From contig CAZJCG010000019.1 of NCBI GenBank assembly GCA_964544545.1, positions 3,031 through 67,030 on the forward strand: 64,000 bases of DNA, given 5' to 3'. Below the pieces are notes generated by a model, which saw nothing but the letters and a program-made list of their open reading frames with translations, had not been told where the DNA came from and made no database searches. The DNA comes from an uncultured Lentimicrobiaceae bacterium (GTDB taxonomy: Bacteria > Bacteroidota > Bacteroidia > Bacteroidales > UBA4417). Every line of letters starts with the position of its first letter. Positions within the stretch are counted from its first letter, which is position 1. This document shows positions 1-64,000 of this stretch, piece after piece. Made by a program: the position numbers and the translations under genes.

Positions 1-363
1 ATTTTCCCTGTGCACTTCCAGCTTCACCTGGTAGCCCTTTTCGCGGGCAACCTGCATGCAACGGTCCATCAGGATACGGGAAAGTTTTTTTCCCTGCCAT
101 TCACCGGCAATACCGAAATGATGCAGGTAAGTCCGTCTTCCATCCTCAGTCATCCAGGCAGAGCCGATGATCTTTCCGGTAGCTGCAACCTCCAGCAGCA
201 ACAGGCTGCCACCCTTTTCCAGGGTATTCTGGATGACCTCCAGCGTATCACCCCGGTGCTTGCCTCCAAGTCCCAGACTTTCCCACAGTTCAGTAAGTGC
301 GGGATAATCGGCTGCGGTAAAGGAACGTACGTTTAAGGCAGAAGGGTCCGGGAAATGGTCCAT
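1..363 (-). CDS. GNAT family N-acetyltransferase, 3' end cut by the window edge
   Basis: Absent from the ORF track because it runs off the window. The reverse complement from the ATG at 363..361 reads MDHFPDPSALNVRSFTAADYPALTELWESLGLGG...LHHFGIAGEWQGKKLSRILMDRCMQVAREKGYQVKLEVHREN. The QGKKLS segment resembles the GNAT acetyl-CoA motif A. Confidence 0.7.
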   Translation of the reverse strand, partial: MDHFPDPSALNVRSFTAADYPALTELWESLGLGGKHRGDTLEVIQNTLEKGGSLLLLEVAATGKIIGSAWMTEDGRRTYLHHFGIAGEWQGKKLSRILMDRCMQVAREKGYQVKLEVHREN

Positions 364-409
364 GGTCTGAGGCAATCGTTTGGATGAGAAACGGTGAAAA
401 CAGCAGGAA

Positions 410-560
410 CTTATACTTCGGCTGAATTAGTTTGCGAATTTGTTGTTCGGAACTTGCTCAGTATAACTGAATCTAACCGGCTTTGCTTCGAACCGGCAGG
501 CTCCCTCCAAAGGAGTCCTTCGGACCTTTAGGGCAAACCTGTCAAGATTCAGTATAAGTC
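410..560. repeat. Structured ~150-bp repeat, copy 1 (MITE-like; second copy at 46016..46165)
   Basis: Shares TTATACTTCGGCTGAA, the core CTTGCTCAGTA-ACTGAATCTAA-GCTTTGCTT and GGGCAAACCTGT-AAGATTCA with 46016..46165. The ends are inverted (CTTATACT...AGTATAAG). It contains a GTCCTTCGGAC hairpin. The left arm is shorter than in copy 2. Confidence 0.6.
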
Positions 561-567
561 GCTTGTA

Positions 568-1530
568 CTACTCAAGCAGTCCGCGTCCCGACTTCATGAT
601 CTTCCCGTTTTCTTTCAGGTCGGAGATCAGCTTGTCGAGAATCCCGTTGATGAACACCTTGCTCTTGGGTGTGCTGAAATACTTGGATAGTTCTATATAC
701 TCGTTGAGGGAGACTTTTACAGGGATGAACGGGAAATCGACGAATTCCGTCAGCGCCATTTTGATCAGGATGGTATCCATCACAGCCAGCCGGTCTACTT
801 CCCAGTTCTCGGCATATTTGGCAATAAATCCCGTGAACTCTTCTTCGTGGATGATCGTCCTCCGGTAGAGCTGTTTCACGAAAGAAAGGTCTTCGCTGCC
901 GCCTGGATGGTTTTCGTCCTTCAGCAGTGTTGGCAGTAAAGTATACTGATCCCATCCTTCCTTATAGCTATGGATCGTTTTGACGATCATCATGAGGGAG
1001 GTATCGAAATCGTCGGACCAGAAAAGGCTTTTCTCTTCGTAATAGCTGCGAAGCAGGTCCGATTCGGCCAGAATGTTCACGAAAAGGCTTTCCACCAATT
1101 GTTTATCCTCAATATAGGAAACGGATTCCTTAGCCATATACGACTGGTAATCCGGATGCTCGCGAAGAAGATTATAACATTTACGAACCATCTCTTCCTC
1201 GTCAGCCCAATTGATCTTGTAATTGTTTGCTTTCTTGCGGAAGTCGAAGTTACCGGCAATCTGGTTAATGAAACGGTTTTCCACAAAGCGGGTGTTCGGA
1301 TGGAGATCGTCCTGCGTAGGCAGGAATTTCAACTTGTTTTCTTCCAGCCGCCGCTGGGCAAAATCCGCAAGTTCGACCAGAAAGGAGAACTGGTGGATGA
1401 ATAATTCGTAAAGTTTGTCGAGACTGCCTAGTAACTGTTTTTCTCCTGAATTGATGCTATCGGGGCCATCCAGCTGGAAAGCATATAACGCCTGCATCAC
1501 CTTAATCCGAAGGAATCTCCTGCTGAGCAT
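568..1530 (-). CDS. nusB: Transcription antitermination factor NusB (long Bacteroidota form)
   Basis: The ORF spans 568..1575; I prefer the internal ATG at 1530 (MLSRRFLRIKVMQALYAF...). The N-terminal and C-terminal (DRLAVMDTILIKMALTEF) segments look NusB-like. Confidence 0.75.
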   Translation of the reverse strand: MLSRRFLRIKVMQALYAFQLDGPDSINSGEKQLLGSLDKLYELFIHQFSFLVELADFAQRRLEENKLKFLPTQDDLHPNTRFVENRFINQIAGNFDFRKKANNYKINWADEEEMVRKCYNLLREHPDYQSYMAKESVSYIEDKQLVESLFVNILAESDLLRSYYEEKSLFWSDDFDTSLMMIVKTIHSYKEGWDQYTLLPTLLKDENHPGGSEDLSFVKQLYRRTIIHEEEFTGFIAKYAENWEVDRLAVMDTILIKMALTEFVDFPFIPVKVSLNEYIELSKYFSTPKSKVFINGILDKLISDLKENGKIMKSGRGLLE

Positions 1531-1864
1531 AGATGTAAATGAACAATTGAATTTTAGAGCGGCAAAGGTAATCAATTATACCGTTGTTGCTCTATTTTTC
1601 GTAACTATCCGTACGGCATGCAACCGGCCACAGTATCTGCGACAGGATTCCATCGCTGTTTTGTTTCTCAAAACTATTCCGTTGCTATCCCATTTTACGA
1701 TGTTATCAAAGACACTTGTAAAAGCGTAAATGTATCAGCGACAGTAAGGCCCGCTTACCTGTCGTGATACAGCATATATACTGACAGCAGTGAAAAGTAT
1801 GTAAGCTGAAAAGGAAACCTGAAATAGTTGCCGCTTTACCGGAACGATAAATCAAAAACAATCT

Positions 1865-1893
1865 TTGAGAATAAAATAATCTTTCTAACTTTG
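1865..1893 (+). promoter_or_regulatory. Bacteroidota-type promoter candidate (TTG-N18-TAACTTTG)
   Basis: TAACTTTG at 1886..1893 matches the TAnnTTTG -7 consensus. TTG lies at 1865..1867. The site is 43 nt upstream of the ATG at 1936. Confidence 0.4.
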
Positions 1894-1935
1894 CGTTGAT
1901 AAGTACCTAATGATACTATAAAATTATTACGTAAA

Positions 1936-2274
1936 ATGGAAGACTTCGAACAAATGGAGAACCGGGAGGATGTATTCTCGAGGGCTGTGAAGGCAGGTAA
2001 ACGAACCTATTTTTTTGATGTAAAACAAACCAGGGCCGATCAGTACTACCTTACCATCACCGAGAGCAAAAGGCGGTTTGACAATGCCCAGGGGAAATTC
2101 TTCTATGAGAAGCACAAGCTTTTCTTATATAGGGAAGATTTCGAAAAGTTCAGGAATGGGCTCAGCGATGTTATTTCATTTATCGAGACAGGTGTTATTC
2201 CTCCCGAGCGCGAATACCCCGAAACCAGGAGTGCGCATGTGGATGTTGACTTCGATGACCTTGATAAATCCTGA
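1936..2274 (+). CDS. PUR-alpha/beta-like DNA/RNA-binding protein (DUF3276 family)
   Basis: 112 aa. KAGKRTYFFDVKQTRADQYYLTITESKRRF is the hallmark of Bacteroidota DUF3276/PUR proteins. Confidence 0.75.
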   Translation: MEDFEQMENREDVFSRAVKAGKRTYFFDVKQTRADQYYLTITESKRRFDNAQGKFFYEKHKLFLYREDFEKFRNGLSDVISFIETGVIPPEREYPETRSAHVDVDFDDLDKS

Positions 2275-2492
2275 TCCTCACGCTTGTTTCAACTTTTTAC
2301 CTGATCACTGCCAACCGGCAGCATCTTGATTGTACCATTTCATTACCAAACGCGAAAACTTATTAACACGGGCTGATTATGCTCCCGTCTTTATCGTATT
2401 TTTGCAACCCCGTCGCGGAAGCTGCCGTTTACAGGCTCTTCCCTTCCTGATTGCAGAACAGCGGGAATTATCAGCAACGTAAACAACTACGA

Positions 2493-3299
2493 ATGGGCAA
2501 AGTAATCACTATAGCTAACCAGAAAGGCGGCGTAGGTAAAACTACCACCGCGATAAACCTGGGTGCAGCTTTTGCAGTACTGGAACGTAAAACTCTTATC
2601 ATCGACGCTGACCCGCAGGCCAATGCTACCTCCGGTGTAGGGTTTGACCCGAAAACCATCAAAACCAGCATTTACGAATGCATTGTGGATGACGTCGATC
2701 CCAGAAATATCGTCCTGAATACCGAAACTCCAAACCTGGACCTGCTCCCTGCCCATATCGATCTGGTAGGCGCTGAGATCGAAATGATCAACATGCCCAA
2801 CCGCGAGAGGATGATGAAAACGGTACTGGAGAAGTTACGCGACGATTACGAGTTCATCATCATCGACTGCTCTCCTTCCCTGGGTCTTGTTACCGTTAAT
2901 GCACTTGTTGCTGCCGACTCCGTCATCATCCCGGTACAATGCGAATACTTTGCCCTCGAAGGGCTTGGCAAACTGCTCAACACGATCAAGATCGTCCAGT
3001 CGAGGCTGAATCCCGACCTGGACTTCGAAGGAATTCTCCTCACCATGTTCGATTCACGTTTGCGGCTTTCCAACCAGGTGGTGGACGAGGTCAAGACTCA
3101 TTTCCAGGATATGGTCTTCGAAACGATCATCTCGCGGAATACCCGTCTGGGTGAAGCTCCCAGCTTTGGGCAGACCATCCTGATGCACGATGCAGCCAGC
3201 AGCGGAGCCATCAATTACCTGAACCTGGCACGTGAAATCCTGCAGAAAAACAATCTGACTGTCCTGAAGCAGGAGGATAAAGAAATAAAGGTGGATTGA
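2493..3299 (+). CDS. parA: Chromosome partitioning ATPase ParA/Soj
   Basis: Deviant Walker [12 protein letters not shown]. The ORF opens with TTG at 2451; the ATG at 2493 gives the canonical [14 protein letters not shown]-terminus. parB follows 1 nt downstream. Confidence 0.9.
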
Positions 3300-3300
3300 C

Positions 3301-4194
3301 ATGACAAATCTGAAGAAACGAGCGCTTGGAAGAGGACTCAACGCGATCCTCGAGAGTCCGGAAACTGATATCACTTCCCGGGATATTTCCGGCTCATTCG
3401 TAGCCGGCGCCATTGCCAATATTCCCCTGGAACAAATCGAAAACAATCCTTTCCAACCCAGGGAGGAATTCGATGAGGCTGCTTTGCAGGAACTGGCTGA
3501 GTCCATCCGCGAACAAGGCATTATCCAACCGCTTACAGTCCGGAAGATGGGGTATGACAAATACCAGCTCATTTCCGGCGAACGCAGGCTGCGTGCCTCC
3601 CGCCTGGCCGGGCTTACCGATATCCCGGCGTACATTCGCGTTGCCAACGACGAACAGATGCTGGAATGGGCACTTATCGAAAACATCCAGCGCGAAAATC
3701 TCAATGCACTTGAAATTGCCATCAGCTATAGCCGGCTGATGGAAGAATGTGACCTGACCCAGGAAGAACTCAGCAAACGGGTTGGCAAGAACAGGGCTAC
3801 CATCTCGAATTATATCCGCCTGCTTAAACTTCCTGCCGAAATACAGGCAGCCTTGCGCGACGAAGCCTTGTCGATGGGCCATGCACGCACCCTGGTCAAT
3901 ATCGAAATGCCTGAAAAGCAACTGGCTATCGCCCGGAAAATAATCAACAACGGGCTCTCGGTAAGAGAGGCGGAAAAACTGGTCAAGCAACTCGACAAAG
4001 CCCCTCTGCCAAGCCTGAAATCAGGCAAACCGGCATTGCCGCCGAAATATGCCTCCAGCCGCGAATCCCTGAGGACCAAACTCAATGTCGACGTTGAACT
4101 GAAAAGAACAACGAAAGGAAAAGGGTCGCTGATCATCCCATTCAGGTCTGATTCGGAACTGGATACGATCTTGTCAGCCATAGGTATTAATTAA
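3301..4194 (+). CDS. parB: Chromosome partitioning protein ParB/Spo0J
   Basis: 297 aa with the ParB box ISGERRLRASRLAG and an HTH segment (TQEELSKRVGKNRATISNYIRLLKLP). Confidence 0.9.
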   Translation: MTNLKKRALGRGLNAILESPETDITSRDISGSFVAGAIANIPLEQIENNPFQPREEFDEAALQELAESIREQGIIQPLTVRKMGYDKYQLISGERRLRASRLAGLTDIPAYIRVANDEQMLEWALIENIQRENLNALEIAISYSRLMEECDLTQEELSKRVGKNRATISNYIRLLKLPAEIQAALRDEALSMGHARTLVNIEMPEKQLAIARKIINNGLSVREAEKLVKQLDKAPLPSLKSGKPALPPKYASSRESLRTKLNVDVELKRTTKGKGSLIIPFRSDSELDTILSAIGIN

Positions 4195-4830
4195 ATGGTC
4201 CCTAACGAATTGCCTGGCACCACTCCCCCGATGAAGGTCCATCACCCCGGAAAGATCATTGTCCGGCTGACAGTCATCATGCTCGGGCTTATCCTCCTTC
4301 TCTCCGGCCCGGTTAATTCCTTTGCCCAGGATACGCTTCCCTCACGCATCGTTGCCGATACACTGAAGAAAAAGGAGCATTCGCCCAAGAAAGCAAGTTT
4401 ATATGCCGCAGTGCTCCCGGGACTCGGACAAGCTTACAATCACAAGTACTGGAAGGTTCCCATTGTATACGCAGGCTTTGGGACCACTATCTATTTTATT
4501 AAGTTCAACACGAAGTACTATAAGGATTTCCGGGATGCGTATGCCTATGTTACTTCTTCCAGCACCGATCCTGCGCCCAACAACCTCGTGAACCGTTACA
4601 ACGCCGACCAGTTGCTGTCGGGCAGACAATATTACCGCCGAAACCTGGAATTATCCTATATTGCTACCGCAGCATGGTATATTCTCACTATCGTGGATGC
4701 ATCAGTGGATGCTCATTTCTTTGATTACAACATCAATGATGACCTGTCGCTCCAGGTAACGCCCTGGTTGTCGCCTCCGGTTGCATCCGGCAAACCTAAC
4801 GGAGGTATAAGTCTATCAATGCGGTTCTGA
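4195..4830 (+). CDS. DUF5683 family membrane/secreted protein
   Basis: Its ATG directly abuts the parB stop. [22 protein letters not shown] is typical of the DUF5683 proteins found after parB in Bacteroidota. The start could instead be M13 (4231), just before the signal-peptide-like segment. Confidence 0.65.
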
Positions 4831-4861
4831 CCGCTAATACCCACTCCTAATAGTAATTCGG

Positions 4862-5578
4862 ATGAAACTGGCAATCATAGGTTACGGTAAAATGGGCAGG
4901 GAGATCGAACGGGTCGCCCTCGAAAGGAACCACACCATACTGGTCAGGATCGATAATCCGAAGGATTGGGAAACCGGCAGCAGCGAACTTGGAAATTGTG
5001 ATGCAGCCTTAGAGTTCAGCACTCCCGGCACCGTTGTTGAAAACCTCCGCCGTTGTTTCGTGGCCGGAGTTCCCGTGGTTACTGGCACTACCGGCTGGAA
5101 TGACAAATTGGAAGAACTCAAAGCCGAGTGCCTCAATCATAACGGAACGCTTTTCCATGCTTCCAATTTCAGCATCGGGGTCAACCTCTTCTTCGACATA
5201 AACCGGCGACTGGCCCGGCTGATGGAACCGCTGCAGGAATATGACGTCCGGATCGAAGAGATCCACCATGTGCAAAAGTTGGACGCACCCAGCGGTACTG
5301 CCATTACTCTGGCCAACGATATCCTTGACGTGAACAAACGGAAATCATCCTGGATACTGGGAACTGCTTCAGGAGAAGATCAAATGTCCATCACATCAGT
5401 GCGGGAAGGGACCGTTCCCGGAACCCACCGGGTGGAATGGGATTCCGATACCGATACGATCACCCTGAAACATGAGGCAAAAAGCCGCAGGGGCTTTGCG
5501 GTGGGAGCCGTTGCCGCCGCCGAGTTCATTGCCGGAAAGAAAGGAATATACGGAATGAGAGACCTGCTGAACCTATAG
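4862..5578 (+). CDS. dapB: 4-hydroxy-tetrahydrodipicolinate reductase
   Basis: 238 aa. N-terminal Rossmann segment MKLAIIGYGKMG and EIHHVQKLDAPSGTA in the catalytic region. Confidence 0.85.
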   Translation: MKLAIIGYGKMGREIERVALERNHTILVRIDNPKDWETGSSELGNCDAALEFSTPGTVVENLRRCFVAGVPVVTGTTGWNDKLEELKAECLNHNGTLFHASNFSIGVNLFFDINRRLARLMEPLQEYDVRIEEIHHVQKLDAPSGTAITLANDILDVNKRKSSWILGTASGEDQMSITSVREGTVPGTHRVEWDSDTDTITLKHEAKSRRGFAVGAVAAAEFIAGKKGIYGMRDLLNL

Positions 5579-5712
5579 CCTGGCTTATTTCCTGCTTTAC
5601 AACGATTTCCAGTTAACACAAATTAACGAATGCACCTGATCATAATTAACCAGATTACAGGATATTTGCAACCTTAAATCAGAAGATCCGTTCAATTTAA
5701 ATCCCAACCGGT

Positions 5713-7221
5713 ATGGACTTAATGACAATCCTGATCATCCTTATCCTCATTTTTCCTGCTCTCCTTTTCTGGGTCTTCCGTGATGCCGGGAAGCCTGCCT
5801 GGCAGGCATTGGTTCCGGTCTGGAATTACTGGGTCTGGATCGAGGTTATCGGCAAGAAATGGTGGTGGTTCGCATTGATGCTGGTCCCTTATATCAATGT
5901 ATTCATGATCATGCTGATGATCGTGGAAACGGTGAAGTGTTACAGGAAGTACTCACTGGGCCAGCAGGCACTGGCAGTAATCTTCCCATACGCATACCTG
6001 CCGTGGATCGGCATTACCCCGTCAGAAAAATATACAGAACCGTCACAATTGCCCAAAATCAAGAAGAGCGTCACAAGGGAATGGATCGACGCCATCATCT
6101 TCGCAGTTGTAGCGGCCTCCATTATCAGGATATTCATGGTAGAAGCTTATGTGATCCCTACTTCATCCATGGAAAAGTCGCTGTTAATTGGCGATTACCT
6201 GTTTGTCAGCAAGCTGAGCTACGGTCCGAAGATTCCGAATACTCCCATTGCCTTTCCTTTTGTCCACCACACCCTGCCTCTGACCAAGTCTACAAAATCG
6301 TATCTTGAATGGGTAAAATGGCCCTATTACCGGTTCCCTGGCTTCACACACATCAAACACAACGATGTGGTGGTATTCAACTATCCGGATGGCGATACAG
6401 TAGCCCTGAAAATCCAGAACCAGAGCTATTATGCGCTGGTGCGCGACTTTGGCAGGGAAAGGGTCTGGAACGATAAATATAACTTCGGTGAGATCGTTGC
6501 CCGTCCGGTCGATAAAAGGGAAAATTACATCAAACGTTGTATTGCCCTTCCGGGTGACACCCTTGAAATCCGCGACCAGGTTGTCTATATCAACGGAAAG
6601 GTAAGCCAGCTCCCGGAGAACGCCCAGTTTAAGTATAAGGTCACGACCGACGGCAGCTTTATCAACCGGAAGATCCTGGATAAACTGCATATTACGGAGG
6701 AAGTAGAGACAGCCGACGACGGCAGCATGCTGCTCACACTCACAGCGGAATCCGCAGCCAAAATCAAACAACTCGGCAACGTTACCTCCATCGAAAAGAC
6801 CTTATTACCCAAAGGCTACTGGCAGCCATACACTTTCCCCTTTGACTCCAATTACGTCTGGAATGTAGATAACTACGGTCCGTTGTTCATCCCAAAAGCC
6901 GGTACCACCGTGCCGCTGAACCTGAAGACACTGCCGCTTTACCAGCGTATCATCGAAGCATATGAGCTTAACAAACTGGAGGTAAAAGGCGACAAGATCT
7001 TTATCAATGGCAAAGAATCCAACAGCTATACCTTCAAAATGGACTATTACTGGATGATGGGCGACAACCGGCATAATTCAGCCGACAGCCGCTACTGGGG
7101 CTTTGTCCCGGTTGACCATATCGTTGGCAAGGCGGTGTTCGTATGGCTCTCGCTGGAGAAGAACAAGTCGCTCTTTAACGGAAAGATCCGCTGGAACAAA
7201 CTACTGCGGACTGTACATTAA
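5713..7221 (+). CDS. lepB: Signal peptidase I with N-terminal membrane extension
   Basis: 502 aa. Catalytic Ser box IPTSSMEKSL and box E GDNRHNSADSRYWGFVP. The ~110-aa hydrophobic N-terminal extension is common in Bacteroidota LepB. Confidence 0.85.
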   Translation: MDLMTILIILILIFPALLFWVFRDAGKPAWQALVPVWNYWVWIEVIGKKWWWFALMLVPYINVFMIMLMIVETVKCYRKYSLGQQALAVIFPYAYLPWIGITPSEKYTEPSQLPKIKKSVTREWIDAIIFAVVAASIIRIFMVEAYVIPTSSMEKSLLIGDYLFVSKLSYGPKIPNTPIAFPFVHHTLPLTKSTKSYLEWVKWPYYRFPGFTHIKHNDVVVFNYPDGDTVALKIQNQSYYALVRDFGRERVWNDKYNFGEIVARPVDKRENYIKRCIALPGDTLEIRDQVVYINGKVSQLPENAQFKYKVTTDGSFINRKILDKLHITEEVETADDGSMLLTLTAESAAKIKQLGNVTSIEKTLLPKGYWQPYTFPFDSNYVWNVDNYGPLFIPKAGTTVPLNLKTLPLYQRIIEAYELNKLEVKGDKIFINGKESNSYTFKMDYYWMMGDNRHNSADSRYWGFVPVDHIVGKAVFVWLSLEKNKSLFNGKIRWNKLLRTVH

Positions 7222-7307
7222 AATTATTATCCGGAAAAAGATTGGTATAATTTGTGCTAAAAAGCCGCGTTAATTTAGAAAACTAAAATCCTTAAACATC
7301 CCTCTCA

Positions 7308-7973
7308 ATGTCAAGATCAATTTTTATTACCCTCCTGCTTGTTGTCACTTCAGTGTTTGCAGCAACAGCACAATCAAAGAGTTTCACCGGGACCATTACT
7401 TACAAAATAACCTATCCTGCCAGCGCCAGCAGCCCGCTTATTGCTGCCCTGCCCACCAGCATCAACATGCAGGTAAGCGGGAATAAAGCCAAGTTTGAGA
7501 TCACGCTGCCCAACGGCAAGCAGACCATCATTGCCAACGGAGATGAAATTTCCGTGACCCGTCTGATTGAAAATGCAGAAGGCAAGTTTTTTATCAAAAA
7601 GACAAAGGAAGAATTCAAGAAGGAAGCAACAGCTGTTGTGACTCCTCTGAAGGAAACCAAGACCGTTGCCGGCCAGAAATGCAAAGGCGCCGAACTCACC
7701 GTTACCGATAAGGGCGGCCGCACCCAGAAATCAAAAGTTTTCTACAGCGACGAGCTGGGCGTAAACAACATCTACTTCAATACCGTTGCCAAGAGCATCA
7801 AAGGGATCATGCTTGATTTCGACTATGCAGCACTGGGGACTGCCATGCATCTGACGGCTACACAGATCACTCCCGGCCGCATTTCGAACAAGACCTTTGA
7901 AATCCCCTCCGGATACAAGGAGATCACTGAAGCCCAGTTGCAGCAGATGCGCCAGGCCAGGAAGAACAAATAA
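7308..7973 (+). CDS. Secreted hypothetical protein (possibly DUF4412-like)
   Basis: 221 aa with a signal peptide (LLLVVTSVFAATAQS). No catalytic motif recognised. A terminator hairpin follows. Confidence 0.6.
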   Translation: MSRSIFITLLLVVTSVFAATAQSKSFTGTITYKITYPASASSPLIAALPTSINMQVSGNKAKFEITLPNGKQTIIANGDEISVTRLIENAEGKFFIKKTKEEFKKEATAVVTPLKETKTVAGQKCKGAELTVTDKGGRTQKSKVFYSDELGVNNIYFNTVAKSIKGIMLDFDYAALGTAMHLTATQITPGRISNKTFEIPSGYKEITEAQLQQMRQARKNK

Positions 7974-7995
7974 TACGCGATATAATATCGAAAAA

Positions 7996-8026
7996 AGTTG
8001 CCTCCCGATGGAGGCAGCTTTTTTTA
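7996..8026 (+). terminator. Rho-independent terminator candidate
   Basis: GTTGCCTCC-CGAT-GGAGGCAGC hairpin followed by a T7 run, 23 nt after the stop at 7973. Confidence 0.6.
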
Positions 8027-8110
8027 TGATCAATCAGCTATGTTGAGAAATCGGATCGGACCTCTTGAGTGTCTATGGAATCGGGAAGTAGTCGGATCCG
8101 GTGACAATTA

Positions 8111-8548
8111 TCAGCTCAGACTAAAGTCCCTTTCATAAAACACCTCAATCTTCACACTCCTGCGCGGAAACTCATCCGGGTTCAGGGTGATTATGCGTGC
8201 CTTCACCCATGTTCCACTGTCCATCAGCCGGGCAATAGTTGTGCTATCGCTTTGCGGTATGTATCCCAGTTTGGCATCGCCTGCATATACTTCCACGGCC
8301 AGCGGATCCCAGCGGTTGCTCGGTTCCCTGTTCAGCCTCAGCATCAATCCATCCTCCAAAAGGTCGGCAATATCGGGACCGTCATAATACTGGAAAGCAG
8401 CTATATACAGTTCTGCCAGTGTCACTTTTTGTCTTTCCTGCCTTTCAGCGGTAAAACTTTTATTGATCAGGAGCATCTCACTGCCACCCAGTATCACCTT
8501 TTCGAAAAAATCCATTCGGTTCATAGCTTTCAGTTTTAGAAAACTCAA
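8111..8548 (-). CDS. Stand-alone HIRAN domain protein
   Basis: 145 aa. The HIRAN-like core is AAFQYYDGPDIADLLEDGLMLRLNREPSNRWDPLAVEVYAGDAKLGYIPQSDSTTIARLMDSG. It lies 32 nt downstream of the WYL regulator on the same strand. Confidence 0.65.
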   Translation of the reverse strand: MSFLKLKAMNRMDFFEKVILGGSEMLLINKSFTAERQERQKVTLAELYIAAFQYYDGPDIADLLEDGLMLRLNREPSNRWDPLAVEVYAGDAKLGYIPQSDSTTIARLMDSGTWVKARIITLNPDEFPRRSVKIEVFYERDFSLS

Positions 8549-8580
8549 AATTATGTCCCGTAGGTGACAACGTTTGTCAG

Positions 8581-9486
8581 TCAGAATTTTGCTGCAAGAT
8601 TTTTTATACGTACTCTTAAATATTCTTTAAATGATTCTGGTTCAATTACATCCACTTCTTCGCCCAGACCCATGACGAATCGTCCCACCCCTTCAAAACC
8701 GCAAGCAGGTGCATCGAACTGCCACAAGTTGTCAGTCAGCTGGGTTAAATACTGTTCTGCCAGAGGGTACTCCTCCGTTAAAAGGTTATAGGCCCGCAGG
8801 CTGAGGTGTAGCACAACCCGCATCTGTTCGTTTGAACTGATCCGGAATACATCCATTGGCATTTTCTCATGCTGATCCTCGTACATAAAATCTTTTTCCA
8901 GCACATCCACCGTTCCGATCCGCGAGGTCTTGAAAAGTTTGCATATCCGGCTTTCCGGTTCAAATGCCCACACAAACTGGTAGTTGGTCGTAAAGCCGAA
9001 GGGTTCCACCAGTCGGTCACGGACCAGCCGCCCGTGTGACGACCGGTACTGCCTCAGCAATACCTGCTTCTTTCCCTGGATTGCCTTTATCAGGAGATGA
9101 ACAGTGCTGATATTCTCCTTCTTAACCACGGTTTCGGCTACCCTGTCGAAGTTATACAGGGAATACAGTTTATTGATCAGGTTGGATTTCAGCAGATTGT
9201 CATCATCGATAGAATGGATGGCCTTGGTCAGGATATAGGCTTCCTCCTCAGAAAAATGAAGCAGCTCCTTCAATTCTTTGAACGGTTCTTCCAGCTTCGG
9301 GATCTTATACATCCCGTCATTTACCTCCACAATAAAACCACAATTCCTGATGGTGGCAAGGTAACGGTGAACAGTCCGCGCAGAGAGATCAAGCTTTTCA
9401 CACAGTTCGTTGAGCGTATACGACCGGCTGCCGGCGAGGGTCAGGATGATATTCAACAATCGGTCTAATTTTGCATGCTCATCCAT
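8581..9486 (-). CDS. HTH-WYL-WCX type transcriptional regulator
   Basis: 301 aa. N-terminal winged HTH (YTLNELCEKLDLSARTVHRYLATIRNCGF). WYL-like segment RLVEPFGFTTNYQFVWAFEPESRICKLFKTSRIGTV. C-terminal extension domain. Confidence 0.7.
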   Translation of the reverse strand: MDEHAKLDRLLNIILTLAGSRSYTLNELCEKLDLSARTVHRYLATIRNCGFIVEVNDGMYKIPKLEEPFKELKELLHFSEEEAYILTKAIHSIDDDNLLKSNLINKLYSLYNFDRVAETVVKKENISTVHLLIKAIQGKKQVLLRQYRSSHGRLVRDRLVEPFGFTTNYQFVWAFEPESRICKLFKTSRIGTVDVLEKDFMYEDQHEKMPMDVFRISSNEQMRVVLHLSLRAYNLLTEEYPLAEQYLTQLTDNLWQFDAPACGFEGVGRFVMGLGEEVDVIEPESFKEYLRVRIKNLAAKF

Positions 9487-9614
9487 AAATCCGGTAATTT
9501 CAGTATATGACCATTAAAAGATTTATCAAATTTATAAAATCTGCCATTCATGCCGACCGGGAAACTCTTGCAATCTTTGGCAGTTGACAATTATCACAGG
9601 TACTATGATTTTCA

Positions 9615-9622
9615 TAATTTTG
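9615..9622 (+). promoter_or_regulatory. -7 box candidate TAATTTTG upstream of ftsK
   Basis: Exact TAnnTTTG match. It sits 2 nt before the first ORF ATG (9624), which argues for a downstream start codon. Confidence 0.3.
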
Positions 9623-9701
9623 TATGCCGAACGGCGTTATGCACCTATTAGTAGATCTTATCCAGGCTGCCCAAGTTAATCAGGAAGTGATATCAAGCAT
9701 T

Positions 9702-12275
9702 ATGCAGGAGACGACAACCAACCCTATGCCCAGGAATACGCTGAAACAGGAAGCTAAAACGCTTTCTGATTCCGGGGAGAAAAAGGAGAAAAAGCCAAAG
9801 AAGCAGCAGGCCCGGGCAACCGATGAGTTGAAGGAGCCAAAACTGGGAAGGCTTGAAAAAACGGCACAGGTTGTCGGCATATTCTCCCTTATCACTTCCC
9901 TATTCCTTTTCGTAGCATTCATTTCCTACCTGTTCAACTGGTTCACCGGCGGAACGGATGATATCTTCTCCGGTATCAGCTTTTCAAGAGTCATGACCGA
10001 TAAGGCCCTGGAAACGCATAACCTTGGCGGACGGTTGGGTGCCGGCCTGTCAACTCTCCTCATCAAACAGGGTTTTGGCGTTGGCACTTTACTTCTCGTG
10101 ATCTGGCTGTTCATCGTGGGAGTCCGTCTTTCCCTCAAGCACACCATCCTTCCCATCGGGAAAAGCTTCGGGATTGCCGTCGTCATGATGGTCTGGACAG
10201 CGCTGACCCTCGGTTTTCTGTTGCAGAACACCCCTTACTCAATTCTCGGAGGTATATCAGGATACGAATCATCGCTTTGGCTCGAAGGCTTCATGGGCAA
10301 GATGGGGCTGATGCTTCTGCTGATCTTTGTTCTTGTCACCTTCCTGGTGATCGTTTATAATTTCTCCCTGCATGCCCTGCGGCAAAGGGTAGTCAACCGC
10401 ACACCCAAAACCGCCGAATTGAATGACATACAGGATGATACAGCTAATAGTTCAGTTGCATCCGGTTTTGGTGGCGACAAGTACAATACGGTGGAATATG
10501 CTGTTAAGGAAGAACATATATCGCCCCCGGAAAAGAATACCCCGGTAGAAAGGCCTGTGATTCAGGAGCCATTGGGACGCACAACCGAATTCGAACCCGT
10601 TGCTGTCCCAACTGCCCGGCATAATACCCCTAATGTGGAATTCACAGTGGAACCGGTCGCGGTTGCACCTGCATCCATTGCCCCGGTTAAGGCTGAGCCC
10701 GAGGATGAGCCGGAAGAGGCAGAAATCCCCCACAACCCTCTTGATTCGCCCTTTGATCCTACCCTGGACCTGGGCAGCTTCAAACTTCCTTCTATCGACC
10801 TGCTGGACGATTATGGTGCCGGAACAATAAGCGTTAACAAAGAAGAGCTGGAAGCAAACAAGAACCGGATCGTTTCCACCCTCGGCAACTATGGTATCCA
10901 GATCGACAAGATCAAAGCAACCATTGGCCCGACTGTTACACTGTACGAGATCATCCCGGCCCCCGGCGTGAGGATCTCCAAGATCAAGAACCTGGAAGAT
11001 GACATTGCACTTAGCCTGTCAGCCCTGGGTATCCGAATCATAGCCCCGATTCCCGGAAAAGGCACAATCGGTATTGAAGTGCCCAATCAGAAACCAGAGA
11101 TCGTCGGGATGAAAACCATTCTCGCTTCCGAAAGGTTCAGCAGTACCAAATACGACTTGCCGTTTGGCATCGGTAAGACAATTGCCAACGAGGACTTCAT
11201 TGCCGACCTCACCAAGATGCCGCATATTCTGATGGCCGGCGCTACCGGACAGGGCAAATCGGTGGGGCTGAACGCCATCATTGCTTCACTGCTTTTCAAG
11301 AAGCACCCATCGGAACTGAAATTCGTCATGGTCGACCCCAAAAAGGTTGAACTTACCCTTTTCTCGAAAATCGAACGTCATTACCTGGCGAAGCTCCCTG
11401 ATTCGGAGGAAGCTATTATCACTGATACGCGAAAGGTCGTCCGTACACTGAACTCCCTGAACATCGAAATGGATCAGCGCTATGACCTGTTGAAAGACGC
11501 CCAGGTAAGGAATATCAAAGAATACAACATCAAGTTCATAGCACGCAAGCTCAACCCGCTCGACGGGCATCGCTTCCTGCCATACATCATCCTGGTGATA
11601 GATGAGTTTGCCGACCTGATCCTTACTGCCGGCAAAGAGGTGGAACATCCCATCACGAGGCTGGCGCAGCTGGCACGTGCTATCGGTATCCACCTCGTGA
11701 TAGCCACACAGCGTCCCAGTGTAAACATCATCACCGGAACCATAAAAGCCAACTTCCCTGCACGTATTGCCTTCAGGGTCATCTCCAAGATCGACTCCCG
11801 GACGATCCTCGACACCGGTGGCGCCGACCAGCTGATCGGTCGCGGCGACATGCTGCTTTCGCAGGGCGGCGATATCATCCGTCTTCAGTGTCCTTTCATC
11901 GACACGCATGAAGTGGAGCGTATCACGGAATTCATAGGTTCTCAGCGGGGATACCCTACGGCCTATTCATTGCCTGAATTCAACGAAGAAGATGCTCAAC
12001 CTGTGGAAGAGATGGATCCCAACGAAAGGGATGAACTCTTTGAAGATGCCGCCTATATCATTGTTGCCGCCCAGCAGGGTTCCACATCGCTGTTACAGCG
12101 AAAGCTAAAGCTTGGTTACAACCGGGCTGGCAGGATCATCGATCAACTGGAAGCAGCAGGCATCGTGGGGCCTTTTGAAGGCAGCAAAGCCAGGGAGGTA
12201 AAAATAGCCACTGAGTTTGCTTTGGAACAGTTTTTGAAAGACATCCGCGCCAAAGAAAATCCGGGCGAATTCTGA
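9702..12275 (+). CDS. ftsK: DNA translocase FtsK
   Basis: The ORF starts at 9624; the start was moved to ATG 9702 because of the -7 box. N-terminal TM helices, Walker A GATGQGKSVGLN, Walker B LVIDEFADL, and the gamma winged helix LLQRKLKLGYNRAGRIIDQLE. Confidence 0.85.
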   Translation: MQETTTNPMPRNTLKQEAKTLSDSGEKKEKKPKKQQARATDELKEPKLGRLEKTAQVVGIFSLITSLFLFVAFISYLFNWFTGGTDDIFSGISFSRVMTDKALETHNLGGRLGAGLSTLLIKQGFGVGTLLLVIWLFIVGVRLSLKHTILPIGKSFGIAVVMMVWTALTLGFLLQNTPYSILGGISGYESSLWLEGFMGKMGLMLLLIFVLVTFLVIVYNFSLHALRQRVVNRTPKTAELNDIQDDTANSSVASGFGGDKYNTVEYAVKEEHISPPEKNTPVERPVIQEPLGRTTEFEPVAVPTARHNTPNVEFTVEPVAVAPASIAPVKAEPEDEPEEAEIPHNPLDSPFDPTLDLGSFKLPSIDLLDDYGAGTISVNKEELEANKNRIVSTLGNYGIQIDKIKATIGPTVTLYEIIPAPGVRISKIKNLEDDIALSLSALGIRIIAPIPGKGTIGIEVPNQKPEIVGMKTILASERFSSTKYDLPFGIGKTIANEDFIADLTKMPHILMAGATGQGKSVGLNAIIASLLFKKHPSELKFVMVDPKKVELTLFSKIERHYLAKLPDSEEAIITDTRKVVRTLNSLNIEMDQRYDLLKDAQVRNIKEYNIKFIARKLNPLDGHRFLPYIILVIDEFADLILTAGKEVEHPITRLAQLARAIGIHLVIATQRPSVNIITGTIKANFPARIAFRVISKIDSRTILDTGGADQLIGRGDMLLSQGGDIIRLQCPFIDTHEVERITEFIGSQRGYPTAYSLPEFNEEDAQPVEEMDPNERDELFEDAAYIIVAAQQGSTSLLQRKLKLGYNRAGRIIDQLEAAGIVGPFEGSKAREVKIATEFALEQFLKDIRAKENPGEF

Positions 12276-12343
12276 TCTGTATTGAAAAATCTACAATCCG
12301 GGCTGCCTTATCAGGTGCAGCCATCTAATCTCAAAATGCAAGC

Positions 12344-12973
12344 ATGAAAAAATCAATTCTTCTTTGCCTGGCCCTGGTCGCTGTTTACACGCTCCGGGCC
12401 CAAAACGATTCCAAAGCCACAACCATCCTGAACGAGGTATCCGCTAAAACCAAAGCCTACAAATCGATCCGCATCGATTTCACCTATACTATGGATAACA
12501 AGAAAGATAAGATCCATGACAAATTCACCGGCACCCTGCTTTCCAAGGGTGATAAATACAAGCTTTCCGTTGCCAGGCAGGATGTGATCTGCGACGGTAA
12601 AACCGTCTGGACCTACCTGAAGGATGCCAATGAAGTTCAGATAAACGATGCCGGCACCGATGATGATTCTTTCACCCCCACCCGGATGCTCACCAATTAT
12701 TCAAAGGAGCACAAATCGAAATTCATCGAAGAGAAAGGAAATACGCAGGTGGTTGAACTTTACCCGCTTGCAAAGAATAAGAGCTATTCAAAAGTCCGGC
12801 TTTCGATCGACAAATCGAAAAAGCAGATCCAGCAGTTCATCATCTATGATAAAGGTGGCAGCATCTTCACTTACCTGGTCAATAAGTTCGTTACCGATCA
12901 GGGCGTAAGCGACAAAGAATTCACCTTTAACAAAGCAGAACATCCCGGCGTTTCGGTGGATGACATGCGTTGA
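12344..12973 (+). CDS. LolA-like outer-membrane lipoprotein carrier protein
   Basis: 209 aa with a signal peptide. The position after ftsK and the overall LolA-like sequence (TVWTYLKDANEVQIND...) support the call. Confidence 0.65.
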   Translation: MKKSILLCLALVAVYTLRAQNDSKATTILNEVSAKTKAYKSIRIDFTYTMDNKKDKIHDKFTGTLLSKGDKYKLSVARQDVICDGKTVWTYLKDANEVQINDAGTDDDSFTPTRMLTNYSKEHKSKFIEEKGNTQVVELYPLAKNKSYSKVRLSIDKSKKQIQQFIIYDKGGSIFTYLVNKFVTDQGVSDKEFTFNKAEHPGVSVDDMR

Positions 12974-12988
12974 TCTGCCGGCAGAAAC

Positions 12989-13552
12989 TCATCTCCTCCC
13001 GTGCAGTCCTGTCTCCCTGTATAGTTTGACAAGCAGTTTCCGCCCAATGTTTTTAAATCCGGGGCTCCCCTCGGCCATCTGAAATTCAATACTGTCAATC
13101 AATTCATCCCGAATCTCCGGGAATGTGCGCGAGAGCGTGTACAGTATTGTCATGCTATAGAACTTGGCTGCAACAGCTTCGGCTGGTGAAAGAAGCCATT
13201 CAAAGCAGATATCGAGCAGTGCGCCTTGCTTTTCTGCAGGTATCTCATTCCTGGCAATCATTCTCAGAGCATGCCGTTTCATTCCGTCATGCCTGAAAGT
13301 GGATAGCAGGTCAACCAGCCTCGGAATATAGGGTGTAACCCAATCCGGTTCGGATTCTGAGACCGTGTCAATGATCCAGGCTGCCCTTCGGGAAACAGGC
13401 TCTTCATTCGAAAGGTAGATTTCCCAAAGCTGGTGGATCAATTCCGGCTTCTGCCTGACAAAATTCCCGACGAAATCGGTGTTCGCCCGCGAATTGTCCT
13501 GTAGCAGGTACTTCCTCAACTGTTCGGAATCATCCGGAAGGTTCATGACCAA
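12989..13552 (-). CDS. Hypothetical alpha-helical (HEAT-like) protein
   Basis: 187-aa ORF with no signal peptide and helical repeat character. No function recognised. Confidence 0.5.
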   Translation of the reverse strand: MVMNLPDDSEQLRKYLLQDNSRANTDFVGNFVRQKPELIHQLWEIYLSNEEPVSRRAAWIIDTVSESEPDWVTPYIPRLVDLLSTFRHDGMKRHALRMIARNEIPAEKQGALLDICFEWLLSPAEAVAAKFYSMTILYTLSRTFPEIRDELIDSIEFQMAEGSPGFKNIGRKLLVKLYRETGLHGRR

Positions 13553-13653
13553 TGAAGTGTATGGATGGCGAAATTATGAAAATGAGGCATGGGAAGAATT
13601 AGCGGATGATGATTTCCGATGCCGAAAGATAGAAGTTATTTCAGACTTCCCTT

Positions 13654-13695
13654 TCTGCGATTATCTGCGTTCTGATCTGCGTTATCTGCGGGAAA
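13654..13695. repeat. ATCTGCG-type repeat fragment (partial copy of mosaic module E)
   Basis: TTCTGCGATTATCTGCGTTCTGATCTGCGTTATCTGCGGGAAAC has four (T)CTGCG words. The same words occur in the mosaics at 24241..24350, 24488..24590 and 53110..53155. Confidence 0.5.
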
Positions 13696-13931
13696 CATAT
13701 ACGACCACACCGGCAACAGTTGACCGGTTAGGGATATCGACATGAATTCCGGCTTCTCTGTGAAGTTCTGCTCAATAAAATACAATTACACAGCCACCCC
13801 TGAGATTTCCACTGAGCTTCAAATAGTAGGTTCGAAACCTGATTCTGCCTGATACCTGCCCGATACAGTACCCATTGTTTCTTCCATGAATCGTTTTTTT
13901 TCTGACTTTTGCATCCTGATCTGGATCACTG

Positions 13932-15770
13932 ATGAAGAAAAGACTATTCCTTTTCGCCGGCCACCTTGTTTTCTGGTATGTGCTCTTTGTTCTTGCCAGG
14001 ATTGCCTTCCTGCTTTATAACTGGGATCAGACTTCACACCTTTCGCCGGCCACAGCTCTCAATACAATCCGATACGGATTCCGTCTCGACCTTTCCATGA
14101 TCTCGTACCTGACAGTACTTCCGGGATTGCTGATCACCCTGAGTGGTTTCACCGACACGAAATGGATCCGCAAGGTATTTTCCGGATACGAACTGTTGCT
14201 GGCATTGCTATTCAGCAGTATTGTAAGTATCGACGCCGTTCTATACTCCTATTGGGGATTCCGCCTTGATGCCACTCCCCTCTTTTATATGAACAACCTG
14301 AAAGCCATGACGGCCTCGGTGAACGGCTGGACCTGGGCAGGTGGGGTCATTCTCATCGGTTTGCTGACATTCATTCTTTTCAAAGCCTTCCTACTACTGT
14401 TCCGAAAAACGCTGGCCTCGTTAGAAAAGGGCCGGGCATCATCCTTTACTCTCTTTGCCCTGACAATCCTGTTGTTCATCCCTCTCCGCGGAGGTGTAGG
14501 CCTGTCGGCAGTCACCATCAGCAGTGCATACTTTTCCGGCAACCAGTTTGCCAATCACGCTGCCATCAATCCGATGTGGAACCTGGCCTTCTCCCTTTCC
14601 GAGTCGAAGGATCTGGAAAAGAAATACATTTACTATGATGATGCCACCATGGAACAGCTGGTTGCGCCTCTCACCGCAAGAGAAGGCGACGTCATTCCGG
14701 TGCTCCGGACGGATCATCCGAATATCCTGCTGATCATCGTTGAGAGCCTGACAGCTAAAGCCGTTGGCGTGACCGGCAACCTGAAAGGCATCACTCCGAA
14801 TCTCGACAGTCTGTCGCACGAAGGCATTCTGTTCGACAGGATATTTGCCAGTTCCGACCGTACCGACAAAGGAATAGCTGCAGTCGTTTCCGGATATCCT
14901 TCCCTGCCGGGCTCCACTCCGCTGAAATACCAGAAACTGACCGAGAAACTCAGCTTTATTCCCCGGGAACTCAAAAAAAAGGGATACAAATCCTCATTCC
15001 TTTACGGAGGCACCCTCGACTTTGCCAACTACCGTTCTTACCTGGTACAGGCTGGATACGACAGATTTGTGTCGGAAGATGACTTTGCCGAGAATGAACT
15101 TTCATCCAAATGGGGAGCCTGGGACCATGTCCTGCTAAACCGTGTGCTGAAGGAAACCCCCAATGGGTCCAACGGCTTCTTCAAGACTATCCTTACCCTT
15201 ACGAGCCATGAACCTTTTGATATCCCGACAAAGCCGTTGCTGAAAGGGAGAGATACAGAATCCCTTTACCTGAACTCTCTTCATTACACCGATCAGGCGA
15301 TAGGCGATTTCATCCGTACAGCCAAAACCCGTGACTGGTGGGACAACACACTGGTGGTGATCATTGCCGACCATGGAAGCAAAATGCCCGGTAATTCGGG
15401 GAGCGATGATTTCCTCCGTCAACATATCCCGATGATCTGGCTGGGAGGCGCGTTAGCCGTTCACGACACGGTGATCCATACCATAGGTTCCCAGATGGAT
15501 CTGGCCTCCACGCTTCTTAACCAATTGAACATCAACACCGGCTCATTCCTCTTCAGTAAAAATATCCTCTCTACAAAGCCGAATGCGTATGCTTTCTATA
15601 CCTTCAACGAAGGATTCGGATACCTTACCATGAACGAATTCCTGGTCTACAATGTCATCACGGATAAGTATACGACGGTAACCAACAAGAATGACACCTT
15701 GTTGCAGGACCAGGCCAAAGCATACTTACAGTTGCTTTATACCGACTTTTTCAGGGCGACCGGAAAATGA
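13932..15770 (+). CDS. LTA-synthase/sulfatase family membrane transferase (phosphoglycerol or phosphoethanolamine transferase-like)
   Basis: 612 aa. An N-terminal multi-TM region is followed by an alkaline-phosphatase-superfamily domain (NILLIIVESLTAK, SSDRTDKG, LTLTSHEPF, VVIIADHG). Confidence 0.75.
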   Translation: MKKRLFLFAGHLVFWYVLFVLARIAFLLYNWDQTSHLSPATALNTIRYGFRLDLSMISYLTVLPGLLITLSGFTDTKWIRKVFSGYELLLALLFSSIVSIDAVLYSYWGFRLDATPLFYMNNLKAMTASVNGWTWAGGVILIGLLTFILFKAFLLLFRKTLASLEKGRASSFTLFALTILLFIPLRGGVGLSAVTISSAYFSGNQFANHAAINPMWNLAFSLSESKDLEKKYIYYDDATMEQLVAPLTAREGDVIPVLRTDHPNILLIIVESLTAKAVGVTGNLKGITPNLDSLSHEGILFDRIFASSDRTDKGIAAVVSGYPSLPGSTPLKYQKLTEKLSFIPRELKKKGYKSSFLYGGTLDFANYRSYLVQAGYDRFVSEDDFAENELSSKWGAWDHVLLNRVLKETPNGSNGFFKTILTLTSHEPFDIPTKPLLKGRDTESLYLNSLHYTDQAIGDFIRTAKTRDWWDNTLVVIIADHGSKMPGNSGSDDFLRQHIPMIWLGGALAVHDTVIHTIGSQMDLASTLLNQLNINTGSFLFSKNILSTKPNAYAFYTFNEGFGYLTMNEFLVYNVITDKYTTVTNKNDTLLQDQAKAYLQLLYTDFFRATGK

Positions 15771-15791
15771 CAGGAACTGCTGATTGAACAA

Positions 15792-15807
15792 CCTGAAGGT
15801 TTTCAGG
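15792..15807. terminator. Hairpin between convergent genes (possible bidirectional terminator)
   Basis: CCTGAA-GGTT-TTCAGG lies between the stops at 15770 (+) and 15814 (-). The stem is short and there is no clear T run. Confidence 0.25.
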
Positions 15808-15813
15808 AAGAGG

Positions 15814-17814
15814 CTATTTCTGCTCAGGCTTCACTCCCGTAACCTCATAGTTCAGTTTTAATATCGATGCGGGCTCATTGTCATCGGAACCGATCTGCAT
15901 GACCCTGGAAAGGAAGCCTGGGTATTTGTCCTCAATGAAAGAAATGAACCGTTCGACCGTATTAACGGTCTGGCCATTCTTCACCAGCGAGTTCCTGCGG
16001 ATATTTGCCGTAAGCACATGCGATACGTTGTTCTTCACAAGGATGTTCAACAGGGAGTCGGGATAGATCAGCGTAGAAGCTTTGTCGTCCTTGCCTCTCA
16101 AGACCATGAGTGAGTCAGGAAGCGTGATAGCCTTTATTCCCATGGTATTCAGGCCGGAGATTGTCTTCATCTTCAGGCTGTCGGGAAATCTGTCGACAAA
16201 GAACACGCTCTCTGCTGTAATGAACTGGGCTACCATGTTTCTTTTCAGCACCTGGTATACTTCGGGTGGCATCTGTTTCCCTTCGAAATCCTTATAGGAA
16301 AAGGCCACCAGAGAAGCGGGATCTGATTTCCATCGGTTGAAGAAATCTCCCGAATTATAGGTTGGCATCTGCATCAGACCGTAGAAATTCCTGCCCTTGC
16401 CATACACGAACGATATGGATGGTTTGCGACAGGCAATCACAGCCTCTTTCGGCAGGTTGACAGCAGCCCATTCGCTGGCCTGCAGGTAATGCTTCCAGTC
16501 GGGAGTAAGCCCGCCAAACCGGCCCGATTCCTTCCGGGCTTCGCCGATAGCGAGGGTGGAGGCCCCCAGCGTTTGCAGGAATGCAATCACAACCACTAAC
16601 GGCAGGATAAACTGCAGCACCCTGAACTTCCTGAGCTGCGATCCGTAATAGAGGGTTGACAAAAGCAACAAGAGCAGCATAAAGAAGGCGGGCACTATCA
16701 GCCTTCCCTGGTCCCACTTGGCCTGCAGCACGACAAAGGTGACCAGCAGGAATGCGCCGGTCATTAAACCGGTAAAGAACAGGTAGTTGTTCTTCCGGTA
16801 TGTCAGACCAAGGCCCAGAAAAGCCAGCAGATACACAAGCAACGTTACTGCCGGGACCGGAGTGAGGGTTGGTGCCTGGGTCCGGTAGCCGATCATGTAC
16901 ATGAAATGCTTCGAAAGATAAAGATTGGAGTTATCCACAAGCCTCTTCACCATGCCACCGAGATCCTCTTTTCCATCCTGTGGATTGTAATAATCCTTAT
17001 TCATGAGACCGCTGCCCTGGGTAGAGAATTGCAGGCCGCCCTCATGCCAGGCCACATACTTGACTCCCTGAAAAAGAATGAACATCAGTCCGAAAGCGAT
17101 GACCGACATGGCCAGGTTCTTCCATTGCCCTTTCAGCAGGAAGTAACCGGCAACGGCTATAACAGCTGAGTATCCTATGCTGCGGGTGAGCGTCAGTGCT
17201 AGAAGGCATATTGCCAGGAGCAGGTGCCGCCTCACATCGTCGCCAACCGAACCGGCCTTTTCCTGATCGATGAATTTGCGGAAGAAGACAAGCAGCAAGA
17301 GGGCCTGCATGAATATATAGAATGCTTCCGAATAGGTCTGGCTGGCATAATACAGGAGGTAGGAGTTAATGCTGATCAGGAACATGGAAGCTACGAGTAT
17401 CGTCGCAGGCACCCGTTTGCAGAAGCTTTTATAGCTCAGGTAAATGAATGCCAGCATCGAAGCGAGCGAAACCAGCTTCAGCGGGGTAAGGCTTATTCCG
17501 AACACAGCAACCACCAATCCGAGTACCATTGGGTAAAGCGGCCCCTGAAAAGCCGGATATTTAAAAGATTTAATGAATTCCGATGCGCGGTTGATGTAAA
17601 AGGAGTCATCCCCTGACAAACTCACCTTCGGATCGAACAGCAACAGACTAAAGAGTAACGTAATCCCCATGAACACCCATATCAGCCAGGAATGGCGCTG
17701 ATCGAAAAAGCGGTCGAGCGACTCCAGGAATGTGCTGTCACTTTGTCCGGTTACTTTCTTTTTTTTATCCCTGGAAGTGACAGGATTTTTCTCGGTACGG
17801 ATGTCTTTTGCCAT
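15814..17814 (-). CDS. Polytopic membrane glycosyltransferase, GT39/ArnT-like
   Basis: 666 aa. About 12 predicted TM helices in the first 450 aa, then a soluble C-terminal domain. The N-terminal loop SGDDSFYINRASEF resembles the PMT/ArnT family. Confidence 0.5.
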   Translation of the reverse strand: MAKDIRTEKNPVTSRDKKKKVTGQSDSTFLESLDRFFDQRHSWLIWVFMGITLLFSLLLFDPKVSLSGDDSFYINRASEFIKSFKYPAFQGPLYPMVLGLVVAVFGISLTPLKLVSLASMLAFIYLSYKSFCKRVPATILVASMFLISINSYLLYYASQTYSEAFYIFMQALLLLVFFRKFIDQEKAGSVGDDVRRHLLLAICLLALTLTRSIGYSAVIAVAGYFLLKGQWKNLAMSVIAFGLMFILFQGVKYVAWHEGGLQFSTQGSGLMNKDYYNPQDGKEDLGGMVKRLVDNSNLYLSKHFMYMIGYRTQAPTLTPVPAVTLLVYLLAFLGLGLTYRKNNYLFFTGLMTGAFLLVTFVVLQAKWDQGRLIVPAFFMLLLLLLSTLYYGSQLRKFRVLQFILPLVVVIAFLQTLGASTLAIGEARKESGRFGGLTPDWKHYLQASEWAAVNLPKEAVIACRKPSISFVYGKGRNFYGLMQMPTYNSGDFFNRWKSDPASLVAFSYKDFEGKQMPPEVYQVLKRNMVAQFITAESVFFVDRFPDSLKMKTISGLNTMGIKAITLPDSLMVLRGKDDKASTLIYPDSLLNILVKNNVSHVLTANIRRNSLVKNGQTVNTVERFISFIEDKYPGFLSRVMQIGSDDNEPASILKLNYEVTGVKPEQK

Positions 17815-18143
17815 AGGACCAGTGATTTAGATCATTTATAGAGATGACGGCTTTTTATAATGAGTTACAAAAGTAAAAAACTGTGGAAACATCTGTCATG
17901 TCCCTTGCGATTCTTACGGCAGGAGCCTCATGACCCAGGGGCAGATACATAAGATCAACTGAGGCTGTTTCATTATACCTGCAGGAAGATCACCCGAACA
18001 ACACTGCATAACCGGAACCAAGTTCACATTCCTTTGATCCGAGGCATCTCAACGATACATTTTCACTAAGATTCGGCAGAATTTTCATACGTTTGCGTGA
18101 ATTATACTAGTGAAGTCACGGCTTAGTGCCGAAATTACAATAT

Positions 18144-19547
18144 ATGAATAAAGAAGAATTGCTGGATTTCTATCGGCGTACTGCCGGTTCGCGGGAACGC
18201 TGGAAGAAAAGGAACCGCTTTTATCATCGTTCACTCGAAGGTTTCTTTTCCTTTATCATACCGGAGGGTAAAAAGGTACTTGAAGTAGGTTGCGGCAGCG
18301 GTGATCTGCTTAACTCCGTGCATCCCGCTTACGGTGTCGGAATTGATTTTGCTCCCGAGTACATTGAAATCGCCCGGAAGAAATACCCGGAACTGCATTT
18401 TGAGGTCGATGATATTGAGCAATTGCAATTGCAGGGGCAGTTTGACTATATACTCCTCTCCGATCTCACCAATTGTCTCTGGGATGTGCAGAAAGCGCTG
18501 CACAACCTCCGACGACTCTGTCATGCCCAGACCCGGATCATCATATCACAGTATAACTACATGTGGGAACCTTTTCTGAGGATGGGTGAGTTTATGCACC
18601 TAAAACTCAGGCAGCCTGCCCAGAACTGGTTCACGACCAGTGATCTTCAGAATCTGCTTCAACTCGAAGGATACCAGTCCATCAAGATTGAACGAAAACT
18701 CCTGTTACCTAAGTACATACCTGTACTGAATGCAATCTTCAATAAATTCTTTGCCAACCTTCCCCTGATCAGTCACCTGAACCTGGTCAACCTTGTCGTT
18801 GCCAGACCTGTACTGTCGGACGACCAGGAATACAGTGTATCCATTGTTGTTCCGGCCCGGAATGAACGGGGCAACATCGAGAATGCCATACTTCGCACAC
18901 CGGCTTTCGGCACACACCAACAGTTCATTTTCGTAGAAGGCAATTCAGCCGATCAAACCTTTGAGGAGATGCTGCGGGTAAAGGAATCCCATCCGGATAA
19001 GGATATCCTGGTAATGAAACAAAGTGGAAAAGGGAAAGGCAATGCCGTACGCGAAGGATTCGATGCCGCCACCGGTGAGATCCTGATGATCCTGGATGCC
19101 GACCTCACCATGCCGCCCGAAGAACTACCCAAGTTCTATGATGCACTCCGTTATAACAAAGGTGAATTCATCAACGGAAGCCGGCTGGTTTATCCAATGG
19201 ATAAAAATGCCATGCGATTCCTGAACCTGCTTGGCAATAAATTCTTCGGCTGGTTCTTTACTTACCTGCTGGGACAGCGGCTGAAGGATACCCTGTGCGG
19301 TACCAAAGTGCTGTACAAACGCGATTATGAGCAGGTCATGAAGAACAGGAGCTATTTTGGAGATTTTGATCCTTTTGGCGATTTTGACCTCCTGTTCGGC
19401 GCAGCCAAACTCAACCTGAAGATCGTGGAGATCATCATCCGCTACCGCGAACGGGAGTACGGAAGCACACAGATCAGCCGGTTCAAACACGGATGGCTGC
19501 TGATCCGGATGAGCGCTTTTGCAGCACGGAAACTGAAATTTCGATAA
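18144..19547 (+). CDS. Fusion of class I SAM-methyltransferase and GT2 glycosyltransferase
   Basis: The ORF opens with GTG at 18126; the ATG at 18144 is preferred. The N-terminal half has the SAM motif VLEVGCGSGDL. The C-terminal half has GT2 features (SIVVPARNE, ILDADLT). A TACGTTTG -7 box lies at 18088..18095. Confidence 0.75.
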   Translation: MNKEELLDFYRRTAGSRERWKKRNRFYHRSLEGFFSFIIPEGKKVLEVGCGSGDLLNSVHPAYGVGIDFAPEYIEIARKKYPELHFEVDDIEQLQLQGQFDYILLSDLTNCLWDVQKALHNLRRLCHAQTRIIISQYNYMWEPFLRMGEFMHLKLRQPAQNWFTTSDLQNLLQLEGYQSIKIERKLLLPKYIPVLNAIFNKFFANLPLISHLNLVNLVVARPVLSDDQEYSVSIVVPARNERGNIENAILRTPAFGTHQQFIFVEGNSADQTFEEMLRVKESHPDKDILVMKQSGKGKGNAVREGFDAATGEILMILDADLTMPPEELPKFYDALRYNKGEFINGSRLVYPMDKNAMRFLNLLGNKFFGWFFTYLLGQRLKDTLCGTKVLYKRDYEQVMKNRSYFGDFDPFGDFDLLFGAAKLNLKIVEIIIRYREREYGSTQISRFKHGWLLIRMSAFAARKLKFR

Positions 19548-19563
19548 ATTCCCGCACTTTCTC

Positions 19564-19594
19564 TTGCTTTCTCATTCCTGCTTGATTATTTTTG
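19564..19594 (+). promoter_or_regulatory. Bacteroidota-type promoter candidate (TTG-N20-TATTTTTG)
   Basis: TTG at 19564..19566 and TATTTTTG at 19587..19594, 26 nt upstream of the ATG at 19620. Confidence 0.45.
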
Positions 19595-19619
19595 TTCTAT
19601 TAACCAAAAATCCATATCC

Positions 19620-20261
19620 ATGAAAAAACCAGCAATTTTATTTTTAACTCTGTTCTTTGCAGCAAGCATGGCATTTGCGCAATTCGAGAAAGGTAACATG
19701 TTATTGGCAGGTTACAGCAATCTTGGTCTCGATATCGGCAAGCAGAAGTACAAGTATAATGGAACTACCTCAGAGAACTTCAAATATTTTGAGTTCAACC
19801 TGACTCCGGAAGCCGGCTACTTTGTGATCGATAAACTGGCAGTCGGTGCTTTCCTCGATGTTGACCTGGAACGATACAAATACACCGATGATGATATAGA
19901 CCTCTATACAAAGTTTATCATCGGTCCTGTGGCCCGTTACTATTTCATCCAGCTCGACAAGTTGAATCCGTTTGTTGAAGGCAGGATCGGGATTGGAGCA
20001 CAGAAATACAAAACGAAGTACTCCGGCGGCTCCGACAGCGAATCGAAATATTCATACTTCACAACAAAGCTTGGTGTAGGCAATACCACCTTCCTTACAG
20101 AAAAGCTAGGTCTCGATCTCTTCATCGGATACGACTATGATGTCTGGACAGAAAAGAATGATGATTCAGGCGGAGTAAAGAGTGTTGCAGCCGATGATTC
20201 AAAAGAACTCTGGAGTTCTTTTGAAATCAACCTGGGGCTGTCCTATTTCTTCTCCAAATAA
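19620..20261 (+). CDS. Outer-membrane beta-barrel protein (OmpW/porin-like)
   Basis: 213 aa with a signal peptide, alternating amphipathic beta-strand pattern, and a C-terminal aromatic end (LGLSYFFSK). Confidence 0.65.
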   Translation: MKKPAILFLTLFFAASMAFAQFEKGNMLLAGYSNLGLDIGKQKYKYNGTTSENFKYFEFNLTPEAGYFVIDKLAVGAFLDVDLERYKYTDDDIDLYTKFIIGPVARYYFIQLDKLNPFVEGRIGIGAQKYKTKYSGGSDSESKYSYFTTKLGVGNTTFLTEKLGLDLFIGYDYDVWTEKNDDSGGVKSVAADDSKELWSSFEINLGLSYFFSK

Positions 20262-20491
20262 TCCTTCCCAAAATACCTGTACCTGAGGGTACAACTATGC
20301 CGCAACAGCGCAGAGCCTGAATTCCGGTATATTCCATTTGCAAACCGGAACTTGGCCATGTGTTGTTGCGGTTCTTGTTTCTTGTATCATACCGGCGCAT
20401 TGAACAAAATATTACCGGATAGGTTTCTTAAAAGAACAGCATATATGCAATAAACTGCATACATTCTGGTTTTATACAAAACTTACCACTG

Positions 20492-21208
20492 ATGACAAAT
20501 ATAGCTCCGAAGTATCTGCTGCTTTTCCTGGTATCAGCCTTAGCAGGTCTTGTTTCCTGCACGCATGATCCTGAACTTACAGTTACTCCTGTTCCGGATG
20601 ACACAACCAGTATCATCACATCGTCGTGTGATCCCGATACGGTATACTTTGTACAGCAAGTACTCCCGCTCATGCAGTCGGGTTGCGCCAAAAGCGGCTG
20701 TCATGATGCCGGCACACATGAGGAGGGAGTAATCCTGGATTCCTATTCTTCCATTGTAGCAACCGGTGGCCTCAATATCTCAGAGCCAACAAAGAGCAAG
20801 ATCTACAAGATGATGGTGAGAACCGATGATGAGCGGATGCCACCGCCTCCTGCACCTGCCTTCACAGCCGAACAGCGGTCACTCATCTCAACATGGATCG
20901 GACAGGGTGCCAGGAATAACAGTTGCGTTGAAAGCGGTTGCGATACGACCAATGTGGCTTATTCCACCAACATCAAACCGCTCATTGCCAATAACTGCCT
21001 GGGATGCCATTCCGGTTCCAACCCGGGTGGCGGCATCGGACTTTCCACGTTTCAGGATGTAAGAGCCATCGCTGATAACGGGAAGCTCTTCGGAACTATC
21101 AATCACCTCCCGGGCTTCAGCCCGATGCCCCGCAACGGCAACAAACTTTCCGATTGCCAGATCAGGATGGTGACACTCTGGATCAACCAGGGCGCACCAA
21201 ACAACTAG
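20492..21208 (+). CDS. Lipoprotein with two cytochrome-c-type haem-binding motifs
   Basis: Lipobox LVSC (Cys23). First motif is CAKSGCH (CX4CH) and the second is CLGCH (CX2CH). Each lies in a repeat resembling the Planctomycete-type cytochrome c domain. Confidence 0.5.
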   Translation: MTNIAPKYLLLFLVSALAGLVSCTHDPELTVTPVPDDTTSIITSSCDPDTVYFVQQVLPLMQSGCAKSGCHDAGTHEEGVILDSYSSIVATGGLNISEPTKSKIYKMMVRTDDERMPPPPAPAFTAEQRSLISTWIGQGARNNSCVESGCDTTNVAYSTNIKPLIANNCLGCHSGSNPGGGIGLSTFQDVRAIADNGKLFGTINHLPGFSPMPRNGNKLSDCQIRMVTLWINQGAPNN

Positions 21209-21215
21209 CGCATTA

Positions 21216-23807
21216 TCAGGCAGGATAAAACATCAGTTGATCGTTACCGGCATCAATCCGGATCATTTTTCCGGTAGAAATCTCCCCGGAGAGGATCAGT
21301 TTTGACAGGCGGTTCAGAACCTCCCGCTGGATCACACGTTTCAGCGGACGGGCGCCGTACGCGGGATCATATCCTGCCGATGCCAGGAATTCAATAGCCC
21401 TTTCAGTAAGATCGATACGTATCTGGCTCTTTTCGAGCATTCCGGCGAGCTGCGACAACTGAAGCCGGACAATTTCGGAAATTTCTTTCCTGCTTAGCGG
21501 CTGGAACATGATGATCTCATCGATCCTGTTCAGGAACTCAGGACGGATGGTCGTCTTCAACATTTCCATTACTTCAGTACGGGTCTGTTCCAGTATCTTT
21601 TCCCTGTTGCCTTCATTCAGTTGTCCGAACCGTTCCTGGATCAGTTGCGAACCGATATTGGAGGTCATGATGATAATGGTATTCCGGAAATCAGCCGTAC
21701 GGCCTTTATTATCCGTAAGCCTTCCGTCGTCCAGCACCTGGAGCAGGATATTGAACACGTCTGGATGAGCTTTTTCCATCTCATCGAACAACACCACACT
21801 GTATGGTTTCCTCCTGACTTTTTCGGTTAGCTGGCCACCTTCATCGTAACCAACATACCCCGGAGGCGCCCCGACCAGTCTGGAAACAGTATGCCGTTCC
21901 TGGTATTCACTCATATCGATCCTGACCATTGCGTTCTCATCGTTGAACATGTATTCGGCCAAGGCTTTGGCCAGTTCCGTTTTCCCGACCCCCGTAGTAC
22001 CCAGGAAAATGAACGACCCTACAGGTCTTTTCTCGTCCTGCAGTCCGGCCCTGCTCCTCCGGATGGCATTGGCAATGGCTTCAATTGCTTCGTCCTGGCC
22101 GATCACACGTTTATGCAGTTCATCTTCCAGATGGAGCAACTTCTCCCTCTCGCTCTGCATCATCCTGCTGACCGGAATACCCGTCCAGCGGGAGACGATC
22201 TCGGCAATCTCTTCAGCACCAACTTCTTCCTTTATCAGGGCCGAATGCACCTGGAGCTCATCCAACTGAGCTTTCAACTGTTCCAGCTTGTTTTCCGACT
22301 CCTTGATCTTTCCGTAGCGCAGTTCAGCAACTCTGCCGAAATTCCCTTCACGCTCAGCCTGTTCTGCCTCAAACCTGAACCGTTCAATACTCTTCTTCTG
22401 TTGCTGTATCCCTTCGACTACAGCCTTTTCTGCCTGCCATTTAGCCTTAACCTGGTTCCTTTCCGACTCGAGATTGGCGATCTCCGAGCCCAACTGGCTA
22501 AGCTTGGTTTCATCCTTTTCACGCTTAATAGCTTCCCGCTCTATTTCCAGTTGCCGTATCCTCCTCTCGAGTTCATCCAGTTCTTCCGGCACAGAATTGA
22601 TCTCCAGCCTTAGTTTTGAAGCAGCCTCATCGATCAGGTCTATAGCCTTGTCGGGGAGGAAACGGTCGGTGATATAGCGCTGCGAGAGTTCAACAGCCGC
22701 AATGATGGCTTCGTCCTTGATCCTTACCTGATGATGGGTTTCATACCTTTCCTTCAGTCCCCGTAATATAGAGATGGCATCGATGGCTGCCGGTTCATCC
22801 ACCATGACGATCTGGAACCGGCGTTCCAGGGCCTTATCTTTTTCGAAATACTTCTGGTATTCTTTCAATGTTGTAGCCCCGACGGCACGCAGTTCCCCAC
22901 GGGCAAGGGCTGGTTTCAGGATATTGGCTGCATCCATAGCGCCTTCGGATGCCCCGGCACCTACAAGGGTATGGATCTCGTCGATAAAAAGCACAACCTC
23001 TCCATCCGAAGCGATTACTTCCTTCACCACACTCTTCAACCGCTCTTCAAATTCTCCCTTGTATTTAGCGCCTGCTATCAACGCGCCCATGTCGAGCGAA
23101 AATATCTGTTTCGACTTCAGGTTTTCAGGCACATCGCCATTGATGATACGATGCGCCAGTCCTTCGGCAATAGCGGTCTTTCCGACACCTGGTTCTCCGA
23201 TCAGGATAGGGTTGTTTTTGGTTCTCCTTGTAAGTATCTGCAAAATACGCCTGATCTCCTCGTCGCGGCCGATCACCGGATCGAGCTTGCCCGAACGGGC
23301 CAGCTCATTGAGGTTGCGGGCATATTTCGAAAGTGCATTATAGGTATCCTCGGCAGTTGCGCTCTTCACCGGACTGTCCTTACGCAGGTCAAGGATGGCG
23401 GCCTTCAGATCCTTTTCCGTTACACCCTGACTTTTAAGCATGGAGGATGTGGCGTCGCCGGCTGCGAGTATCCCGGCAACCAGCAATTCGATCGAGACAA
23501 ACTCATCACCATAGTCCATCAACAGGGATACAGCCTTTTGAAGGGCTTTGGAAGCTGCCGGCGATAGATATTGCTCTCCTCCGTCAACTTTGGGTAATGC
23601 CTGTAAAATACGTTCCGTTTCACGGTTAACGTGTGCGGGATCAATTCCCATTTTATGCAACAGGAATGGAAATATGTTATCGTCAGCTGCCTGTATGCCT
23701 TTGAGCAGGTGAGCGGTTTCAATAGCCTGATGGTGTGCAGCCTCAGCAATATTCTGTGCCTGCTGAACAGCTTCCTGGGCTTTCAGAGTGAAATTCGAGA
23801 AATTCAT
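21216..23807 (-). CDS. clpB: ATP-dependent chaperone/disaggregase ClpB
   Basis: The ORF opens with TTG at 23897; M31 (MNFSNFTLKAQEAV, position from ORF arithmetic) is preferred. Two AAA+ modules (GEPGVGKTAI/LFIDEIH and GTTGVGKTELAK/VLFDEMEKAH) flank a long coiled-coil middle domain. Confidence 0.9.
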   Translation of the reverse strand: MNFSNFTLKAQEAVQQAQNIAEAAHHQAIETAHLLKGIQAADDNIFPFLLHKMGIDPAHVNRETERILQALPKVDGGEQYLSPAASKALQKAVSLLMDYGDEFVSIELLVAGILAAGDATSSMLKSQGVTEKDLKAAILDLRKDSPVKSATAEDTYNALSKYARNLNELARSGKLDPVIGRDEEIRRILQILTRRTKNNPILIGEPGVGKTAIAEGLAHRIINGDVPENLKSKQIFSLDMGALIAGAKYKGEFEERLKSVVKEVIASDGEVVLFIDEIHTLVGAGASEGAMDAANILKPALARGELRAVGATTLKEYQKYFEKDKALERRFQIVMVDEPAAIDAISILRGLKERYETHHQVRIKDEAIIAAVELSQRYITDRFLPDKAIDLIDEAASKLRLEINSVPEELDELERRIRQLEIEREAIKREKDETKLSQLGSEIANLESERNQVKAKWQAEKAVVEGIQQQKKSIERFRFEAEQAEREGNFGRVAELRYGKIKESENKLEQLKAQLDELQVHSALIKEEVGAEEIAEIVSRWTGIPVSRMMQSEREKLLHLEDELHKRVIGQDEAIEAIANAIRRSRAGLQDEKRPVGSFIFLGTTGVGKTELAKALAEYMFNDENAMVRIDMSEYQERHTVSRLVGAPPGYVGYDEGGQLTEKVRRKPYSVVLFDEMEKAHPDVFNILLQVLDDGRLTDNKGRTADFRNTIIIMTSNIGSQLIQERFGQLNEGNREKILEQTRTEVMEMLKTTIRPEFLNRIDEIIMFQPLSRKEISEIVRLQLSQLAGMLEKSQIRIDLTERAIEFLASAGYDPAYGARPLKRVIQREVLNRLSKLILSGEISTGKMIRIDAGNDQLMFYPA

Positions 23808-23967
23808 AGTAACTTGTTTTAAGTCCACCCTGTCCATCAAAATCAGTTCCACCTGAAGATTTGTATGGAAATGAGTCATTTTGACACTGAATATCAAGCT
23901 GTTACTGACGCATTGACAGGTATAATATCCCTTTTGGCAGGTAAATGGCTAAAGGGAGCAATGGTTC

Positions 23968-24830
23968 ATAATAAAAGACAAAAGATAAAAGGCAAAAGAT
24001 AAAAGATAAAAGACAGATGGAATTTGAGAATGTAAGAATTAGTTAATTCGGCGATTAGCTAATTAGCTGATTAGTCAATGAAGTATAAAAGAGCCTTCTA
24101 TGAAAGAACTATGTCACGAATGACTAAGAATGATCCGCCAGCCGGCGGAAATGGCTATGAATGACTATGAATGTCAAGGAGTGACATCTCACAACTTCCC
24201 AGCCCTTCGCCCTTCGCTCTCTGCTTCTTAAAGATAAAAGGGTTCTCGCAGATTACGCTGACGAATACGCAGATGAACGCTGATAGTATTATTTTTTCTG
24301 CGATAATCTGCGCTATTTTTCTGCGGAATCAGCGAGAAATAAATGAGAAGAAAGATAAAAGATAAAAAGCAAAAGATAAAAGATAGGATGAAATTTGAGA
24401 ATGTAAGAATTAGCTGATTAGTTGATTAGCTGATTAGTTGATGGAGTATAAAATCGTGACAGGTTCTGTAATACTTCTCTCTCTTTAGGTTCTCGCAGAT
24501 GTCGCAGATTGTAGCGCAGATAAACGCTGATGAGTATATTCTATCTGCGAAAATCTGCGTTTTTTTCTGCGGAATCAGCGAGAAATAAACTTGAAAAAAG
24601 ATAAAAGACAAAAGGCAAAAGATAGAAGACACTTTCTTTGCCCTAAGCCATACGCTCTCTGCTAAAGATAAAAGACAAAAGGCAAAAGATAAAAGAACTT
24701 ACGATGAATGATCCGCCAGCCGGCGGAAATGGCTATGAATGACCATCGAATGGCTATGAATGGCCAAGAGTGACATTTCACAACTTCCCAGCCCTTCGCT
24801 CTCTGCTCTCTGCTTCATAGTAGAAAATGA
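23968..24830. repeat. Mosaic intergenic repeat array (modules A-E reused in different orders)
   Basis: GGTTCTCGCAGAT...AACGCTGAT...TCTGCG...TTTTTCTGCGGAATCAGCGAGAAATAAA occurs at 24241 and 24488. TGATCCGCCAGCCGGCGGAAATGGCTATGAATGAC occurs at 24131 and 24709. AATTTGAGAATGTAAGAATTAG occurs at 24021 and 24392. CAACTTCCCAGCCCTTCGC occurs at about 24192 and 24781. Purine-rich AAAGA(T/C)AAAAG runs appear at least five times. Confidence 0.8.
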
Positions 24831-24878
24831 GCGATGAATTTAATATGAGTCGGGTGAGAGATGGCAATGCATCTTTTC

Positions 24879-26114
24879 CTATTTCTTCTTCCCAGACTTC
24901 TTCCTGGATTCAAACGCCTCATTTTCACGTATAAGAGATTTCCAATCATAATCAGCAACATTTGAGAAGTCAAGCGTTTCGGCGTGTTCCTCCCGGCTGA
25001 TTTTCATCTCGCGTATCTCTTTTCCGATATGCTCAGTAATGGCTTCCAGGAGGACGGCTTCTTCGGGTGAACAAAATGATACAGCGTGCCCCCGGTGCGT
25101 CCCGCGTCCAGTGCGGCCTATCCGGTGTACATAATTCTCCGGTTTTTCAGGCAGATCATAGTTCACCACGAACTCCACATTAGGGATATCAATCCCCCTT
25201 GCACTGACATCCGTGGCGATCAGCACGGTGACCGATCCTTCCCTGAATTGTTTTAAAACCGACATACGCTGTGGCTGGTCCATATCGCCATGCAGTGTCT
25301 GACTTTTGATGCCTGCCCGTTCCATCGCCAGCGATACCCTTCCCGCCCGAACCTTGGTCCGGACAAAGACAAGGATCTTGCTCTCCGGGTTTTCACGGAT
25401 CAACCTTTCCAGGAAGAAACGTTTTTCATCCATAGAAATGTAAGCGACTGAATGATCCACATTCTTTGAGACCGGGTCTTTGGGCGAAACCTGGATCCGG
25501 ATCGGATTTTTCACCAGGGAATAGGCAAGCTTTTTTATCTCCGGATTGATAGTAGCCGAAAAGTAAAGGGTCTGACGCTTGGCAGGCAGCATCCGCACCA
25601 GTTGCCTCACATCCTTAATAAAGCCCAGGTCAAGCATATGATCGGCCTCATCGAGTATCAGTATCTCGACAGCATTCAAGTGAATATATCCCTGGCTGGC
25701 AAGGTCGAACATTCTGCCCGGAGTTGCCACGAGGACATCTGCTCCGCCAATCAATGCCGATATCTGCGTATCCTGCTCCACACCGCCGAAAACACATGAC
25801 ACCTTCAGCCCTGATCGTTTGCCCAGCATACTGAATACTTCCGAGATCTGCAAGGCGAGTTCCCGTGTCGGAACCATGACCACACATCGGAGACCGGTTT
25901 TGTTGTCAGTTCTTTTACGGCTTTCGAGCAGCTGGATCACCGGAATGGCAAAAGCTGCCGTCTTTCCGGTTCCGGTTTGTGCGATGGCAAGTACATCCTC
26001 TCCTTTCAGGATGGGAGGTATGGCTTTATACTGAATATCTGTCGGACGGGTGAATCCTGCTTCGCGGATGCACTCGTGCAAAGCGGGACTGAATGTATAA
26101 GATGAGAACTTCAT
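24879..26114 (-). CDS. DEAD-box ATP-dependent RNA helicase
   Basis: 411 aa with Q motif, AQTGTGKTAAF, DEAD (ILDEADHML), SAT and HRIGRTGRG, plus a basic C-terminal tail. Confidence 0.9.
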   Translation of the reverse strand: MKFSSYTFSPALHECIREAGFTRPTDIQYKAIPPILKGEDVLAIAQTGTGKTAAFAIPVIQLLESRKRTDNKTGLRCVVMVPTRELALQISEVFSMLGKRSGLKVSCVFGGVEQDTQISALIGGADVLVATPGRMFDLASQGYIHLNAVEILILDEADHMLDLGFIKDVRQLVRMLPAKRQTLYFSATINPEIKKLAYSLVKNPIRIQVSPKDPVSKNVDHSVAYISMDEKRFFLERLIRENPESKILVFVRTKVRAGRVSLAMERAGIKSQTLHGDMDQPQRMSVLKQFREGSVTVLIATDVSARGIDIPNVEFVVNYDLPEKPENYVHRIGRTGRGTHRGHAVSFCSPEEAVLLEAITEHIGKEIREMKISREEHAETLDFSNVADYDWKSLIRENEAFESRKKSGKKK

Positions 26115-26227
26115 CAGGGAGTGAATTTCGGCAAAGATACAGCCGGAACTGCATAAAAATACTGATTCTTCAGCGAATGTTAATACCTTTACCGACTGAG
26201 TAAGGCAACGACCACTAACCAGTACCT

Positions 26228-27025
26228 ATGAATCGCTTTGCAGGAAAAACTGCCTGGATTACCGGAGCCTCCTCCGGGATCGGAGAAGCGTTGGCATACA
26301 ACCTGGCCCGCCAGGGGTGCCGCCTGATCCTTTCGTCAAACCAGCCCGAAGAACTCAGTCGCGTCTGTAGCACAGCTACTTCCATGGGAGCAACCTGCAA
26401 ACCGGTTGTATTTGACCTGTCAGAAGCAGATAGCATCGCTGAAATCGTGGAAAAAGTCCTCGAAGAATACCCGGTCATTGATTTCCTTTTCAATAACGGT
26501 GGAATGAGCCAGCGCTCGCTGGTGCTTGAGACTCCTCTTGTCAACGACCGCAGGATCATGGAGATCAATTATTTTTCCAACATTGCTCTCACAAAAGCAT
26601 TGCTGCCATCTATGATCAACCAGGGAGGCGGTCATATAGCCGTTACATCGAGTTTGTCGGGTTTGTTCGGCTTTCCGCTCCGTTCAGCCTATTGCGCCTC
26701 CAAACATGCCCTGCACGGCTTCTATGAAACCCTCAGGATCGAACACAAGAAAGAAAACATCCGTGTAACTCTGGCCTGTCCCGACCGGGTAAAGACCCAG
26801 ATTTCGATGAATGCTCTGGCTGCCAACGGGAAAGAATATGGAAAAATGGATGTACGACAGGATAAAGGCATCAGTGCCGATCAATGCGCGAAAGCGATCC
26901 TGAAAGCAGTCAGGAAGAACAGGTTTATCGTATTGATCGGCGGAGCCGAACGGTTTTCGGTTTACCTGAAACGGTATTTCCCGTGGTTGTTTTACCGCAT
27001 GATTGGCAATGTTAAACCCACCTGA
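26228..27025 (+). CDS. Short-chain dehydrogenase/reductase (SDR) family oxidoreductase
   Basis: 265 aa with TGASSGIGEA (TGxxxGxG) and YCASKHAL (YxxxK). Confidence 0.85.
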   Translation: MNRFAGKTAWITGASSGIGEALAYNLARQGCRLILSSNQPEELSRVCSTATSMGATCKPVVFDLSEADSIAEIVEKVLEEYPVIDFLFNNGGMSQRSLVLETPLVNDRRIMEINYFSNIALTKALLPSMINQGGGHIAVTSSLSGLFGFPLRSAYCASKHALHGFYETLRIEHKKENIRVTLACPDRVKTQISMNALAANGKEYGKMDVRQDKGISADQCAKAILKAVRKNRFIVLIGGAERFSVYLKRYFPWLFYRMIGNVKPT

Positions 27026-27075
27026 TCCCGGAAGTGTCGACGATCAGAATTATAACAATAAAACACTAACTTTCA

Positions 27076-28152
27076 ATGAAATACATCCGGGCAATCCAGC
27101 AGGTTGGAATAGGCGTCAGGAGTGTACATGCATCCTGGAAATGGTACAGGGAAGCTTTCGGAGTTGATATCCGGATCTTCGAAGAAGAGGCTGTTGCTGC
27201 TCTTATGTTACCCTATACCGGCGGCAAACCACAGAAAAGGCATGCGGCGCTTGCAATCAGCATTCAGGGTGGCGGAGGATTCGAAATCTGGAATTATACG
27301 GAACGCACACCCCAGCCACCGGCATTTGAGGTACAGATTGGTGACCTTGGAATTTATACGGTCAAGATCAAATCGACCGACGTTAAAGCTGCTCACTCCT
27401 TTCATGCAGCAAAGGGTTTTCAGGTCACTCCTTTGCTCACGGCTCCCGATGGCGCCGATCGTTATTTCCTGAAAGATCCCGAAAACAACTATTTTGAGAT
27501 CGTGCCCTGCCCTTCCTACTATCTTGATGAAGGAAAACCTACCGGAGCGGTATATGGAGTTACAATTGGGGTCAGCGACATCGATGCCTCCCGTAAAGTA
27601 TATTCGGAATTACTGGGATACGACCAGGTTGTTTACGATAAAAGCGGCATCTTTGAGGACTATACCGATTTACCCGGAGGAAAATCCCGCTTCAGGAGGG
27701 TACTGCTGAACCACTCTGATTTAAAAAAGGGCAGTTTCAGTAAATTGCTGGGACCGACACAGCTCGAACTGGTGCAGGTGCTCGATCGTCCCGCCCGGAA
27801 GATCTTTGAGAACCGTTTCTGGGGTGACCTGGGATTCATTCACCTTTGTTTTGATATAAGCGGCATGCGCACCTTAAGGGAAGAATGCAAGGCCGCAGGG
27901 TTCCCGTTTACGGTTGACAGCCTTGAGTCGCACCAGGCCGAAGTGTTCGACATGGGCGAAGCTGCAGGCCACTTCGCTTACATTGCCGATCCCGACGGGA
28001 CGCTCATTGAGTTTGTGGAAACGCTTAAAGTGCCAATATTCAAGAAATTCGGGATATATCTTAATCTGGCCAAAAGGCATTACCTGAAATCACTCCCTGA
28101 TTATATTATCAAATCTTTACGCTTCAATCGTTTCAAGGAAGTACATGGATAA
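27076..28152 (+). CDS. Two-domain VOC (glyoxalase/bleomycin resistance/dioxygenase) family protein
   Basis: 358 aa with two repeats of a VOC-like fold (QQVGIGVRSV... and GVTIGVSDIDASRKVY...). Substrate unknown. Confidence 0.6.
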   Translation: MKYIRAIQQVGIGVRSVHASWKWYREAFGVDIRIFEEEAVAALMLPYTGGKPQKRHAALAISIQGGGGFEIWNYTERTPQPPAFEVQIGDLGIYTVKIKSTDVKAAHSFHAAKGFQVTPLLTAPDGADRYFLKDPENNYFEIVPCPSYYLDEGKPTGAVYGVTIGVSDIDASRKVYSELLGYDQVVYDKSGIFEDYTDLPGGKSRFRRVLLNHSDLKKGSFSKLLGPTQLELVQVLDRPARKIFENRFWGDLGFIHLCFDISGMRTLREECKAAGFPFTVDSLESHQAEVFDMGEAAGHFAYIADPDGTLIEFVETLKVPIFKKFGIYLNLAKRHYLKSLPDYIIKSLRFNRFKEVHG

Positions 28153-28597
28153 AACCGCAATCAAATTACGGCTGGTGGATACCTGCCGGAAAAAGTTGCT
28201 GGAAAACATTGCAAGTCTGGAAGCGGCCATGGCTGAGGCACAACAACAGGCCAACGAGTACGGTCCGCCGAAAGACCGTTATGATGCTTTCAGAAGCCAG
28301 TTGATGAGGCGACGTGACATGATGGCACAGCAACTCGATAAAGAACTTTTATCCCTGAAAGCGCTGGACCGTATCGATGCATCCAAACTCATGGACATCG
28401 CCGGTTTCGGTGCCATAGTCACCACACCGGATCAAAACTATTTCATATCGGTTGGTATCGGTAAGATCGATTTACCTGAATTCCCCTGCCTGGCCGCTTC
28501 GCCCATGGTACCAATCTGTCAGGCACTGATGGGCAAAAAAACCGGAGACCTGGCTGATTTCAGGGGAACAAAAATCAGGATCTACGAAGTATTCTGA
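28145..28597 (+). CDS. GreA/GreB-family-like protein (coiled coil plus C-terminal FKBP-like domain)
   Basis: 150 aa. It overlaps the upstream gene by 8 nt. The C-terminus ASPMVPICQALMGKKTGDLADFRGTKIRIYEV resembles the GreA C-terminal domain. Confidence 0.5.
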   Translation: MDKTAIKLRLVDTCRKKLLENIASLEAAMAEAQQQANEYGPPKDRYDAFRSQLMRRRDMMAQQLDKELLSLKALDRIDASKLMDIAGFGAIVTTPDQNYFISVGIGKIDLPEFPCLAASPMVPICQALMGKKTGDLADFRGTKIRIYEVF

Positions 28598-28790
28598 TTT
28601 TGGCACTCATATACCATCAGCAGGGCCAGGTTTGTCAGGAACCTATCTGTTGTATTGCCCTGATTGCCGTTGCGGACCGGCATGCTGATAATTCAAAACG
28701 TAAGAATGTCAGGAACGAATCCAAAACGGAAAAATTACATCTCCATTAAAAGTCAGCGAGTGAAACCGCGATTGATGCTGCATGACAGTC

Positions 28791-29585
28791 TCACGCTCCG
28801 TCACTGCCTGGCTCAGTGGAGCTCAGCGAGGCCGCATTCAGTTTGATGAGATAACGGATCTTGTTCTGGAAGATGCCTGACTTGAGACCGGGCTCCAGCA
28901 TTGCTCTTCCGATGCAGTATTTACTCAGGCCTGTCCCGTGCACTCCGTTCTTCTTCAGCAGCATCTCAAAACCGGGATTACCTTGGGGGGCACCCGACTT
29001 GATTTCAATGATCACTATTGCGGGCAGTTGAACTACCGCCCGGTCATTCCTGAACTCAAGTCCAATATCTATTGTTATCCGTTCCGACAAAGACCTGTTC
29101 ACCAGAGTGATCCGGTGGAAGCGATTGACGAGTTTCATTTCCAGCCGGCTCATCCTGTATGGAGTCACGGAGCGGATGAACTGCTCGCCAAAGGCGTAAT
29201 CCACCTTGCTGCCTTTGAATTTCACCCGTTTCTTTTGAGTTCTTCCGTCAGGAACACGCTTTTTCACTTCCAGGTACTGCTCTCCCGATACTACATACTC
29301 CCGCATCCTCACCTTGAAACGGTTTGGCCGGCCATTGTGATGGGCAAAGTACATGGCATTTTCGGGCGTGTCGAAATACTCTGTGCGATACTCAAGTAGC
29401 CTGTGCCCGCTAATCTCCAATATCCGGTGATCCGGCAAGGCCTCTTTCAGGATGTACTTCAGCTTTCCAAGCGGCAAAACGAACTTTTTCTCCGACCGGC
29501 TGAGCAGATTTACCGGACTGAGTTCGCTGAGGCTTATCGCATCAAAGCCTGAAAGAATAGTATCAAGATCGGCAGGCAAAGTCAT
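28791..29585 (-). CDS. VTC-domain (polyphosphate polymerase-like, CYTH superfamily) protein
   Basis: 264 aa. LEYRTEYFDTPENAMYFAHHNGRPNRFKVRMREY and IIEIK are typical of bacterial VTC-domain proteins. Confidence 0.7.
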   Translation of the reverse strand: MTLPADLDTILSGFDAISLSELSPVNLLSRSEKKFVLPLGKLKYILKEALPDHRILEISGHRLLEYRTEYFDTPENAMYFAHHNGRPNRFKVRMREYVVSGEQYLEVKKRVPDGRTQKKRVKFKGSKVDYAFGEQFIRSVTPYRMSRLEMKLVNRFHRITLVNRSLSERITIDIGLEFRNDRAVVQLPAIVIIEIKSGAPQGNPGFEMLLKKNGVHGTGLSKYCIGRAMLEPGLKSGIFQNKIRYLIKLNAASLSSTEPGSDGA

Positions 29586-29598
29586 ACAACCCGGAAAT

Positions 29599-29994
29599 TT
29601 ACTTTACTATTATCAGGTCGTCCACCACGACTTCCTGGTTATTGGAAGTGATCTCAACCTCTTTGACGACGGCAATCAAGCCACCGGGAACGGTCTGTGT
29701 GGTGTCCTTCGAATAACAGAAGAGCTTGTATTTGCCCTTGCGCAGGTATTTGAACCGGTATGTTCCGTCGTAACTGGTTTTGAAAGAATCACTATAAACA
29801 TCATCGTCCCCGTAAATGATATACACCTCTTCATCGGGACCGTAATACCTGCTGTTGATGTGCGTAAACTCACTGTTGTAATTCAACACCCATACCTTTC
29901 CGGTAATACTCGAATTACCGCCTTCTCCGGCTTCTTTCTTGCATCCGGCAAAGAAGAGGATCAGCAAAGGCAGCAACAAAACAATTTTCTTCAT
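29599..29994 (-). CDS. Small lipoprotein, carboxypeptidase-regulatory-like beta-sandwich
   Basis: 131 aa. Lipobox FFAGC. GTYRFKYLRKGKYKLFCY resembles CarboxypepD_reg-like domains. Confidence 0.55.
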   Translation of the reverse strand: MKKIVLLLPLLILFFAGCKKEAGEGGNSSITGKVWVLNYNSEFTHINSRYYGPDEEVYIIYGDDDVYSDSFKTSYDGTYRFKYLRKGKYKLFCYSKDTTQTVPGGLIAVVKEVEITSNNQEVVVDDLIIVK

Positions 29995-30076
29995 GATGAT
30001 TTATTATGAGTAAAAAATTGGCACTAAACTACATATATTAATCATAGCTTTTCACTGCGAAAATAGTATGTTTTAA

Positions 30077-30089
30077 TAAGCGGGATTTA
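30077..30089. repeat. Target-site duplication, left copy (TAAGCGGGATTTA)
   Basis: The identical 13-mer recurs at 31395..31407, immediately outside the IS inverted repeats. Confidence 0.8.
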
Positions 30090-31394
30090 GTGCTGATGCG
30101 TTAAAATTTAGGTGTTAAATAAATCGTATTGTTCTTTGACATTTTGATTGAATTGATCTTCTGTTAATAGGTCTTTTAGCGGTGTTTTATCAAAAGCTGA
30201 GACTCCCAATATTTGGATGATCTCGTAAATTGACAACGAGCTCTGTAGTTGGTATTTCACGTATGCAATTATCAAATAGGTACAAATGGCTACCCAGATA
30301 TGTAGATTTACTGCATTTTCTGAGTGTCCCCAGAGCCTTTTGATTGTCAGATTTTGCTTGATCCATTTAAAGAACACTTCTATTTGCCAGCGGTTACGAT
30401 ACAGACGAGCAATCTCAAGTGCGGATACTTCGAAGTTATTAGTGAGAAAGACAAGTTCGATATCTTTTTCATCATCATAATATTCCACTAACCTGAGCGG
30501 CTCCGGATATAAACGCTTAGACTTTGGTCCAGCAAGGTTGATGGTCTTATCACTCCTTAATCCGGTGGTTTCATCGAGATTGTAGTTCTGCTCTACCACT
30601 TCATAATCCAAGGTTACTTTTGCTCGAGTAACGAAGAATGAGTCGGCTTTGTGCATTCTATACAGAGGCACAAAGTCGATGTAAGCTTTATCCATCAGGT
30701 AAATTGCTCCTGGAATAGGAATAATTTCATCCAAGATATTGCTATCATGGTACTTGCCATCGGTGATAAGGATAAAGGCCGGGATACTTCCCCTTAAATC
30801 AAGAAGTGTATGGACCTTTATAGCTCCTCTTGAGTATTTCCCCGGTGCCCAGCTGAATAACTTAAGACTTAAGGAAATTGTGGTCGAATCCAAGGCAAAC
30901 ACATCATTATCAATGTCAAGATTGGGTATTGGGCTGTTGATGTAGAGTGGCCTGACCAAATTTATGAGATACTCTCCAAAATCCGCGAAAATCCTCCAGT
31001 CTCTTTTCTCATTAGCCCGGGACAACGTTGACTGATTGACATTTTGTTTTATCCCAAGATGATAAAGCTTGTTCCGATGAGCTCTAAGACAGACACAAAT
31101 ATCGCGAAGAGAGTTTCGTGCAGTAAGTTGACCGAAAAATAACTGGACAAATTGATTCCAACAGTTTAACTCTCGAACCCGGTGGTTTCCTTTGTACCTA
31201 GTCACACACTTATCGAACTCATAATTGTTAATCACTTGGACCAGTTGAGCAAAGACGTATTTGCCTGAATTCATAGTTCTGTACTTAAGTGCACAAATCT
31301 ACTCGTCAATTCAAATCAAAAAATCAAAGAACGTTACTATAGTATTCTATGTCAATGTCTTACATAGTCTTCTAGAAAGTTAACGCATCAGTAG
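30090..31394 (-). mobile_element. IS4-family insertion sequence, apparently intact (~1.3 kb)
   Basis: Terminal inverted repeats GTGCTGATGCGTTAA (30090..) and TTAACGCATCAGTAG (..31394) match at 13/15 positions. There is a single DDE transposase ORF and a 13-bp direct repeat on both sides. The element is visibly more AT-rich than its flanks. Confidence 0.85.
30108..31274 (-). CDS. IS4-family DDE transposase
   Basis: 388 aa. N-terminal DUF4372-like segment (MNSGKYVFAQLVQVINNYEFDKCV). DDE_Tnp_1-like core (ALDSTTISL, YLMDKAYIDF, YRNRWQIEVFFKWIKQ). Confidence 0.9.
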   Translation of the reverse strand: MNSGKYVFAQLVQVINNYEFDKCVTRYKGNHRVRELNCWNQFVQLFFGQLTARNSLRDICVCLRAHRNKLYHLGIKQNVNQSTLSRANEKRDWRIFADFGEYLINLVRPLYINSPIPNLDIDNDVFALDSTTISLSLKLFSWAPGKYSRGAIKVHTLLDLRGSIPAFILITDGKYHDSNILDEIIPIPGAIYLMDKAYIDFVPLYRMHKADSFFVTRAKVTLDYEVVEQNYNLDETTGLRSDKTINLAGPKSKRLYPEPLRLVEYYDDEKDIELVFLTNNFEVSALEIARLYRNRWQIEVFFKWIKQNLTIKRLWGHSENAVNLHIWVAICTYLIIAYVKYQLQSSLSIYEIIQILGVSAFDKTPLKDLLTEDQFNQNVKEQYDLFNT

Positions 31395-31407
31395 TAAGCG
31401 GGATTTA
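31395..31407. repeat. Target-site duplication, right copy (TAAGCGGGATTTA)
   Basis: Identical to 30077..30089. Confidence 0.8.
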
Positions 31408-31460
31408 CCAATATGTTCTTTTCAATCAAACAACCTATCTTTGCATGTAAATATATAGAT

Positions 31461-32132
31461 ATGGCAAATAAGATCATGGACCCTATTGGAAAGCTGATGG
31501 GATTACGGTACAAATCCCATCCCTGGCACGGGGTTGAAGTTGGCGATCAGGCGCCTGCCTGCGTTACTGCATTCATCGAAATGGTATCAACTGATACGGT
31601 TAAATACGAAGTTGATAAGGTCAGCGGGTATCTCCGCCTGGACCGCCCGCAGAAATATTCCAATGTAGTCCCGGCTATGTATGGCTTCATCCCTCAGACT
31701 TTCAGCGGGAACCGCGTTGCTGAATTCTGCATGGAAAAAAGCGGCCGAAAGGACATCAAGGGCGACGGGGACCCGGTGGATGTCTGCGTGCTGACCGAAA
31801 AAGTGATCTCGCACGGTGATATTCTCGTTCAGGCTATACCCATCGGAGGATTCAGGATGATCGACGGGAACGAATCGGACGATAAGATCATTTGCGTGCT
31901 TCGTGATGATGCTGTGTACGGGGATTACAAAGACATCTCCGACTGTCCTGACATGGTTGTTGACCGACTGAAGCATTATTTTCTTACTTATAAGGATCTC
32001 CCGGGATTGGACCTGTTTGTAGAGATCACCCATATCTTTGGTAAAGAAGAAGCGCATGAGATTATCCTCCGCTCCATGGATGATTACCGGCAGCGTTTTG
32101 AGAACCTGGAACTGATGCTCAGGGAGGTTTGA
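31461..32132 (+). CDS. ppa: Family I inorganic pyrophosphatase
   Basis: The ORF starts at 31413; ATG 31461 (MANKIMDPIG) is preferred because a TATCTTTG -7 box lies at 31436..31443. Motifs HPWHG, YGFIPQT and DGDPVDVCVL. Confidence 0.85.
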   Translation: MANKIMDPIGKLMGLRYKSHPWHGVEVGDQAPACVTAFIEMVSTDTVKYEVDKVSGYLRLDRPQKYSNVVPAMYGFIPQTFSGNRVAEFCMEKSGRKDIKGDGDPVDVCVLTEKVISHGDILVQAIPIGGFRMIDGNESDDKIICVLRDDAVYGDYKDISDCPDMVVDRLKHYFLTYKDLPGLDLFVEITHIFGKEEAHEIILRSMDDYRQRFENLELMLREV

Positions 32133-32260
32133 AGGATTCCTGTTCAGATATACGAAAAGTGGATGAAGAGCGTTTAAGCTTTCAGACGGGAATTATTGCT
32201 ATTTTAGCAACCTGAAAGCCCTGCCGTTCCCTTAACCGGTATCCGAATCCACCTATCAGC

Positions 32261-33541
32261 ATGCGAATTAAGAGTCTCATTTTTGCTGTCACCTTCTGTT
32301 TTCTTACGTTATCAGCTTTGTCGTCCATGGCCCAGAGGTTCTATGTAGAAACCTGGACCGGAACGTTCGATTTCTGCCCGGATGCCACACAGGCTGTTCC
32401 CGTCAATGTTAAGAACATGATCGGTGTCGACTCGTTCAACCTGGTTTTAAATTATGATCCCCAGGTGATCTCCTATGAGTCCTATTATCTTATGAATGCC
32501 GGACTCAACGGCGGAAATTTCACGGTGAACACCCTTCCCGGACAGGTGACGATTAATTGGTACAGGAACAATGAAACTACGTTGTTTCTCGACACTCTCG
32601 TAATATTAAAATTCAAGGGAATTTCCGGTCAAACCGACCTCGAATGGGACCAGAGCAATCCCGGAAACTGCATCTATCATAGCGGCGACAGCCTGATGTC
32701 GGCCGTTTTTACCGATGGCTTAGCCAGGGTGACTCCTGTAATGCATTTGACGTTGAAGGAAATCGATCCCACCTGTACCGGTAAATGTGTTGCCAACTAC
32801 ATGGCCAATATCACAGGAGGTGTGCCGCCTTATTCCTTCCTTTGGAACGATCGACCCGGAAGGTTTGACTCCATCCAGACAGATCTATGCGACGGCCCTA
32901 ACATCATCCGCATCACCGACCAAAACGGCTGCAACCTCGACAGCACCTTCCAGATCGAAGGATTGCCTGGGGCCAAGGTAAACCTGAAGATTGAATGCGA
33001 AGGCGATACTACAACCGTGCTCTATCGCGAAAATCCAATCCTGACATTCAGTTTTGAAGAAATCAGTCCTACCCATGTGCTCGAACCGCCTCTTTGGGAA
33101 TTCGGCGACGGTGATACTGCCAGGTCGTTCAATCCGACACACCTGTATGAGGGTGCGGACGCAAACCTCGACGGGTTTTATTTATTGAAGCTGCACGTGA
33201 AAAACCAGAACGGCTGCGATACAATCATCACACAGCGAATACCCATCAAGGATCAGAAACTCAAGATATCCAATGTGATCATCCCGAATTCAGCTACTCC
33301 CGAAAACAGAGTGTTTACAATTTTCGATGAAAACGGGAACCTGCTTGATAACGAGTATGTACGTTTCGAGGTGTACATTTTTGACCGCTGGGGCAGAAGG
33401 TTATACAGCAGTTCGGATTATAAAAACGACTGGAGCCCCTCCGGGGCTCCTGACGGGGTCTATTATTACGTCGTTAAGACAATAGGCTACTTCCACGAAG
33501 ATAAATACAAGGGTTCCATTACCATCCTCGGAGGTAATTAA
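32261..33541 (+). CDS. Secreted protein: cohesin-like module, SprB-type repeat, PKD domain, T9SS type B (CHU_C) C-terminal domain
   Basis: 426 aa with a signal peptide. Cohesin-like FNLVLNYDPQVISYES. SprB-like CTGKCVANYMANITGGVPPYSFLWND. PKD WEFGDGDTARSFNPTHLY. C-terminus VYIFDRWGRRLYSSSDYKNDWSPSGAPDGVYYYVV. Confidence 0.75.
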   Translation: MRIKSLIFAVTFCFLTLSALSSMAQRFYVETWTGTFDFCPDATQAVPVNVKNMIGVDSFNLVLNYDPQVISYESYYLMNAGLNGGNFTVNTLPGQVTINWYRNNETTLFLDTLVILKFKGISGQTDLEWDQSNPGNCIYHSGDSLMSAVFTDGLARVTPVMHLTLKEIDPTCTGKCVANYMANITGGVPPYSFLWNDRPGRFDSIQTDLCDGPNIIRITDQNGCNLDSTFQIEGLPGAKVNLKIECEGDTTTVLYRENPILTFSFEEISPTHVLEPPLWEFGDGDTARSFNPTHLYEGADANLDGFYLLKLHVKNQNGCDTIITQRIPIKDQKLKISNVIIPNSATPENRVFTIFDENGNLLDNEYVRFEVYIFDRWGRRLYSSSDYKNDWSPSGAPDGVYYYVVKTIGYFHEDKYKGSITILGGN

Positions 33542-33573
33542 ACAGGATCAAACCGTCCGGACCGAAACAGCTT

Positions 33574-33831
33574 TTATTTCAGAAAGATCATTTTCTGTAC
33601 ATCGAGCTCATCGATGGTCAGAAGTTCATTCTCAAGCCGCTGGCATTCAGCCGGATCGCCGGATAATTCCAGAAGGATAAGCCCGGAATCTGTAGCATAC
33701 CCGGTTTCCTGGTTATGCAGGCCAAGCCGCGTCCGAATTGAGCAACCGTATTTGGTGAGGATCGGCTGGATGCGTGAGGCATCCTTCACCCGGTCATTCA
33801 CATAAACTCCAAGTACTCGAACTTCTTTCAT
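33574..33831 (-). CDS. TM1266-like ACT-fold protein (putative iron-only hydrogenase system regulator), copy 2
   Basis: The ORF opens with TTG at 33852; ATG 33831 (MKEVRVLGVYVNDRVKDASRIQPILTKYGCSIRTRLGLH) is preferred. It is paralogous to the adjacent 85-aa ORF. Confidence 0.65.
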   Translation of the reverse strand: MKEVRVLGVYVNDRVKDASRIQPILTKYGCSIRTRLGLHNQETGYATDSGLILLELSGDPAECQRLENELLTIDELDVQKMIFLK

Positions 33832-33841
33832 GGCTTTCGGA

Positions 33842-34099
33842 TTAATAAACAAATGACATCACCTGGACTTCCAGACCTTCGATCTGCCTGAGTTCTGCTT
33901 CGAAAGCTTCCCATTCCTGTCTGGTGCCGGTTAAATGAAGGATGATAATGCCGGCCCTGCTGCAAACATTATCGCTCAGCTCATGAAAACCCAGCCTGGA
34001 CCTGATCAGCTTCGAATAGTCAGTGAGTACCTGTTGTGTACGACCGGCTTCCTTGATCCTGTCGGATATGAGCAAACCTACAATACGGGTTTCAGTCAT
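33842..34099 (-). CDS. TM1266-like ACT-fold protein (putative iron-only hydrogenase system regulator), copy 1
   Basis: 85 aa (RIVGLLISDRIKEAGRTQQVLTDYSKLIRSRLGFHE). It lies 20 nt downstream of hydG, the usual context for this family. Confidence 0.65.
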   Translation of the reverse strand: MTETRIVGLLISDRIKEAGRTQQVLTDYSKLIRSRLGFHELSDNVCSRAGIIILHLTGTRQEWEAFEAELRQIEGLEVQVMSFVY

Positions 34100-34119
34100 A
34101 TTTGTTAACTAAAAGGTTA

Positions 34120-35556
34120 TCAGAAATATAAATCTCTTTCTCCCGCCTTGATACGCTCGATCCTTCGGCGGATCTCAGGTACGTTGACCTTCTCATGGAC
34201 TGTCTCCAGTTCGGTGAGGTTCTTTTCGATGGCTTCGTACCCTTTTGCCTTGGTTTCGTTCGGCGCATAGTCTTCCAGATACTCAGTCAATGTCAGTATT
34301 GCATTGGGGGAACAATAACGTTTAATAAAGCCAGGCACCGAGAACTCCATGAAATGCTCGCCGGTCCTGCCAAGCCTGTAGCAAGCCGTGCAGAAAGAAG
34401 GCACATAGCCATCCACCAGCAACTCATCAATGATCTCGTTCAGCGAGCGGGAATCACCGACGTGGAACTGCTCACGGTTCAGGTTCTGCTGTTCATTTAC
34501 GCTCTCCGTATAACTGCCGATCTCCAGCTTGGTACCGCCGTCAATCTGCGAAACGCCGAACCGCATCACTTCATGACGGACTGACGGATTTTCGCGGGCC
34601 GTAAGGATCATTCCAGTGTATGGTACTGCAAGGCGCAGGATGGCGACAAGCTTGGTGAAATCTTTATCCGAAACACGGTACTTACCGTCGAAATTCAATG
34701 CAGATGCTTCCTGTACCCTGGGGAAAGAGATGGTATGCGGTCCTACATTGTAACAAGCCTCCAGGTGATTGGTGTGCCGGATAAGCCCCATAACTTCAAA
34801 CCGCCAGTCGTAAAGTCCGAATAATGCTCCGATACCCACATCATCTATTCCGGCTTCCTGTGCACGGTCGAGGGAGGTGAGCCGGTATTCAAAGTTTCGT
34901 TTCATGCCGCCCAAATGGTAATGACGATACGATTCGGGATGATATGTTTCCTGGAAGATCTGGTAGGTGCCGATGTGGGCATCTTTTACGATACGGAAGC
35001 CTTCTATGTCGAGCGGAGCAGCATTGATATTCACCCTCCGGATCTCTCCGTGTCCTTTCTTAACACCGTAAACCACCTTGGCAGTGTGGGCAATGAATTC
35101 AGGAGAATAATCGGGGTGCTCGCCATAAACAAGGATGAGCCTCTTCTGGCCGTTGTCCTCCAACGCTTCCACTTCTTTTATCAAAGCATAGTCGTCGAGC
35201 GTATTTCGTACAGCTTCTTTGTTCGAAGCCTTGAATCCGCAATAGCTGCAGTTGTTCGTGCATTTGTTGCCAATATACAGAGGAGCAAAGAGTACAATAC
35301 GGTTTCCGTAAATGCGTTCCTTGAGCTCACGGGCGCCTTGCAGAATCTCCTCTACAAGATCCGGATCGGTCGCGTTAATAAGGGTAGCTGTCTCCTTAAG
35401 CGTGAGACGGTTTTTATCCAACGATTTAGCTATCACCTCCCTGACCTGTGCACGGTCGGGCTTGGTGGTATTCAAAATATCCCAGATCTCATCGGCATCG
35501 ATGAAAGGTTTCATTCGCTGATCCGGAATTTTACAAACTTCAGGTGAGAAAATCAT
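34120..35556 (-). CDS. hydG: [FeFe]-hydrogenase H-cluster maturase HydG (radical SAM tyrosine lyase)
   Basis: 478 aa with the radical SAM motif CTNNCSYC. The C-terminal auxiliary-cluster motif CTAC-x22-C (CX2CX22C) and the length distinguish it from ThiH. Confidence 0.85.
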   Translation of the reverse strand: MIFSPEVCKIPDQRMKPFIDADEIWDILNTTKPDRAQVREVIAKSLDKNRLTLKETATLINATDPDLVEEILQGARELKERIYGNRIVLFAPLYIGNKCTNNCSYCGFKASNKEAVRNTLDDYALIKEVEALEDNGQKRLILVYGEHPDYSPEFIAHTAKVVYGVKKGHGEIRRVNINAAPLDIEGFRIVKDAHIGTYQIFQETYHPESYRHYHLGGMKRNFEYRLTSLDRAQEAGIDDVGIGALFGLYDWRFEVMGLIRHTNHLEACYNVGPHTISFPRVQEASALNFDGKYRVSDKDFTKLVAILRLAVPYTGMILTARENPSVRHEVMRFGVSQIDGGTKLEIGSYTESVNEQQNLNREQFHVGDSRSLNEIIDELLVDGYVPSFCTACYRLGRTGEHFMEFSVPGFIKRYCSPNAILTLTEYLEDYAPNETKAKGYEAIEKNLTELETVHEKVNVPEIRRRIERIKAGERDLYF

Positions 35557-35587
35557 GGCAGTACGTTTATAGATGCTAATTATCGGA

Positions 35588-35595
35588 CAAAATTA
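35588..35595 (-). promoter_or_regulatory. -7 box candidate (TAATTTTG on the minus strand) upstream of hydG
   Basis: The plus strand reads CAAAATTA, an exact TAnnTTTG on the coding strand, 32 nt upstream of the ATG at 35556. Confidence 0.35.
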
Positions 35596-35700
35596 CATGT
35601 TTTTAATCCAATTTCGGCATCGCATTACTTAAATTTACAAGCAATTTGTTGAAATGATAGTAACCATCTGAATTTTATATACTTATATTCGTTTCTGATT

Positions 35701-36483
35701 TCAAAGTTCGATCTGAAGGCCATCATAGGCCAGATGGACGTTGGGCGGGAGTTTACTCTCCACGATCTCATACTTACCCAGAAAATGGCTTATATGCGTC
35801 AGATAGGCTCTTTCAGGCGACAGTTTATCAATGACTTCCAGTGCTTCGCTGAGTGAATAATGGGATACATGCCGGGAGTTCCGCAAAGCATTCAACACGA
35901 TGACTTTCGATCCGCGGATCAGTTCCATCTGATCATCTGCAATAAAATTGGCGTCGGTGATATAGGTGAAATCCCTGATGCGGAAACCGAAAACTCTCAT
36001 GTCCTGGTGCATTACCTGGATCGGCGTAAATTCCATGGCCCCGATCCGGAAAGGTCGTGAATCGAACTGATGGATCGTAAGCTGGGGAAGCCCAAAATAG
36101 CGGCCGGGTGCGAAAATGTAAGGGAACTGATCTTTAATCGAAGCAAGCGTTTCGGCAGAGCCGTATATGTCGATCGTTTTGTTCAGAATATAATTGAAGG
36201 CCCTGATGTCGTCCAGGCCGGCGACATGGTCACGATGGGCATGCGTGAATAGCAGGGCATCGATATTATCAACCCGGTGACGGAGCATTTGTATCCGGAA
36301 ATCCGGACCACAATCGAACACCACGTTCGAGTCTCCCATCGTCAACATGGCTGATGTACGGAAACGCTTGTCCCTGGTATCCAGGCTCTGACAGACTTCG
36401 CAATTGCAAGCGATAACCGGTACTCCCGTTGATGTTCCGGTACCGAGGAATGTCAGGCGCATTTGAGGTGATATGGTACTCAT
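35701..36483 (-). CDS. MBL-fold metallo-hydrolase
   Basis: 260 aa with the HxHxDH motif (THAHRDHVAGL) and N-terminal FLGTGTSTGVP. Substrate unknown. Confidence 0.75.
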   Translation of the reverse strand: MSTISPQMRLTFLGTGTSTGVPVIACNCEVCQSLDTRDKRFRTSAMLTMGDSNVVFDCGPDFRIQMLRHRVDNIDALLFTHAHRDHVAGLDDIRAFNYILNKTIDIYGSAETLASIKDQFPYIFAPGRYFGLPQLTIHQFDSRPFRIGAMEFTPIQVMHQDMRVFGFRIRDFTYITDANFIADDQMELIRGSKVIVLNALRNSRHVSHYSLSEALEVIDKLSPERAYLTHISHFLGKYEIVESKLPPNVHLAYDGLQIEL

Positions 36484-36492
36484 CGAATTCGT

Positions 36493-37440
36493 TTAATAAA
36501 TCAGTTCTTCCACTACTTTCTTGTCGAACAGCAGTTGCTCCCGTAACTGCGCCATGTCGGCAAATGTCTTTTCATCCCGGAGACGTTTTGCAAAGTAAAT
36601 CATCGCATCTTCTCCAGGTTTTAGGGGGCCGTCCTCACAGGGAATAAACTCAATCGCAATATCCTCCACCCTGCGATCCACTCCATACCGGCTGTTCTTT
36701 ATATTCAGAATACCTTTCGACGACAACCCGGCCGTTTCTATACGGACCGCATAAACACCGTCAGGCGGAATCAGCTTGCATTCTTCTTCAATGCCAATAC
36801 CGAATGCAGGAAAGTCCGAATCTGTCAGTCCGGAACTGCCAGGCCTGGTATTACCGGCCATAAAATAATGGTGATCAAGATAAGCATTGGCCCGTTGAAT
36901 ACGTCCTTCCTGCAAAGCTTTACGAATCAGTGTCGAGCTGACCGTTTCGTTATGGATATCCTGCTCCGGGATCTCTTCAACAGTAAATCCGTAATACTTT
37001 CCCAGCTCTTCCAGGTATTCGAAGTTTCCTTCCCTGTTAAACCCAAACTGATGGTTGAATCCGATAACGATTTTCTTTGCATGCAGTTTACTAACGAGTA
37101 TATTCCGGATAAAATCGATGGAAGTGGTCCTGGAAAACTCAAGCGTAAAGGTCAGGATGATAAGATTATGCAGGCCTGTTTTCCGTAAGAGTTCTATTTT
37201 CTCCCGCTGTGAATTGATGAGGTAGAGTTCTTTGCCGGCAGTGTCAGGATAAAGCACTTTCCGCGGGTGAGGATTGAAAGTGATCAGCACACTTTCACCT
37301 TCCATGTCCCGGGCCAGCCGGTTGATCCGGTTGATGATGGCCTTATGACCCACATGCACTCCGTCGAACGATCCTGTAGTGACCACAGGATTCGGTATCG
37401 CCGTCAGGCCTTCCAGATCATAAAACACCCTCATAACCAC
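36493..37440 (-). CDS. ribF: Bifunctional riboflavin kinase / FAD synthetase
   Basis: 315 aa with an N-terminal nucleotidyltransferase (GSFDGVHVGHKAII) and a C-terminal riboflavin kinase domain. Confidence 0.85.
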   Translation of the reverse strand: MVMRVFYDLEGLTAIPNPVVTTGSFDGVHVGHKAIINRINRLARDMEGESVLITFNPHPRKVLYPDTAGKELYLINSQREKIELLRKTGLHNLIILTFTLEFSRTTSIDFIRNILVSKLHAKKIVIGFNHQFGFNREGNFEYLEELGKYYGFTVEEIPEQDIHNETVSSTLIRKALQEGRIQRANAYLDHHYFMAGNTRPGSSGLTDSDFPAFGIGIEEECKLIPPDGVYAVRIETAGLSSKGILNIKNSRYGVDRRVEDIAIEFIPCEDGPLKPGEDAMIYFAKRLRDEKTFADMAQLREQLLFDKKVVEELIY

Positions 37441-37461
37441 ATATCCTTTCCAGTGTCCCGG

Positions 37462-38082
37462 TTATACTTTCTTGACAAAGTATGCCAGTTTCTCAAGGGA
37501 GGTAATGATATCGTATTCTTCCAGATACACATTGGAAGGAACGTTGATCGGCTTGGGCGTAAAGTTGAGAATGCCTTTGATCCCCGCCATTACCAGTTTA
37601 TCTGCAACAAAGTTGGTCTCCGCAGCGGGTACGGTGATCACGGCAATGCTGATATTTTCCTTCTGAATGATCTCTGCCATCCGGTCGAAATTGTAACACC
37701 AGACGCCCGCATAGGCTCGGTCGATCTTGTCAGGATTGATATCAAAGCCGGCCACAATCGACAACTTAGTCCTCTTACCACTAAAGTATCCAATGATTGA
37801 CCTTCCGAGATTTCCAATCCCGATAACGGCAACCCGCTGACCATCTTTGCTATCAATGATCTTCCCGATGATGTCGATCAGCTCTTTTACATCATATCCC
37901 TGCCTTAATGTTCCCGAGTAGCCGATCAGCATAATATCACGACGTACCTGGACAGAAGTAATGTGTAACAAGGCAGCCAGTTCATGGGAAAATATGTGAT
38001 GCTTTCCGGTCCCCAGGGCAATAAGCAAGGTGCGCCGGTACTGACTGAGTCGTTCAACTGTTTTGTCCGGGAGTTTTTTCAT
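37462..38082 (-). CDS. rex: Redox-sensing transcriptional repressor Rex
   Basis: 206 aa with an N-terminal winged helix (TVERLSQYRRTLL) and a Rossmann fold with VAVIGIGNLGRS. Confidence 0.85.
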   Translation of the reverse strand: MKKLPDKTVERLSQYRRTLLIALGTGKHHIFSHELAALLHITSVQVRRDIMLIGYSGTLRQGYDVKELIDIIGKIIDSKDGQRVAVIGIGNLGRSIIGYFSGKRTKLSIVAGFDINPDKIDRAYAGVWCYNFDRMAEIIQKENISIAVITVPAAETNFVADKLVMAGIKGILNFTPKPINVPSNVYLEEYDIITSLEKLAYFVKKV

Positions 38083-38115
38083 GTGCGATTTTTTTGATGG
38101 TTAATTTACGATTCC

Positions 38116-39240
38116 CTATTCCGGATTTGCCAGCAGGATGACAAACGTGCTCCCTTTTTCCGGGGTACTTTGAACTTCGATGGAACCATGGTACATGTCG
38201 ACAATCTTCTTTACGATCGATAAGCCAAGCCCGCTGCCGGTGATATTCCTGGTATTCGGATTTTTTAGCCGGACAAAATCATCGAATATTCTGTGCTTGT
38301 CTTCAGCCGACATACCGATCCCGGTATCCGAAACAGAGATGCGTATGGCTTCGGGTAGTTTTTCAAGGAAGATGTCCACCCTGCCTCCGGTTCTGTTATA
38401 CTTCACAGCATTAGAGATCAGGTTGTTCATGATGATCTCAATCTCCCCGGGGTCTGCTTTCATCCAGATGGATTCCTTATTGTTCAGGTAGAGATCTACA
38501 TCTTTCTGTATGGCATAGGGCCTTGAGGTATCGATCGAAAGCTGGGCTATCTTCCTGACATCGACCTGCTGCAGCTTCTGTGTTGGTTTTCCTGATTCTA
38601 TCTTGGTCAGATCCAGCAGATCCAGTATGAGGGTACGCATGCCCTTGATCCTTTCCAGAGCGCGGTCGATCATCTCATCATAAGGTTCGATCCGTTCGCC
38701 CAGCTGACGTTCCTGTATGATCTTCAGATAACCTTCAATAGCATTGAGCGGAGCTTTCAACTCGTGCGAGAGCACAGAAAGGAACTGAAACCTGATCTGC
38801 TTTCCCGTGCTGTTAAGCGTCTGCGTCATGCGCTTCAGGAAGATCTGTTTCGTGATATTTTCGATGGAAGCCCGGATCTCCTGGGGAGTAAAGGGCTTGG
38901 GAATAAAATCGAATGCCCCGTCGCGTGTGGCTTTCACAGCCAGTTCGAGGGAGGCATAGGAAGTGATCATTACTACAACGATGTCATAGTGTTTGTTTTT
39001 CACATATTCCAGCACCTCAACACCTTGAATATCCGGCAGTTTATTATCCAGCAGCAGAATATCGGGTTGTTCACTGTCAACCAGTTCAATTCCTTCCGCT
39101 CCCGTTCCGGCTTCCAGAACCTCAAAATCGATCTGTTCATCCATGAACGGATAGTCCACCCGGAAATTTTGCAGGATTCTCCGGGTTCCGTCCCGGATCC
39201 CCTGCTCATCATCAACAATCAGCACTTTAAACGTTGCCAT
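38116..39240 (-). CDS. Hybrid receiver-histidine kinase (REC-HisKA-HATPase_c)
   Basis: 374 aa. Receiver domain (VLIVDDE...ILLLDNKLPD). H-box SVLSHELKAPLNAIEGY. ATPase motifs DTGIGM and GSGLGLSIV. Confidence 0.85.
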   Translation of the reverse strand: MATFKVLIVDDEQGIRDGTRRILQNFRVDYPFMDEQIDFEVLEAGTGAEGIELVDSEQPDILLLDNKLPDIQGVEVLEYVKNKHYDIVVVMITSYASLELAVKATRDGAFDFIPKPFTPQEIRASIENITKQIFLKRMTQTLNSTGKQIRFQFLSVLSHELKAPLNAIEGYLKIIQERQLGERIEPYDEMIDRALERIKGMRTLILDLLDLTKIESGKPTQKLQQVDVRKIAQLSIDTSRPYAIQKDVDLYLNNKESIWMKADPGEIEIIMNNLISNAVKYNRTGGRVDIFLEKLPEAIRISVSDTGIGMSAEDKHRIFDDFVRLKNPNTRNITGSGLGLSIVKKIVDMYHGSIEVQSTPEKGSTFVILLANPE

Positions 39241-39242
39241 TC

Positions 39243-39629
39243 CTAAATTTTTAGTAGTTTCTTAATCTCACGTTGCAACTGGTCATTCCGGATCCCTTTG
39301 TCGAGAAACAGATCAGCATTGATCCATCGTTTGCTCTCCTCGGCCCGGATATCGAAGGTCATGCCCGTTTCAGCCGTCACAGCTGTGGCAATAATGATCG
39401 GTACATCGGGGTACTTTTTCTTGATCTTGTAGCTCAGAACGAAACCGCTGTCGTCCGATTCCATCATCAGATCCAGGATACAGAGATCAGGCCTGATCTC
39501 GCTGATGATCTTTTCGGCTTCGGCCTGACTTTCAGCAGTGATCGTCTCGAAGCCCATCTGCTCTACTTTCAATTGCATCTGAAACAGGTAATCCATGTCA
39601 TCATCTACAATCAAAATGCGTTTTTTCAT
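39243..39629 (-). CDS. Single-domain response regulator (CheY-like receiver only)
   Basis: 128 aa (ILIVDDDMD...LCILDLMM). No output domain. Confidence 0.85.
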   Translation of the reverse strand: MKKRILIVDDDMDYLFQMQLKVEQMGFETITAESQAEAEKIISEIRPDLCILDLMMESDDSGFVLSYKIKKKYPDVPIIIATAVTAETGMTFDIRAEESKRWINADLFLDKGIRNDQLQREIKKLLKI

Positions 39630-39670
39630 AACTCCGTTTGTTAGGTAGTACGATTATTCTGTTTCGCTGA

Positions 39671-41698
39671 TCAGATAAGTCTTTTCCGGGGAATGGTGAT
39701 TGTGAACGTCGTTCCGGTTGGTCCAGCTTCCGGGTTTGGATTGGATTCAACCTTTACATCCCCTTTGTGCATCTTAACAATTCCATAAATGATGGGCAAC
39801 CCCAATCCTGTTCCCTTACCGATTCCCTTTGTCGTGAAGAAAGGAGTGAACAGTTTTTCCATGTTCTCCTTCTCGATGCCGGAGCCATTGTCCCTCACCT
39901 TGAAGATTACGGTATCTTCCGTGTCTGTGACCTGAAGGCCTATTTCTCCGGTTCCGTTTATGGCTTCAATCGAGTTTTTCAACAGGTTGGTCAATACCTG
40001 GGTCATCTGGTCAAAATCAAGCATGGCAATAGGATCCGTCACCTTTTCCGAGAACTGCACCGTGATGCCATCGGGGACGATAATCGAATCGATGCTGTGT
40101 TGTGCCAGCTTGAGGATATCCGTTTCACTCACATTCACCTGATTCTTGCGGGCGAAATTGAGCAATCCTCCTACGATCTTTCTGCAACGGTCAGCCTGCT
40201 CAACGATGAGCTCCAGGTCTTTGATCATCGGGTTTTCAGGAGGCAATTCCTCTCGCAGGATATTGGAATACATGGTAATTACGCCCAGCGGATTATTCAA
40301 TTCATGGGCTATCCCTGCTGAAAGCTGTCCCATTCCGGCCAGTTTCTCCGAATGGCGCAGTGCTTCCTGTACCGATGCCAGCTTCTCGTTGCTGGTGTCC
40401 AGCTCACGGATATATTTGTGCAATTTTTCAATGGAATAAGGCAGGCACATCTCTGTTTCAGCCAGCCCGTTGATGATTGCCACTGCATGCTCTTCACAGG
40501 AATCGTAACCGCATGCTCCGCAATTCAGATGATCTCTCTGCCCGTATTTCCCCATGCGGAAAAGCACCTCCCTGATCTCTTCAGGCTGTGGTTTGGGTAT
40601 TCGCATGTCCTTCCTGGCAAATCCACGCGAGAGATCAATTTTCCCGAATTCTTCCAGGTTTTTTTGCCACTCATCCCTATCGATGGAGGTCATCTTCCTG
40701 TTCGCATAATTGATAATTCTCGCCTTCTTGGCATAACGCTGGCTGCTGGCTGCCGTATTGGGATAAGGCGACATCCCGGGTCCCATGATACAACCTTCGC
40801 AGCAGAGCAGATGCAGGTGATGCCCGTTCAGGTTGCCCGCTTCAAACTCCCGCAAAGCATCAAGGAAATTGGCACGGCCGCCGGCAACGATCACCTTCTC
40901 CGACAGGATATCCTCAGTCACCTCCATAGTATTCAGAAGACCGTGGCTGAGCGGAAATATCGCACCCCGTCCTCCATGGGGAGGATCAAAATCAGATGGC
41001 TTAACAGCATCCAGATTGATCCTCTTCGCACGGAACATATCCCTTAATTCCCTGAATGTGATTGCATTGTCAATTTCTGTAGATTCAGCCTTCTTCGCCA
41101 GGCAGGGCCCGATGAAAACTACCCTGGAGTCTTCTCCATACATCTTTCTGACTACCCGCGCCATCGCCACCATCGGTGAAACTGTCGTCGTCAGTAATCC
41201 CGTCAGGTTGGGATAATAACGCTCAATATACGAAACGATCGCAGGGCAATCGGATGAGATTGCCTGTTTACCGGCTTCGAGCTGGTTCTTATATTTACGT
41301 GCAACCAGATCAGCGCCGAAAGATACTTCCGTAACGTAAGAGAAGCCAAGTGCACGGATCATTCCGATTAGACGGGTATAATCTTTAATATCCGCAAATT
41401 CAGCCGGGAAACTGGGCGCAACACATGCAATCACCCTATTGCCCGAAGCGAGAAGTGCTTTGACGGATTCCGTTTCATCCCTGAATACCTTTGCTCCCTG
41501 GCTGCACACCTTGATGCAGTTCCCGCAGGCAATGCAACGGTCAGGAATGATCTCAGCCTGTCCTCCCACAATCCGGATTGCCTTTGCCGGACATTCACGG
41601 ACACAGGTGTAGCATACCCGGCATTTTTCTTTAATGGTAAAAACCAGTTTATTGCCAGGTGATGAAGGGGCAGTATTTTCAGAACCGATTGCGTCCAT
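39671..41698 (-). CDS. Sensory-type [FeFe]-hydrogenase domain fused to a histidine kinase (HydS-HK)
   Basis: The ORF extends to a TTG at 41719 that overlaps the hydA stop; the first ATG is at 41698. Two CxxCxxCxxxCP motifs. H-domain motifs SSDCPAIV, GPCLAKKAE and CCEGCIMGPG. Extra motif CGACGYDSC-x16-C. H-box GIAHELNNPL. HATPase_c motifs DNGSGI and GKGTGLGLPI. Confidence 0.8.
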   Translation of the reverse strand: MDAIGSENTAPSSPGNKLVFTIKEKCRVCYTCVRECPAKAIRIVGGQAEIIPDRCIACGNCIKVCSQGAKVFRDETESVKALLASGNRVIACVAPSFPAEFADIKDYTRLIGMIRALGFSYVTEVSFGADLVARKYKNQLEAGKQAISSDCPAIVSYIERYYPNLTGLLTTTVSPMVAMARVVRKMYGEDSRVVFIGPCLAKKAESTEIDNAITFRELRDMFRAKRINLDAVKPSDFDPPHGGRGAIFPLSHGLLNTMEVTEDILSEKVIVAGGRANFLDALREFEAGNLNGHHLHLLCCEGCIMGPGMSPYPNTAASSQRYAKKARIINYANRKMTSIDRDEWQKNLEEFGKIDLSRGFARKDMRIPKPQPEEIREVLFRMGKYGQRDHLNCGACGYDSCEEHAVAIINGLAETEMCLPYSIEKLHKYIRELDTSNEKLASVQEALRHSEKLAGMGQLSAGIAHELNNPLGVITMYSNILREELPPENPMIKDLELIVEQADRCRKIVGGLLNFARKNQVNVSETDILKLAQHSIDSIIVPDGITVQFSEKVTDPIAMLDFDQMTQVLTNLLKNSIEAINGTGEIGLQVTDTEDTVIFKVRDNGSGIEKENMEKLFTPFFTTKGIGKGTGLGLPIIYGIVKMHKGDVKVESNPNPEAGPTGTTFTITIPRKRLI

Positions 41699-41715
41699 AA
41701 TGATTCGAATGATTT

Positions 41716-43440
41716 TCAATGCATCACTTCTCTTCTCTGATAGGATGTATGTAACATCCGGAGGCTTGTTTCACTCAGGGGTGATCCCAGCAGGTTCTCA
41801 TACAATAAGAGAAGAGAAGGATTCCGGTGTGCAAAACGGACAGCTTCCTTATCGTCGATCTCATGGATAGCCTTTGCCCTTGCACGGATATTGTTATCCA
41901 TCGGGTGGATTGGCTGACCACCCCCTCCTACACAGCCACCCGGGCAGGCCATTACTTCTACATAGTGAACATCATTCCTTCCTTTCTCCAGTTCCTTCAG
42001 AAATTCCGGGAAAAAGCCTATCCCGTTGATCACGACAAAACCGAGGTTATAATCACCGATTTTGATCCTGTATTCCTTGCGTCCTTTGGATGAACGCAAT
42101 TCCTGAATCTTCGGCTGCACCATATCCTTCCCGGTGATCATAAAGTACAGCGTCCTGATCAGCGACTCTGTCAGGCCTCCGCTTACTGCCAGCAGCTTTC
42201 CTGCTGAACTCCTCGAACGGTAAGGCTGGTCACCCATTTCAGGTTCCACCTGCTGGATATCAATTCCGTTAAGGCGGATCAGTCGGGCTAACTCACGGGT
42301 TGTCAGGATAGTGTCCACATCGGTCACTCCCTTGTGGGTCATCTGTTCCCGCTGCGCTTCGAATTTCTTTGCCACACAAGGCATGGCTGATACAGAGTAC
42401 ACCTGTTCGTCGGTCAGATTATGTTCGGGTGTGAAATGCTGCGTGATCAGGGCCCCCATCATCTGCTGCGGCGACTTACAGGTAGAAATGTTCTCTAGTA
42501 TCTGGGGGTTGGATTGTTCGGCATACTTAACCCATGCCGGGCAACAACTTGAGAACATAGGAAGGGACATGTTTTGCTGAAGCCGCTGAAGCAGTTCGGC
42601 GGCCTGCTCCATAACGAGCAGGTCGGCAGCAAAGGAAGAATCAAAGATATAATCGAAGCCCAGTTTCCGCAGGGCGGCAACCATGATGTTCTCCATGTCT
42701 TTCCCGGCCCGGAGCCCGAATTCTTCAGCCAGTGTGACCGACAAGGTGGGAGAGCACTGGATCACTGTTTTCACCTCAGGGTTATGCAAGGCATCCTGCA
42801 ATTCTCCCGGATGTTGTTTCTCGGTAAGTGCCCCGGTAGGACAAACCATGATGCACTGCCCGCAATTGATGCAGCTCGACAGGTTCATCCCCTTGTTGAA
42901 GGCCGGCCCAACCTGCATTTTATTTCCGCGCCCAATGAAATCAAGGGCTGTAATACGTTGGATTTCTTCGCATACGCGGATACAACGTCCGCAAAGGATG
43001 CATTTTGCGGGATCACGCAGGAGGCTTGCACTCGAAGGGTCTGTCTTGTACTTGTTCTTAGATCCATAAAACCTTCGTTCCCTGACGTTGAGATCCTGAG
43101 CAAAGCTCTGTAGTTCACAATTCCCGTTTCGCTCGCAATAAAGGCAATCGTCAGGGTGGTTGCTGAGCAGCAGCTCAATATTGGTTTTACGGGCTTTGAC
43201 CACGCGGGGCGAGTGGGTCCTGATCTTCATCCATTCTTCCACAGGATGTGAGCAGGCAGGCAGAAGGGCCTGTTTCCCTTCTACCTCAACAACACACATA
43301 CGGCAGGCGCCGTTGGGGAGCAGGTCATCGATGTGACAAAGCGTCGGCACCTTAATACCATTCCGCTCAAGTGCCGAGAGGATGGTATCGCCGTTACGCG
43401 CTTTGATGGTCTTTCCGTTGACTTCTATATCGAAAAACAT
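41716..43440 (-). CDS. hydA: [FeFe]-hydrogenase catalytic subunit HydA (multimeric, bifurcating-type architecture)
   Basis: 574 aa. N-terminal 2Fe-2S ferredoxin fold, a His-ligated cluster region and 2x[4Fe-4S]. H-cluster motifs FSSCCPAWV, AMPCVAKKFE and VEVMACPGGCVGGGGQP. C-terminal small-subunit-like tail. Confidence 0.9.
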   Translation of the reverse strand: MFFDIEVNGKTIKARNGDTILSALERNGIKVPTLCHIDDLLPNGACRMCVVEVEGKQALLPACSHPVEEWMKIRTHSPRVVKARKTNIELLLSNHPDDCLYCERNGNCELQSFAQDLNVRERRFYGSKNKYKTDPSSASLLRDPAKCILCGRCIRVCEEIQRITALDFIGRGNKMQVGPAFNKGMNLSSCINCGQCIMVCPTGALTEKQHPGELQDALHNPEVKTVIQCSPTLSVTLAEEFGLRAGKDMENIMVAALRKLGFDYIFDSSFAADLLVMEQAAELLQRLQQNMSLPMFSSCCPAWVKYAEQSNPQILENISTCKSPQQMMGALITQHFTPEHNLTDEQVYSVSAMPCVAKKFEAQREQMTHKGVTDVDTILTTRELARLIRLNGIDIQQVEPEMGDQPYRSRSSAGKLLAVSGGLTESLIRTLYFMITGKDMVQPKIQELRSSKGRKEYRIKIGDYNLGFVVINGIGFFPEFLKELEKGRNDVHYVEVMACPGGCVGGGGQPIHPMDNNIRARAKAIHEIDDKEAVRFAHRNPSLLLLYENLLGSPLSETSLRMLHTSYQRREVMH

Positions 43441-43471
43441 AGTGCTACCTGTTTGCGAGAATTATCAAATG

Positions 43472-45400
43472 CTATTTCACTTCTACAGCAACAAATTTGC
43501 ATACTTCGAAGCACATCCCGCACCCGATGCATTTATCCTCCACAATGAAGTGGGGTTGACGGGGCTGTCCGACAATGGCATTGGTCGGGCACTTCCTTAA
43601 GCAGGCTACACATCCCGTGCATTTTTCCACGTCGATGTAATACACACGAAGTTCCTTGCACACTCCGGCCCTGCATTTGCGATCAAAAATGTGTTCTTCG
43701 AATTCTTCACGAAACCAGCGCAGCGCGCTGATCAGGGGATTGGGCGCAGTCTGTCCCAGCCCGCAAAGAGAGGTATCACGGATTACTTCAGCCAATCCTT
43801 CCAACTGCATGATGCCTTTAAATCGCTCGAGGGTTTCATGGCCCGATTCACCTGAAGGCCGGCGGGTGATGCTTTCCAGCACCTCATGGATCCTTCGCGT
43901 GCCTTCCCTGCAGGGAATACATTTCCCGCAACTCTCCTGGTTCAGGAACTTCATGAAGAATTTCGCCATATCGACCATGCAGGTGTTCTCATCCATCACC
44001 ACCATGCCTCCTGAGCCCATGATAGCACCTGCGCTCCAAAGCGATTCGTAATCCACCTGCAGGTCAAGTTGTTGCATGGGTATACAGCTTCCTGAAGGAC
44101 CGCCTATCTGAACGGCCTTGAATTCACGCCCTTCCTGGATACCGCCGGCAATTTTGAAGATTATATCTCTTAACCGGGTCCCCATGGGAATTTCAACCAG
44201 ACCGTTGATCATCGATTTGCCCGAGATACCGAAGACCTTGGTCCCTTTGCTCGTGGCTGTCCCGATCTCGCTGAAACGCTGCGGTCCGTGGTTCAGGATA
44301 AACTGGACATTGGCAAGTGTTTCAACATTATTTACAACTGTAGGCTTCCTGAAGAGTCCTTCTGTGGCAGGATAAGGCGGCTTAGGCTCCGGCATTCCCC
44401 GCTTGCCTTCAATACTTTTGATCAGTGCAGTTTCCTCACCACATACAAAGGCTCCCGGTCCTTTGATCAGGTTTATCTGCAGATCAACTCCGCTCCCGTA
44501 AATATTATAGCCCGACAGTCCGTACTCTTTCATCTGGCTGATGGCGGCCTTGAGCCTTTTCCAGGCAAGGTCGTACTCAGCCATAACATATATGTATGCC
44601 TTCGTTGCCCCGACAGCGTATGCCGCAATGGCTATACCTTCAAGCAGCATGTGAGGATCCCCTTCAATTACGGCCCTGTCCATAAATGCGCCCGGATCGC
44701 TCTCAGCGGCATTGCATATAAGGTATTTCTGATCACTCACCGCATTGTTGGCAGCAAGCCATTTCTTTCCGGTGGGATAACCACCCCCTCCCCTGCCACG
44801 CAGGCCGCTTTCATCCACCTTTTCGCAGATCTTCTCGGCAGTATAATTCCGGATGCACTTCAGATAGGTGGCATATCCGCCCCTGGCAATATATTCTTCG
44901 ATGGAGACCGGATCGATGATGCCGCAATGCCTGAGCACGATCCGCTTTTGCAGTGCAAAGAAGGGAAGCTTATCGAGGTTGCTGACTCCTTCCCATGCGT
45001 TGTGAAGTTCATTGGTGAACTGCCCGATCACATCCTCACCAGGTACAACCCCGTTGAAGACATCATCCAGCAGCGACTCCACCTTTCCTGCAGTAATATT
45101 ACGGAAGGAGATGCGATTCTTCCCGGGGAGCTGAACATCCACAATCGGTTCATAAGAACACAGCCCGATGCATCCTACTTCGATGATCCGGGTCTCTATC
45201 CGCTTTTCTTCAAGGTATTTCCGGATCGCATCAAGGGTTTCCTGAGCCCCGGCAACCATACCACAGGTTCCCGTTCCAATATAGATAACAGGCTTGTTGA
45301 TTTTATCATTCCGTAAAGCAGCCAGCCGATCCTGCACCGTTTTGTCGGATGAAGGCTTCGCCGACAGCACATTCTCGACCAGGAGATCCTTATCGTTCAT
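43472..45400 (-). CDS. hydB: NuoF-like flavoprotein subunit HydB (NADH/FMN-binding)
   Basis: 642 aa. N-terminal thioredoxin-like region. GRGGGGYPTGKKW FMN/NADH site. NuoF cluster ESCGKCIPCREG. C-terminal CTGCVACLRKCP and CIGCGMCFEVC. Confidence 0.9.
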   Translation of the reverse strand: MNDKDLLVENVLSAKPSSDKTVQDRLAALRNDKINKPVIYIGTGTCGMVAGAQETLDAIRKYLEEKRIETRIIEVGCIGLCSYEPIVDVQLPGKNRISFRNITAGKVESLLDDVFNGVVPGEDVIGQFTNELHNAWEGVSNLDKLPFFALQKRIVLRHCGIIDPVSIEEYIARGGYATYLKCIRNYTAEKICEKVDESGLRGRGGGGYPTGKKWLAANNAVSDQKYLICNAAESDPGAFMDRAVIEGDPHMLLEGIAIAAYAVGATKAYIYVMAEYDLAWKRLKAAISQMKEYGLSGYNIYGSGVDLQINLIKGPGAFVCGEETALIKSIEGKRGMPEPKPPYPATEGLFRKPTVVNNVETLANVQFILNHGPQRFSEIGTATSKGTKVFGISGKSMINGLVEIPMGTRLRDIIFKIAGGIQEGREFKAVQIGGPSGSCIPMQQLDLQVDYESLWSAGAIMGSGGMVVMDENTCMVDMAKFFMKFLNQESCGKCIPCREGTRRIHEVLESITRRPSGESGHETLERFKGIMQLEGLAEVIRDTSLCGLGQTAPNPLISALRWFREEFEEHIFDRKCRAGVCKELRVYYIDVEKCTGCVACLRKCPTNAIVGQPRQPHFIVEDKCIGCGMCFEVCKFVAVEVK

Positions 45401-45411
45401 AGAAGGGAATA

Positions 45412-45873
45412 TTAGGCCTTTTTACGATACATTTCGATGATGGAGGATATTCCTGATGCCGTAACGGCATTATGAAAGACTCCGTTGATATTCATGACCG
45501 GCCCGTTGCTGCATGCACCCATGCAACTAACCGTCTCAAGGCTGAAATAGCCGTCACGGGTAGTCTGCCCTTCCTTGATTTTCAATACCTTCTCGACTTC
45601 GCGCAGAACGTTGAGCGAGCCATTCATGTGACAAGCAGTTCCCCGGCATACGAGTATGTGGTAACGGCCTTTGAGCACAAACCGGAACTGGTTAAAGAAA
45701 GTGGCAATTCCGTAAATCTTACTGGCTGGCATTCCCAGGTAGGCGCCTACCTTGATTATTGATTCTTCATTCAGGTATCCAAACTCTTCCTGGATTTCCT
45801 GCAAAAGCGGAAGCAACGACTCCGGCGCACCCTTTTTATACCGGCCAACCAATTCATCCAATGAAACAGGCAT
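45412..45873 (-). CDS. hydC: NuoE-like 2Fe-2S subunit HydC
   Basis: 153 aa with CRGTACHMNG and CMGACSNGP cysteine pairs. It lies 11 nt upstream of hydB. Confidence 0.85.
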   Translation of the reverse strand: MPVSLDELVGRYKKGAPESLLPLLQEIQEEFGYLNEESIIKVGAYLGMPASKIYGIATFFNQFRFVLKGRYHILVCRGTACHMNGSLNVLREVEKVLKIKEGQTTRDGYFSLETVSCMGACSNGPVMNINGVFHNAVTASGISSIIEMYRKKA

Positions 45874-45911
45874 AGTCCTTTAAAATAGATTACTCTCCGG
45901 TGATTTAAGCA

Positions 45912-45919
45912 CAAAAATA
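45912..45919 (-). promoter_or_regulatory. -7 box candidate (TATTTTTG on the minus strand) for hydCBA
   Basis: The plus strand reads CAAAAATA, 39 nt upstream of the hydC ATG (45873). Confidence 0.35.
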
Positions 45920-45964
45920 ATTGATAGATCGGAACTATGAAAATTATCTGTGAAAAAAATAACA

Positions 45965-45982
45965 GTGTTATCCTGCTAACAA
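45965..45982. promoter_or_regulatory. Rex-operator-like inverted repeat
   Basis: GTGTTATCCTGCTAACAA contains TGTTA-N6-TAACA and matches TTGTTAAnnnnTTAACAA at 11 of 14 specified positions. A weaker neighbour, CTGTGAAAAAAATAACAG, lies at 45948..45965. Confidence 0.35.
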
Positions 45983-46015
45983 TTGAAGCATGAGTCGAAC
46001 TTTAATTACTTTTGT

Positions 46016-46165
46016 TTTATACTTCGGCTGAACAGGTTTGCCCCAAGGGGGACCCTTCGGGTCAAAATTTGTTTTTCGGGACTTGCTCAGTAATACTGAA
46101 TCTAATCAGCTTTGCTTTGACTCAAAGAGTCCCCTTTGGGGCAAACCTGTTAAGATTCATTATAT
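46016..46165. repeat. Structured ~150-bp repeat, copy 2 (MITE-like), inside the divergent hydrogenase control region
   Basis: Homologous to 410..560. A perfect 12-bp inverted pair CAGGTTTGCCCC/GGGGCAAACCTG flanks a conserved core. It contains a GACCCTTCGGGTC hairpin. Confidence 0.6.
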
Positions 46166-46217
46166 ATTCGTTATCTGTTACGGTTGGATTGGAAAACCCG
46201 CTATTTTCGACACTGTC

Positions 46218-46493
46218 ATGGAAAACCCACGAAAAGAGATAGTCATTTGCCTTGGAAGCTCCTGTTTTGCCAGGGGAAACAAGATGCTTGTAAAACTCAT
46301 CAATGATTACCTTCGCGACAGGGACCTTCTGAACCATGTCAGGTTCCACGGAGAGCGCTGCTTCGGACATTGCGCCAAAGGACCTGTCCTGAAAATCGAC
46401 GAGGTGATCCATGAAAAGATCGACGAAGAAAAAGTACAACAACTCCTCGACGCATTCTTCCAGTCGGTAATTGAACAGGAATACGGCAGGTAA
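46218..46493 (+). CDS. Thioredoxin-like [2Fe-2S] ferredoxin
   Basis: The ORF starts at 46038 but its first 60 codons read through the repeat; ATG 46218 (MENPRKEIVICLGSSCFARGN...CFGHCAKGP) gives the usual ~90-aa protein with Cx4C...Cx3C. Confidence 0.75.
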   Translation: MENPRKEIVICLGSSCFARGNKMLVKLINDYLRDRDLLNHVRFHGERCFGHCAKGPVLKIDEVIHEKIDEEKVQQLLDAFFQSVIEQEYGR

Positions 46494-46508
46494 CCCGATA
46501 TTGACTCC

Positions 46509-48377
46509 ATGAAAACACCTTTGGTTTATATAGTTGACGAAAAATGCAAGGCCTGCTATGCCTGCATCCGGATCTGCCCGGTTAAGGCGATCGAGCTCAG
46601 CAACAACGACGAATTCCCGCGGATTGTCCCGGAACGCTGTATCGGTTGCGGCAGTTGCCTCGAAGTCTGCCATCCCGGTGCCATCCGCTATTACGATTCA
46701 ACCAGCGAGGCAAGGGCTTTACTGGAATCACCGAGAAAGGTCGCAGCCCTGGTCAGCCCCGGTATTTCGGGCGAGTTTGACGACATTACCGACTACCGCA
46801 AATTTGTCAGGATGTTGCTTGAAGCCGGCTTCGATTATGTTCATGAAGCAGCCTTCGGCGTTGACCTGGTCGCAAAAGATTACAATCAACTGATATCTAA
46901 TTTCCTCGGCAGATACTACATCTTTTCAAACTGCCCTCCCGTTGTTGCATGGATCGAAAAATACTATCCTCATCTGCTGGATAATCTTGCTCCGATCGTA
47001 TCGCCAATGATCGCCGGCACCAGGGTGATCCGTCAGGAACATGGCAACGACACCGCCGTGGTGTTCATAGGCCCCTGCATCGGCGCCAAAGAAGAGGCTC
47101 TTCGCTATGAAGATGAAGCCAAGGTGGACGCAGTCCTTACTTTCACCGAACTCCGTCAACTCTTCGAAGAGGCGGGAATCAAGGAAAGCACGGTTGAGTA
47201 TTCCGATTTCGACGGGCCTATCGGGCACAAAGGCTCCATTTATCCGATCAGTAACGGGATACTTCAGGCCGGAAACATCAGCGAAGATATCCTTCAGGGA
47301 AGTCTGGTCACCGCCGACGGTCGGGATACGGTGATGCAGGCAATCCGGCAGTTCGATGAAAGCATCGACCTGATACATAAACACTTCAACCTCTTTTACT
47401 GCGAGGGCTGCATCATGGGACCCGGTACTTCTGCCGGAGGTAAAAAATTCAAGAGGCATACCCTGGTCACCGAATATGCCAACAAGCGACTCAGGGATTT
47501 CGATATTAGCAGCTGGGAGGAAAACATGAGACGGCATGAAAAACTGGACCTGAGCTGTGCCTTCCGGTCTGATGACCAGCGTTTGCCTGTACCTTCGGAA
47601 GAAAAAGTTGAAGAAGTCCTGAAGATCATTGAAAAGAACGAATCGGAACAGGATCTGGGATGCAGGGCCTGCGGATATGATAGTTGCCGGGAGTTCGCTT
47701 CAGCCGTTGCCAACGGGATCGCCCGGACCGACATGTGCATCATGCATTCACTCAAGAGCAAGCAAGAGTATATCCGGACTTTGAAAATTACCAACGAAAA
47801 GCTCGCCCGCACACAACAAGCCTTGCTGGAATCAGAGAAAAGAGCCCTCGGCGAAAAACAGCTTGCCCAGGATGCCCTGGAAACCTCGCAGACCATGCTG
47901 CGGAAACTTCCAACGGCTGTCGTGATCGTGGATGATAACCTGAAAATCATAGGCTCCAACGACAGCTTTGTGACGATCCTGGGTGAGGACGCTGCCGAAA
48001 TCAACGACATTATTCCCGGACTCATCGGTGCCGACCTGAAGACCTTACTGCCTGTACAGTTCTATAAACTCTTTTCTTACGTGCTTACCAGCAATGAAGA
48101 TGTAATGGGAAGGGATGTACATATTGGCGACAAGTTATTGAATGTCACCATTTTCGGAATAAAAAAGAACAAGATAGTCGGTGGCGTGGTCAGGGACATG
48201 TATATGCCTGAAGTAAGGAAAGAAGAGGTGATCAGTCGGGTAACCGAGGTGATCGATCAAAACCTGGAACTGGTGCAGCAGATCGCTTTCCTCCTGGGCG
48301 AAGGAGCTTCCAAAACAGAGAAGATGCTGAATTCTATCATAGAGTCACATCGTTCGCAAGAAAGCAGTAAGCCCTGA
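46509..48377 (+). CDS. hydS: Sensory-type [FeFe]-hydrogenase with C-terminal PAS domain (HydS-like)
   Basis: 622 aa. Two ferredoxin motifs. H-domain motifs FSNCPPVV, GPCIGAKEE and YCEGCIMGPG. Extra motif CRACGYDSC-x16-C. Coiled coil, then a PAS-like segment (LPTAVVIVDDNLKIIGSNDSFVTILG). Confidence 0.8.
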   Translation: MKTPLVYIVDEKCKACYACIRICPVKAIELSNNDEFPRIVPERCIGCGSCLEVCHPGAIRYYDSTSEARALLESPRKVAALVSPGISGEFDDITDYRKFVRMLLEAGFDYVHEAAFGVDLVAKDYNQLISNFLGRYYIFSNCPPVVAWIEKYYPHLLDNLAPIVSPMIAGTRVIRQEHGNDTAVVFIGPCIGAKEEALRYEDEAKVDAVLTFTELRQLFEEAGIKESTVEYSDFDGPIGHKGSIYPISNGILQAGNISEDILQGSLVTADGRDTVMQAIRQFDESIDLIHKHFNLFYCEGCIMGPGTSAGGKKFKRHTLVTEYANKRLRDFDISSWEENMRRHEKLDLSCAFRSDDQRLPVPSEEKVEEVLKIIEKNESEQDLGCRACGYDSCREFASAVANGIARTDMCIMHSLKSKQEYIRTLKITNEKLARTQQALLESEKRALGEKQLAQDALETSQTMLRKLPTAVVIVDDNLKIIGSNDSFVTILGEDAAEINDIIPGLIGADLKTLLPVQFYKLFSYVLTSNEDVMGRDVHIGDKLLNVTIFGIKKNKIVGGVVRDMYMPEVRKEEVISRVTEVIDQNLELVQQIAFLLGEGASKTEKMLNSIIESHRSQESSKP

Positions 48378-48425
48378 CGGATAACTGACGGATTCGAAAA
48401 CTAACTGACCGACACGAAAGAGATC

Positions 48426-49613
48426 ATGGCTGAAGACCAGTTTTATGTTGAGGTAAATGCCGTACAGAAAAACTACGACCAGGAAAGGATTTGCGGTGAC
48501 AAATTCCTGACCCGCAGGATCCATGAGGAGAACAGGATCATCGTCGTACTTTCGGATGGCATGGGGCACGGGGTAAAAGCCAGCATGCTATCGACCCTGA
48601 CTGCGACCATGGCCCTGAATTTTACCGAGGAACACAAGGATGTCAATACCATTGCCGACCTGATCATGAATACCCTTCCGGTCTGCAGTGAGCGAAAGAT
48701 GAGTTATTCCACCTTCACCATAATCGACATGGAGATCGATGGTGAAACCCGCATCCTGGAGTACGATAATCCCCAGACAGCTATCCTGCGAAAGAATAAA
48801 CTGTTTGATCCGGGCTGGCAATGCATCATACTTGAATCCGAGAAGAATGCAGGTAAGGAATTGCGTACCTGTTCCTTCCGGCATCAGAAGGAAGACCGCA
48901 TCGTTGTGTGCTCCGACGGCATTCCGCAGTCCGGAATGGGAAGTTCCAAGTTTCCCTTTGGCTGGGGAACGGAGAATTTTGAAACCTACATCCAGGAACT
49001 GGTAACGCATGATCGCACCATTTCAGCCCTGCAACTGGCCGCCAAAGTCGTGAATATTGCCAACCTTAATGATAATTATCACCCTAAGGATGACACAAGT
49101 TGCGCCGTGGTATATTTCCGGCAACCCCGCAAGTTGCTTCTCTGTACCGGCCCTCCGTATGAAGAAGTGAACGATTCAAAACTCGCGAATGCTGTCAGGG
49201 AGTTTGAAGGGAAAAAAATCCTCTGTGGTGCCACCACCGGAGATATCATTTCAAGGGAACTGGGACTTCCGATCATCGACAGTTTTGAATTCGATGATCC
49301 TGACCTGCCGCCGGTATCGTTCATGGAAGGAATTGACCTGGTGACCGAAGGGATATTGACCCTGGGAAAGGTCTCCAGAATCCTGAAAGATTATTCCCAG
49401 AAATATAAGCTCGGCAAAGGCCCTGCTGATCAGATCGTCAGGCTGTTGCTCGAAAGCGATGAGATCCATTTTATCATCGGAACACGCATCAACATAGCCC
49501 ATCAGGATCCCAGCCTTCCGGTGGAGTTGGAAATCCGGCGCACGGTGGTAAAAAGAATCGCCCGTACCCTCGAGGAGAAGTTCCTTAAGGAAGTAAGGAC
49601 AAGGTTTATCTAA
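48426..49613 (+). CDS. PP2C/SpoIIE-family protein phosphatase with C-terminal uncharacterised domain
   Basis: 395 aa with ICGDKF and VLSDGMGHGVKAS metal-binding motifs. The ~150-aa C-terminal extension has no recognised fold. Confidence 0.8.
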   Translation: MAEDQFYVEVNAVQKNYDQERICGDKFLTRRIHEENRIIVVLSDGMGHGVKASMLSTLTATMALNFTEEHKDVNTIADLIMNTLPVCSERKMSYSTFTIIDMEIDGETRILEYDNPQTAILRKNKLFDPGWQCIILESEKNAGKELRTCSFRHQKEDRIVVCSDGIPQSGMGSSKFPFGWGTENFETYIQELVTHDRTISALQLAAKVVNIANLNDNYHPKDDTSCAVVYFRQPRKLLLCTGPPYEEVNDSKLANAVREFEGKKILCGATTGDIISRELGLPIIDSFEFDDPDLPPVSFMEGIDLVTEGILTLGKVSRILKDYSQKYKLGKGPADQIVRLLLESDEIHFIIGTRINIAHQDPSLPVELEIRRTVVKRIARTLEEKFLKEVRTRFI

Positions 49614-49738
49614 AAGTATCCCACGACGCGGCATTTATTTGGGATTTCTTTCTATTTTTACTTTTCGTATCCTATACGATGGCGCTTGCTACCGGCTTTG
49701 CCCATAACAGGTTGAACAGCAATATCAAGTAAATCACA

Positions 49739-50314
49739 GTGCAAAAGATCGAATTAACCATTTTAGGCCTGTCCTATAGTCAGACGCAGACAAATTCGTA
49801 TGCTTTGATTCTGGGAGAAGTGAATGGCAAGAGGAGGCTTCCCATTGTGATCGGTCATTTTGAGGCACAGGCAATCGCTTTGGAACTGGAGAAGATGAAG
49901 CCTTCGAGGCCGCTCACTCATGATCTGTTCAAGAATTTTGCCGACACATACGGTATCAGCATCGAAGAGGTGATCATCAATAAATTTCAGGATGGTATTT
50001 TTTATGCCCTTCTGATCTGTAACGACGGTATCAAAATCCAGCATATCGATTCACGAACATCCGATGCCATTGCTCTGGCTATCCGTTTCGGTTGCCCTAT
50101 CTATACCTATGAGCATATCATGGCACAAGCCGGCATCACTTATGAAGACGATGAAACGGAAGAATTCCCTCAGCCCGGGCAACCTACTGAAAATCTAAGT
50201 GAATTTTCCAGTATGAGTTTTGAAGAATTGCAGGAAGAGCTTCAGAAAGCGGTGGAACATGAAGAATATGAACGGGCTTCCCTGATCCGCGATGAAATAA
50301 ACCGGCGAAAATAA
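49739..50314 (+). CDS. Bifunctional nuclease (BFN/DUF151) domain protein with C-terminal UVR motif
   Basis: 191 aa with a GTG start. RRLPIVIGHFEAQAIALELE and LTHDLF are typical of BFN. The C-terminus EEYERASLIRDEI resembles a UVR motif. Confidence 0.7.
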   Translation: MQKIELTILGLSYSQTQTNSYALILGEVNGKRRLPIVIGHFEAQAIALELEKMKPSRPLTHDLFKNFADTYGISIEEVIINKFQDGIFYALLICNDGIKIQHIDSRTSDAIALAIRFGCPIYTYEHIMAQAGITYEDDETEEFPQPGQPTENLSEFSSMSFEELQEELQKAVEHEEYERASLIRDEINRRK

Positions 50315-50347
50315 TACTCCCAATTTATACGCATTAACACTACTACG

Positions 50348-51598
50348 ATGAGTCTGAGGTTTAGGTTGATCCTGATGAACTTCCTCCAGTTCTTTATTTG
50401 GGGTTCCTGGTTACTTACTATCGGCGCTTACTGGTTCCAGAACAAACATTGGTCGGGCACCGAATTCGGAGCGATCTTCTCCACCATGGGAATCGCCTCT
50501 CTGTTCATGCCTGCAATAGCCGGCATCATTGCCGACCGCTGGGTGAATGCAGAAAAGCTTTATGGAATTTTCCACCTCATCGGTGCCGGTCTCTTGTTTA
50601 TGGTCCCGACGGTGAACGATCCGTCCAAAATGTTCTGGATCATGTTGCTTTGCATGATCTTCTACATGCCTACCATCGCCCTGGCAATCACCGTTGCCTA
50701 TTCGGCCATGAAGAAGCAGGGGATGGATATCATCAAGGATTATCCTCCGGTGAGGGTCTGGGGAACCATTGGCTTCATCGTTGCTCTGTGGACCGTCAGC
50801 CTGAGCGGATTTGAGACATCTGCCGCACAATTCTATGTTGCCTCTGCAGCCTCTCTTTTCCTTGGCATCTATGCATTCAGTATGCCCAAATGCCCTCCTC
50901 TCGGACATGGTCACAGGACTTCCTTTGTGAGCGCACTGGGCCTGAACGCTTTTGCCCTGTTTAAAAATACCAAGATGGCGATATTCTTCATTTTTGCCAT
51001 GTTGCTCGGAGCAGCTCTTCAGCTTACCAACGCTTACGGGGATACGTTCCTTCACGATTTCGCCAAAATCCCGGAATATGCCGATCTTTTCGCCATCAAG
51101 TATCCGGCTATCATCATGTCGATCTCACAGATCTCCGAAACCGCATTCATACTGACTATCCCTTTCTTCCTCCGACGCTTCGGCATCAAAAAAGTGATGC
51201 TCTTCAGCATGATTGCCTGGGTGTTGCGTTTCGGGCTGTTTGCTTACGGTAATCCTGCCGGAGGCTTGTGGATGATCATTCTTTCGTGCATCATCTATGG
51301 CATGGCATTCGACTTCTTCAATATTTCGGGATCTCTTTTCGTCGAGACACAGAGCGATCCGAGCATCCGCGCCAGCGCCCAGGGACTTTTCATGATGATG
51401 ACCAACGGTTTCGGCGCTTTCCTTGGAAGCCGGATCAGCGGTATTGTGATTGACAAGTATTTCACCACCTCCGCCGGTCTTCAATGGAAAGGTATCTGGA
51501 TCGCATTTGCAGCCTATTCGCTGGTTGTCGCCATATTGTTTGCCATTCTGTTTAAGCATAAACACGACCCGGAATCAATGGTAAGCGTACAGCATTAA
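50348..51598 (+). CDS. NupG/XapB-type nucleoside permease (MFS)
   Basis: 416 aa with 12 predicted TM helices. The N-terminus LMNFLQFFIWGSWLLTIGAYW is typical of the nucleoside:H+ symporter family. Confidence 0.7.
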   Translation: MSLRFRLILMNFLQFFIWGSWLLTIGAYWFQNKHWSGTEFGAIFSTMGIASLFMPAIAGIIADRWVNAEKLYGIFHLIGAGLLFMVPTVNDPSKMFWIMLLCMIFYMPTIALAITVAYSAMKKQGMDIIKDYPPVRVWGTIGFIVALWTVSLSGFETSAAQFYVASAASLFLGIYAFSMPKCPPLGHGHRTSFVSALGLNAFALFKNTKMAIFFIFAMLLGAALQLTNAYGDTFLHDFAKIPEYADLFAIKYPAIIMSISQISETAFILTIPFFLRRFGIKKVMLFSMIAWVLRFGLFAYGNPAGGLWMIILSCIIYGMAFDFFNISGSLFVETQSDPSIRASAQGLFMMMTNGFGAFLGSRISGIVIDKYFTTSAGLQWKGIWIAFAAYSLVVAILFAILFKHKHDPESMVSVQH

Positions 51599-51636
51599 TC
51601 CGATAAATCCCGAAAAGAGGAATATCCCATCCTGCC

Positions 51637-52008
51637 ATGGAAGACTATTCCGGCCATTATTCAGAAGAATCCCTGAAGGAAAAACTCAGCAGTTATGCCA
51701 GAGCGGCTGGGCACAAGGTGGTATTTCAGGTACTCCTTCTCTATAATGTTTTGACGGATAAACATACGCCGCTGCAGTCGCGGCTGGTTATAATTGCAGC
51801 CCTGGGATACTTCATCTTCCCCCTGGACGGCATCCCTGACCTGACTCCACTGATAGGCTATTCGGATGATCTGGGCGTTTTATTATTCACGATCAGCCAG
51901 GTGACCGGCAGTATTACACCTTCCATCAGGAAGAAGACAGAAAATATGATCCATAAATGGTTTCCAGAACCAGCGGCTGACGAAAGCGCCGATATTCCCG
52001 AAGCCTGA
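51637..52008 (+). CDS. YkvA/DUF1232 family membrane protein
   Basis: 123 aa. YFIFPLDGIPDLTPLIGYSDDLGVL is the DUF1232 signature. Confidence 0.7.
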   Translation: MEDYSGHYSEESLKEKLSSYARAAGHKVVFQVLLLYNVLTDKHTPLQSRLVIIAALGYFIFPLDGIPDLTPLIGYSDDLGVLLFTISQVTGSITPSIRKKTENMIHKWFPEPAADESADIPEA

Positions 52009-52175
52009 TGCCGAAGCATTGAACCGGTTTCCTGTCTCGTATGTTAATAACTCAGGATAAAAAGAAAGCCTGAATTTTCTCAGATTTTACCATTTTTGGA
52101 AACCTGTATGACAAACACATACTCTGAGGAATTCTTATTCGTACCTTACCTTTCAACCTTACCAGTAACCTGATT

Positions 52176-52970
52176 ATGAAGCAATACCATGATCTGCTTA
52201 AGCATGTGATGGAGCATGGCATCCTGAAACAGGACCGCACGGGAACCGGAACACGCAGCATATTCGGATACCAGATGCGGTTTGATCTGGCTGAGGGTTT
52301 CCCGGCGCTCACTACCAAGAAACTGCATCTCCGTTCCATCATACATGAACTGCTTTGGTTCCTGAAAGGTGAAACAAATCTTCGCTACCTCCACGAAAAC
52401 AAAGTCACCATCTGGGATGAATGGGCTGATGCAAACGGAGAGTTAGGCCCTGTTTATGGGCATCAATGGAGAAGCTGGGATACTGCGGACGGACGCACTA
52501 TTGACCAGATCACTCAGGCCGTGGAACTGATCCGGCACAATCCTGACTCCAGAAGGATCCTCGTAAATGCCTGGAATGTGGGACAGATTGATCAGATGGC
52601 CCTCCCCCCCTGCCATGTTCTTTTTCAGTTTTATGTGACAGATGGTCGGTTATCCTGCCAGTTATACCAGCGCAGCGCCGATATTTTCCTCGGCGTGCCG
52701 TTCAATATTGCTTCCTATTCATTGCTGACAATGATGATTGCCCAGGTAACAGGACTGAAACCGGGAGAGTTTATCCATACCTTCGGTGATGCGCATATCT
52801 ACCTGAACCATACCGAGCAGGTGCAACTCCAGCTCAGCCGTGACTTCAGGCCGCTGCCAAAGATGAATATCAATCCGGAAGTAAAGGACATTTTTGGATT
52901 CAAATACGAGGATTTTGAACTCACCGGATATGATCCGCACCCTGTCATTAAGGCGCCGATTGCTGTTTAA
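52176..52970 (+). CDS. thyA: Thymidylate synthase
   Basis: 264 aa with [12 protein letters not shown], the catalytic-Cys motif [12 protein letters not shown], and a C-terminal IAV. Confidence 0.95.
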
Positions 52971-53335
52971 AGATAGAATGTGAGAATTTATAAATTTAAG
53001 AATGTAAGAATTAGTTAATTAGCTAATTCGATAATTCGATGATTGAATATCAATTGTAATCCGATGCTCTCTGCCCTAAGCCTTACGCTCTCTGCTGTTC
53101 AAAGAAAATGGTTCTCGCAGATAACGCAGATTAAAACGCAGATAAGCGCTGATAAATAAATGCATTGTGCTGGAATCTGTGAGAAACAAGGTTAAGCATG
53201 GACAAGACAAAAGATAAAAGGAAAAAGATAAAAGAATTCACTACGAATTACAATGAATGACAATGAATGACAATGAGTGACCATGATTGAAAATCTACTC
53301 CCTGCCCTAAGCTCTTCGCCCTGTGCAACTAAGCT
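52971..53335. repeat. Mosaic intergenic repeat (same module family as 23968..24830)
   Basis: AATTTAAGAATGTAAGAATTAGTTAATTAGCTAATTCG (52993..). CCCTAAGCCTTACGCTCTCTGCT. GGTTCTCGCAGATAACGCAGATTAAAACGCAGATAAGCGCTGAT (53110..). GACAAAAGATAAAAGGAAAAAGATAAAAGA. GAATGACAATGAATGACAATGAGTGAC. Confidence 0.75.
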
Positions 53336-53380
53336 TTAACCTCTGAACTTCAAAATCTGACACCAGAAATCCAAATCACT

Positions 53381-53869
53381 ATGCGCCCAATCATATCAAT
53401 AATCGTCGCTATTGCCCGGAACAATGCCATTGGTAAAGACAACCAGCTCTTATGGCATATCCCTGAAGACCTGAAGCGGTTCAAAAAGCTCACCACCGGG
53501 CACACCATTGTAATGGGGAAGCGTACTTTTGAATCCCTGCCGTTCCGGCCCTTGCCGAATCGCCGGAGTGTAGTGATAACAGATGTTCCTGGAGAACAGA
53601 TTGAAGGTTGTACAATGGCTTACTCAATCGCAGATGCAATTGATAAGATGGAAGCTGACGCCGAGAATTTCATTATAGGTGGCGGTTCCGTGTACACACA
53701 GTTCCTTCCCCATGCCGATAAGCTTTACCTCACGCTGGTGAACAAGGATTTTGAAGCCGATGTTTTTTTTCCGGTTATCGATTACTCTGAATGGGATGTA
53801 GTTTCCCGCACCGAAAGCACGTCGGATGATCTGAGCTATACATTCCTCGACCTGCAAAGAAAGAAGTAA
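53381..53869 (+). CDS. folA: Dihydrofolate reductase
   Basis: 162 aa with IGKDNQLLWHIPEDLKRFKKLTTGHTIVMGKRTFES and IGGGSVY. Confidence 0.9.
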   Translation: MRPIISIIVAIARNNAIGKDNQLLWHIPEDLKRFKKLTTGHTIVMGKRTFESLPFRPLPNRRSVVITDVPGEQIEGCTMAYSIADAIDKMEADAENFIIGGGSVYTQFLPHADKLYLTLVNKDFEADVFFPVIDYSEWDVVSRTESTSDDLSYTFLDLQRKK

Positions 53870-53877
53870 GGTCCTCT

Positions 53878-53891
53878 GCTATCCGGATAGC
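53878..53891. terminator. Perfect 14-bp palindrome between convergent genes
   Basis: GCTATCCGGATAGC lies between the folA stop (53869) and the stop of the minus-strand gene (53894). There is no T run, so terminator function is uncertain. Confidence 0.25.
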
Positions 53892-53893
53892 GA

Positions 53894-55393
53894 TCAGGGA
53901 TAAACCGCTCCAATAAAGGCATTAGAATTATTATCCACCACCATCATATCCGACGAGTCGATCAGTCCATCGCCATTGCAATCTCCCGGCAGGTATCCGG
54001 TAGCAAACACAGACACATCATTATCGACCATGATCAGGTCGCTGGAGTCAATCAGACCGTCCTGGTTGACATCGCCTGTGTATAGCGCCCAGATCCCGTC
54101 TGCCATCTGGATCATGTTATCACCGTATGTCTGGAGAGCAGAACTAGCAAATTCATATATAATAGTGCTTCCCGAAAAGGAAATGGCTGTAGCAGAAACG
54201 ACAGGGATACTGTTACGGTGCCTGATCGTCAGGTAGTAGAAACCATTATAAACAGCCGGAATGGAGAAGTTAACAATGCCATCGGTACCAAGAACCAGAT
54301 TCTGCAATGTAAGCACCGTAGCATTATAGTCAGCAGCATCATGCAGTTCCACGGTGACCTGATCGGCAATCCCGCTTCCGAAATTTGGTCCGGATTCATT
54401 GAAAGCCTGGCTCATATGCCCGCCGCTCTGGTATAATCCCTGAACATACAAGCGGATATGAACTTGCTTATCGCATACACCCGCAGCTTCCGGGACCACC
54501 GATCCATTCAGATAGTACAAATCCTGCGGCGTATCGTTAAGTATTGTAAGACCGGGCGGAGGACCAGTATAACTGCATGACGGACCGTTGTCGATCCAGC
54601 TGAGCGAAGTAGAACCGCCCAGGTAAGTAAAATGAACCGTAACAAGTTCCGCATCGGAAGGCAGTGTGACCCCTGAACCTGTTGCAGGTGCTGTACCGGT
54701 AACGGATATAACCCCTGCCACCGATCCGTCGACCGATAGTCCGGGAAAAAGAGCATTCCCTGTAGCCGTCTGGAATACCAGGACTGAAGGATCATACTGT
54801 AATTGAAGTGTGACGGATCCGATATGACTGAAATTACTTACAGTAACAGGTACACTGACATCACTGCCAGGGCAGGCAGCCAGGTTGGGTGCCGCTGTGA
54901 GCGGGGCATCCGTTGAAAGCACCGTCAGTGATCCGGGGATATAGAAACTTGATGCAGGCGAATCGTTGAGTGGTGCCCAGCTTCCGCTGTAATAAATACA
55001 CGAATAGCCATTATCGGAAAAGGAAATTGCGGTTGTTCCAGGGCTGACCCGTAAAAAGCTCAGTGTAAAAAGCAACGTGTTATCAGGAACTGTACAACCC
55101 GGATAGGTGTACCAGCCCAGGCTTATAAAACCAGGATCCGACACGTTGAAATTCAGGTAACCACCCAGCTGAGAACCGGCAGTCACGCTGGTAGCCAACA
55201 CGATCGACGGATCATAAACCAGTAAGAGGTTGCAACTACCGATGTCGGTAAAGCCGGTAGCCGTAATTGCTATGGTTGTGGCTGGTTCACTAAAGACTGA
55301 ACTGCCCGCTGTAGTCACCGGTGCATTCTGTGCCCTGATCATACTGACTGCCAGCATGCAGCACAACACGAAGGGAATCAAAGTCTTTTTCAT
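53894..55393 (-). CDS. Secreted protein: two cohesin-like modules, a middle domain and a C-terminal dockerin; no T9SS CTD
   Basis: 499 aa with a signal peptide ending AQNAPV. Cohesin-like modules (IGSCNLLLVYDPSIVLATS and IGSVTLQLQYDPSVLVFQT). Duplicated Ca-binding repeats DVNQDGLIDSSDLIMVDN and DCNGDGLIDSSDMMVVDN. Confidence 0.75.
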   Translation of the reverse strand: MKKTLIPFVLCCMLAVSMIRAQNAPVTTAGSSVFSEPATTIAITATGFTDIGSCNLLLVYDPSIVLATSVTAGSQLGGYLNFNVSDPGFISLGWYTYPGCTVPDNTLLFTLSFLRVSPGTTAISFSDNGYSCIYYSGSWAPLNDSPASSFYIPGSLTVLSTDAPLTAAPNLAACPGSDVSVPVTVSNFSHIGSVTLQLQYDPSVLVFQTATGNALFPGLSVDGSVAGVISVTGTAPATGSGVTLPSDAELVTVHFTYLGGSTSLSWIDNGPSCSYTGPPPGLTILNDTPQDLYYLNGSVVPEAAGVCDKQVHIRLYVQGLYQSGGHMSQAFNESGPNFGSGIADQVTVELHDAADYNATVLTLQNLVLGTDGIVNFSIPAVYNGFYYLTIRHRNSIPVVSATAISFSGSTIIYEFASSALQTYGDNMIQMADGIWALYTGDVNQDGLIDSSDLIMVDNDVSVFATGYLPGDCNGDGLIDSSDMMVVDNNSNAFIGAVYP

Positions 55394-55456
55394 AGCAGTA
55401 GTCTTTGAGCATTCTTAGCAAACGTGTATTAAATTTGAATCAGCCCGGGGATATTA

Positions 55457-55714
55457 TTACTCCTCAGGTTTACCCAATTTCTCTGTTTTAGGGAAACGCA
55501 TCCTGCGCAGGCCATACGCTACACCAAAGGCTATCAGAATACCGATTCCTTCTCTGATCGGAGCAGAACAATTCCCGGTCCCCGGCTGTGAATTCCCTTT
55601 GATACTATGCTGGGGAGGAGGGATAGGAGGCTGTTGGGCACTGACAGGTGCGAGGCCGGCTGACAGGATCAACAATACTGTAATTGTCAGGAAAATATGG
55701 ATAGAGCGTTTCAT
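55457..55714 (-). CDS. Small secreted/anchored hypothetical protein
   Basis: 85 aa. Signal peptide (ILSAGLAPVSAQ), a Pro-rich linker, then a C-terminal TM helix followed by basic residues (GIGILIAFGVAYGLRRMR). Confidence 0.4.
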   Translation of the reverse strand: MKRSIHIFLTITVLLILSAGLAPVSAQQPPIPPPQHSIKGNSQPGTGNCSAPIREGIGILIAFGVAYGLRRMRFPKTEKLGKPEE

Positions 55715-55746
55715 GGTATAAGGTTTTTTCTTGCTACAATTCTCGA

Positions 55747-58203
55747 TTATCGTACGATCACTTTCTGTGCTCCTGCTCCGGTGACAGCGATCACCCGGAC
55801 AATATATACGCCGGGATGTCCCTGCAAATCGATCTGCAATGGCGATCCGGCGAAAACCTCATCGCTGCCGATCATTCTGCCTGCCATATCATTTACCATC
55901 ACTTTACAGTTGGCTGATTCTGAGGTAACATGGATCACTCCGCCTGTTGCATAAACAGTAAAACCGCTTGCCGAGAGTGATTCCGGTACCGAATATGCAC
56001 CCTTGAAGGTCAGTTTAAAACGGTTGGCATCTTCCCCTTCCGAAGCAGTGAAAGAATAGACCGGATCAGTTGTCAGATCAGTAACGGAACCCGTCAGTTT
56101 ATCAGTAAGAAATATCGTTCCGACAGATGAGATTGTTGATGCTGTGAGTTCAATGCTGAACGAAGAAGAAAGGTTCTTCACAAATCCCATTTCCACCGCA
56201 CGATTGTCGGACAGGTCAGGAAGAGTATTTGTGCTCAAACTTTCCCCGTTCTGCGTGGAATAGAACAAGGGGGCATAGCCAGGCAGGAAACGGGCATCGA
56301 AAGCGGCATCAAAGCCTTCAGTGGCCTGATCGTTTATACGGATAATACTCTGCTGGGCAGTACTGTTCTCTATATCTCTGACCGTAAGCACGATCCGTTC
56401 ATCGGTACTTTTATACCATGGCAGCGCACTATGAACCCTGGCAGTAGCAGGAATCATGAGTGATCCCGCAGGGGAACCAACCACCTGGACCATAAAACCA
56501 TTCATGGCAGGAATGATATCGTCTGAAAAAATGTCGACATACGCTGCGGCGGATTCCTGCCATATCTTGGCGATTGAAGCTACGTTGTTCAGAGCCCAGT
56601 TACCATCATTCCATTTGAGAGCCGACGGATAAGGATTGCCGAGTAAATTCCAGCCGTGATTGGCAGTACTGCCGTTGTTGGTCAGACTGCTTACCGGAAC
56701 ATCGGTTACATTCAGAGTGCCTGCGAACGTCCTGGTACCGGCAACCTGATAGGCTGATAAATATCCTTTACCAACAATGAACTCCGGCTCAAAACCAGAA
56801 GCCCAGCCGGATGAAGTCTGCGAATTGATCCATTCGTTGGCCGGTTCGCCCCAACTGTAGAAATCGATTGCATCATTCGGCGGACTTGTAACGAATTCCG
56901 GTTGAACAGGCTGGGCGTTCACAGGCGAAGAAAGGAAATGCCATCCGTGGCAGCAATCAATCCAGGGTGAGTTGATATACCGCTGTACAGTTGCATTCAC
57001 AACACTGTTGGTTATCAATGAACCTGTGCCGGTTGCATCGCTTTGTATCAGAATACCTCCAACCCCTGCATTATTTACGAGGGAACCGCTAACCGTGAGC
57101 GTTCCGGTCGGACCAACTATAAGGTTTGCCAGAGAAGCTATATTCAACCCAGCAATTACCACATCACTGGAGATGAGCGGGTAATTCGGCATCCCGTTGT
57201 TTACATTAGCTGTGCTTGTGATACCCGGCACTCCGCATGACCAGTTACCAGGATTTTCCCAACTCGTGCTCATGCTGCCAAGCCAATCGGTTGTCAGGCC
57301 CGGGCTCACCATTCCGTTTAAATAGTATGTCGACTGGGGCGAATCGTTCAGTGTGGGAGTTCCCAACGGGCCTGCATATTCACAGGAGCCACCGTCATCA
57401 ATCCAGTTCAGGCCTGTAGCACCTCCAAGGTAGTCGAAATTGAGGGTGCAAAGAGTTTGATTATCAGGATAGGTTACTCCCATCGCAGATGACGAGAATC
57501 CGCCGATAATAATTACTCCTGCCGACGGTGAATTGATAATGAGTCCCGGGTAACCTGATGTATTCACACCTGATACAAAGGATAGCACAGACGGATCGTA
57601 ATTCAATGTGAGGGAGACGGCTCCGATTGTATTGAAATTATTGACCTTCACCGGAACGCTAAGCACCGAACCCGGACAGGCAACCACAGGATCGAAATAG
57701 GTTGTGGGAGCATAGTCCTGGAACTCGACAGAACCTGCAATATAGTAGGATGAAGCCGGAGCATCGTTCAGTGTATTGTAGCTTCCGTCGGTATAAATAC
57801 AGGACATATCATCCGATGACCAGGTCACCGGAGATACACCGTTTGCAACTTTAGAAAATTCAATCAGGAAGGCAACGGAATTATCAGGTATGGTCAATCC
57901 TGGCACCACATACCATCCGAACCGTACCGTACCCGGGACAGGGATATAATAATCCAGTCCGGAAAAGCCTGAGGAGAGCGGAGGGGCTGCAGTTACCGAA
58001 GTCACTGTAGCGATTGAAGGATCATAATACATTTCCAGGTTACAACTCCCGATATTGATAAAATCAGTCACTGTAATAGGCAGCACCAGAGATGTGCCGG
58101 TGGATGACACATTGCCGGCAATAGAAACCGGGGCATTCTGGGCAACCTGGTCCTGCAGGAATGCTGCGAATAAAATCCATAAAATAAGTAGGAGTTTTTT
58201 CAT
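55747..58203 (-). CDS. Surface protein: two cohesin-like modules, a large middle region and a T9SS type A C-terminal sorting domain
   Basis: 818 aa. AQNAPVSIAGN. IGSCNLEMYYDPSIATVTS and IGAVSLTLNYDPSVLSFVS. C-terminus GVYIVRVIAVTGAGAQKVIVR. Confidence 0.8.
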   Translation of the reverse strand: MKKLLLILWILFAAFLQDQVAQNAPVSIAGNVSSTGTSLVLPITVTDFINIGSCNLEMYYDPSIATVTSVTAAPPLSSGFSGLDYYIPVPGTVRFGWYVVPGLTIPDNSVAFLIEFSKVANGVSPVTWSSDDMSCIYTDGSYNTLNDAPASSYYIAGSVEFQDYAPTTYFDPVVACPGSVLSVPVKVNNFNTIGAVSLTLNYDPSVLSFVSGVNTSGYPGLIINSPSAGVIIIGGFSSSAMGVTYPDNQTLCTLNFDYLGGATGLNWIDDGGSCEYAGPLGTPTLNDSPQSTYYLNGMVSPGLTTDWLGSMSTSWENPGNWSCGVPGITSTANVNNGMPNYPLISSDVVIAGLNIASLANLIVGPTGTLTVSGSLVNNAGVGGILIQSDATGTGSLITNSVVNATVQRYINSPWIDCCHGWHFLSSPVNAQPVQPEFVTSPPNDAIDFYSWGEPANEWINSQTSSGWASGFEPEFIVGKGYLSAYQVAGTRTFAGTLNVTDVPVSSLTNNGSTANHGWNLLGNPYPSALKWNDGNWALNNVASIAKIWQESAAAYVDIFSDDIIPAMNGFMVQVVGSPAGSLMIPATARVHSALPWYKSTDERIVLTVRDIENSTAQQSIIRINDQATEGFDAAFDARFLPGYAPLFYSTQNGESLSTNTLPDLSDNRAVEMGFVKNLSSSFSIELTASTISSVGTIFLTDKLTGSVTDLTTDPVYSFTASEGEDANRFKLTFKGAYSVPESLSASGFTVYATGGVIHVTSESANCKVMVNDMAGRMIGSDEVFAGSPLQIDLQGHPGVYIVRVIAVTGAGAQKVIVR

Positions 58204-58257
58204 GGTATAGTCGGATTTTTGGTTTTCATACTATTTACTCTCGCATCGCTTTCTGAA

Positions 58258-59979
58258 TCATGGATTATGGAACAGTAAACGTGTATCCGTGATTGATATA
58301 TTTCCCGATGTAAATTCCAGCTTCAGCAGGTACATTCCAGCGGCGAGGAAAGAAACATCCCAGTCAAACACCTGTGTGTCTGAAGCTTTGAATATTCGGG
58401 AGCAGGATTTCATTTCCGTTCCGGCAGAACTGAAGAGTTGCATCGTGAGCCTGCCCGGAACTGAAAAATGGCATGACAGAAACAGGTGATCAACAAAAGG
58501 ATTCGGGAAGGCCGTACACTCAAATATCCTGGTTCCCGTCATTTCTGAAATTCCAACCGTTTCAGAAACATTCAGGACAGCCGTACCATCTGACACAGCT
58601 TCAGGCAAGCATTCCCCCGATACCCTGCAGCGGTATCTGTATCCATCCATTTCCAACGGCGGATCTGAAATCCGGAGGCTGTCGGTTGTCACACCGCTAT
58701 AAAAAGAGCCATCAGTCAGGTCGTTCCATGATGAATCATACTCCTGCCAATGGTAAGTCAATCCTGTTCCGGAAGCAGCAAGCGTAAAAACGGCTAAGCC
58801 GTTACCTGCAACGATCTCCGGAGTGGATACCGGCTCTGTCAGGATCACAGGCGGTTCGTTCACTACGACATTCAACGGTGGGGCTGCCGCACCGTTCCCG
58901 CATTCATTGAAGGCATATACCATCACCTCGCCACTGGAAGCCTGACTTCCGAATTTAACGGTAATCGCGTTGGTATTAAATCCTGAAACGAGAGTAGCTC
59001 CCGCGGGCACAGTCCAGGTATAGCCGGTTGCATTTGTAACCGGAACGACGGAATATGCATGCGTTTCATCACCCCGGCATACTGCCTGAGGCCCGGAAAT
59101 CGCACCCGCATTACCCGGCACAGAGCCCACTGTTACCTGGGTAAATGATGAATCACCCGTACCACAACCATTTGATCCCGAAACGGCAACCATGCCGGAA
59201 ACCGCATCATTGTTAAAATCAACGGTAATAATGTTGGTATTGGTTCCAGAAACGATTTCAGCCCCGTCGGGAATCATCCAGTTATAAACAGTAGCATTCG
59301 TTATTGGGTCAACCGAGAAAATTACCCCGGTCTGCCCCTTGCATACAGAACCTCCGGCAGGCCCGGCAATATAGCCCGGAGAGGCCGGATCCTCCAGTAT
59401 TGTTATTGATCCATCGGTATAGAATGAGGATTGGGGAGTATCGTTCAGACCGGGATAATAAGGAGGCGGTCCGGAGTATTCGCAGGATGAGCCGTCGTCA
59501 AACCATTCCAGACCGGAAAAATTCCCTATGATGTTAAAATTCAGGATAAAAAGCACTGAACTGTCGGGTAGAGAATATCCCTGTGTTCCTCCTGACAGAT
59601 ATCCGCCGGCAATGATGGTGCCGGGCGACGGACAATTCACAATGAGTCCCGGAAATCCTGAGGCATTGTTCCAGGATTGATAATCCAATGTGAGCGAATC
59701 GTAATGTAAGGTGAGTGAAAGAGCCCCGATGTTCGAAAAAGAGGATACCTTAACTGGAACTGAAACCGCAGCGGTTCCATTACAGTAGACTAGATCAGGC
59801 AGCAAGGTTACCGGAGCATTGATCACTGCTGATGTTGAAGCACAGACTTCACTACTCGCGGGACAAATAATACTTTTATTCCCGGCAACAGCATTCAGCT
59901 CCCTGGCCGAACTGTTTCCGGTCAACAGACACAGGCACCAAAATCCTGCAATAAAACGGCTGGTTAATCCCTTTTTCAT
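58258..59979 (-). CDS. Surface protein: one cohesin-like module, two PKD-like repeats, an Ig-like domain and a T9SS type A CTD
   Basis: 573 aa. IGALSLTLHYDSLTLDYQS. Repeats CKGQTGVIFSV...YNWMIPDGAEIV...CG and CRGDETHAYSV...YTWTVPAGATLV...CG. LTYHWQEYD. FPNPF...GMYLLKLEF. Confidence 0.8.
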   Translation of the reverse strand: MKKGLTSRFIAGFWCLCLLTGNSSARELNAVAGNKSIICPASSEVCASTSAVINAPVTLLPDLVYCNGTAAVSVPVKVSSFSNIGALSLTLHYDSLTLDYQSWNNASGFPGLIVNCPSPGTIIAGGYLSGGTQGYSLPDSSVLFILNFNIIGNFSGLEWFDDGSSCEYSGPPPYYPGLNDTPQSSFYTDGSITILEDPASPGYIAGPAGGSVCKGQTGVIFSVDPITNATVYNWMIPDGAEIVSGTNTNIITVDFNNDAVSGMVAVSGSNGCGTGDSSFTQVTVGSVPGNAGAISGPQAVCRGDETHAYSVVPVTNATGYTWTVPAGATLVSGFNTNAITVKFGSQASSGEVMVYAFNECGNGAAAPPLNVVVNEPPVILTEPVSTPEIVAGNGLAVFTLAASGTGLTYHWQEYDSSWNDLTDGSFYSGVTTDSLRISDPPLEMDGYRYRCRVSGECLPEAVSDGTAVLNVSETVGISEMTGTRIFECTAFPNPFVDHLFLSCHFSVPGRLTMQLFSSAGTEMKSCSRIFKASDTQVFDWDVSFLAAGMYLLKLEFTSGNISITDTRLLFHNP

Positions 59980-60594
59980 CTGATTGAGAGTAACCTGAAC
60001 CTACATCCGCTACTTACGAATGGCTTTCCTGATTGTATGAGTCAGATCGATAAGAAAAGAAGTAATACGAGTTAGTATAGTGGATCAAGGAATAGCTTAA
60101 CAGATACAAGTACTGAATAAATGTTTTGATTTCTATTGTTTTGTTAGTATTTTAATTTTTCAGTGTCAGACAATTCATAGCTAATTATCACGCATACTGC
60201 TAATTAACAATCGCTATTCAGTACATTGATCCTACCACAAATACGGAATGCACTCCGGTTGGTTCATCAATCAATTCTCCTCAAGTAAAAATCAAGTAAC
60301 TGATTAACAAGCATCTTAGAAGTTTATTCTCCACAGTATCCAACCCGATGCGCCAAAGCACTATTCAGGCCGGAATAGGGTAATCAGTTAACTTCAATAC
60401 CTGTGCCATGTTTGCTAACGCGTTATTCCATGCATCGTTACAGATGTAAAGACATAAAGAATCTCTACATTTTTTACCAGATTTGGACAATTTTTCCGCC
60501 GCAGGTTACAAAGCCGACTTATTTATTCAAATTCGCTTGCTTTCCTTTGGTCTATCTATATCTTTGTTTTTACTTGATTTGAATCAGGCCCGGC

Positions 60595-63216
60595 TCACTT
60601 TTTCACTATTCTCAGTGACCGGGAAACAGGTCCATCTGCCAGACTCATCTGCAACATCACCAGATAGAAGCCAGGCTTCAGAGCAGATACATCTGCCTGA
60701 CAGGTACGTTCACCGGCAGATGAGTTTTCATGGAGAAGGGTCATGATGGCAGAGCCGGTGATATCCAATATCTTCAGAGAGACTAAACCTTCATCAGGCA
60801 TGTTATAGGAAAGTGTAAGGGATTCGGTGAAAGGATTGGGATAGCCTGACAAATACGGGATTGTGCCTCTGTCGGGATTTCCTGCGCCTGCAGTTGCTCC
60901 CTCCACGGCATCAACAGAAATGATTGTCTCGGGTATCCCGTTGAAATCAGGGCCTGTCAGTTCAGACCTTTGATCACTGATCAACCGGAATCCAACAACT
61001 TCATCGGGATTCAGAGAAGAGATCAGGCTTGCATGGATCGTCAGCAGCCGGTCTCCCCGATTCAAAGCCAGGGGCAATGCCGAATACCAGCCTATACGAA
61101 GCTCATTTCCATAAACGGCATACGGAACCGTGACTGTTTCATCGTCACCGAGAGTAACATCCCGGATCATTATTTTTTCAGCCGGGAAGCCCAGTATCAA
61201 CGAAACCGCGGATATTTCAAGGTTTTCTTTTACCCGGACATCAATGTTCATGTCATCGCCGTTCTGATGATGCAACCGTTCTCCAGGTTCCAGAATTATT
61301 GAACTTTCCGTTGATTTGGTACCAGCCGGATTATAACTCCGGTTGAAGTCACCGGTTACCAAAGCATAATAATCCTGTACCATGGAACTGACACCCGCCG
61401 GAACGGAAAGATGAACTGACCTGTCGGGCCAGGGTGAAGGGTTTTGTGATGAAACCAACTCGCCTGCGTTCCAGAATGTCCAGGCCGGGATAAACGCCGG
61501 ATTACCTGCTGTAAGGAAGTAATTCAGTAATCGGCCGGCATCAGCAGCCAACAATTGGTTGTCGGTAATAACGTCACCGGCATAGAAACGGACTTTCTCA
61601 ATTGAATACTGAGGGCCCACGCCCCACATATTAACCTGAGCTGCATCGGTGGCATTGATCCCGCCGACAGCTTTATCCGCTATGAATTCAACATCGTAAT
61701 CGCCTGCGCATAAAGAGGTAAATGAATAGTTGCCGTCTGAATCCGTTGCCGTCGTATGAACAACAGCGCCATCCTGAGTGAGATTGATGGTAACACTGCT
61801 CATGGCAGTGCCTGCGTCATTGTAATAGGAAAGCTTTCCTGAGAGCATTGAATGTTGCACAGGAGTTATGTTTGTCATCGTCCCTTCCGAAATGCATCCA
61901 TCGGCATTCATTGCTGTAACGTCGTAGTTTCCCGGGATCAGGTCAACGAAGATGCCATTGGTGTTCAGGTAGGTTGTACCGTCAATGCTGTATGTCATGC
62001 CGCTACCCGTAGGAGCCGTGACCGTGATCGTGCCGGTGGGCACAGTGCAGGAAGGTTGAATTACGTTAACTGTCGGAGCTTCCGGAGCTGGTGGCTGCGG
62101 GCTGATTATCGCAACCGTTCCGCCGGAAATGCAGCCTTCTGAATTCTTTGCGGTGACGTTATAGGTCCCGGGTGTAACTTCGCTGAAATGTCCGTTTGTG
62201 TTGGTATAGGTTGTTCCGTCGATGCTGTAGCTCATGCCCGAACCGGTGGGTGTTGTTACAGTGATCGTTCCGGTGGCTGCCGTGCAGCCAGGCTGGGTTA
62301 AAGAGAGTGAAGGGGCAGAAGGAGCCGAACTGCTAACCTGTCCGTTGAGATAATAAACTTCAGCCGGCACATCATTCAGGGTGTTCCCCGCTGCATCAAG
62401 GTAGCGGCAGGAAATGCCGTTATCGTACCAGTTGAGCGGACTGACACCTCCCAGGTAACTAAAGTTTAGGGAGAATAAGGTGGAATTATCCGGATAGGTG
62501 ATCCCTGATGCAGATGATCCATTTAAGGTGATGGTTCCGGCCGATGGAGAACTGATCGTCAGTCCGGGAAATCCCGAATTATTGATCCCTGATAAAAAGG
62601 TCAGCACGGCGGGATCGTAATTCATCGTAAGATTAACCGTACCAATTGAATTGAAAGAGTTGACGGTGACAGGTATGGTCATCGTTGATCCAGGGCAGGC
62701 TTCCATCGAGTGGGCAATGGTAATAGGCGCATTTGATCCGAATTGAACGGACCCCGGAATGTAATAATCTGATTGCGGAGAATCATTCAGCACAAAGTAG
62801 TTGCCATCGTAGAACAGATTTGAACCGTCATCGGTATCCCATGTAACAGGTGAAACGCCGCTCGTCACTTTGGTGCACTGGATATAGAATACAATCGAAT
62901 TGTCAGGTACACTCATTCCGGGATAGGTGTACCATCCAAAGTTAAAGACTCCCGGAGTGGTGACATTGTAATTCAGGTACGTACCGGCAAGTACAGAACC
63001 CGTTGTTACCGCAGTCACCGTCATTACTGCCGGATCATAATGCAGCTTCATATTGCACCCCACGATGTTGGTGAAATTCGTCACCGTGACCGGGAGGCTG
63101 GCTGTGGCAGCAGTTGTGACCATGTTTGCGACGGTGGAAACCGGAGCGTTCTGAGCAAACAGGTTTAGACTGGTTGAAAGAAGAAATACAGAAAGTAAAA
63201 GATATCTGTTTTTCAT
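60595..63216 (-). CDS. Surface protein: two N-terminal cohesin-like modules, two Ig-like tandem repeats, a degenerate dockerin-like segment, a third cohesin-like module and a T9SS type A CTD
   Basis: 873 aa. AQNAPVSTVAN. VGCNMKLHYDPAVMTVTA and IGTVNLTMNYDPAVLTFLS. A tandem ~80-aa repeat (GTITVTTPTGSGMSYSIDGTTYTNTNG / GTITVTAPTGSGMTYSIDGTTYLNTNG). ISAVSLILGFPAEKIMIRD. YPNPF...GFYLVMLQM. Confidence 0.8.
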   Translation of the reverse strand: MKNRYLLLSVFLLSTSLNLFAQNAPVSTVANMVTTAATASLPVTVTNFTNIVGCNMKLHYDPAVMTVTAVTTGSVLAGTYLNYNVTTPGVFNFGWYTYPGMSVPDNSIVFYIQCTKVTSGVSPVTWDTDDGSNLFYDGNYFVLNDSPQSDYYIPGSVQFGSNAPITIAHSMEACPGSTMTIPVTVNSFNSIGTVNLTMNYDPAVLTFLSGINNSGFPGLTISSPSAGTITLNGSSASGITYPDNSTLFSLNFSYLGGVSPLNWYDNGISCRYLDAAGNTLNDVPAEVYYLNGQVSSSAPSAPSLSLTQPGCTAATGTITVTTPTGSGMSYSIDGTTYTNTNGHFSEVTPGTYNVTAKNSEGCISGGTVAIISPQPPAPEAPTVNVIQPSCTVPTGTITVTAPTGSGMTYSIDGTTYLNTNGIFVDLIPGNYDVTAMNADGCISEGTMTNITPVQHSMLSGKLSYYNDAGTAMSSVTINLTQDGAVVHTTATDSDGNYSFTSLCAGDYDVEFIADKAVGGINATDAAQVNMWGVGPQYSIEKVRFYAGDVITDNQLLAADAGRLLNYFLTAGNPAFIPAWTFWNAGELVSSQNPSPWPDRSVHLSVPAGVSSMVQDYYALVTGDFNRSYNPAGTKSTESSIILEPGERLHHQNGDDMNIDVRVKENLEISAVSLILGFPAEKIMIRDVTLGDDETVTVPYAVYGNELRIGWYSALPLALNRGDRLLTIHASLISSLNPDEVVGFRLISDQRSELTGPDFNGIPETIISVDAVEGATAGAGNPDRGTIPYLSGYPNPFTESLTLSYNMPDEGLVSLKILDITGSAIMTLLHENSSAGERTCQADVSALKPGFYLVMLQMSLADGPVSRSLRIVKK

Positions 63217-63644
63217 GATTCCGGATGATTGGGATTGTTCAGTTTATTAAATTGAACCGATGACTGCTGAGTTCGATCCTTTGGAGCAAGGCAGGCTTTA
63301 ACCGTGAGATTGGAAAGAATAAAACGTACTGCCATTTATTGCTCAGAACGCAGCAGGCAGCTAGGATCATGATGAGCACATTATTCTTTGTACATTCCTC
63401 TCTACATTCAATAACGCAGTAAAAGACAGCCGAAAGTTGAAGGCTTTAATGGCTTTATTTATCAGCATGTCTGAGAAGTATAAGGAACTACTTTCACTTC
63501 CTGTTGCCAGCCATCTTATCCTTGATCGGACAGATTCAACTGTTAAGCCAGACTCCCCGAATTACTTACTTAAACAGTCATGAGAGCTGCGTCGGTTTTC
63601 TTCCTGGCATCAAGCCGTTTCGGTTTCCTTTGCCGGATAATAAT

Positions 63645-63680
63645 AAACGGGAGCGGGAGGAAAACCTCCCGCTCCCGTTT
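63645..63680 (-). terminator. Rho-independent terminator
   Basis: Perfect 16-bp stem AAACGGGAGCGGGAGG-AAAA-CCTCCCGCTCCCGTTT, 6 nt downstream of the stop at 63687 on the minus strand. Confidence 0.7.
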
Positions 63681-63686
63681 GGATCA

Positions 63687-64000
63687 TCAGTGATTTCTGA
63701 TGATCTTGATGGTCCGTTCATAGATTGCCCCTGAGGCATTCAGCCGCATGGTGGCCAGATAAACTCCCGGAGTCAATGCATCCGTATCGATTGTCAACGT
63801 ATGCTTTCCGGAAGTCTGGTCTTCATTGAGTAAGTTCATTACTCTTGCTCCCAGCATATTGCTAACTTCCAGCGTTACCTTGCCGGTAAGTGGCAGGTCG
63901 TAAGTGAAGGTTGTAGTATGCTTGAAGGGGTTAGGCTGATTGGCCAGGGTCAATGTATTTCCGGCAATCACTTCCTGCGTACCGACTGCGCTGCTGCTCA
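63687..64000 (-). CDS. C-terminal part of a T9SS-sorted protein (5' end outside the window)
   Basis: The reading frame stays open to the window edge. The last ~85 aa form a type A sorting domain (QPNPFKHTTTFTY...GVYLATMRL...IKIIRNH). Confidence 0.7.
   Translation of the reverse strand, partial: SSSAVGTQEVIAGNTLTLANQPNPFKHTTTFTYDLPLTGKVTLEVSNMLGARVMNLLNEDQTSGKHTLTIDTDALTPGVYLATMRLNASGAIYERTIKIIRNH

Follow-up and report, generated by a model that had tools for sequence, protein, structure and literature searches.

Sensing of H2 by group C [FeFe]-hydrogenases is still debated; reviews call the role 'putative', and HydS enzymes of the PAS type are still described as only 'putatively' sensory (PMC8924675). 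Within this group of putative sensors, HydDB recognizes a subtype C1 that is 'histidine kinase-linked (putative)' (PMC5037454), and proteins fused to a kinase are on record for C1 as well as for C3 (PMC11406978). A Bacteroidales example from Petrimonas mucosa, located beside hnd genes, is classed as C1 by HydDB (PMC7768429). The sequence-only reading of the present locus stated that only PAS-containing HydS proteins had been studied biochemically. This holds for TmHydS, a group C enzyme, but the searchable literature also contains TamHydS, a group D enzyme with neither a PAS domain nor a kinase. Neither of these studied enzymes has a measurable signalling output.

The fusion gene analyzed here (39671..41698, minus strand) lies in a 64-kb window, the whole stretch of DNA under study, and, judged from sequence, joins a hydrogenase-like Fe-S sensor directly to a signalling kinase behind hydCBA. 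Its product shares with group C enzymes two N-terminal [4Fe-4S] motifs, all H-domain ligands and the C-terminal Cx2Cx4Cx16C motif, together with the loss of the group A proton pathway and the replacement of M353 by Gly. Like genes of group C and subtype C1, it is encoded beside a group A3-type HydABC. Group C proteins are, however, described as fused to PAS domains (PMC11216029, PMC8924675), whereas the fusion has no PAS domain and continues directly into a DHp domain. The analysis below bears out the earlier description, in which an [FeFe]-hydrogenase module of the sensory type (group C-like) continues without PAS into a complete class-I histidine kinase.

Domain anatomy of the fusion protein

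The start of the gene had been placed at a TTG (41719) giving 682 aa. This TTG does overlap the hydA TGA (41718..41716), but the ATG at 41698, 17 nt after hydA, is favoured as start codon because of three observations. A near-identical database protein (P0001; two substitutions in the N-terminal half, read off against the window translation) has 675 aa and begins MDAIGS, which corresponds to the ATG at 41698. The best 120 homologues are mostly 672-681 aa long, with three shorter and probably partial sequences, and in relatives the hydA stop is followed by the fusion start after 12-24 nt, without overlap. The product is therefore most likely 675 aa, ending at a stop codon at 39671-39673, and residues are numbered from this ATG. 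With an overlap that is not conserved in relatives and the ATG favoured, the proposed co-translation with hydA through the overlap is not supported.

The Pfam domains of the protein are all significant: Fe_hyd_lg_C (PF02906; E 3.9e-45, profile positions 2-245 of 245), HisKA (E 5.3e-13), HATPase_c (E 7.1e-25), the FeS domain PF04060 (E 4.8e-09) and Fer4-type dicluster matches. The HMM search thus recovers the hydrogenase and kinase domains previously read from motifs, with both kinase domains above the Pfam cut-offs.

The two ferredoxin motifs (C26/29/32/36 and C55/58/61/65; 41504..41623, minus strand), located by Pfam and motif reading, have cysteines that are at least 90% conserved in 150 representatives. 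Both had been given as CxxCxxCxxxCP, which is right for the first (C36-P), but the second ends in C65-S. The H-cluster domain follows at residues 88-307 (40778..41437, minus strand; Pfam and alignment), and contains the L1/L2/L3-like motifs SSD150-C151-P, GP-C199-LAK202KAE205 and C299-C300-EG-C303. None of the ligating cysteines is missing: C151, C199, C300 and C303 align with C300, C355, C499 and C503 of HydA, positions that refer to CpI. Among the 150 nearest 50%-identity cluster representatives, 145-149 retain the four cysteines, and 129-145 the equivalents of K358, P231, S232 and P324. P95/S96 and P175 are conserved, the equivalents of K358/E361 and P231/S232/P324 are present and invariant in the clade, and the H-cluster cysteines with K202/E205 are invariant in 113 Bacteroidota orthologues. 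The top Foldseek matches are solved [FeFe]-hydrogenases (CbA5H, DdH, the HydA of HydABC, and CpI; E 1e-17 to 5e-21). A further cysteine, C299 in the protein's own numbering, stands before the third H-cluster ligand.

Several positions differ from catalytic enzymes. The alignment places G197 at M353 and L298 at M497, substitutions of the sensory type (PMC10055695, PMC8163306), Q325 is replaced by Met, and the proton-path segment with E279/E282 is deleted. The group A proton-transfer residues are therefore lost along with M353 and M497, but the proton-relay position (C299 of CpI) is occupied by an Asp, D150. This Asp is invariant in the Bacteroidota clade and is described here for the first time. 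Since Asp is the only substitution at this position that preserves catalysis in CaHydA (PMC3485046), H2 turnover by the fusion may be faster than sensing alone would require. Occupancy of the H-cluster is not certain, because a prototypical enzyme with M497L, as cited in PMC10055695, failed to hold the 2Fe subcluster. The conservation of K202/E205, P95/S96 and P175, and the presence in the cluster of the H-cluster radical-SAM maturase gene hydG (34120..35556, minus strand; TIGR03955, 482.6 bits), give indirect support from sequence to a putative 2Fe subcluster that would react with H2.

The additional HydS-type cysteine motif is confirmed as C393-x2-C396-x4-C401-x16-C418 (PF04060; 40445..40522, minus strand; Pfam and alignment), an arrangement described for M2e/M2f enzymes (PMC8163306). 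Only 47 residues separate C418 from H465, in keeping with the reported absence of a PAS domain, and when residues 305-465 are scanned against Pfam at a relaxed threshold (E<=5), no PAS appears and the FeS domain is the sole match. The AlphaFold model, a monomer, predicts one continuous helix at residues 419-484 (40247..40444, minus strand; mean pLDDT 86.4, but low confidence of 58-65 around residues 440-470) that starts right after C418 and contains H465 (codon 40304-40306). Between the final cysteine of this cluster and the phospho-accepting histidine, 30 of 32 aligned fusions have a spacing of 33, 40, 47 or 54, and the same values recur in 25/30 representatives and 30/31 genomic loci. Linker length therefore varies by whole heptads only, a quantization that is new here.

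The kinase module consists of a HisKA (DHp) domain (residues 457-519; 40142..40330, minus strand; Pfam) and a HATPase_c catalytic domain (residues 562-672; 39683..40015, minus strand). The motifs noticed at first sight, H465 in GIAHELNNPL, DNGSGI (D603) and GKGTGLGL, are all in place, and H465, N571/N575, D603-G605-G607, F617/F620 and G629-G631-G633 are invariant in the clade or family.

Gene cluster, distribution and Rex-type boxes

The fusion gene follows hydCBA in a compact cluster of co-directional genes, which are 2-41 nt apart up to ribF. Its neighbours are as first described. Upstream, all on the minus strand, are hydC (45412..45873; thioredoxin-like 2Fe-2S subunit, Pfam), hydB (43472..45400; NuoF-like flavoprotein subunit, Pfam) and hydA (41716..43440), the catalytic subunit of a trimeric NADH-dependent/bifurcating-type hydrogenase (NF040763, 703 bits) with canonical C299/C300/C355/C499/C503. 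Downstream on the same strand, and conserved in relatives, are a stand-alone receiver of 128 aa (39243..39629), apparently canonical by eye in the unaligned sequence (acidic DDD near the N-terminus, LDL Asp, Thr and Lys), and a 374-aa REC-HisKA-HATPase_c protein (38116..39240), which would be a receiver-controlled second kinase. Kinase linkage thus takes two forms: HisKA and HATPase_c are in the same polypeptide as the sensor, and another kinase is encoded two genes downstream. These genes are followed by rex (37462..38082, minus strand; NF003995, 191 bits, cut-off 126), which encodes a redox-sensing (NADH/NAD+) transcriptional repressor. On the far side of hydCBA is a paralogous sensory-type hydrogenase of 622 aa (46509..48377, plus strand; 43% identity over 456 aa) with a weak PAS-like tail, followed by a SpoIIE/PP2C phosphatase gene (48426..49613, plus strand). 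This second, PAS/PP2C-type sensory paralogue is newly reported here, and shares its sensor module with the fusion up to and including the coiled coil.

Among the 150 nearest 50%-identity cluster representatives, 44 carry a kinase, and some ten lineages at phylum level have full-length fusions. Of 29 loci compared, 17 have the whole cassette hydC-hydB-hydA-fusion-REC-(REC-HK); beyond these, L083 provides one more and L084 has hydA-fusion-REC only. Cassettes are found in Bacteroidota, Ignavibacteriota, Planctomycetota (including a Kuenenia MAG), Myxococcota, Marinimicrobia and Bdellovibrionales, and full-length fusions in other contexts in Desulfobacterota and Elusimicrobiota. The order in which the fusion directly follows hydA is invariant across phyla. 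The design had been called unusually direct, a view at odds with so wide a distribution and so conserved a cassette; from these comparisons, direct fusion of sensor and kinase is common over many bacterial phyla, and this locus is one ordinary example.

The fusion had also been proposed to control its own operon. Neither the cassette nor the whole window encodes a DNA-binding response regulator, no cognate output regulator was identified, and the cluster encodes no DNA-binding protein other than Rex. A pair of neighbouring Rex-type boxes, TGTGAAAAAAATAACA and TGTTATCCTGCTAACA (45949..45981, no strand assigned), lies 76-108 nt upstream of the hydC ATG. The core pattern TGTKA-N6-TMACA has two matches in the window, both at the hydC promoter, where 0.18 are expected in the whole; the full Rex consensus TTGTGAANNNNTTCACAA, with up to three mismatches allowed, has no match here. 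In 20 related loci, all 18 Rex-type matches are just upstream of the first cassette gene, and they occur in 11/11 loci with rex, and in L007, and in 0/8 loci without rex. Tandem boxes at the hydC promoter, newly reported here as pattern matches, appear to be conserved wherever rex is in the cassette. Transcription of hydCBA, sensor, relay and rex is therefore probably under Rex control, and the autoregulatory proposal is not supported. A comparable arrangement is reported from Caldithrix abyssi, where rex, hydCBA and one more gene (Cabys_3675-3679) are proposed to make up an operon preceded by a Rex box, cTGTGAATCAATTCACAt (PMC5317091). The core geometry of that box, TGTGA-N6-TCACA, is the same as that of the window boxes; rex is the first gene there, whereas in the window it is downstream of the relay. 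The fifth gene, which has no description in that paper, would be an orthologue of the fusion.

Proposed mechanism and alternative readings

The preferred reading, with a probability of about 0.6, is that the fusion is a soluble sensor kinase with a group C [FeFe]-hydrogenase as input, helical coupling and a phosphorelay as output, under separate Rex control. The H-cluster would bind H2 and turn it over slowly, its redox state equilibrating with three accessory [4Fe-4S] clusters. The Cx2Cx4Cx16C cluster would sit at the foot of the continuous coiled-coil helix that becomes DHp helix 1 with His465, and its reduction or oxidation would change the register or the rotation of the helix, turning autophosphorylation on or off. 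From H465 the phosphoryl group would pass to the stand-alone receiver, the receiver of the REC-HK protein or both, making a small multi-kinase relay whose final target would be encoded outside the cluster. Rex, responding to NADH/NAD+, would set transcription separately by repression at the two hydC promoter boxes.

It is possible, if doubtful, that the protein is a 'hard-wired' redox-to-kinase transducer, in which the redox state of the [4Fe-4S] cluster bound where the heptad-locked coiled coil begins would directly set DHp register. Owing to the clade-invariant relay Asp and the extra Cys, the H-cluster would equilibrate rapidly with H2, and the kinase would follow the H2/H+ couple relative to the ferredoxin pool in real time. 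The REC/REC-HK relay would then act on something other than operon transcription and, parallel to Rex and the PAS/PP2C-type sensor, would provide three-input control of one bifurcating hydrogenase.

That the signalling helix adjoins the C-terminal cluster and not the H-cluster also suits a sensor of ferredoxin/electron-pool redox poise instead of H2, which is judged unlikely. Here the dicluster would take electrons from reduced ferredoxin or HydABC, and the cluster chain, with or without the 2Fe subcluster, would report reducing pressure to the kinase, the H-cluster only venting electrons or equilibrating them with H2. The two ferredoxin-type clusters offer a surface-facing entry, as in catalytic enzymes, the relay Asp would permit real turnover (PMC3485046), and Rex and RibF in the cluster suggest a theme of redox balance. 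A plain Fe-S redox sensor, however, needs neither the bridging Cys nor K358, P231/S232 and P324, all conserved family-wide, and the linkage to hydrogenase and hydG genes is conserved as well.

The invariant position straight after hydA and the lack of a DNA-binding output in the cassette could point to a regulatory or accessory subunit docked on HydABC for post-translational modulation (e.g. via the stand-alone receiver) and not to a free cytoplasmic sensor controlling gene expression; in a study of Hydrogenedentota, group C proteins in adjacent position are regarded as a 'T subunit' of the Bfu complexes (PMC11406978). This is improbable, as PDB searches find HydA/B/C-type chains only and no solved HydABC complex with such a subunit, and kinase, REC and REC-HK are typical of a phosphorelay and not of a structural subunit. 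A degenerate, Nar1/NARF-like homologue lacking the 2Fe subcluster, with its kinase regulated by O2 or Fe-S integrity, is very improbable: P1-P3 motifs are hardly found in the C1 proteins of the Hydrogenedentota study (PMC11406978) and M497->Leu and Q325->Met depart from catalytic enzymes, but the four ligating cysteines and the K358/E361 and P231/S232/P324 equivalents are present and clade-invariant, and TmHydS, similarly substituted, binds a normal H-cluster (PMC10055695).

For the proposed sensor kinase, the canonical kinase module offers an easy assay in vitro, in which autophosphorylation would depend on H2 or redox state and the two co-encoded receivers would accept the phosphoryl group. 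The heptad-quantized linker makes clear mutagenesis predictions, and the natural exchange of the relay Cys for Asp lends itself to a test of how proton transfer relates to sensing. Since anaerobic Bacteroidota, Ignavibacteriota, Planctomycetota (including an anammox MAG) and others commonly have the cassette, the answer would bear on the control of H2 production by fermenters and syntrophs in sediments, digesters and guts.

Comparison with known systems

TmHydS, the one group C enzyme studied biochemically, has the same cofactor layout as the fusion, with Gly at M353, the H-cluster ligands and the CN-binding Lys (PMC10055695). It ends in a PAS domain without a kinase, whereas the fusion has a kinase and no PAS, and it carries Ala at C299 and Ser at M497 where the fusion has Asp and Leu, with an extra Cys before the third ligand. 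The window paralogue (C3-like, phosphatase-linked HydS-PAS with PP2C) and the HydS/HfsB systems of R. albus and T. saccharolyticum are further close systems. Like the fusion the paralogue is encoded beside hydCBA, but its output is a weak PAS-like tail and a separate SpoIIE phosphatase instead of a fused HisKA/HATPase, and Asn replaces Asp at the relay position.

On the kinase side, the best PDB sequence match to the DHp and CA domains is the cytoplasmic domain of ZraS (9jfj; E 1.1e-33), and the AtoS/ZraS NCBIfam models match with scores below their cut-offs. The fusion lacks the transmembrane and periplasmic sensor parts of NtrB/AtoS/ZraS-type class-I kinases, and its adjacent partner is a stand-alone receiver and not an NtrC-type activator.

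The established H2-sensing two-component system is HoxBC/HoxJ, a regulatory [NiFe]-hydrogenase (group 2b) that follows the same logic of a low-activity hydrogenase reporting to a kinase (PMC5037454). Its metal site is unrelated to that of the fusion, and its output is a known DNA-binding regulator, whereas none is linked to the fusion. HoxBC and HoxJ are separate proteins joined via a PAS-like region of HoxJ (PMC8163306), while the fusion is one polypeptide.

Domain anatomy and gene model of the fusion

The fusion of a HydS-type sensory [FeFe]-hydrogenase with a histidine kinase, encoded at 39671..41698 on the reverse strand, is real, and the sequence-only reading described its domains correctly. 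Two ferredoxin-type [4Fe-4S] motifs with Fer4-type Pfam matches (C26/29/32/36-P and C55/58/61/65-S) precede an H-cluster domain at residues 88-307, which matches the entire PF02906 profile (E 3.9e-45). A linker of ~80 residues then leads to a C-terminal cluster motif, Cx2Cx4Cx16C, formed by C393, C396, C401 and C418 (PF04060, E 4.8e-09). The kinase portion consists of HisKA, with H465 within GIAHELNNPL (E 5.3e-13), and HATPase_c, with N571/N575, D603-G-S-G and G629-T-G-L-G (E 7.1e-25). HMM searches for Fe_hyd_lg_C, HisKA and HATPase_c, which the sequence-only reading had suggested, thus return all three domains, and Pfam and a coordinate check agree on the H-cluster domain, the extra cysteine motif, both kinase domains and the absence of PAS. 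One detail differs: both ferredoxin motifs had been described as CxxCxxCxxxCP, and both are present, but the second ends in CS. Pfam finds no PAS domain, even with the threshold relaxed to E<=5 over residues 305-465, and a PAS domain hidden between the FeS motif and HisKA is rejected because the 47 residues from C418 to H465 leave no room for one.

The open reading frame 39671..41719 on the reverse strand is present and encodes 675 aa when counted from the ATG at 41698. A TTG start at 41719, overlapping the hydA stop and implying co-translation, had been proposed. A length of 672-681 aa is shared by the near-identical database protein P0001 and almost all of the 120 closest homologues (three shorter entries look partial), the homologues inspected start at the Met equivalent to ATG 41698, and the gap from hydA to the fusion in relatives is 12-24 nt with no overlap. 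Both the lengths and the N-termini of the homologues agree with ATG 41698, and the genes do not overlap in relatives; ATG 41698 is therefore the more likely start, and a TTG start with translational coupling is rejected.

H-cluster residues and the sensor-kinase linker

The fusion was aligned with the window's own HydA, which shares the numbering of the reference [FeFe]-hydrogenase CpI (C299, C300, C355, C499, C503). All four H-cluster-ligating cysteines, whose absence would have spoken against the assignment, are present: CpI C300, C355, C499 and C503 correspond to C151, C199, C300 and C303. Also retained are CpI K358 and E361 (K202 and E205), P231 and S232 (P95 and S96) and P324 (P175). CpI M353 is replaced by Gly and M497 by Leu, both sensory-type changes, Q325 is changed to Met, and the E279/E282 segment is deleted, so that this proton path is lost. 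Sensory enzymes have been described with the same substitutions (PMC10055695, PMC8163306). At the third-ligand site, the second sensory-type hydrogenase of the window, hereafter the paralogue, reads ...YCEGC..., with a single Cys in place of the fusion's 'CC' pair, which confirms the second Cys of that pair as the ligand. The four cysteines are invariant in 113 Bacteroidota orthologues and are found in 145-149 of the 150 nearest representatives of 50%-identity clusters retrieved with the sensor module.

The proton-relay position (CpI C299) is occupied by Asp150, which is invariant across the Bacteroidota clade. Asp is unusual here: it is rare in the set of 150 representatives, which have A 49, P 25, S 21, T 19, C 13, N 7, H 4 and D 3. 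TmHydS differs from the fusion in having Ala there (PMC10055695). Of 19 residues, Asp alone could substitute for the relay Cys of CaHydA, with about half of kcat kept (PMC3485046).

An AlphaFold model of the fusion, built from a 32-sequence alignment (mean pLDDT 86.4), predicts a single helix at residues 419-484 that starts directly after C418 and bears His465. In Foldseek, solved [FeFe]-hydrogenases match the first two thirds of the protein and the ZraS kinase core matches its last third; the PDB search matches include no structure from group C. The spacing between the last cluster cysteine and the phospho-accepting histidine in the 32 aligned fusions is 47 (19 proteins), 40 (4), 54 (4) or 33 (3), the exceptions being 48 and 49. 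Independent regular-expression counts place 25 of 30 representatives and 30 of 31 genomic loci on the same 33/40/47/54 series. With few exceptions, linker length has therefore changed in whole heptads only, as a rigid coiled-coil transmission element would predict. The coiled coil is common to the fusion and the paralogue, which then diverges into a PAS-like tail. In two other full-length fusions, P0231 and P0236, the phospho-acceptor His is replaced by Cys or Phe while the 47-residue linker is kept; these two may be pseudokinase variants.

Gene cluster, Rex-type boxes and relay output

Genes from hydC to ribF in the window are separated by 2-41 nt and are followed by a metallo-beta-lactamase-fold gene, hydG and a TM1266/CPF_0552-like gene, a packing and continuation consistent with co-transcription. 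Simple sigma-70 promoter and intrinsic terminator scans of 33.5-46.6 kb both give counts at shuffle level, with no intergenic terminators, using a tool that does not cover Bacteroidota promoters. Between rex and hydG lie RibF (FAD synthetase/riboflavin kinase; 36493-37434, reverse strand) and the metallo-beta-lactamase-fold protein (35701-36483, reverse strand). RibF is kept at that place in the related loci L001-L004, L006, L008 and L029, and the metallo-beta-lactamase-fold gene in L001-L004. A link between RibF and flavin supply for HydB is possible. Directly after hydG is the small CPF_0552/TM1266-like protein, annotated as 'iron-only hydrogenase system regulator, putative' (33842-34099, reverse strand). 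No hydE or hydF is found elsewhere within the 64-kb window.

The sequence-only reading had presumed that the kinase controls its own operon. Receivers in the cluster are a 128-aa stand-alone REC (39243..39629, reverse strand) and the REC domain at the N-terminus of another HisKA/HATPase kinase (REC-HK; 38116..39240, reverse strand), both of which, judged by eye, appear to bear the usual Asp, Thr/Ser and Lys. No response regulator with a DNA-binding domain is encoded in the cassette or anywhere else in the 64-kb window, and Rex is the sole DNA-binding protein in the cluster. The canonical 18-nt Rex consensus, allowing <=3 mismatches, has no match near the operon, and its overall count is at chance level. 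The highly specific core pattern TGTKA-N6-TMACA was used instead and has exactly two matches in 64 kb against 0.18 expected. These two adjacent Rex-type boxes, at 45949-45964 and 45966-45981, lie at the hydC promoter, 76-108 nt upstream of the hydC start. Across 20 related loci (402 kb), all 18 pattern matches fall just upstream of the first cassette gene (hydC or rex); boxes occur in 11 of 11 loci with rex and in L007, and in none of 8 loci without rex. In Caldithrix abyssi, a Rex box of the same geometry has been reported ahead of the rex-hydCBA(+1) operon (PMC5317091). These patterns are best read as Rex setting cluster transcription by NADH/NAD+, while the kinase relay would have a final target encoded outside the cluster. 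For this reason, autoregulation, though possible, is not supported.

Divergent from hydCBA is a unit of three forward-strand genes encoding a small thioredoxin-like 2Fe-2S protein (46218-46493), the paralogue (46509-48377; 622 aa, 43% identical to the fusion, with a weak PAS-like tail) and a SpoIIE/PP2C phosphatase (48426-49613). Two different putative sensory hydrogenases thus lie on either side of a single bifurcating-type hydrogenase. The unit is kept in L001, L002, L006 and L029. The divergent intergenic region holds a 39-nt inverted repeat (46028-46066 / 46116-46154; 87% complementary, 49-nt spacer) whose arms are unique in the window. It is absent from four related loci, so a conserved regulatory element is not supported, and it could be a small insertion or stem-loop.

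Other features of the window include a DDE transposase (DUF4372 + DDE_Tnp_1; 30108-31274, reverse strand) ~3 kb past the end of the hyd cluster and large cohesin-domain proteins (53894-55393, 55747-58203 and 60595-63216, reverse strand). One of the latter also has a dockerin and another a T9SS sorting tail (Por_Secre_tail), making them cellulosome-like modules in a Bacteroidota genome.

Distribution and comparison with known group C enzymes

A word-indexed search gives 7843 matches, and a scan of GTDB species genomes finds at least 584 relatives. A kinase C-terminus is present in 44 of the 150 nearest cluster representatives, mostly as direct fusions; about 8 of the 44 have ~140-400 additional residues between cluster motif and kinase, which may hold PAS-like inserts. 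Full-length fusions among the listed matches come from Bacteroidota, Ignavibacteriota, Planctomycetota (Thermoguttaceae and a 'Ca. Kuenenia stuttgartiensis' MAG), Desulfobacterota, Myxococcota, Elusimicrobiota, Bdellovibrionales, Marinimicrobia and Syntrophorhabdaceae. By tblastn layout, most of those loci share the order hydC-hydB-hydA-fusion-REC-(REC-HK), with rex either preceding hydC or following the second kinase, and with hydG often adjoining. Given this spread over many phyla in a conserved cassette, the 'unusually direct design' once ascribed to the fusion does not hold; it is neither rare nor demonstrably autoregulatory. L015, L018, L019 and L022 (Ignavibacteriota and one MAG labeled Bacteroidetes) lack both rex and Rex boxes; behind the cassette, these loci have another REC-hydC-hydB-hydA set, which is more divergent, and an additional kinase. 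A neighbor-joining tree of 148 sensor modules, drawn without support values, suggests a separation of the ~575-aa Firmicutes-type HydS from the kinase fusions and the ~620-aa PAS-tail paralogue class.

In HydDB, the definition of [FeFe] group C1 reads 'histidine kinase-linked (putative)' (PMC5037454), and a C1 enzyme lies beside hnd genes in a Bacteroidales genome paper (PMC7768429). In a study of Hydrogenedentota, group C proteins are noted to contain HATPase_C or histidine-kinase domains, and the H-cluster motifs of the C1 proteins proved difficult to locate (PMC11406978). No biochemical study of a group C protein with a fused kinase came up in the literature search. The fusion therefore belongs to a known but uncharacterized kind, probably HydDB subtype C1 or C3. 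It is useful as a tractable system in which to test whether group C hydrogenases sense H2, a test sharpened by the linker locked to heptads, the naturally occurring Asp relay, the conservation of the REC and REC-HK partners, the candidate Rex boxes and the paired PAS/PP2C paralogue. Reviews describe group C as PAS-fused with a putative role (PMC8924675, PMC11216029); the fusion differs in having no fused PAS but shares all other group C features.

Follow-up and report, generated by a model that had tools for sequence, protein, structure and literature searches.

Gene content of the cluster

We analyzed a 64,000-nt stretch of DNA (the window) from an uncultured Bacteroidales bacterium. An open reading frame (ORF) survey placed every gene between 53894 and 64000, the window edge, on the minus strand, as an earlier note on this DNA had said. 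The five genes named in that note are present (Table 1), but its inventory was incomplete, having missed both the gene for an 85-aa secreted protein and the giant size of the fifth gene, most of which lies beyond the window edge. On public contigs the product of the giant gene reaches at least 4,836 aa, and every copy is cut by a contig end. The hairpin 3' of this gene is terminator-like.

Table 1. Features of the cluster and of a distant relative in the same window, with positions counted from the first nucleotide of the window
Feature	Position	Strand	Description
426-aa protein	32261..33541	+	Distant relative outside the cluster; cohesin, SprB/PKD-like repeats, type B (CHU_C) sorting domain
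Cohesin	about 32351-32689	+	
499-aa protein	53894..55393	-	Signal peptide, cohesin 1, cohesin 2, X module, dockerin
Dockerin	53897..54079	-	aa 439-499; F-hand Ca loops aa 441-452 and 471-482, helix after each
X module	54080..54493	-	aa ~301-438; beta-sandwich packed onto dockerin in AF2 model
Cohesin 2	54494..54913	-	aa 161-300; second subtype
Cohesin 1	54914..55333	-	aa 21-160; directly after predicted cleavage site (IRA/QNAPV)
85-aa protein	55457..55714	-	Secreted, putative PID-CTERM type; between 818-aa and 499-aa genes
818-aa protein	55747..58203	-	Signal peptide, two cohesins, ~445-aa region, divergent T9SS sorting domain
Sorting domain	55750-55968	-	
~445-aa region	55969-57300	-	Uncharacterized
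Cohesin 2	57301-57714	-	
Cohesin 1	57715-58143	-	
573-aa protein	58258..59979	-	Signal peptide, cohesin, two PKD_6, Ig-like region, T9SS sorting domain
Sorting domain	58261-58515	-	
Ig-like region	58516-58866	-	
PKD_6 (two)	58867-59382	-	
Cohesin	59398-59820	-	Single; subtype 2
873-aa protein	60595..63216	-	Signal peptide, three cohesins, repeats, SdrD_B, dockerin-like segment, T9SS sorting domain
Sorting domain	60598-60846	-	
Third cohesin	60922-61284	-	Divergent
Dockerin-like segment	61507-61668	-	Degenerate, two-helix
SdrD_B/CarboxypepD_reg	61669-61842	-	
SprB-like repeats (two)	61852-62325	-	
Cohesin 2	62326-62736	-	
Cohesin 1	62737-63156	-	
Hairpin	63645..63680	-	GC-rich, 16 bp; 7 nt past stop codon of giant gene
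Giant fifth gene	63687..64000	-	C-terminal 103 aa with T9SS type A sorting domain; remainder beyond window edge

The 85-aa ORF is called as a gene on the public contigs, and its position is kept in another species (L081). It scored 23.4 bits against NF046080, which describes a PID-CTERM motif with a TM helix and a basic tail (cutoff, 26 bits), and the L081 ortholog scored 29.0 bits. HMM searches found no glycoside hydrolase (GH) or CBM in the cluster, and neither Pfam nor NCBIfam gave a catalytic family for any cluster protein or for the 426-aa protein. [quoted passage not shown]

Cohesins, sorting domains and an X-dockerin

Pfam Cohesin (PF00963; gathering score, 24.1 bits) matched two stretches in each of the 499-aa (55.3 bits), 818-aa (54.0 bits) and 873-aa (64.0 bits) proteins. 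The 573-aa (19.2 bits) and 426-aa (16.8 bits) proteins fell below this cutoff and were linked to the family by a family-specific cohesin HMM, at 154 and 72 bits, respectively; the same HMM scored the two cohesins of the 499-aa protein at 152 and 160 bits. A profile of eight window modules matched solved cohesins, with 2xdh at an E value of 1.8e-6 and 1g1k and 2vn5 also found. When the giant gene was read on public contigs, the family HMM found at least 10 cohesins spread over five cluster proteins. The earlier note had described four proteins that each begin with a cohesin-like module, and while the cohesin call stood, the single module did not: the 499-, 818- and 873-aa proteins each open with a tandem pair of cohesins, and in the 573-aa protein the cohesin begins only near residue 54. 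The two cohesins of the 499-aa protein are 33% identical to each other, and cohesin-1 modules from different proteins share 44 to 46% identity.

The third cohesin of the 873-aa protein had gone unnoticed, as had the degenerate dockerin-like segment of the same protein and the corresponding parts of the giant gene. It was recovered by hhalign at a probability of 92.9% (E = 3.7e-7). Fold modeling covered this module, and the N-terminal modules were judged by profile. The AF2 model has a pLDDT of 80 (about 90 across the module itself), and its best 28 Foldseek matches are all cohesins, 2xdh among them with an E value of 4.5e-8 and a target-normalized TM-score of 0.69. This module is thus modeled as a beta-sandwich of the cohesin type. 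We conclude that the window modules are cohesins.

We then scored the sorting domains against TIGR04183 (cutoff, 23 bits), Pfam Por_Secre_tail (PF18962; 27 bits) and CHU_C (27 bits). The type A domains reported earlier held up to differing degrees. Those of the 873-aa protein (Por_Secre_tail, 38.9 bits) and the giant protein (TIGR04183, 33.9 bits; Pfam, 28.7 to 34.2 bits) lie above the cutoffs, and that of the 573-aa protein is borderline (TIGR04183, 22.3 bits), with 69 bits from a lineage sorting-domain HMM. The 818-aa protein gave a weak TIGR04183 match of 19.5 bits that ends exactly at its C terminus; its ortholog P0301 (55% identity) combines Cohesin with Por_Secre_tail/PF18962, among the listed homologs of its C-terminal half, a majority carry PF18962, and NCBI names several of these homologs T9SS type A proteins. 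The type B domain of the 426-aa relative, at about 33263-33526, was likewise borne out (CHU_C, 42.7 bits). Inspection of the translations by eye showed Sec signal peptides at the N termini of the sorting-domain proteins.

Between these ends, the 573-aa protein matched PKD_6 at 148.6 bits and the 873-aa protein matched SdrD_B at 44.0 bits, and a stretch of about 445 aa in the 818-aa protein matched no recognized family in HMM scans. The giant protein holds beta-helix, PKD-like and SprB-like repeats and an internal cohesin, and its tail is that of the 873-aa protein: SdrD_B, dockerin-like segment, cohesin and sorting domain.

HMM scans found no T9SS sorting domain in the 499-aa protein, which ends (...AVYP) in the duplicated Ca-binding repeat that had been called dockerin type. 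Dockerin_1 (PF00404; cutoff, 22.9 bits) matched the whole protein at 29.6 bits and the isolated tail at 37.0 bits. Both 12-residue Ca loops, DVNQDGLIDSSD and DCNGDGLIDSSD, are intact, with D or N at positions 1, 3, 5, 9 and 12, and a six-frame scan found them to be the sole such loops in the window. A dockerin profile matched solved cellulosomal dockerins at E values of 7e-7 to 1e-3, and the C terminus of the 499-aa protein is a true dockerin. Its two repeats are almost symmetrical (SS/SS here; in paralogs, TG/TG or TA/TA), which is compatible with two binding orientations.

Type II X-dockerin dyads anchor cellulosomes to cell-surface cohesins. AF2 predicted the X module and dockerin of the 499-aa protein, together a 203-aa unit (X-Doc), to form one rigid unit (pLDDT, 96; pTM, 0.89) with helices at residues 154-165 and 184-195 of the model. 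Each of the top ten Foldseek matches in the PDB was a type II X-dockerin dyad from Clostridium thermocellum CipA/CipB or Acetivibrio cellulolyticus ScaA, with alignments of about 200 columns (5k39_B, 2b59_B, 4wi0_B and 5g5d_B; E = 4e-6 to 2e-5). The match is moderate (target-normalized TM-score, about 0.64; rmsd, about 5 Å), and at 15 to 18% identity the X part shares with these dyads a likeness in predicted fold rather than an established homology. The family X-Doc HMM scored 277 bits on the 499-aa protein.

X-Doc and the cluster in related genomes

We found 474 X-Doc stretches in GTDB species representatives, the best 80 of which all came from Bacteroidales, Lentimicrobiaceae or unclassified Bacteroidota, and matches at E ≤ 1e-30 in 2,943 representative protein clusters. 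Three single Lentimicrobiaceae-like MAGs hold at least 21, at least 14 and at least 10 copies. In 69 fetched loci X-Doc was present on 129 proteins, at the extreme C terminus in about 120 of them, and an invariant Pro ends 97 of 102 X-Doc proteins. Across proteins that are otherwise unrelated, column identity averages 51%, as expected if they had a binding partner in common. X-Doc is a portable, conserved and abundant C-terminal tag.

The carriers in relatives include proteins with Peptidase_M14, C25, M28, PETase-like, Alpha-amylase, GH57 and Trypsin_2 domains, others with BACON, PKD, GEVED or CUB binding modules, and giant adhesins. They have Sec signal peptides, in a few cases plausible lipoboxes, and no T9SS sorting domain. 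Three module architectures recur: one to four cohesins with X-Doc, two to four cohesins with PKD_6 and a sorting domain, and unrelated proteins with X-Doc. The 353-aa form with a single cohesin accounts for about 30 clusters, alongside forms with two to four cohesins. In a comparison of 326 distinct X-Doc sequences, 53 came from proteins that also bear cohesins, so fusion of the two modules in a single chain is frequent. With two cohesins of its own, the 499-aa protein therefore looks like an adaptor scaffoldin; the dockerin of the "dockerin-bearing partner" proposed in the earlier note is real, but end cargo seems the less fitting role. Adaptor and cargo X-Docs are weakly separated in sequence and thus show no clear two-tier specificity of the type I versus type II kind.

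The cluster is conserved in other species. In L081 its gene order is retained, as are its neighbors thyA and folA, with proteins 37 to 53% identical to those of the window. In L080 and L078 an adaptor is paired with a giant cohesin-bearing sorting-domain protein, and in L083 a gene for two cohesins and a sorting domain is flanked by two giant genes. Adaptor genes adjoin cohesin and sorting-domain genes in several species. In MAG JADJHD01, the gene directly after that of a cohesin-X-Doc adaptor encodes a cohesin, CBM48/CBM20 and a sorting domain, a predicted scaffoldin equipped to bind substrate. At least 13 X-Doc cargo proteins, enzymes included, are encoded by this MAG as well, which brings together all the components proposed below in one genome. 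The earlier note had allowed that the cluster proteins might be ordinary members of a very large, functionally unrelated T9SS cargo family. This does not hold: the families are indeed large, but modular architecture and gene neighborhood connect their members.

A proposed surface-assembly system and its known counterparts

We think it fairly probable that the cluster is the receptor side of a T9SS-anchored, non-cellulolytic cohesin-dockerin surface-assembly system made up of anchor, adaptor and cargo. Four proteins with one to three cohesins each would serve as anchors, exported by the T9SS and then held on the cell surface: the 873-, 573- and 818-aa proteins and the giant adhesin with its beta-helix and SprB-like repeats. 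The X-dockerin of the 499-aa adaptor would plug, in a Ca-dependent manner, into one of the cohesins on an anchor, and the two cohesins of the adaptor would offer extra docking sites, so that the assembly could branch or extend. Co-occurrence and gene neighborhood point to this putative binding of X-Doc to surface-anchor cohesins. Most ligands would be proteins that bear an X-dockerin tag and have their genes outside the cluster, in other parts of the genome; to judge by relatives, they may comprise peptidases, starch-active enzymes and proteins with BACON, PKD, GEVED or CUB binding modules. A T9SS-displayed cohesin scaffold that recruits dockerin proteins, as in the earlier note, is thus also our best explanation, and it is partly supported. 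The "no enzymes" of that note holds for the cluster but, given X-Doc enzymes in relatives, probably not for the system. Against the proposal, none of its steps accounts for how, in a diderm cell, X-Doc proteins would cross the outer membrane to the surface, the window has one X-Doc to at least 10 cohesins, the cargo inventory is drawn from relatives, and T9SS machinery genes are absent from the window.

The position of X-Doc at the extreme C terminus, its terminal Pro and its copy number, which like that of a sorting signal runs to dozens in a genome, would also suit an export or anchoring tag (a new secretion signal, or a Ca-dependent LPS or capsule anchor), the cohesins being incidental rather than receptors. 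The carriers fit as well, since proteins of these types (Peptidase_C25, M14, M28, BACON, PKD and giant adhesins) bear T9SS sorting domains in other Bacteroidota and these X-Doc proteins have none. However, the model shows an X module with a dockerin that is alpha-helical and Ca-binding, whereas known T9SS sorting domains are beta-sandwiches, and neither the X-Docs on cohesin-carrying proteins nor the adjoining adaptor and anchor genes favor an incidental role. We consider this the least likely of three alternatives, although it and our main explanation could both be true. Barely easier to credit, and still quite unlikely, is that cohesin-X-Doc proteins (the 499-aa and 353-aa forms) bind head to tail, yielding fibrils or a matrix rooted on anchored cohesins instead of recruiting cargo. 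Proteins of only cohesin and X-Doc are numerous, their genes are consistently linked to giant adhesin genes, and the dockerin repeats are near-symmetrical; yet this leaves unexplained the hundreds of non-cohesin proteins with the same X-Doc, from which adaptor X-Docs are weakly distinct.

The cohesin-like modules could instead be generic Ig-like stalk or adhesion domains and the dockerin a Ca-stabilized structural or carbohydrate-binding module, giving an adhesin set without a complex. Non-cellulosomal cohesin- and dockerin-like modules are widespread, and in the account of Peer et al. (2009) as relayed by PMC6487960 many of them lack a known partner and for most an interaction has yet to be demonstrated; the cluster otherwise consists of adhesin-type repeats (beta-helix, PKD_6, SprB and SdrD_B) and lacks enzymes. 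We nevertheless judge this unlikely, given the strong conservation of Ca loops and X-dockerin architecture over thousands of proteins, the cellulosome-like recombination of modules, and the relative whose MAG combines X-Doc enzymes with a CBM-bearing cohesin and sorting-domain scaffoldin that lies beside an adaptor. Non-cellulosomal cohesin-dockerin pairs have been established or predicted elsewhere (PMC8542988; bioRxiv 10.64898/2026.03.19.712371). The cluster does not match a strictly defined cellulosome. It has a multi-cohesin scaffoldin but neither plant-cell-wall GH cargo nor a cellulose-binding CBM; CBMs in relatives are of the starch types CBM48/CBM20, and cargo there consists of peptidases, GH57 or amylase, and binding modules. 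With no GH or CBM in the cluster itself, the system should not be filed as a cellulosome.

A close counterpart of the surface-assembly system proposed here is clostridial type II anchoring, in which X-dockerins of C. thermocellum CipA pair with SdbA, OlpB or ScaC and that of A. cellulolyticus ScaA pairs with ScaB (2b59, 5k39, 5g5d and 4wi0). In both, a C-terminal dyad pairs an X module of beta-sandwich fold with a dockerin of two F-hands, for which there is sequence support here, and cohesins occur on proteins destined for the cell surface. They differ in that the host here is a diderm Bacteroidales bacterium whose anchors have T9SS sorting domains in place of SLH modules and sortase-type signals, the X module, at ~135 aa, is larger, the dockerin repeats are near-symmetrical, and the dyad tags ordinary cargo beyond a primary scaffoldin, without a GH-rich cellulolytic enzyme set. 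Like the adaptor scaffoldins A. cellulolyticus ScaB and Ruminococcus flavefaciens ScaA (PMC4959524, PMC3821032), the 499-aa protein joins cohesins and a dockerin in one polypeptide and can thus bridge an anchor and further dockerin proteins; unlike them, it has only two cohesins, and self-binding is possible.

A comparable idea has already been published for Cloacimonadota, where genomic inference predicted a cellulosome-like complex in Ca. Stygibacter, another member of the FCB group, with targets proposed to be non-cellulosic (Williams et al. 2021, PMC8542988). Its signal-peptide enzymes (GH18, GH57, S8 and C25) have C-terminal dockerins, and its cohesin scaffoldin has a conserved C-terminal domain for cell attachment (PMC8542988). 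That system, in a different phylum, has one 3,755-aa scaffoldin with CBM2/CBM3, whereas here there are several anchors and an adaptor, together with an X-dockerin dyad, a giant adhesin and a putative PID-CTERM gene, none of which is described for Ca. Stygibacter. Cohesins and dockerins also act outside cellulose degradation in Archaeoglobus fulgidus, whose cohesin 2xdh ranks first for the window cohesins in both sequence and fold, in Clostridium perfringens toxin complexes (2ozn/2jnk), in the Ruminococcus bromii amylosome (PMC4611034), which the starch-binding scaffoldin of relative L046 recalls, and in Chlorochromatium, where the adjacent giant-surface-protein genes Cag_2037/2038 encode complementary modules with a proposed role in cell contact (bioRxiv 10.64898/2026.03.19.712371). 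None of these non-cellulosomal systems combines T9SS sorting-domain anchoring with an X-Doc tag family this large.

The anchors share a Sec signal and C-terminal type A domain with known T9SS cargo such as the Porphyromonas gingivalis gingipains and Flavobacterium johnsoniae SprB, which also offers a parallel for the giant SprB-repeat adhesins. To our knowledge, T9SS cargo has not been described as a receptor onto which a second layer of proteins docks non-covalently, and Bacteroidota are usually said to have no cellulosome-like docking system. If the binding is true, such a system would exist in this phylum, as a non-cellulolytic counterpart of the cellulosome layout in which T9SS anchoring replaces S-layer-homology or sortase anchoring.

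Gene layout and cohesin modules of the cluster

The earlier note had described a run of co-oriented genes for cohesin-like proteins, T9SS-anchored proteins and a dockerin-bearing partner at the end of the window. That observation was confirmed, in that all genes from 53894 up to the window edge lie on the minus strand, Pfam Cohesin and sorting domains are found among their products, and both Ca loops of the dockerin in the 499-aa protein are canonical. The features are listed in the table.

The genes for the 573-, 818-, 85- and 499-aa products are separated by 54, 32 and 63 bp, respectively, and wider gaps follow gene 5, the window-truncated fifth cohesin gene (470 bp), and the 873-aa gene (615 bp). 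A 16-bp GC-rich hairpin begins 7 nt past the gene 5 stop codon. Sigma-70-like sites occurred at a frequency no higher than in shuffled sequence, and the intergenic gaps lack any exact TAnnTTTG motif, so it is the spacing by itself that argues for an operon structure. Downstream of the cluster are the convergent housekeeping genes folA and thyA, and the ten other large window ORFs scanned include those for FtsK, ClpB and signal peptidase. A [FeFe]-hydrogenase-type gene set (Fe_hyd_lg_C, Complex1_51K/NADH_4Fe-4S and a 2Fe-2S thioredoxin-like gene) is consistent with a fermentative anaerobe. Given the housekeeping neighbors and the hydrogenase set, the cluster sits in the core chromosome and not in an obvious mobile element.

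Coordinates of features in the window and in public loci (L0xx; strands refer to the window)
Feature	Position	Strand	Remarks
666-aa ORF	15814-17814	-	No Pfam match at E≤1e-5
DUF4372 + DDE_Tnp_1 transposase gene	30108-31274	-	About 1 kb upstream of the 426-aa cohesin/CHU_C gene
426-aa protein	32261-33541		Distant cohesin/CHU_C relative outside the cluster
[FeFe]-hydrogenase-type genes	~39671-48377		From annotation of the identical public contig
499-aa protein	53894-55393	-	Adaptor
85-aa ORF	55457-55714; L081 counterpart, 6020-6262	-	Small secreted protein between the 818- and 499-aa genes
818-aa protein	55747-58203	-	
~440-aa uncharacterized domain, aa 302-745 of the 818-aa protein	55969-57300	-	Also in L034, L040, L070, L074, L078 and L080
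573-aa protein	58258-59979	-	
873-aa protein	60595-63216	-	
Two-helix dockerin-like segment, aa ~517-570 of the 873-aa protein	61507-61668	-	Between SdrD_B domain and third cohesin; homologous stretch in gene 5
Gene 5, last 103 codons	63687-64000; L076/L077, 1-9530	-	
359-aa cohesin-X-Doc gene directly followed by 690-aa gene	L046 (MAG JADJHD01), 9515-12688		690-aa product: Cohesin + CBM48/AMPK1_CBM + CBM20 + T9SS sorting domain

For Pfam Cohesin, the 499-, 818- and 873-aa proteins each gave two matched stretches and a score above the gathering threshold. Alignment of the eight window modules separated two subtypes. Subtype 1 lies directly behind the signal peptide cleavage site (A|QNAPV), while subtype 2 comes second and is also the only cohesin that the 573-aa protein has. 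Identity is 44 to 46% among subtype-1 modules from different proteins and 33 to 35% between subtypes 1 and 2. A profile of the window modules matched solved cohesins, the best being 2xdh, a noncellulosomal cohesin of Archaeoglobus fulgidus (E 1.8e-6), followed by C. cellulolyticum type I and A. cellulolyticus ScaB cohesins. A family HMM built from 150 modules gave 150 to 174 bits for each window module and 72 bits for that of the 426-aa protein. The modules are thus cohesins, in line with the resemblance noted earlier, and no catalytic family was found in the cluster proteins, in agreement with the earlier reading.

Four proteins had been assigned a type A sorting domain (TIGR04183/PF18962, Por_Secre_tail). 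Scores exceeded the cutoff for the 873-aa protein and gene 5 but were borderline for the 573-aa protein and weak for the 818-aa protein, whose tail also went undetected by a lineage-specific sorting-domain HMM. The C-terminal 518 aa of the 818-aa protein form a widespread cassette, however. PF18962 is present on more than half of its listed homologs, several of which NCBI names as T9SS type A proteins, and a 55%-identical ortholog of the 818-aa protein carries Cohesin and Por_Secre_tail; the assignment therefore holds. The type B (CHU_C) sorting domain reported for the 426-aa relative was also found.

The ~440-aa domain in the middle of the 818-aa protein had no PDB sequence match and no Pfam match. 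It always lies ~75 to 90 aa from the C terminus, ahead of a divergent T9SS sorting domain, joined to N-terminal parts that vary widely (PKD, GEVED, LamG, G8, GH5 cellulase and cohesins). In the 85-aa ORF, encoded next to the 818-aa protein, a signal peptide is followed by a short Pro-rich stretch and then by a putative PID-CTERM sorting signal (...GNCSAPIREGIGILIAFGVAYGLRRMRF), and the position of the ORF is kept in another species.

The 873-aa protein and gene 5 end in a common C-terminal cassette that runs from SdrD_B/CarboxypepD_reg through a two-helix segment and a beta-sandwich to the sorting domain (pTM 0.72 for a model of the whole cassette). Pfam scans of aa 520 to 650 and 640 to 795 of the 873-aa protein gave no match. 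Aligned with 22 homologs, the beta-sandwich matched the cohesin profile (hhalign probability 92.9%, E 3.7e-7); that of the 873-aa protein was modelled at pLDDT ~90, and its best 28 PDB fold matches were all cohesins. On these grounds we take it to be a third, divergent cohesin beside the sorting domain, which escaped the Pfam sub-segment scans and came to light only when profiles were compared with each other and the structure was predicted. The two-helix segment (..INATDAAQVN..AGDVITDNQLLAADAGRLLNYFL) resembles a degenerate dockerin, and two homologs, P0021 and P0028, have a precomputed Dockerin_1 match. We did not count the segment as a dockerin because its Ca ligands are gone, its model is of low confidence and the 873 cassette had no significant match to the profile of X-Doc, the X module-dockerin unit of the 499-aa protein (hhalign probability 3.4%). 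Judging from the cassette model, the segment may fold back on the adjoining cohesin to form an intramolecular pair.

The product of gene 5 exceeds 4,836 aa. Three public contigs give lengths of 607, 835, 4,765 or 4,836 aa for it, every one cut by a contig end, and the near-identical SprB-type repeats of ~76 aa are probably what breaks the contigs there. Besides right-handed beta-helix, PKD-like and SprB-type repeats, a 3,175-aa stretch contains the C-terminal cassette and an internal cohesin scoring 107 bits. The internal cohesin is offset by 76 aa between two contigs (1358 versus 1282), which suggests that repeat number varies between samples. In total, at least 10 cohesins are encoded in the cluster, together with a single canonical dockerin and two dockerin-like segments that have decayed; the earlier inventory had missed the third divergent cohesin, the giant size of gene 5 and the 85-aa ORF with its putative PID-CTERM signal.

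The X-Doc unit and its carriers in relatives

Homologs of the 499-aa protein fell into three classes: proteins with one to four cohesins and a conserved ~200-aa C-terminal unit, X-Doc; proteins with two to four cohesins, PKD_6 and a T9SS sorting domain; and unrelated proteins bearing the same ~200-aa unit. Across 41 aligned copies of X-Doc, mean column identity was 51% and the terminal Pro was invariant. The dockerin repeats are nearly symmetrical, with Ser-Ser at loop positions 10 and 11 of both repeats in the 499-aa protein and TG/TG or TA/TA in paralogs. The X-Doc profile matched cellulosomal dockerins in the PDB. An AF2 model (pLDDT 96, pTM 0.89) consists of a beta-sandwich followed by two helices, and its ten best Foldseek matches in the PDB were exclusively type II X-dockerin dyads, namely, C. 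thermocellum CipA/CipB XDoc and A. cellulolyticus ScaA XDoc (E 4e-6 to 2e-5, target-normalized TM-score ~0.64). Because these alignments span ~200 columns, X and dockerin are covered together. The similarity of the predicted fold to type II XDoc is moderate in our view, and whether the X modules themselves are homologous does not follow from it.

When each GTDB species was searched through a single genome, 474 stretches encoding X-Doc were obtained, and the best 80 were without exception from MAGs of Bacteroidales, Lentimicrobiaceae, Lentimicrobium or unclassified Bacteroidota. The profile, run against 1.84 billion representative proteins, matched 2,943 clusters at E≤1e-30, a number that rose to 9,308 when the threshold was relaxed to E≤1e-10. 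The unit occurs once within the window, and there are MAGs with at least 21, at least 14 and at least 10 copies. It was placed on 129 proteins within 69 loci, at the extreme C terminus in ~120 of the 129. These proteins range from ~170 to 2,600 aa, and their genes are often arrayed in tandem. A signal peptide-like N terminus was present in 99 of 113 (re-called set, L007 to L082), and Pro was the last residue in 97 of 102, commonly in ...TP or ...LP, which suggests that a free C terminus is recognized or protected.

The cargo inventory was taken from the genomes of relatives. Among 36 nonredundant X-Doc carriers were BACON, GEVED, PKD, Sortilin/BNR, CUB and MAM modules as well as enzymes: two Peptidase_M14, a Peptidase_C25 with propeptide, a Peptidase_M28, a PETase-like hydrolase and an alpha-amylase. 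The earlier interpretation, in which displayed cohesins recruit a dockerin protein from the same cluster, is supported in part, with a wider reach than proposed, the dockerin being part of a tag that is abundant in relatives.

Many adaptor-type proteins combine cohesin and X-Doc in one chain; when 326 distinct X-Doc sequences were compared, 53 proved to lie on proteins with cohesins as well. The gene order of the cluster recurs in another species (L081), where a giant gene, a PKD_6 protein, an 819-aa protein, a PID-CTERM protein and a 503-aa adaptor share the folA/thyA neighbors and are 37 to 53% identical to their window counterparts. At L080, a 4,385-aa beta-helix protein with a cohesin and a sorting domain is followed by two cohesin-cohesin-X-Doc genes, and the arrangement at L078 resembles it. 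In a complete MAG of 5.27 Mb, giant genes (6,478 and 6,883 aa) stand on either side of a cohesin-cohesin-sorting-domain gene. Of ~13 distinct genes with the ~440-aa domain found in the 818-aa protein, 6 have an X-Doc gene no more than 125 bp away, although these loci were picked around X-Doc and any enrichment is uncertain. The most telling case for cohesins and X-Doc belonging together is MAG JADJHD01. Its 690-aa protein is a scaffoldin with starch-binding modules and its X-Doc cargo includes a GH57, a CBM20 protein and a trypsin-like peptidase, a set that looks T9SS anchored and amylosome-like.

Proposed assembly and the route of X-Doc proteins

We consider it reasonably probable that these parts form an anchor-adaptor-cargo assembly through cohesin/X-Doc docking. 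From established T9SS biology, the sorting-domain proteins would be exported by T9SS and held at the surface as anchors. The 499-aa adaptor would dock through its X-Doc to a cohesin of an anchor and present two further cohesins, X-Doc-tagged proteins encoded elsewhere would dock at free cohesins, and the giant adhesin of gene 5 would serve as a long docking platform. Since the parts visible in the window organism are all noncatalytic, the local function would be that of a scaffold or adhesion. Separate specificity tiers for adaptor and cargo X-Docs were unsupported; the two were weakly separated by distance clustering, which gave no clear classes, and the discriminating positions lie in the X module.

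X-Doc proteins carry Sec signals, with no T9SS sorting domain and no convincing lipobox. Lipoprotein export was rejected on this account, as a lipobox expression matched 8 of 113 X-Doc proteins, mostly implausibly. Their own signals thus do not account for passage across the outer membrane, and this motivates two other readings. X-Doc could be an export or anchoring tag in its own right. Alternatively, X-Doc proteins might bind the cohesins of their carriers in the periplasm and be co-translocated, folded, through the T9SS translocon, an idea that we think improbable. Were it true, much of the secretome of this lineage would be exported piggyback under a code of cohesin-dockerin pairing, which would also serve as a display scaffold. 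Docking between cohesins and X-Doc at the surface is the reading we prefer.

Comparison with known systems

To our knowledge, Bacteroidota are usually described in terms of PULs and T9SS-secreted enzymes, without cohesin-dockerin systems. The cluster parts belong to the cohesin and dockerin families and show their defining features of sequence and fold. The system differs from a strict cellulosome because it lacks a cellulolytic GH set and a cellulose-binding CBM. In the literature searched, we found no paper on a cohesin/X-dockerin system in Lentimicrobiaceae or other Bacteroidales, none joining Lentimicrobium with dockerin and none on a cellulosome-like system of Bacteroidota itself.

A large modular cohesin/X-dockerin repertoire tied to T9SS anchors, in a Bacteroidales lineage common in digesters and wastewater, alters the picture of Bacteroidota. 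If binding is confirmed, display would have two tiers, covalently anchored cohesin proteins and noncovalent, exchangeable cargo, making a Gram-negative counterpart of the cellulosome or amylosome aimed at protein, starch and perhaps cell-cell adhesion. Giant T9SS adhesins gain a testable role as docking platforms, and compact, well-folding X-Doc/cohesin pairs could supply engineering parts for surface display in Bacteroidota. A secretion puzzle is raised as well, namely, how a diderm cell brings proteins that lack a T9SS sorting domain to its surface; for specialists in cellulosomes or T9SS, the scale of the repertoire and this secretion paradox are the notable points.

Dockerins assigned to Bacteroidetes have been noted in rumen metagenomes (PMC6487960), and a T9SS study of rumen Bacteroidetes stated that such genomes have "no ... 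cellulosomal components" (PMC5831590). In "Ca. Stygibacter" (Cloacimonadota, FCB group), a C-terminally anchored scaffoldin and enzymes with C-terminal dockerins were proposed from MAGs, with GH18, GH57, S8 and C25 as dockerin cargo; the same paper cites a "planctosome" in Planctomycetes (PMC8542988). A cohesin-dockerin pair was predicted between neighboring genes for large surface proteins in Chlorochromatium and proposed to act in cell contact (2026 preprint, 10.64898/2026.03.19.712371). Noncellulosomal cohesin-dockerin assembly at the cell surface is therefore already known in kind, and what is new here is the use of T9SS anchors, of a type II-like X-Doc to tag cargo in general and of an adaptor tier, along with the linkage to giant adhesins.
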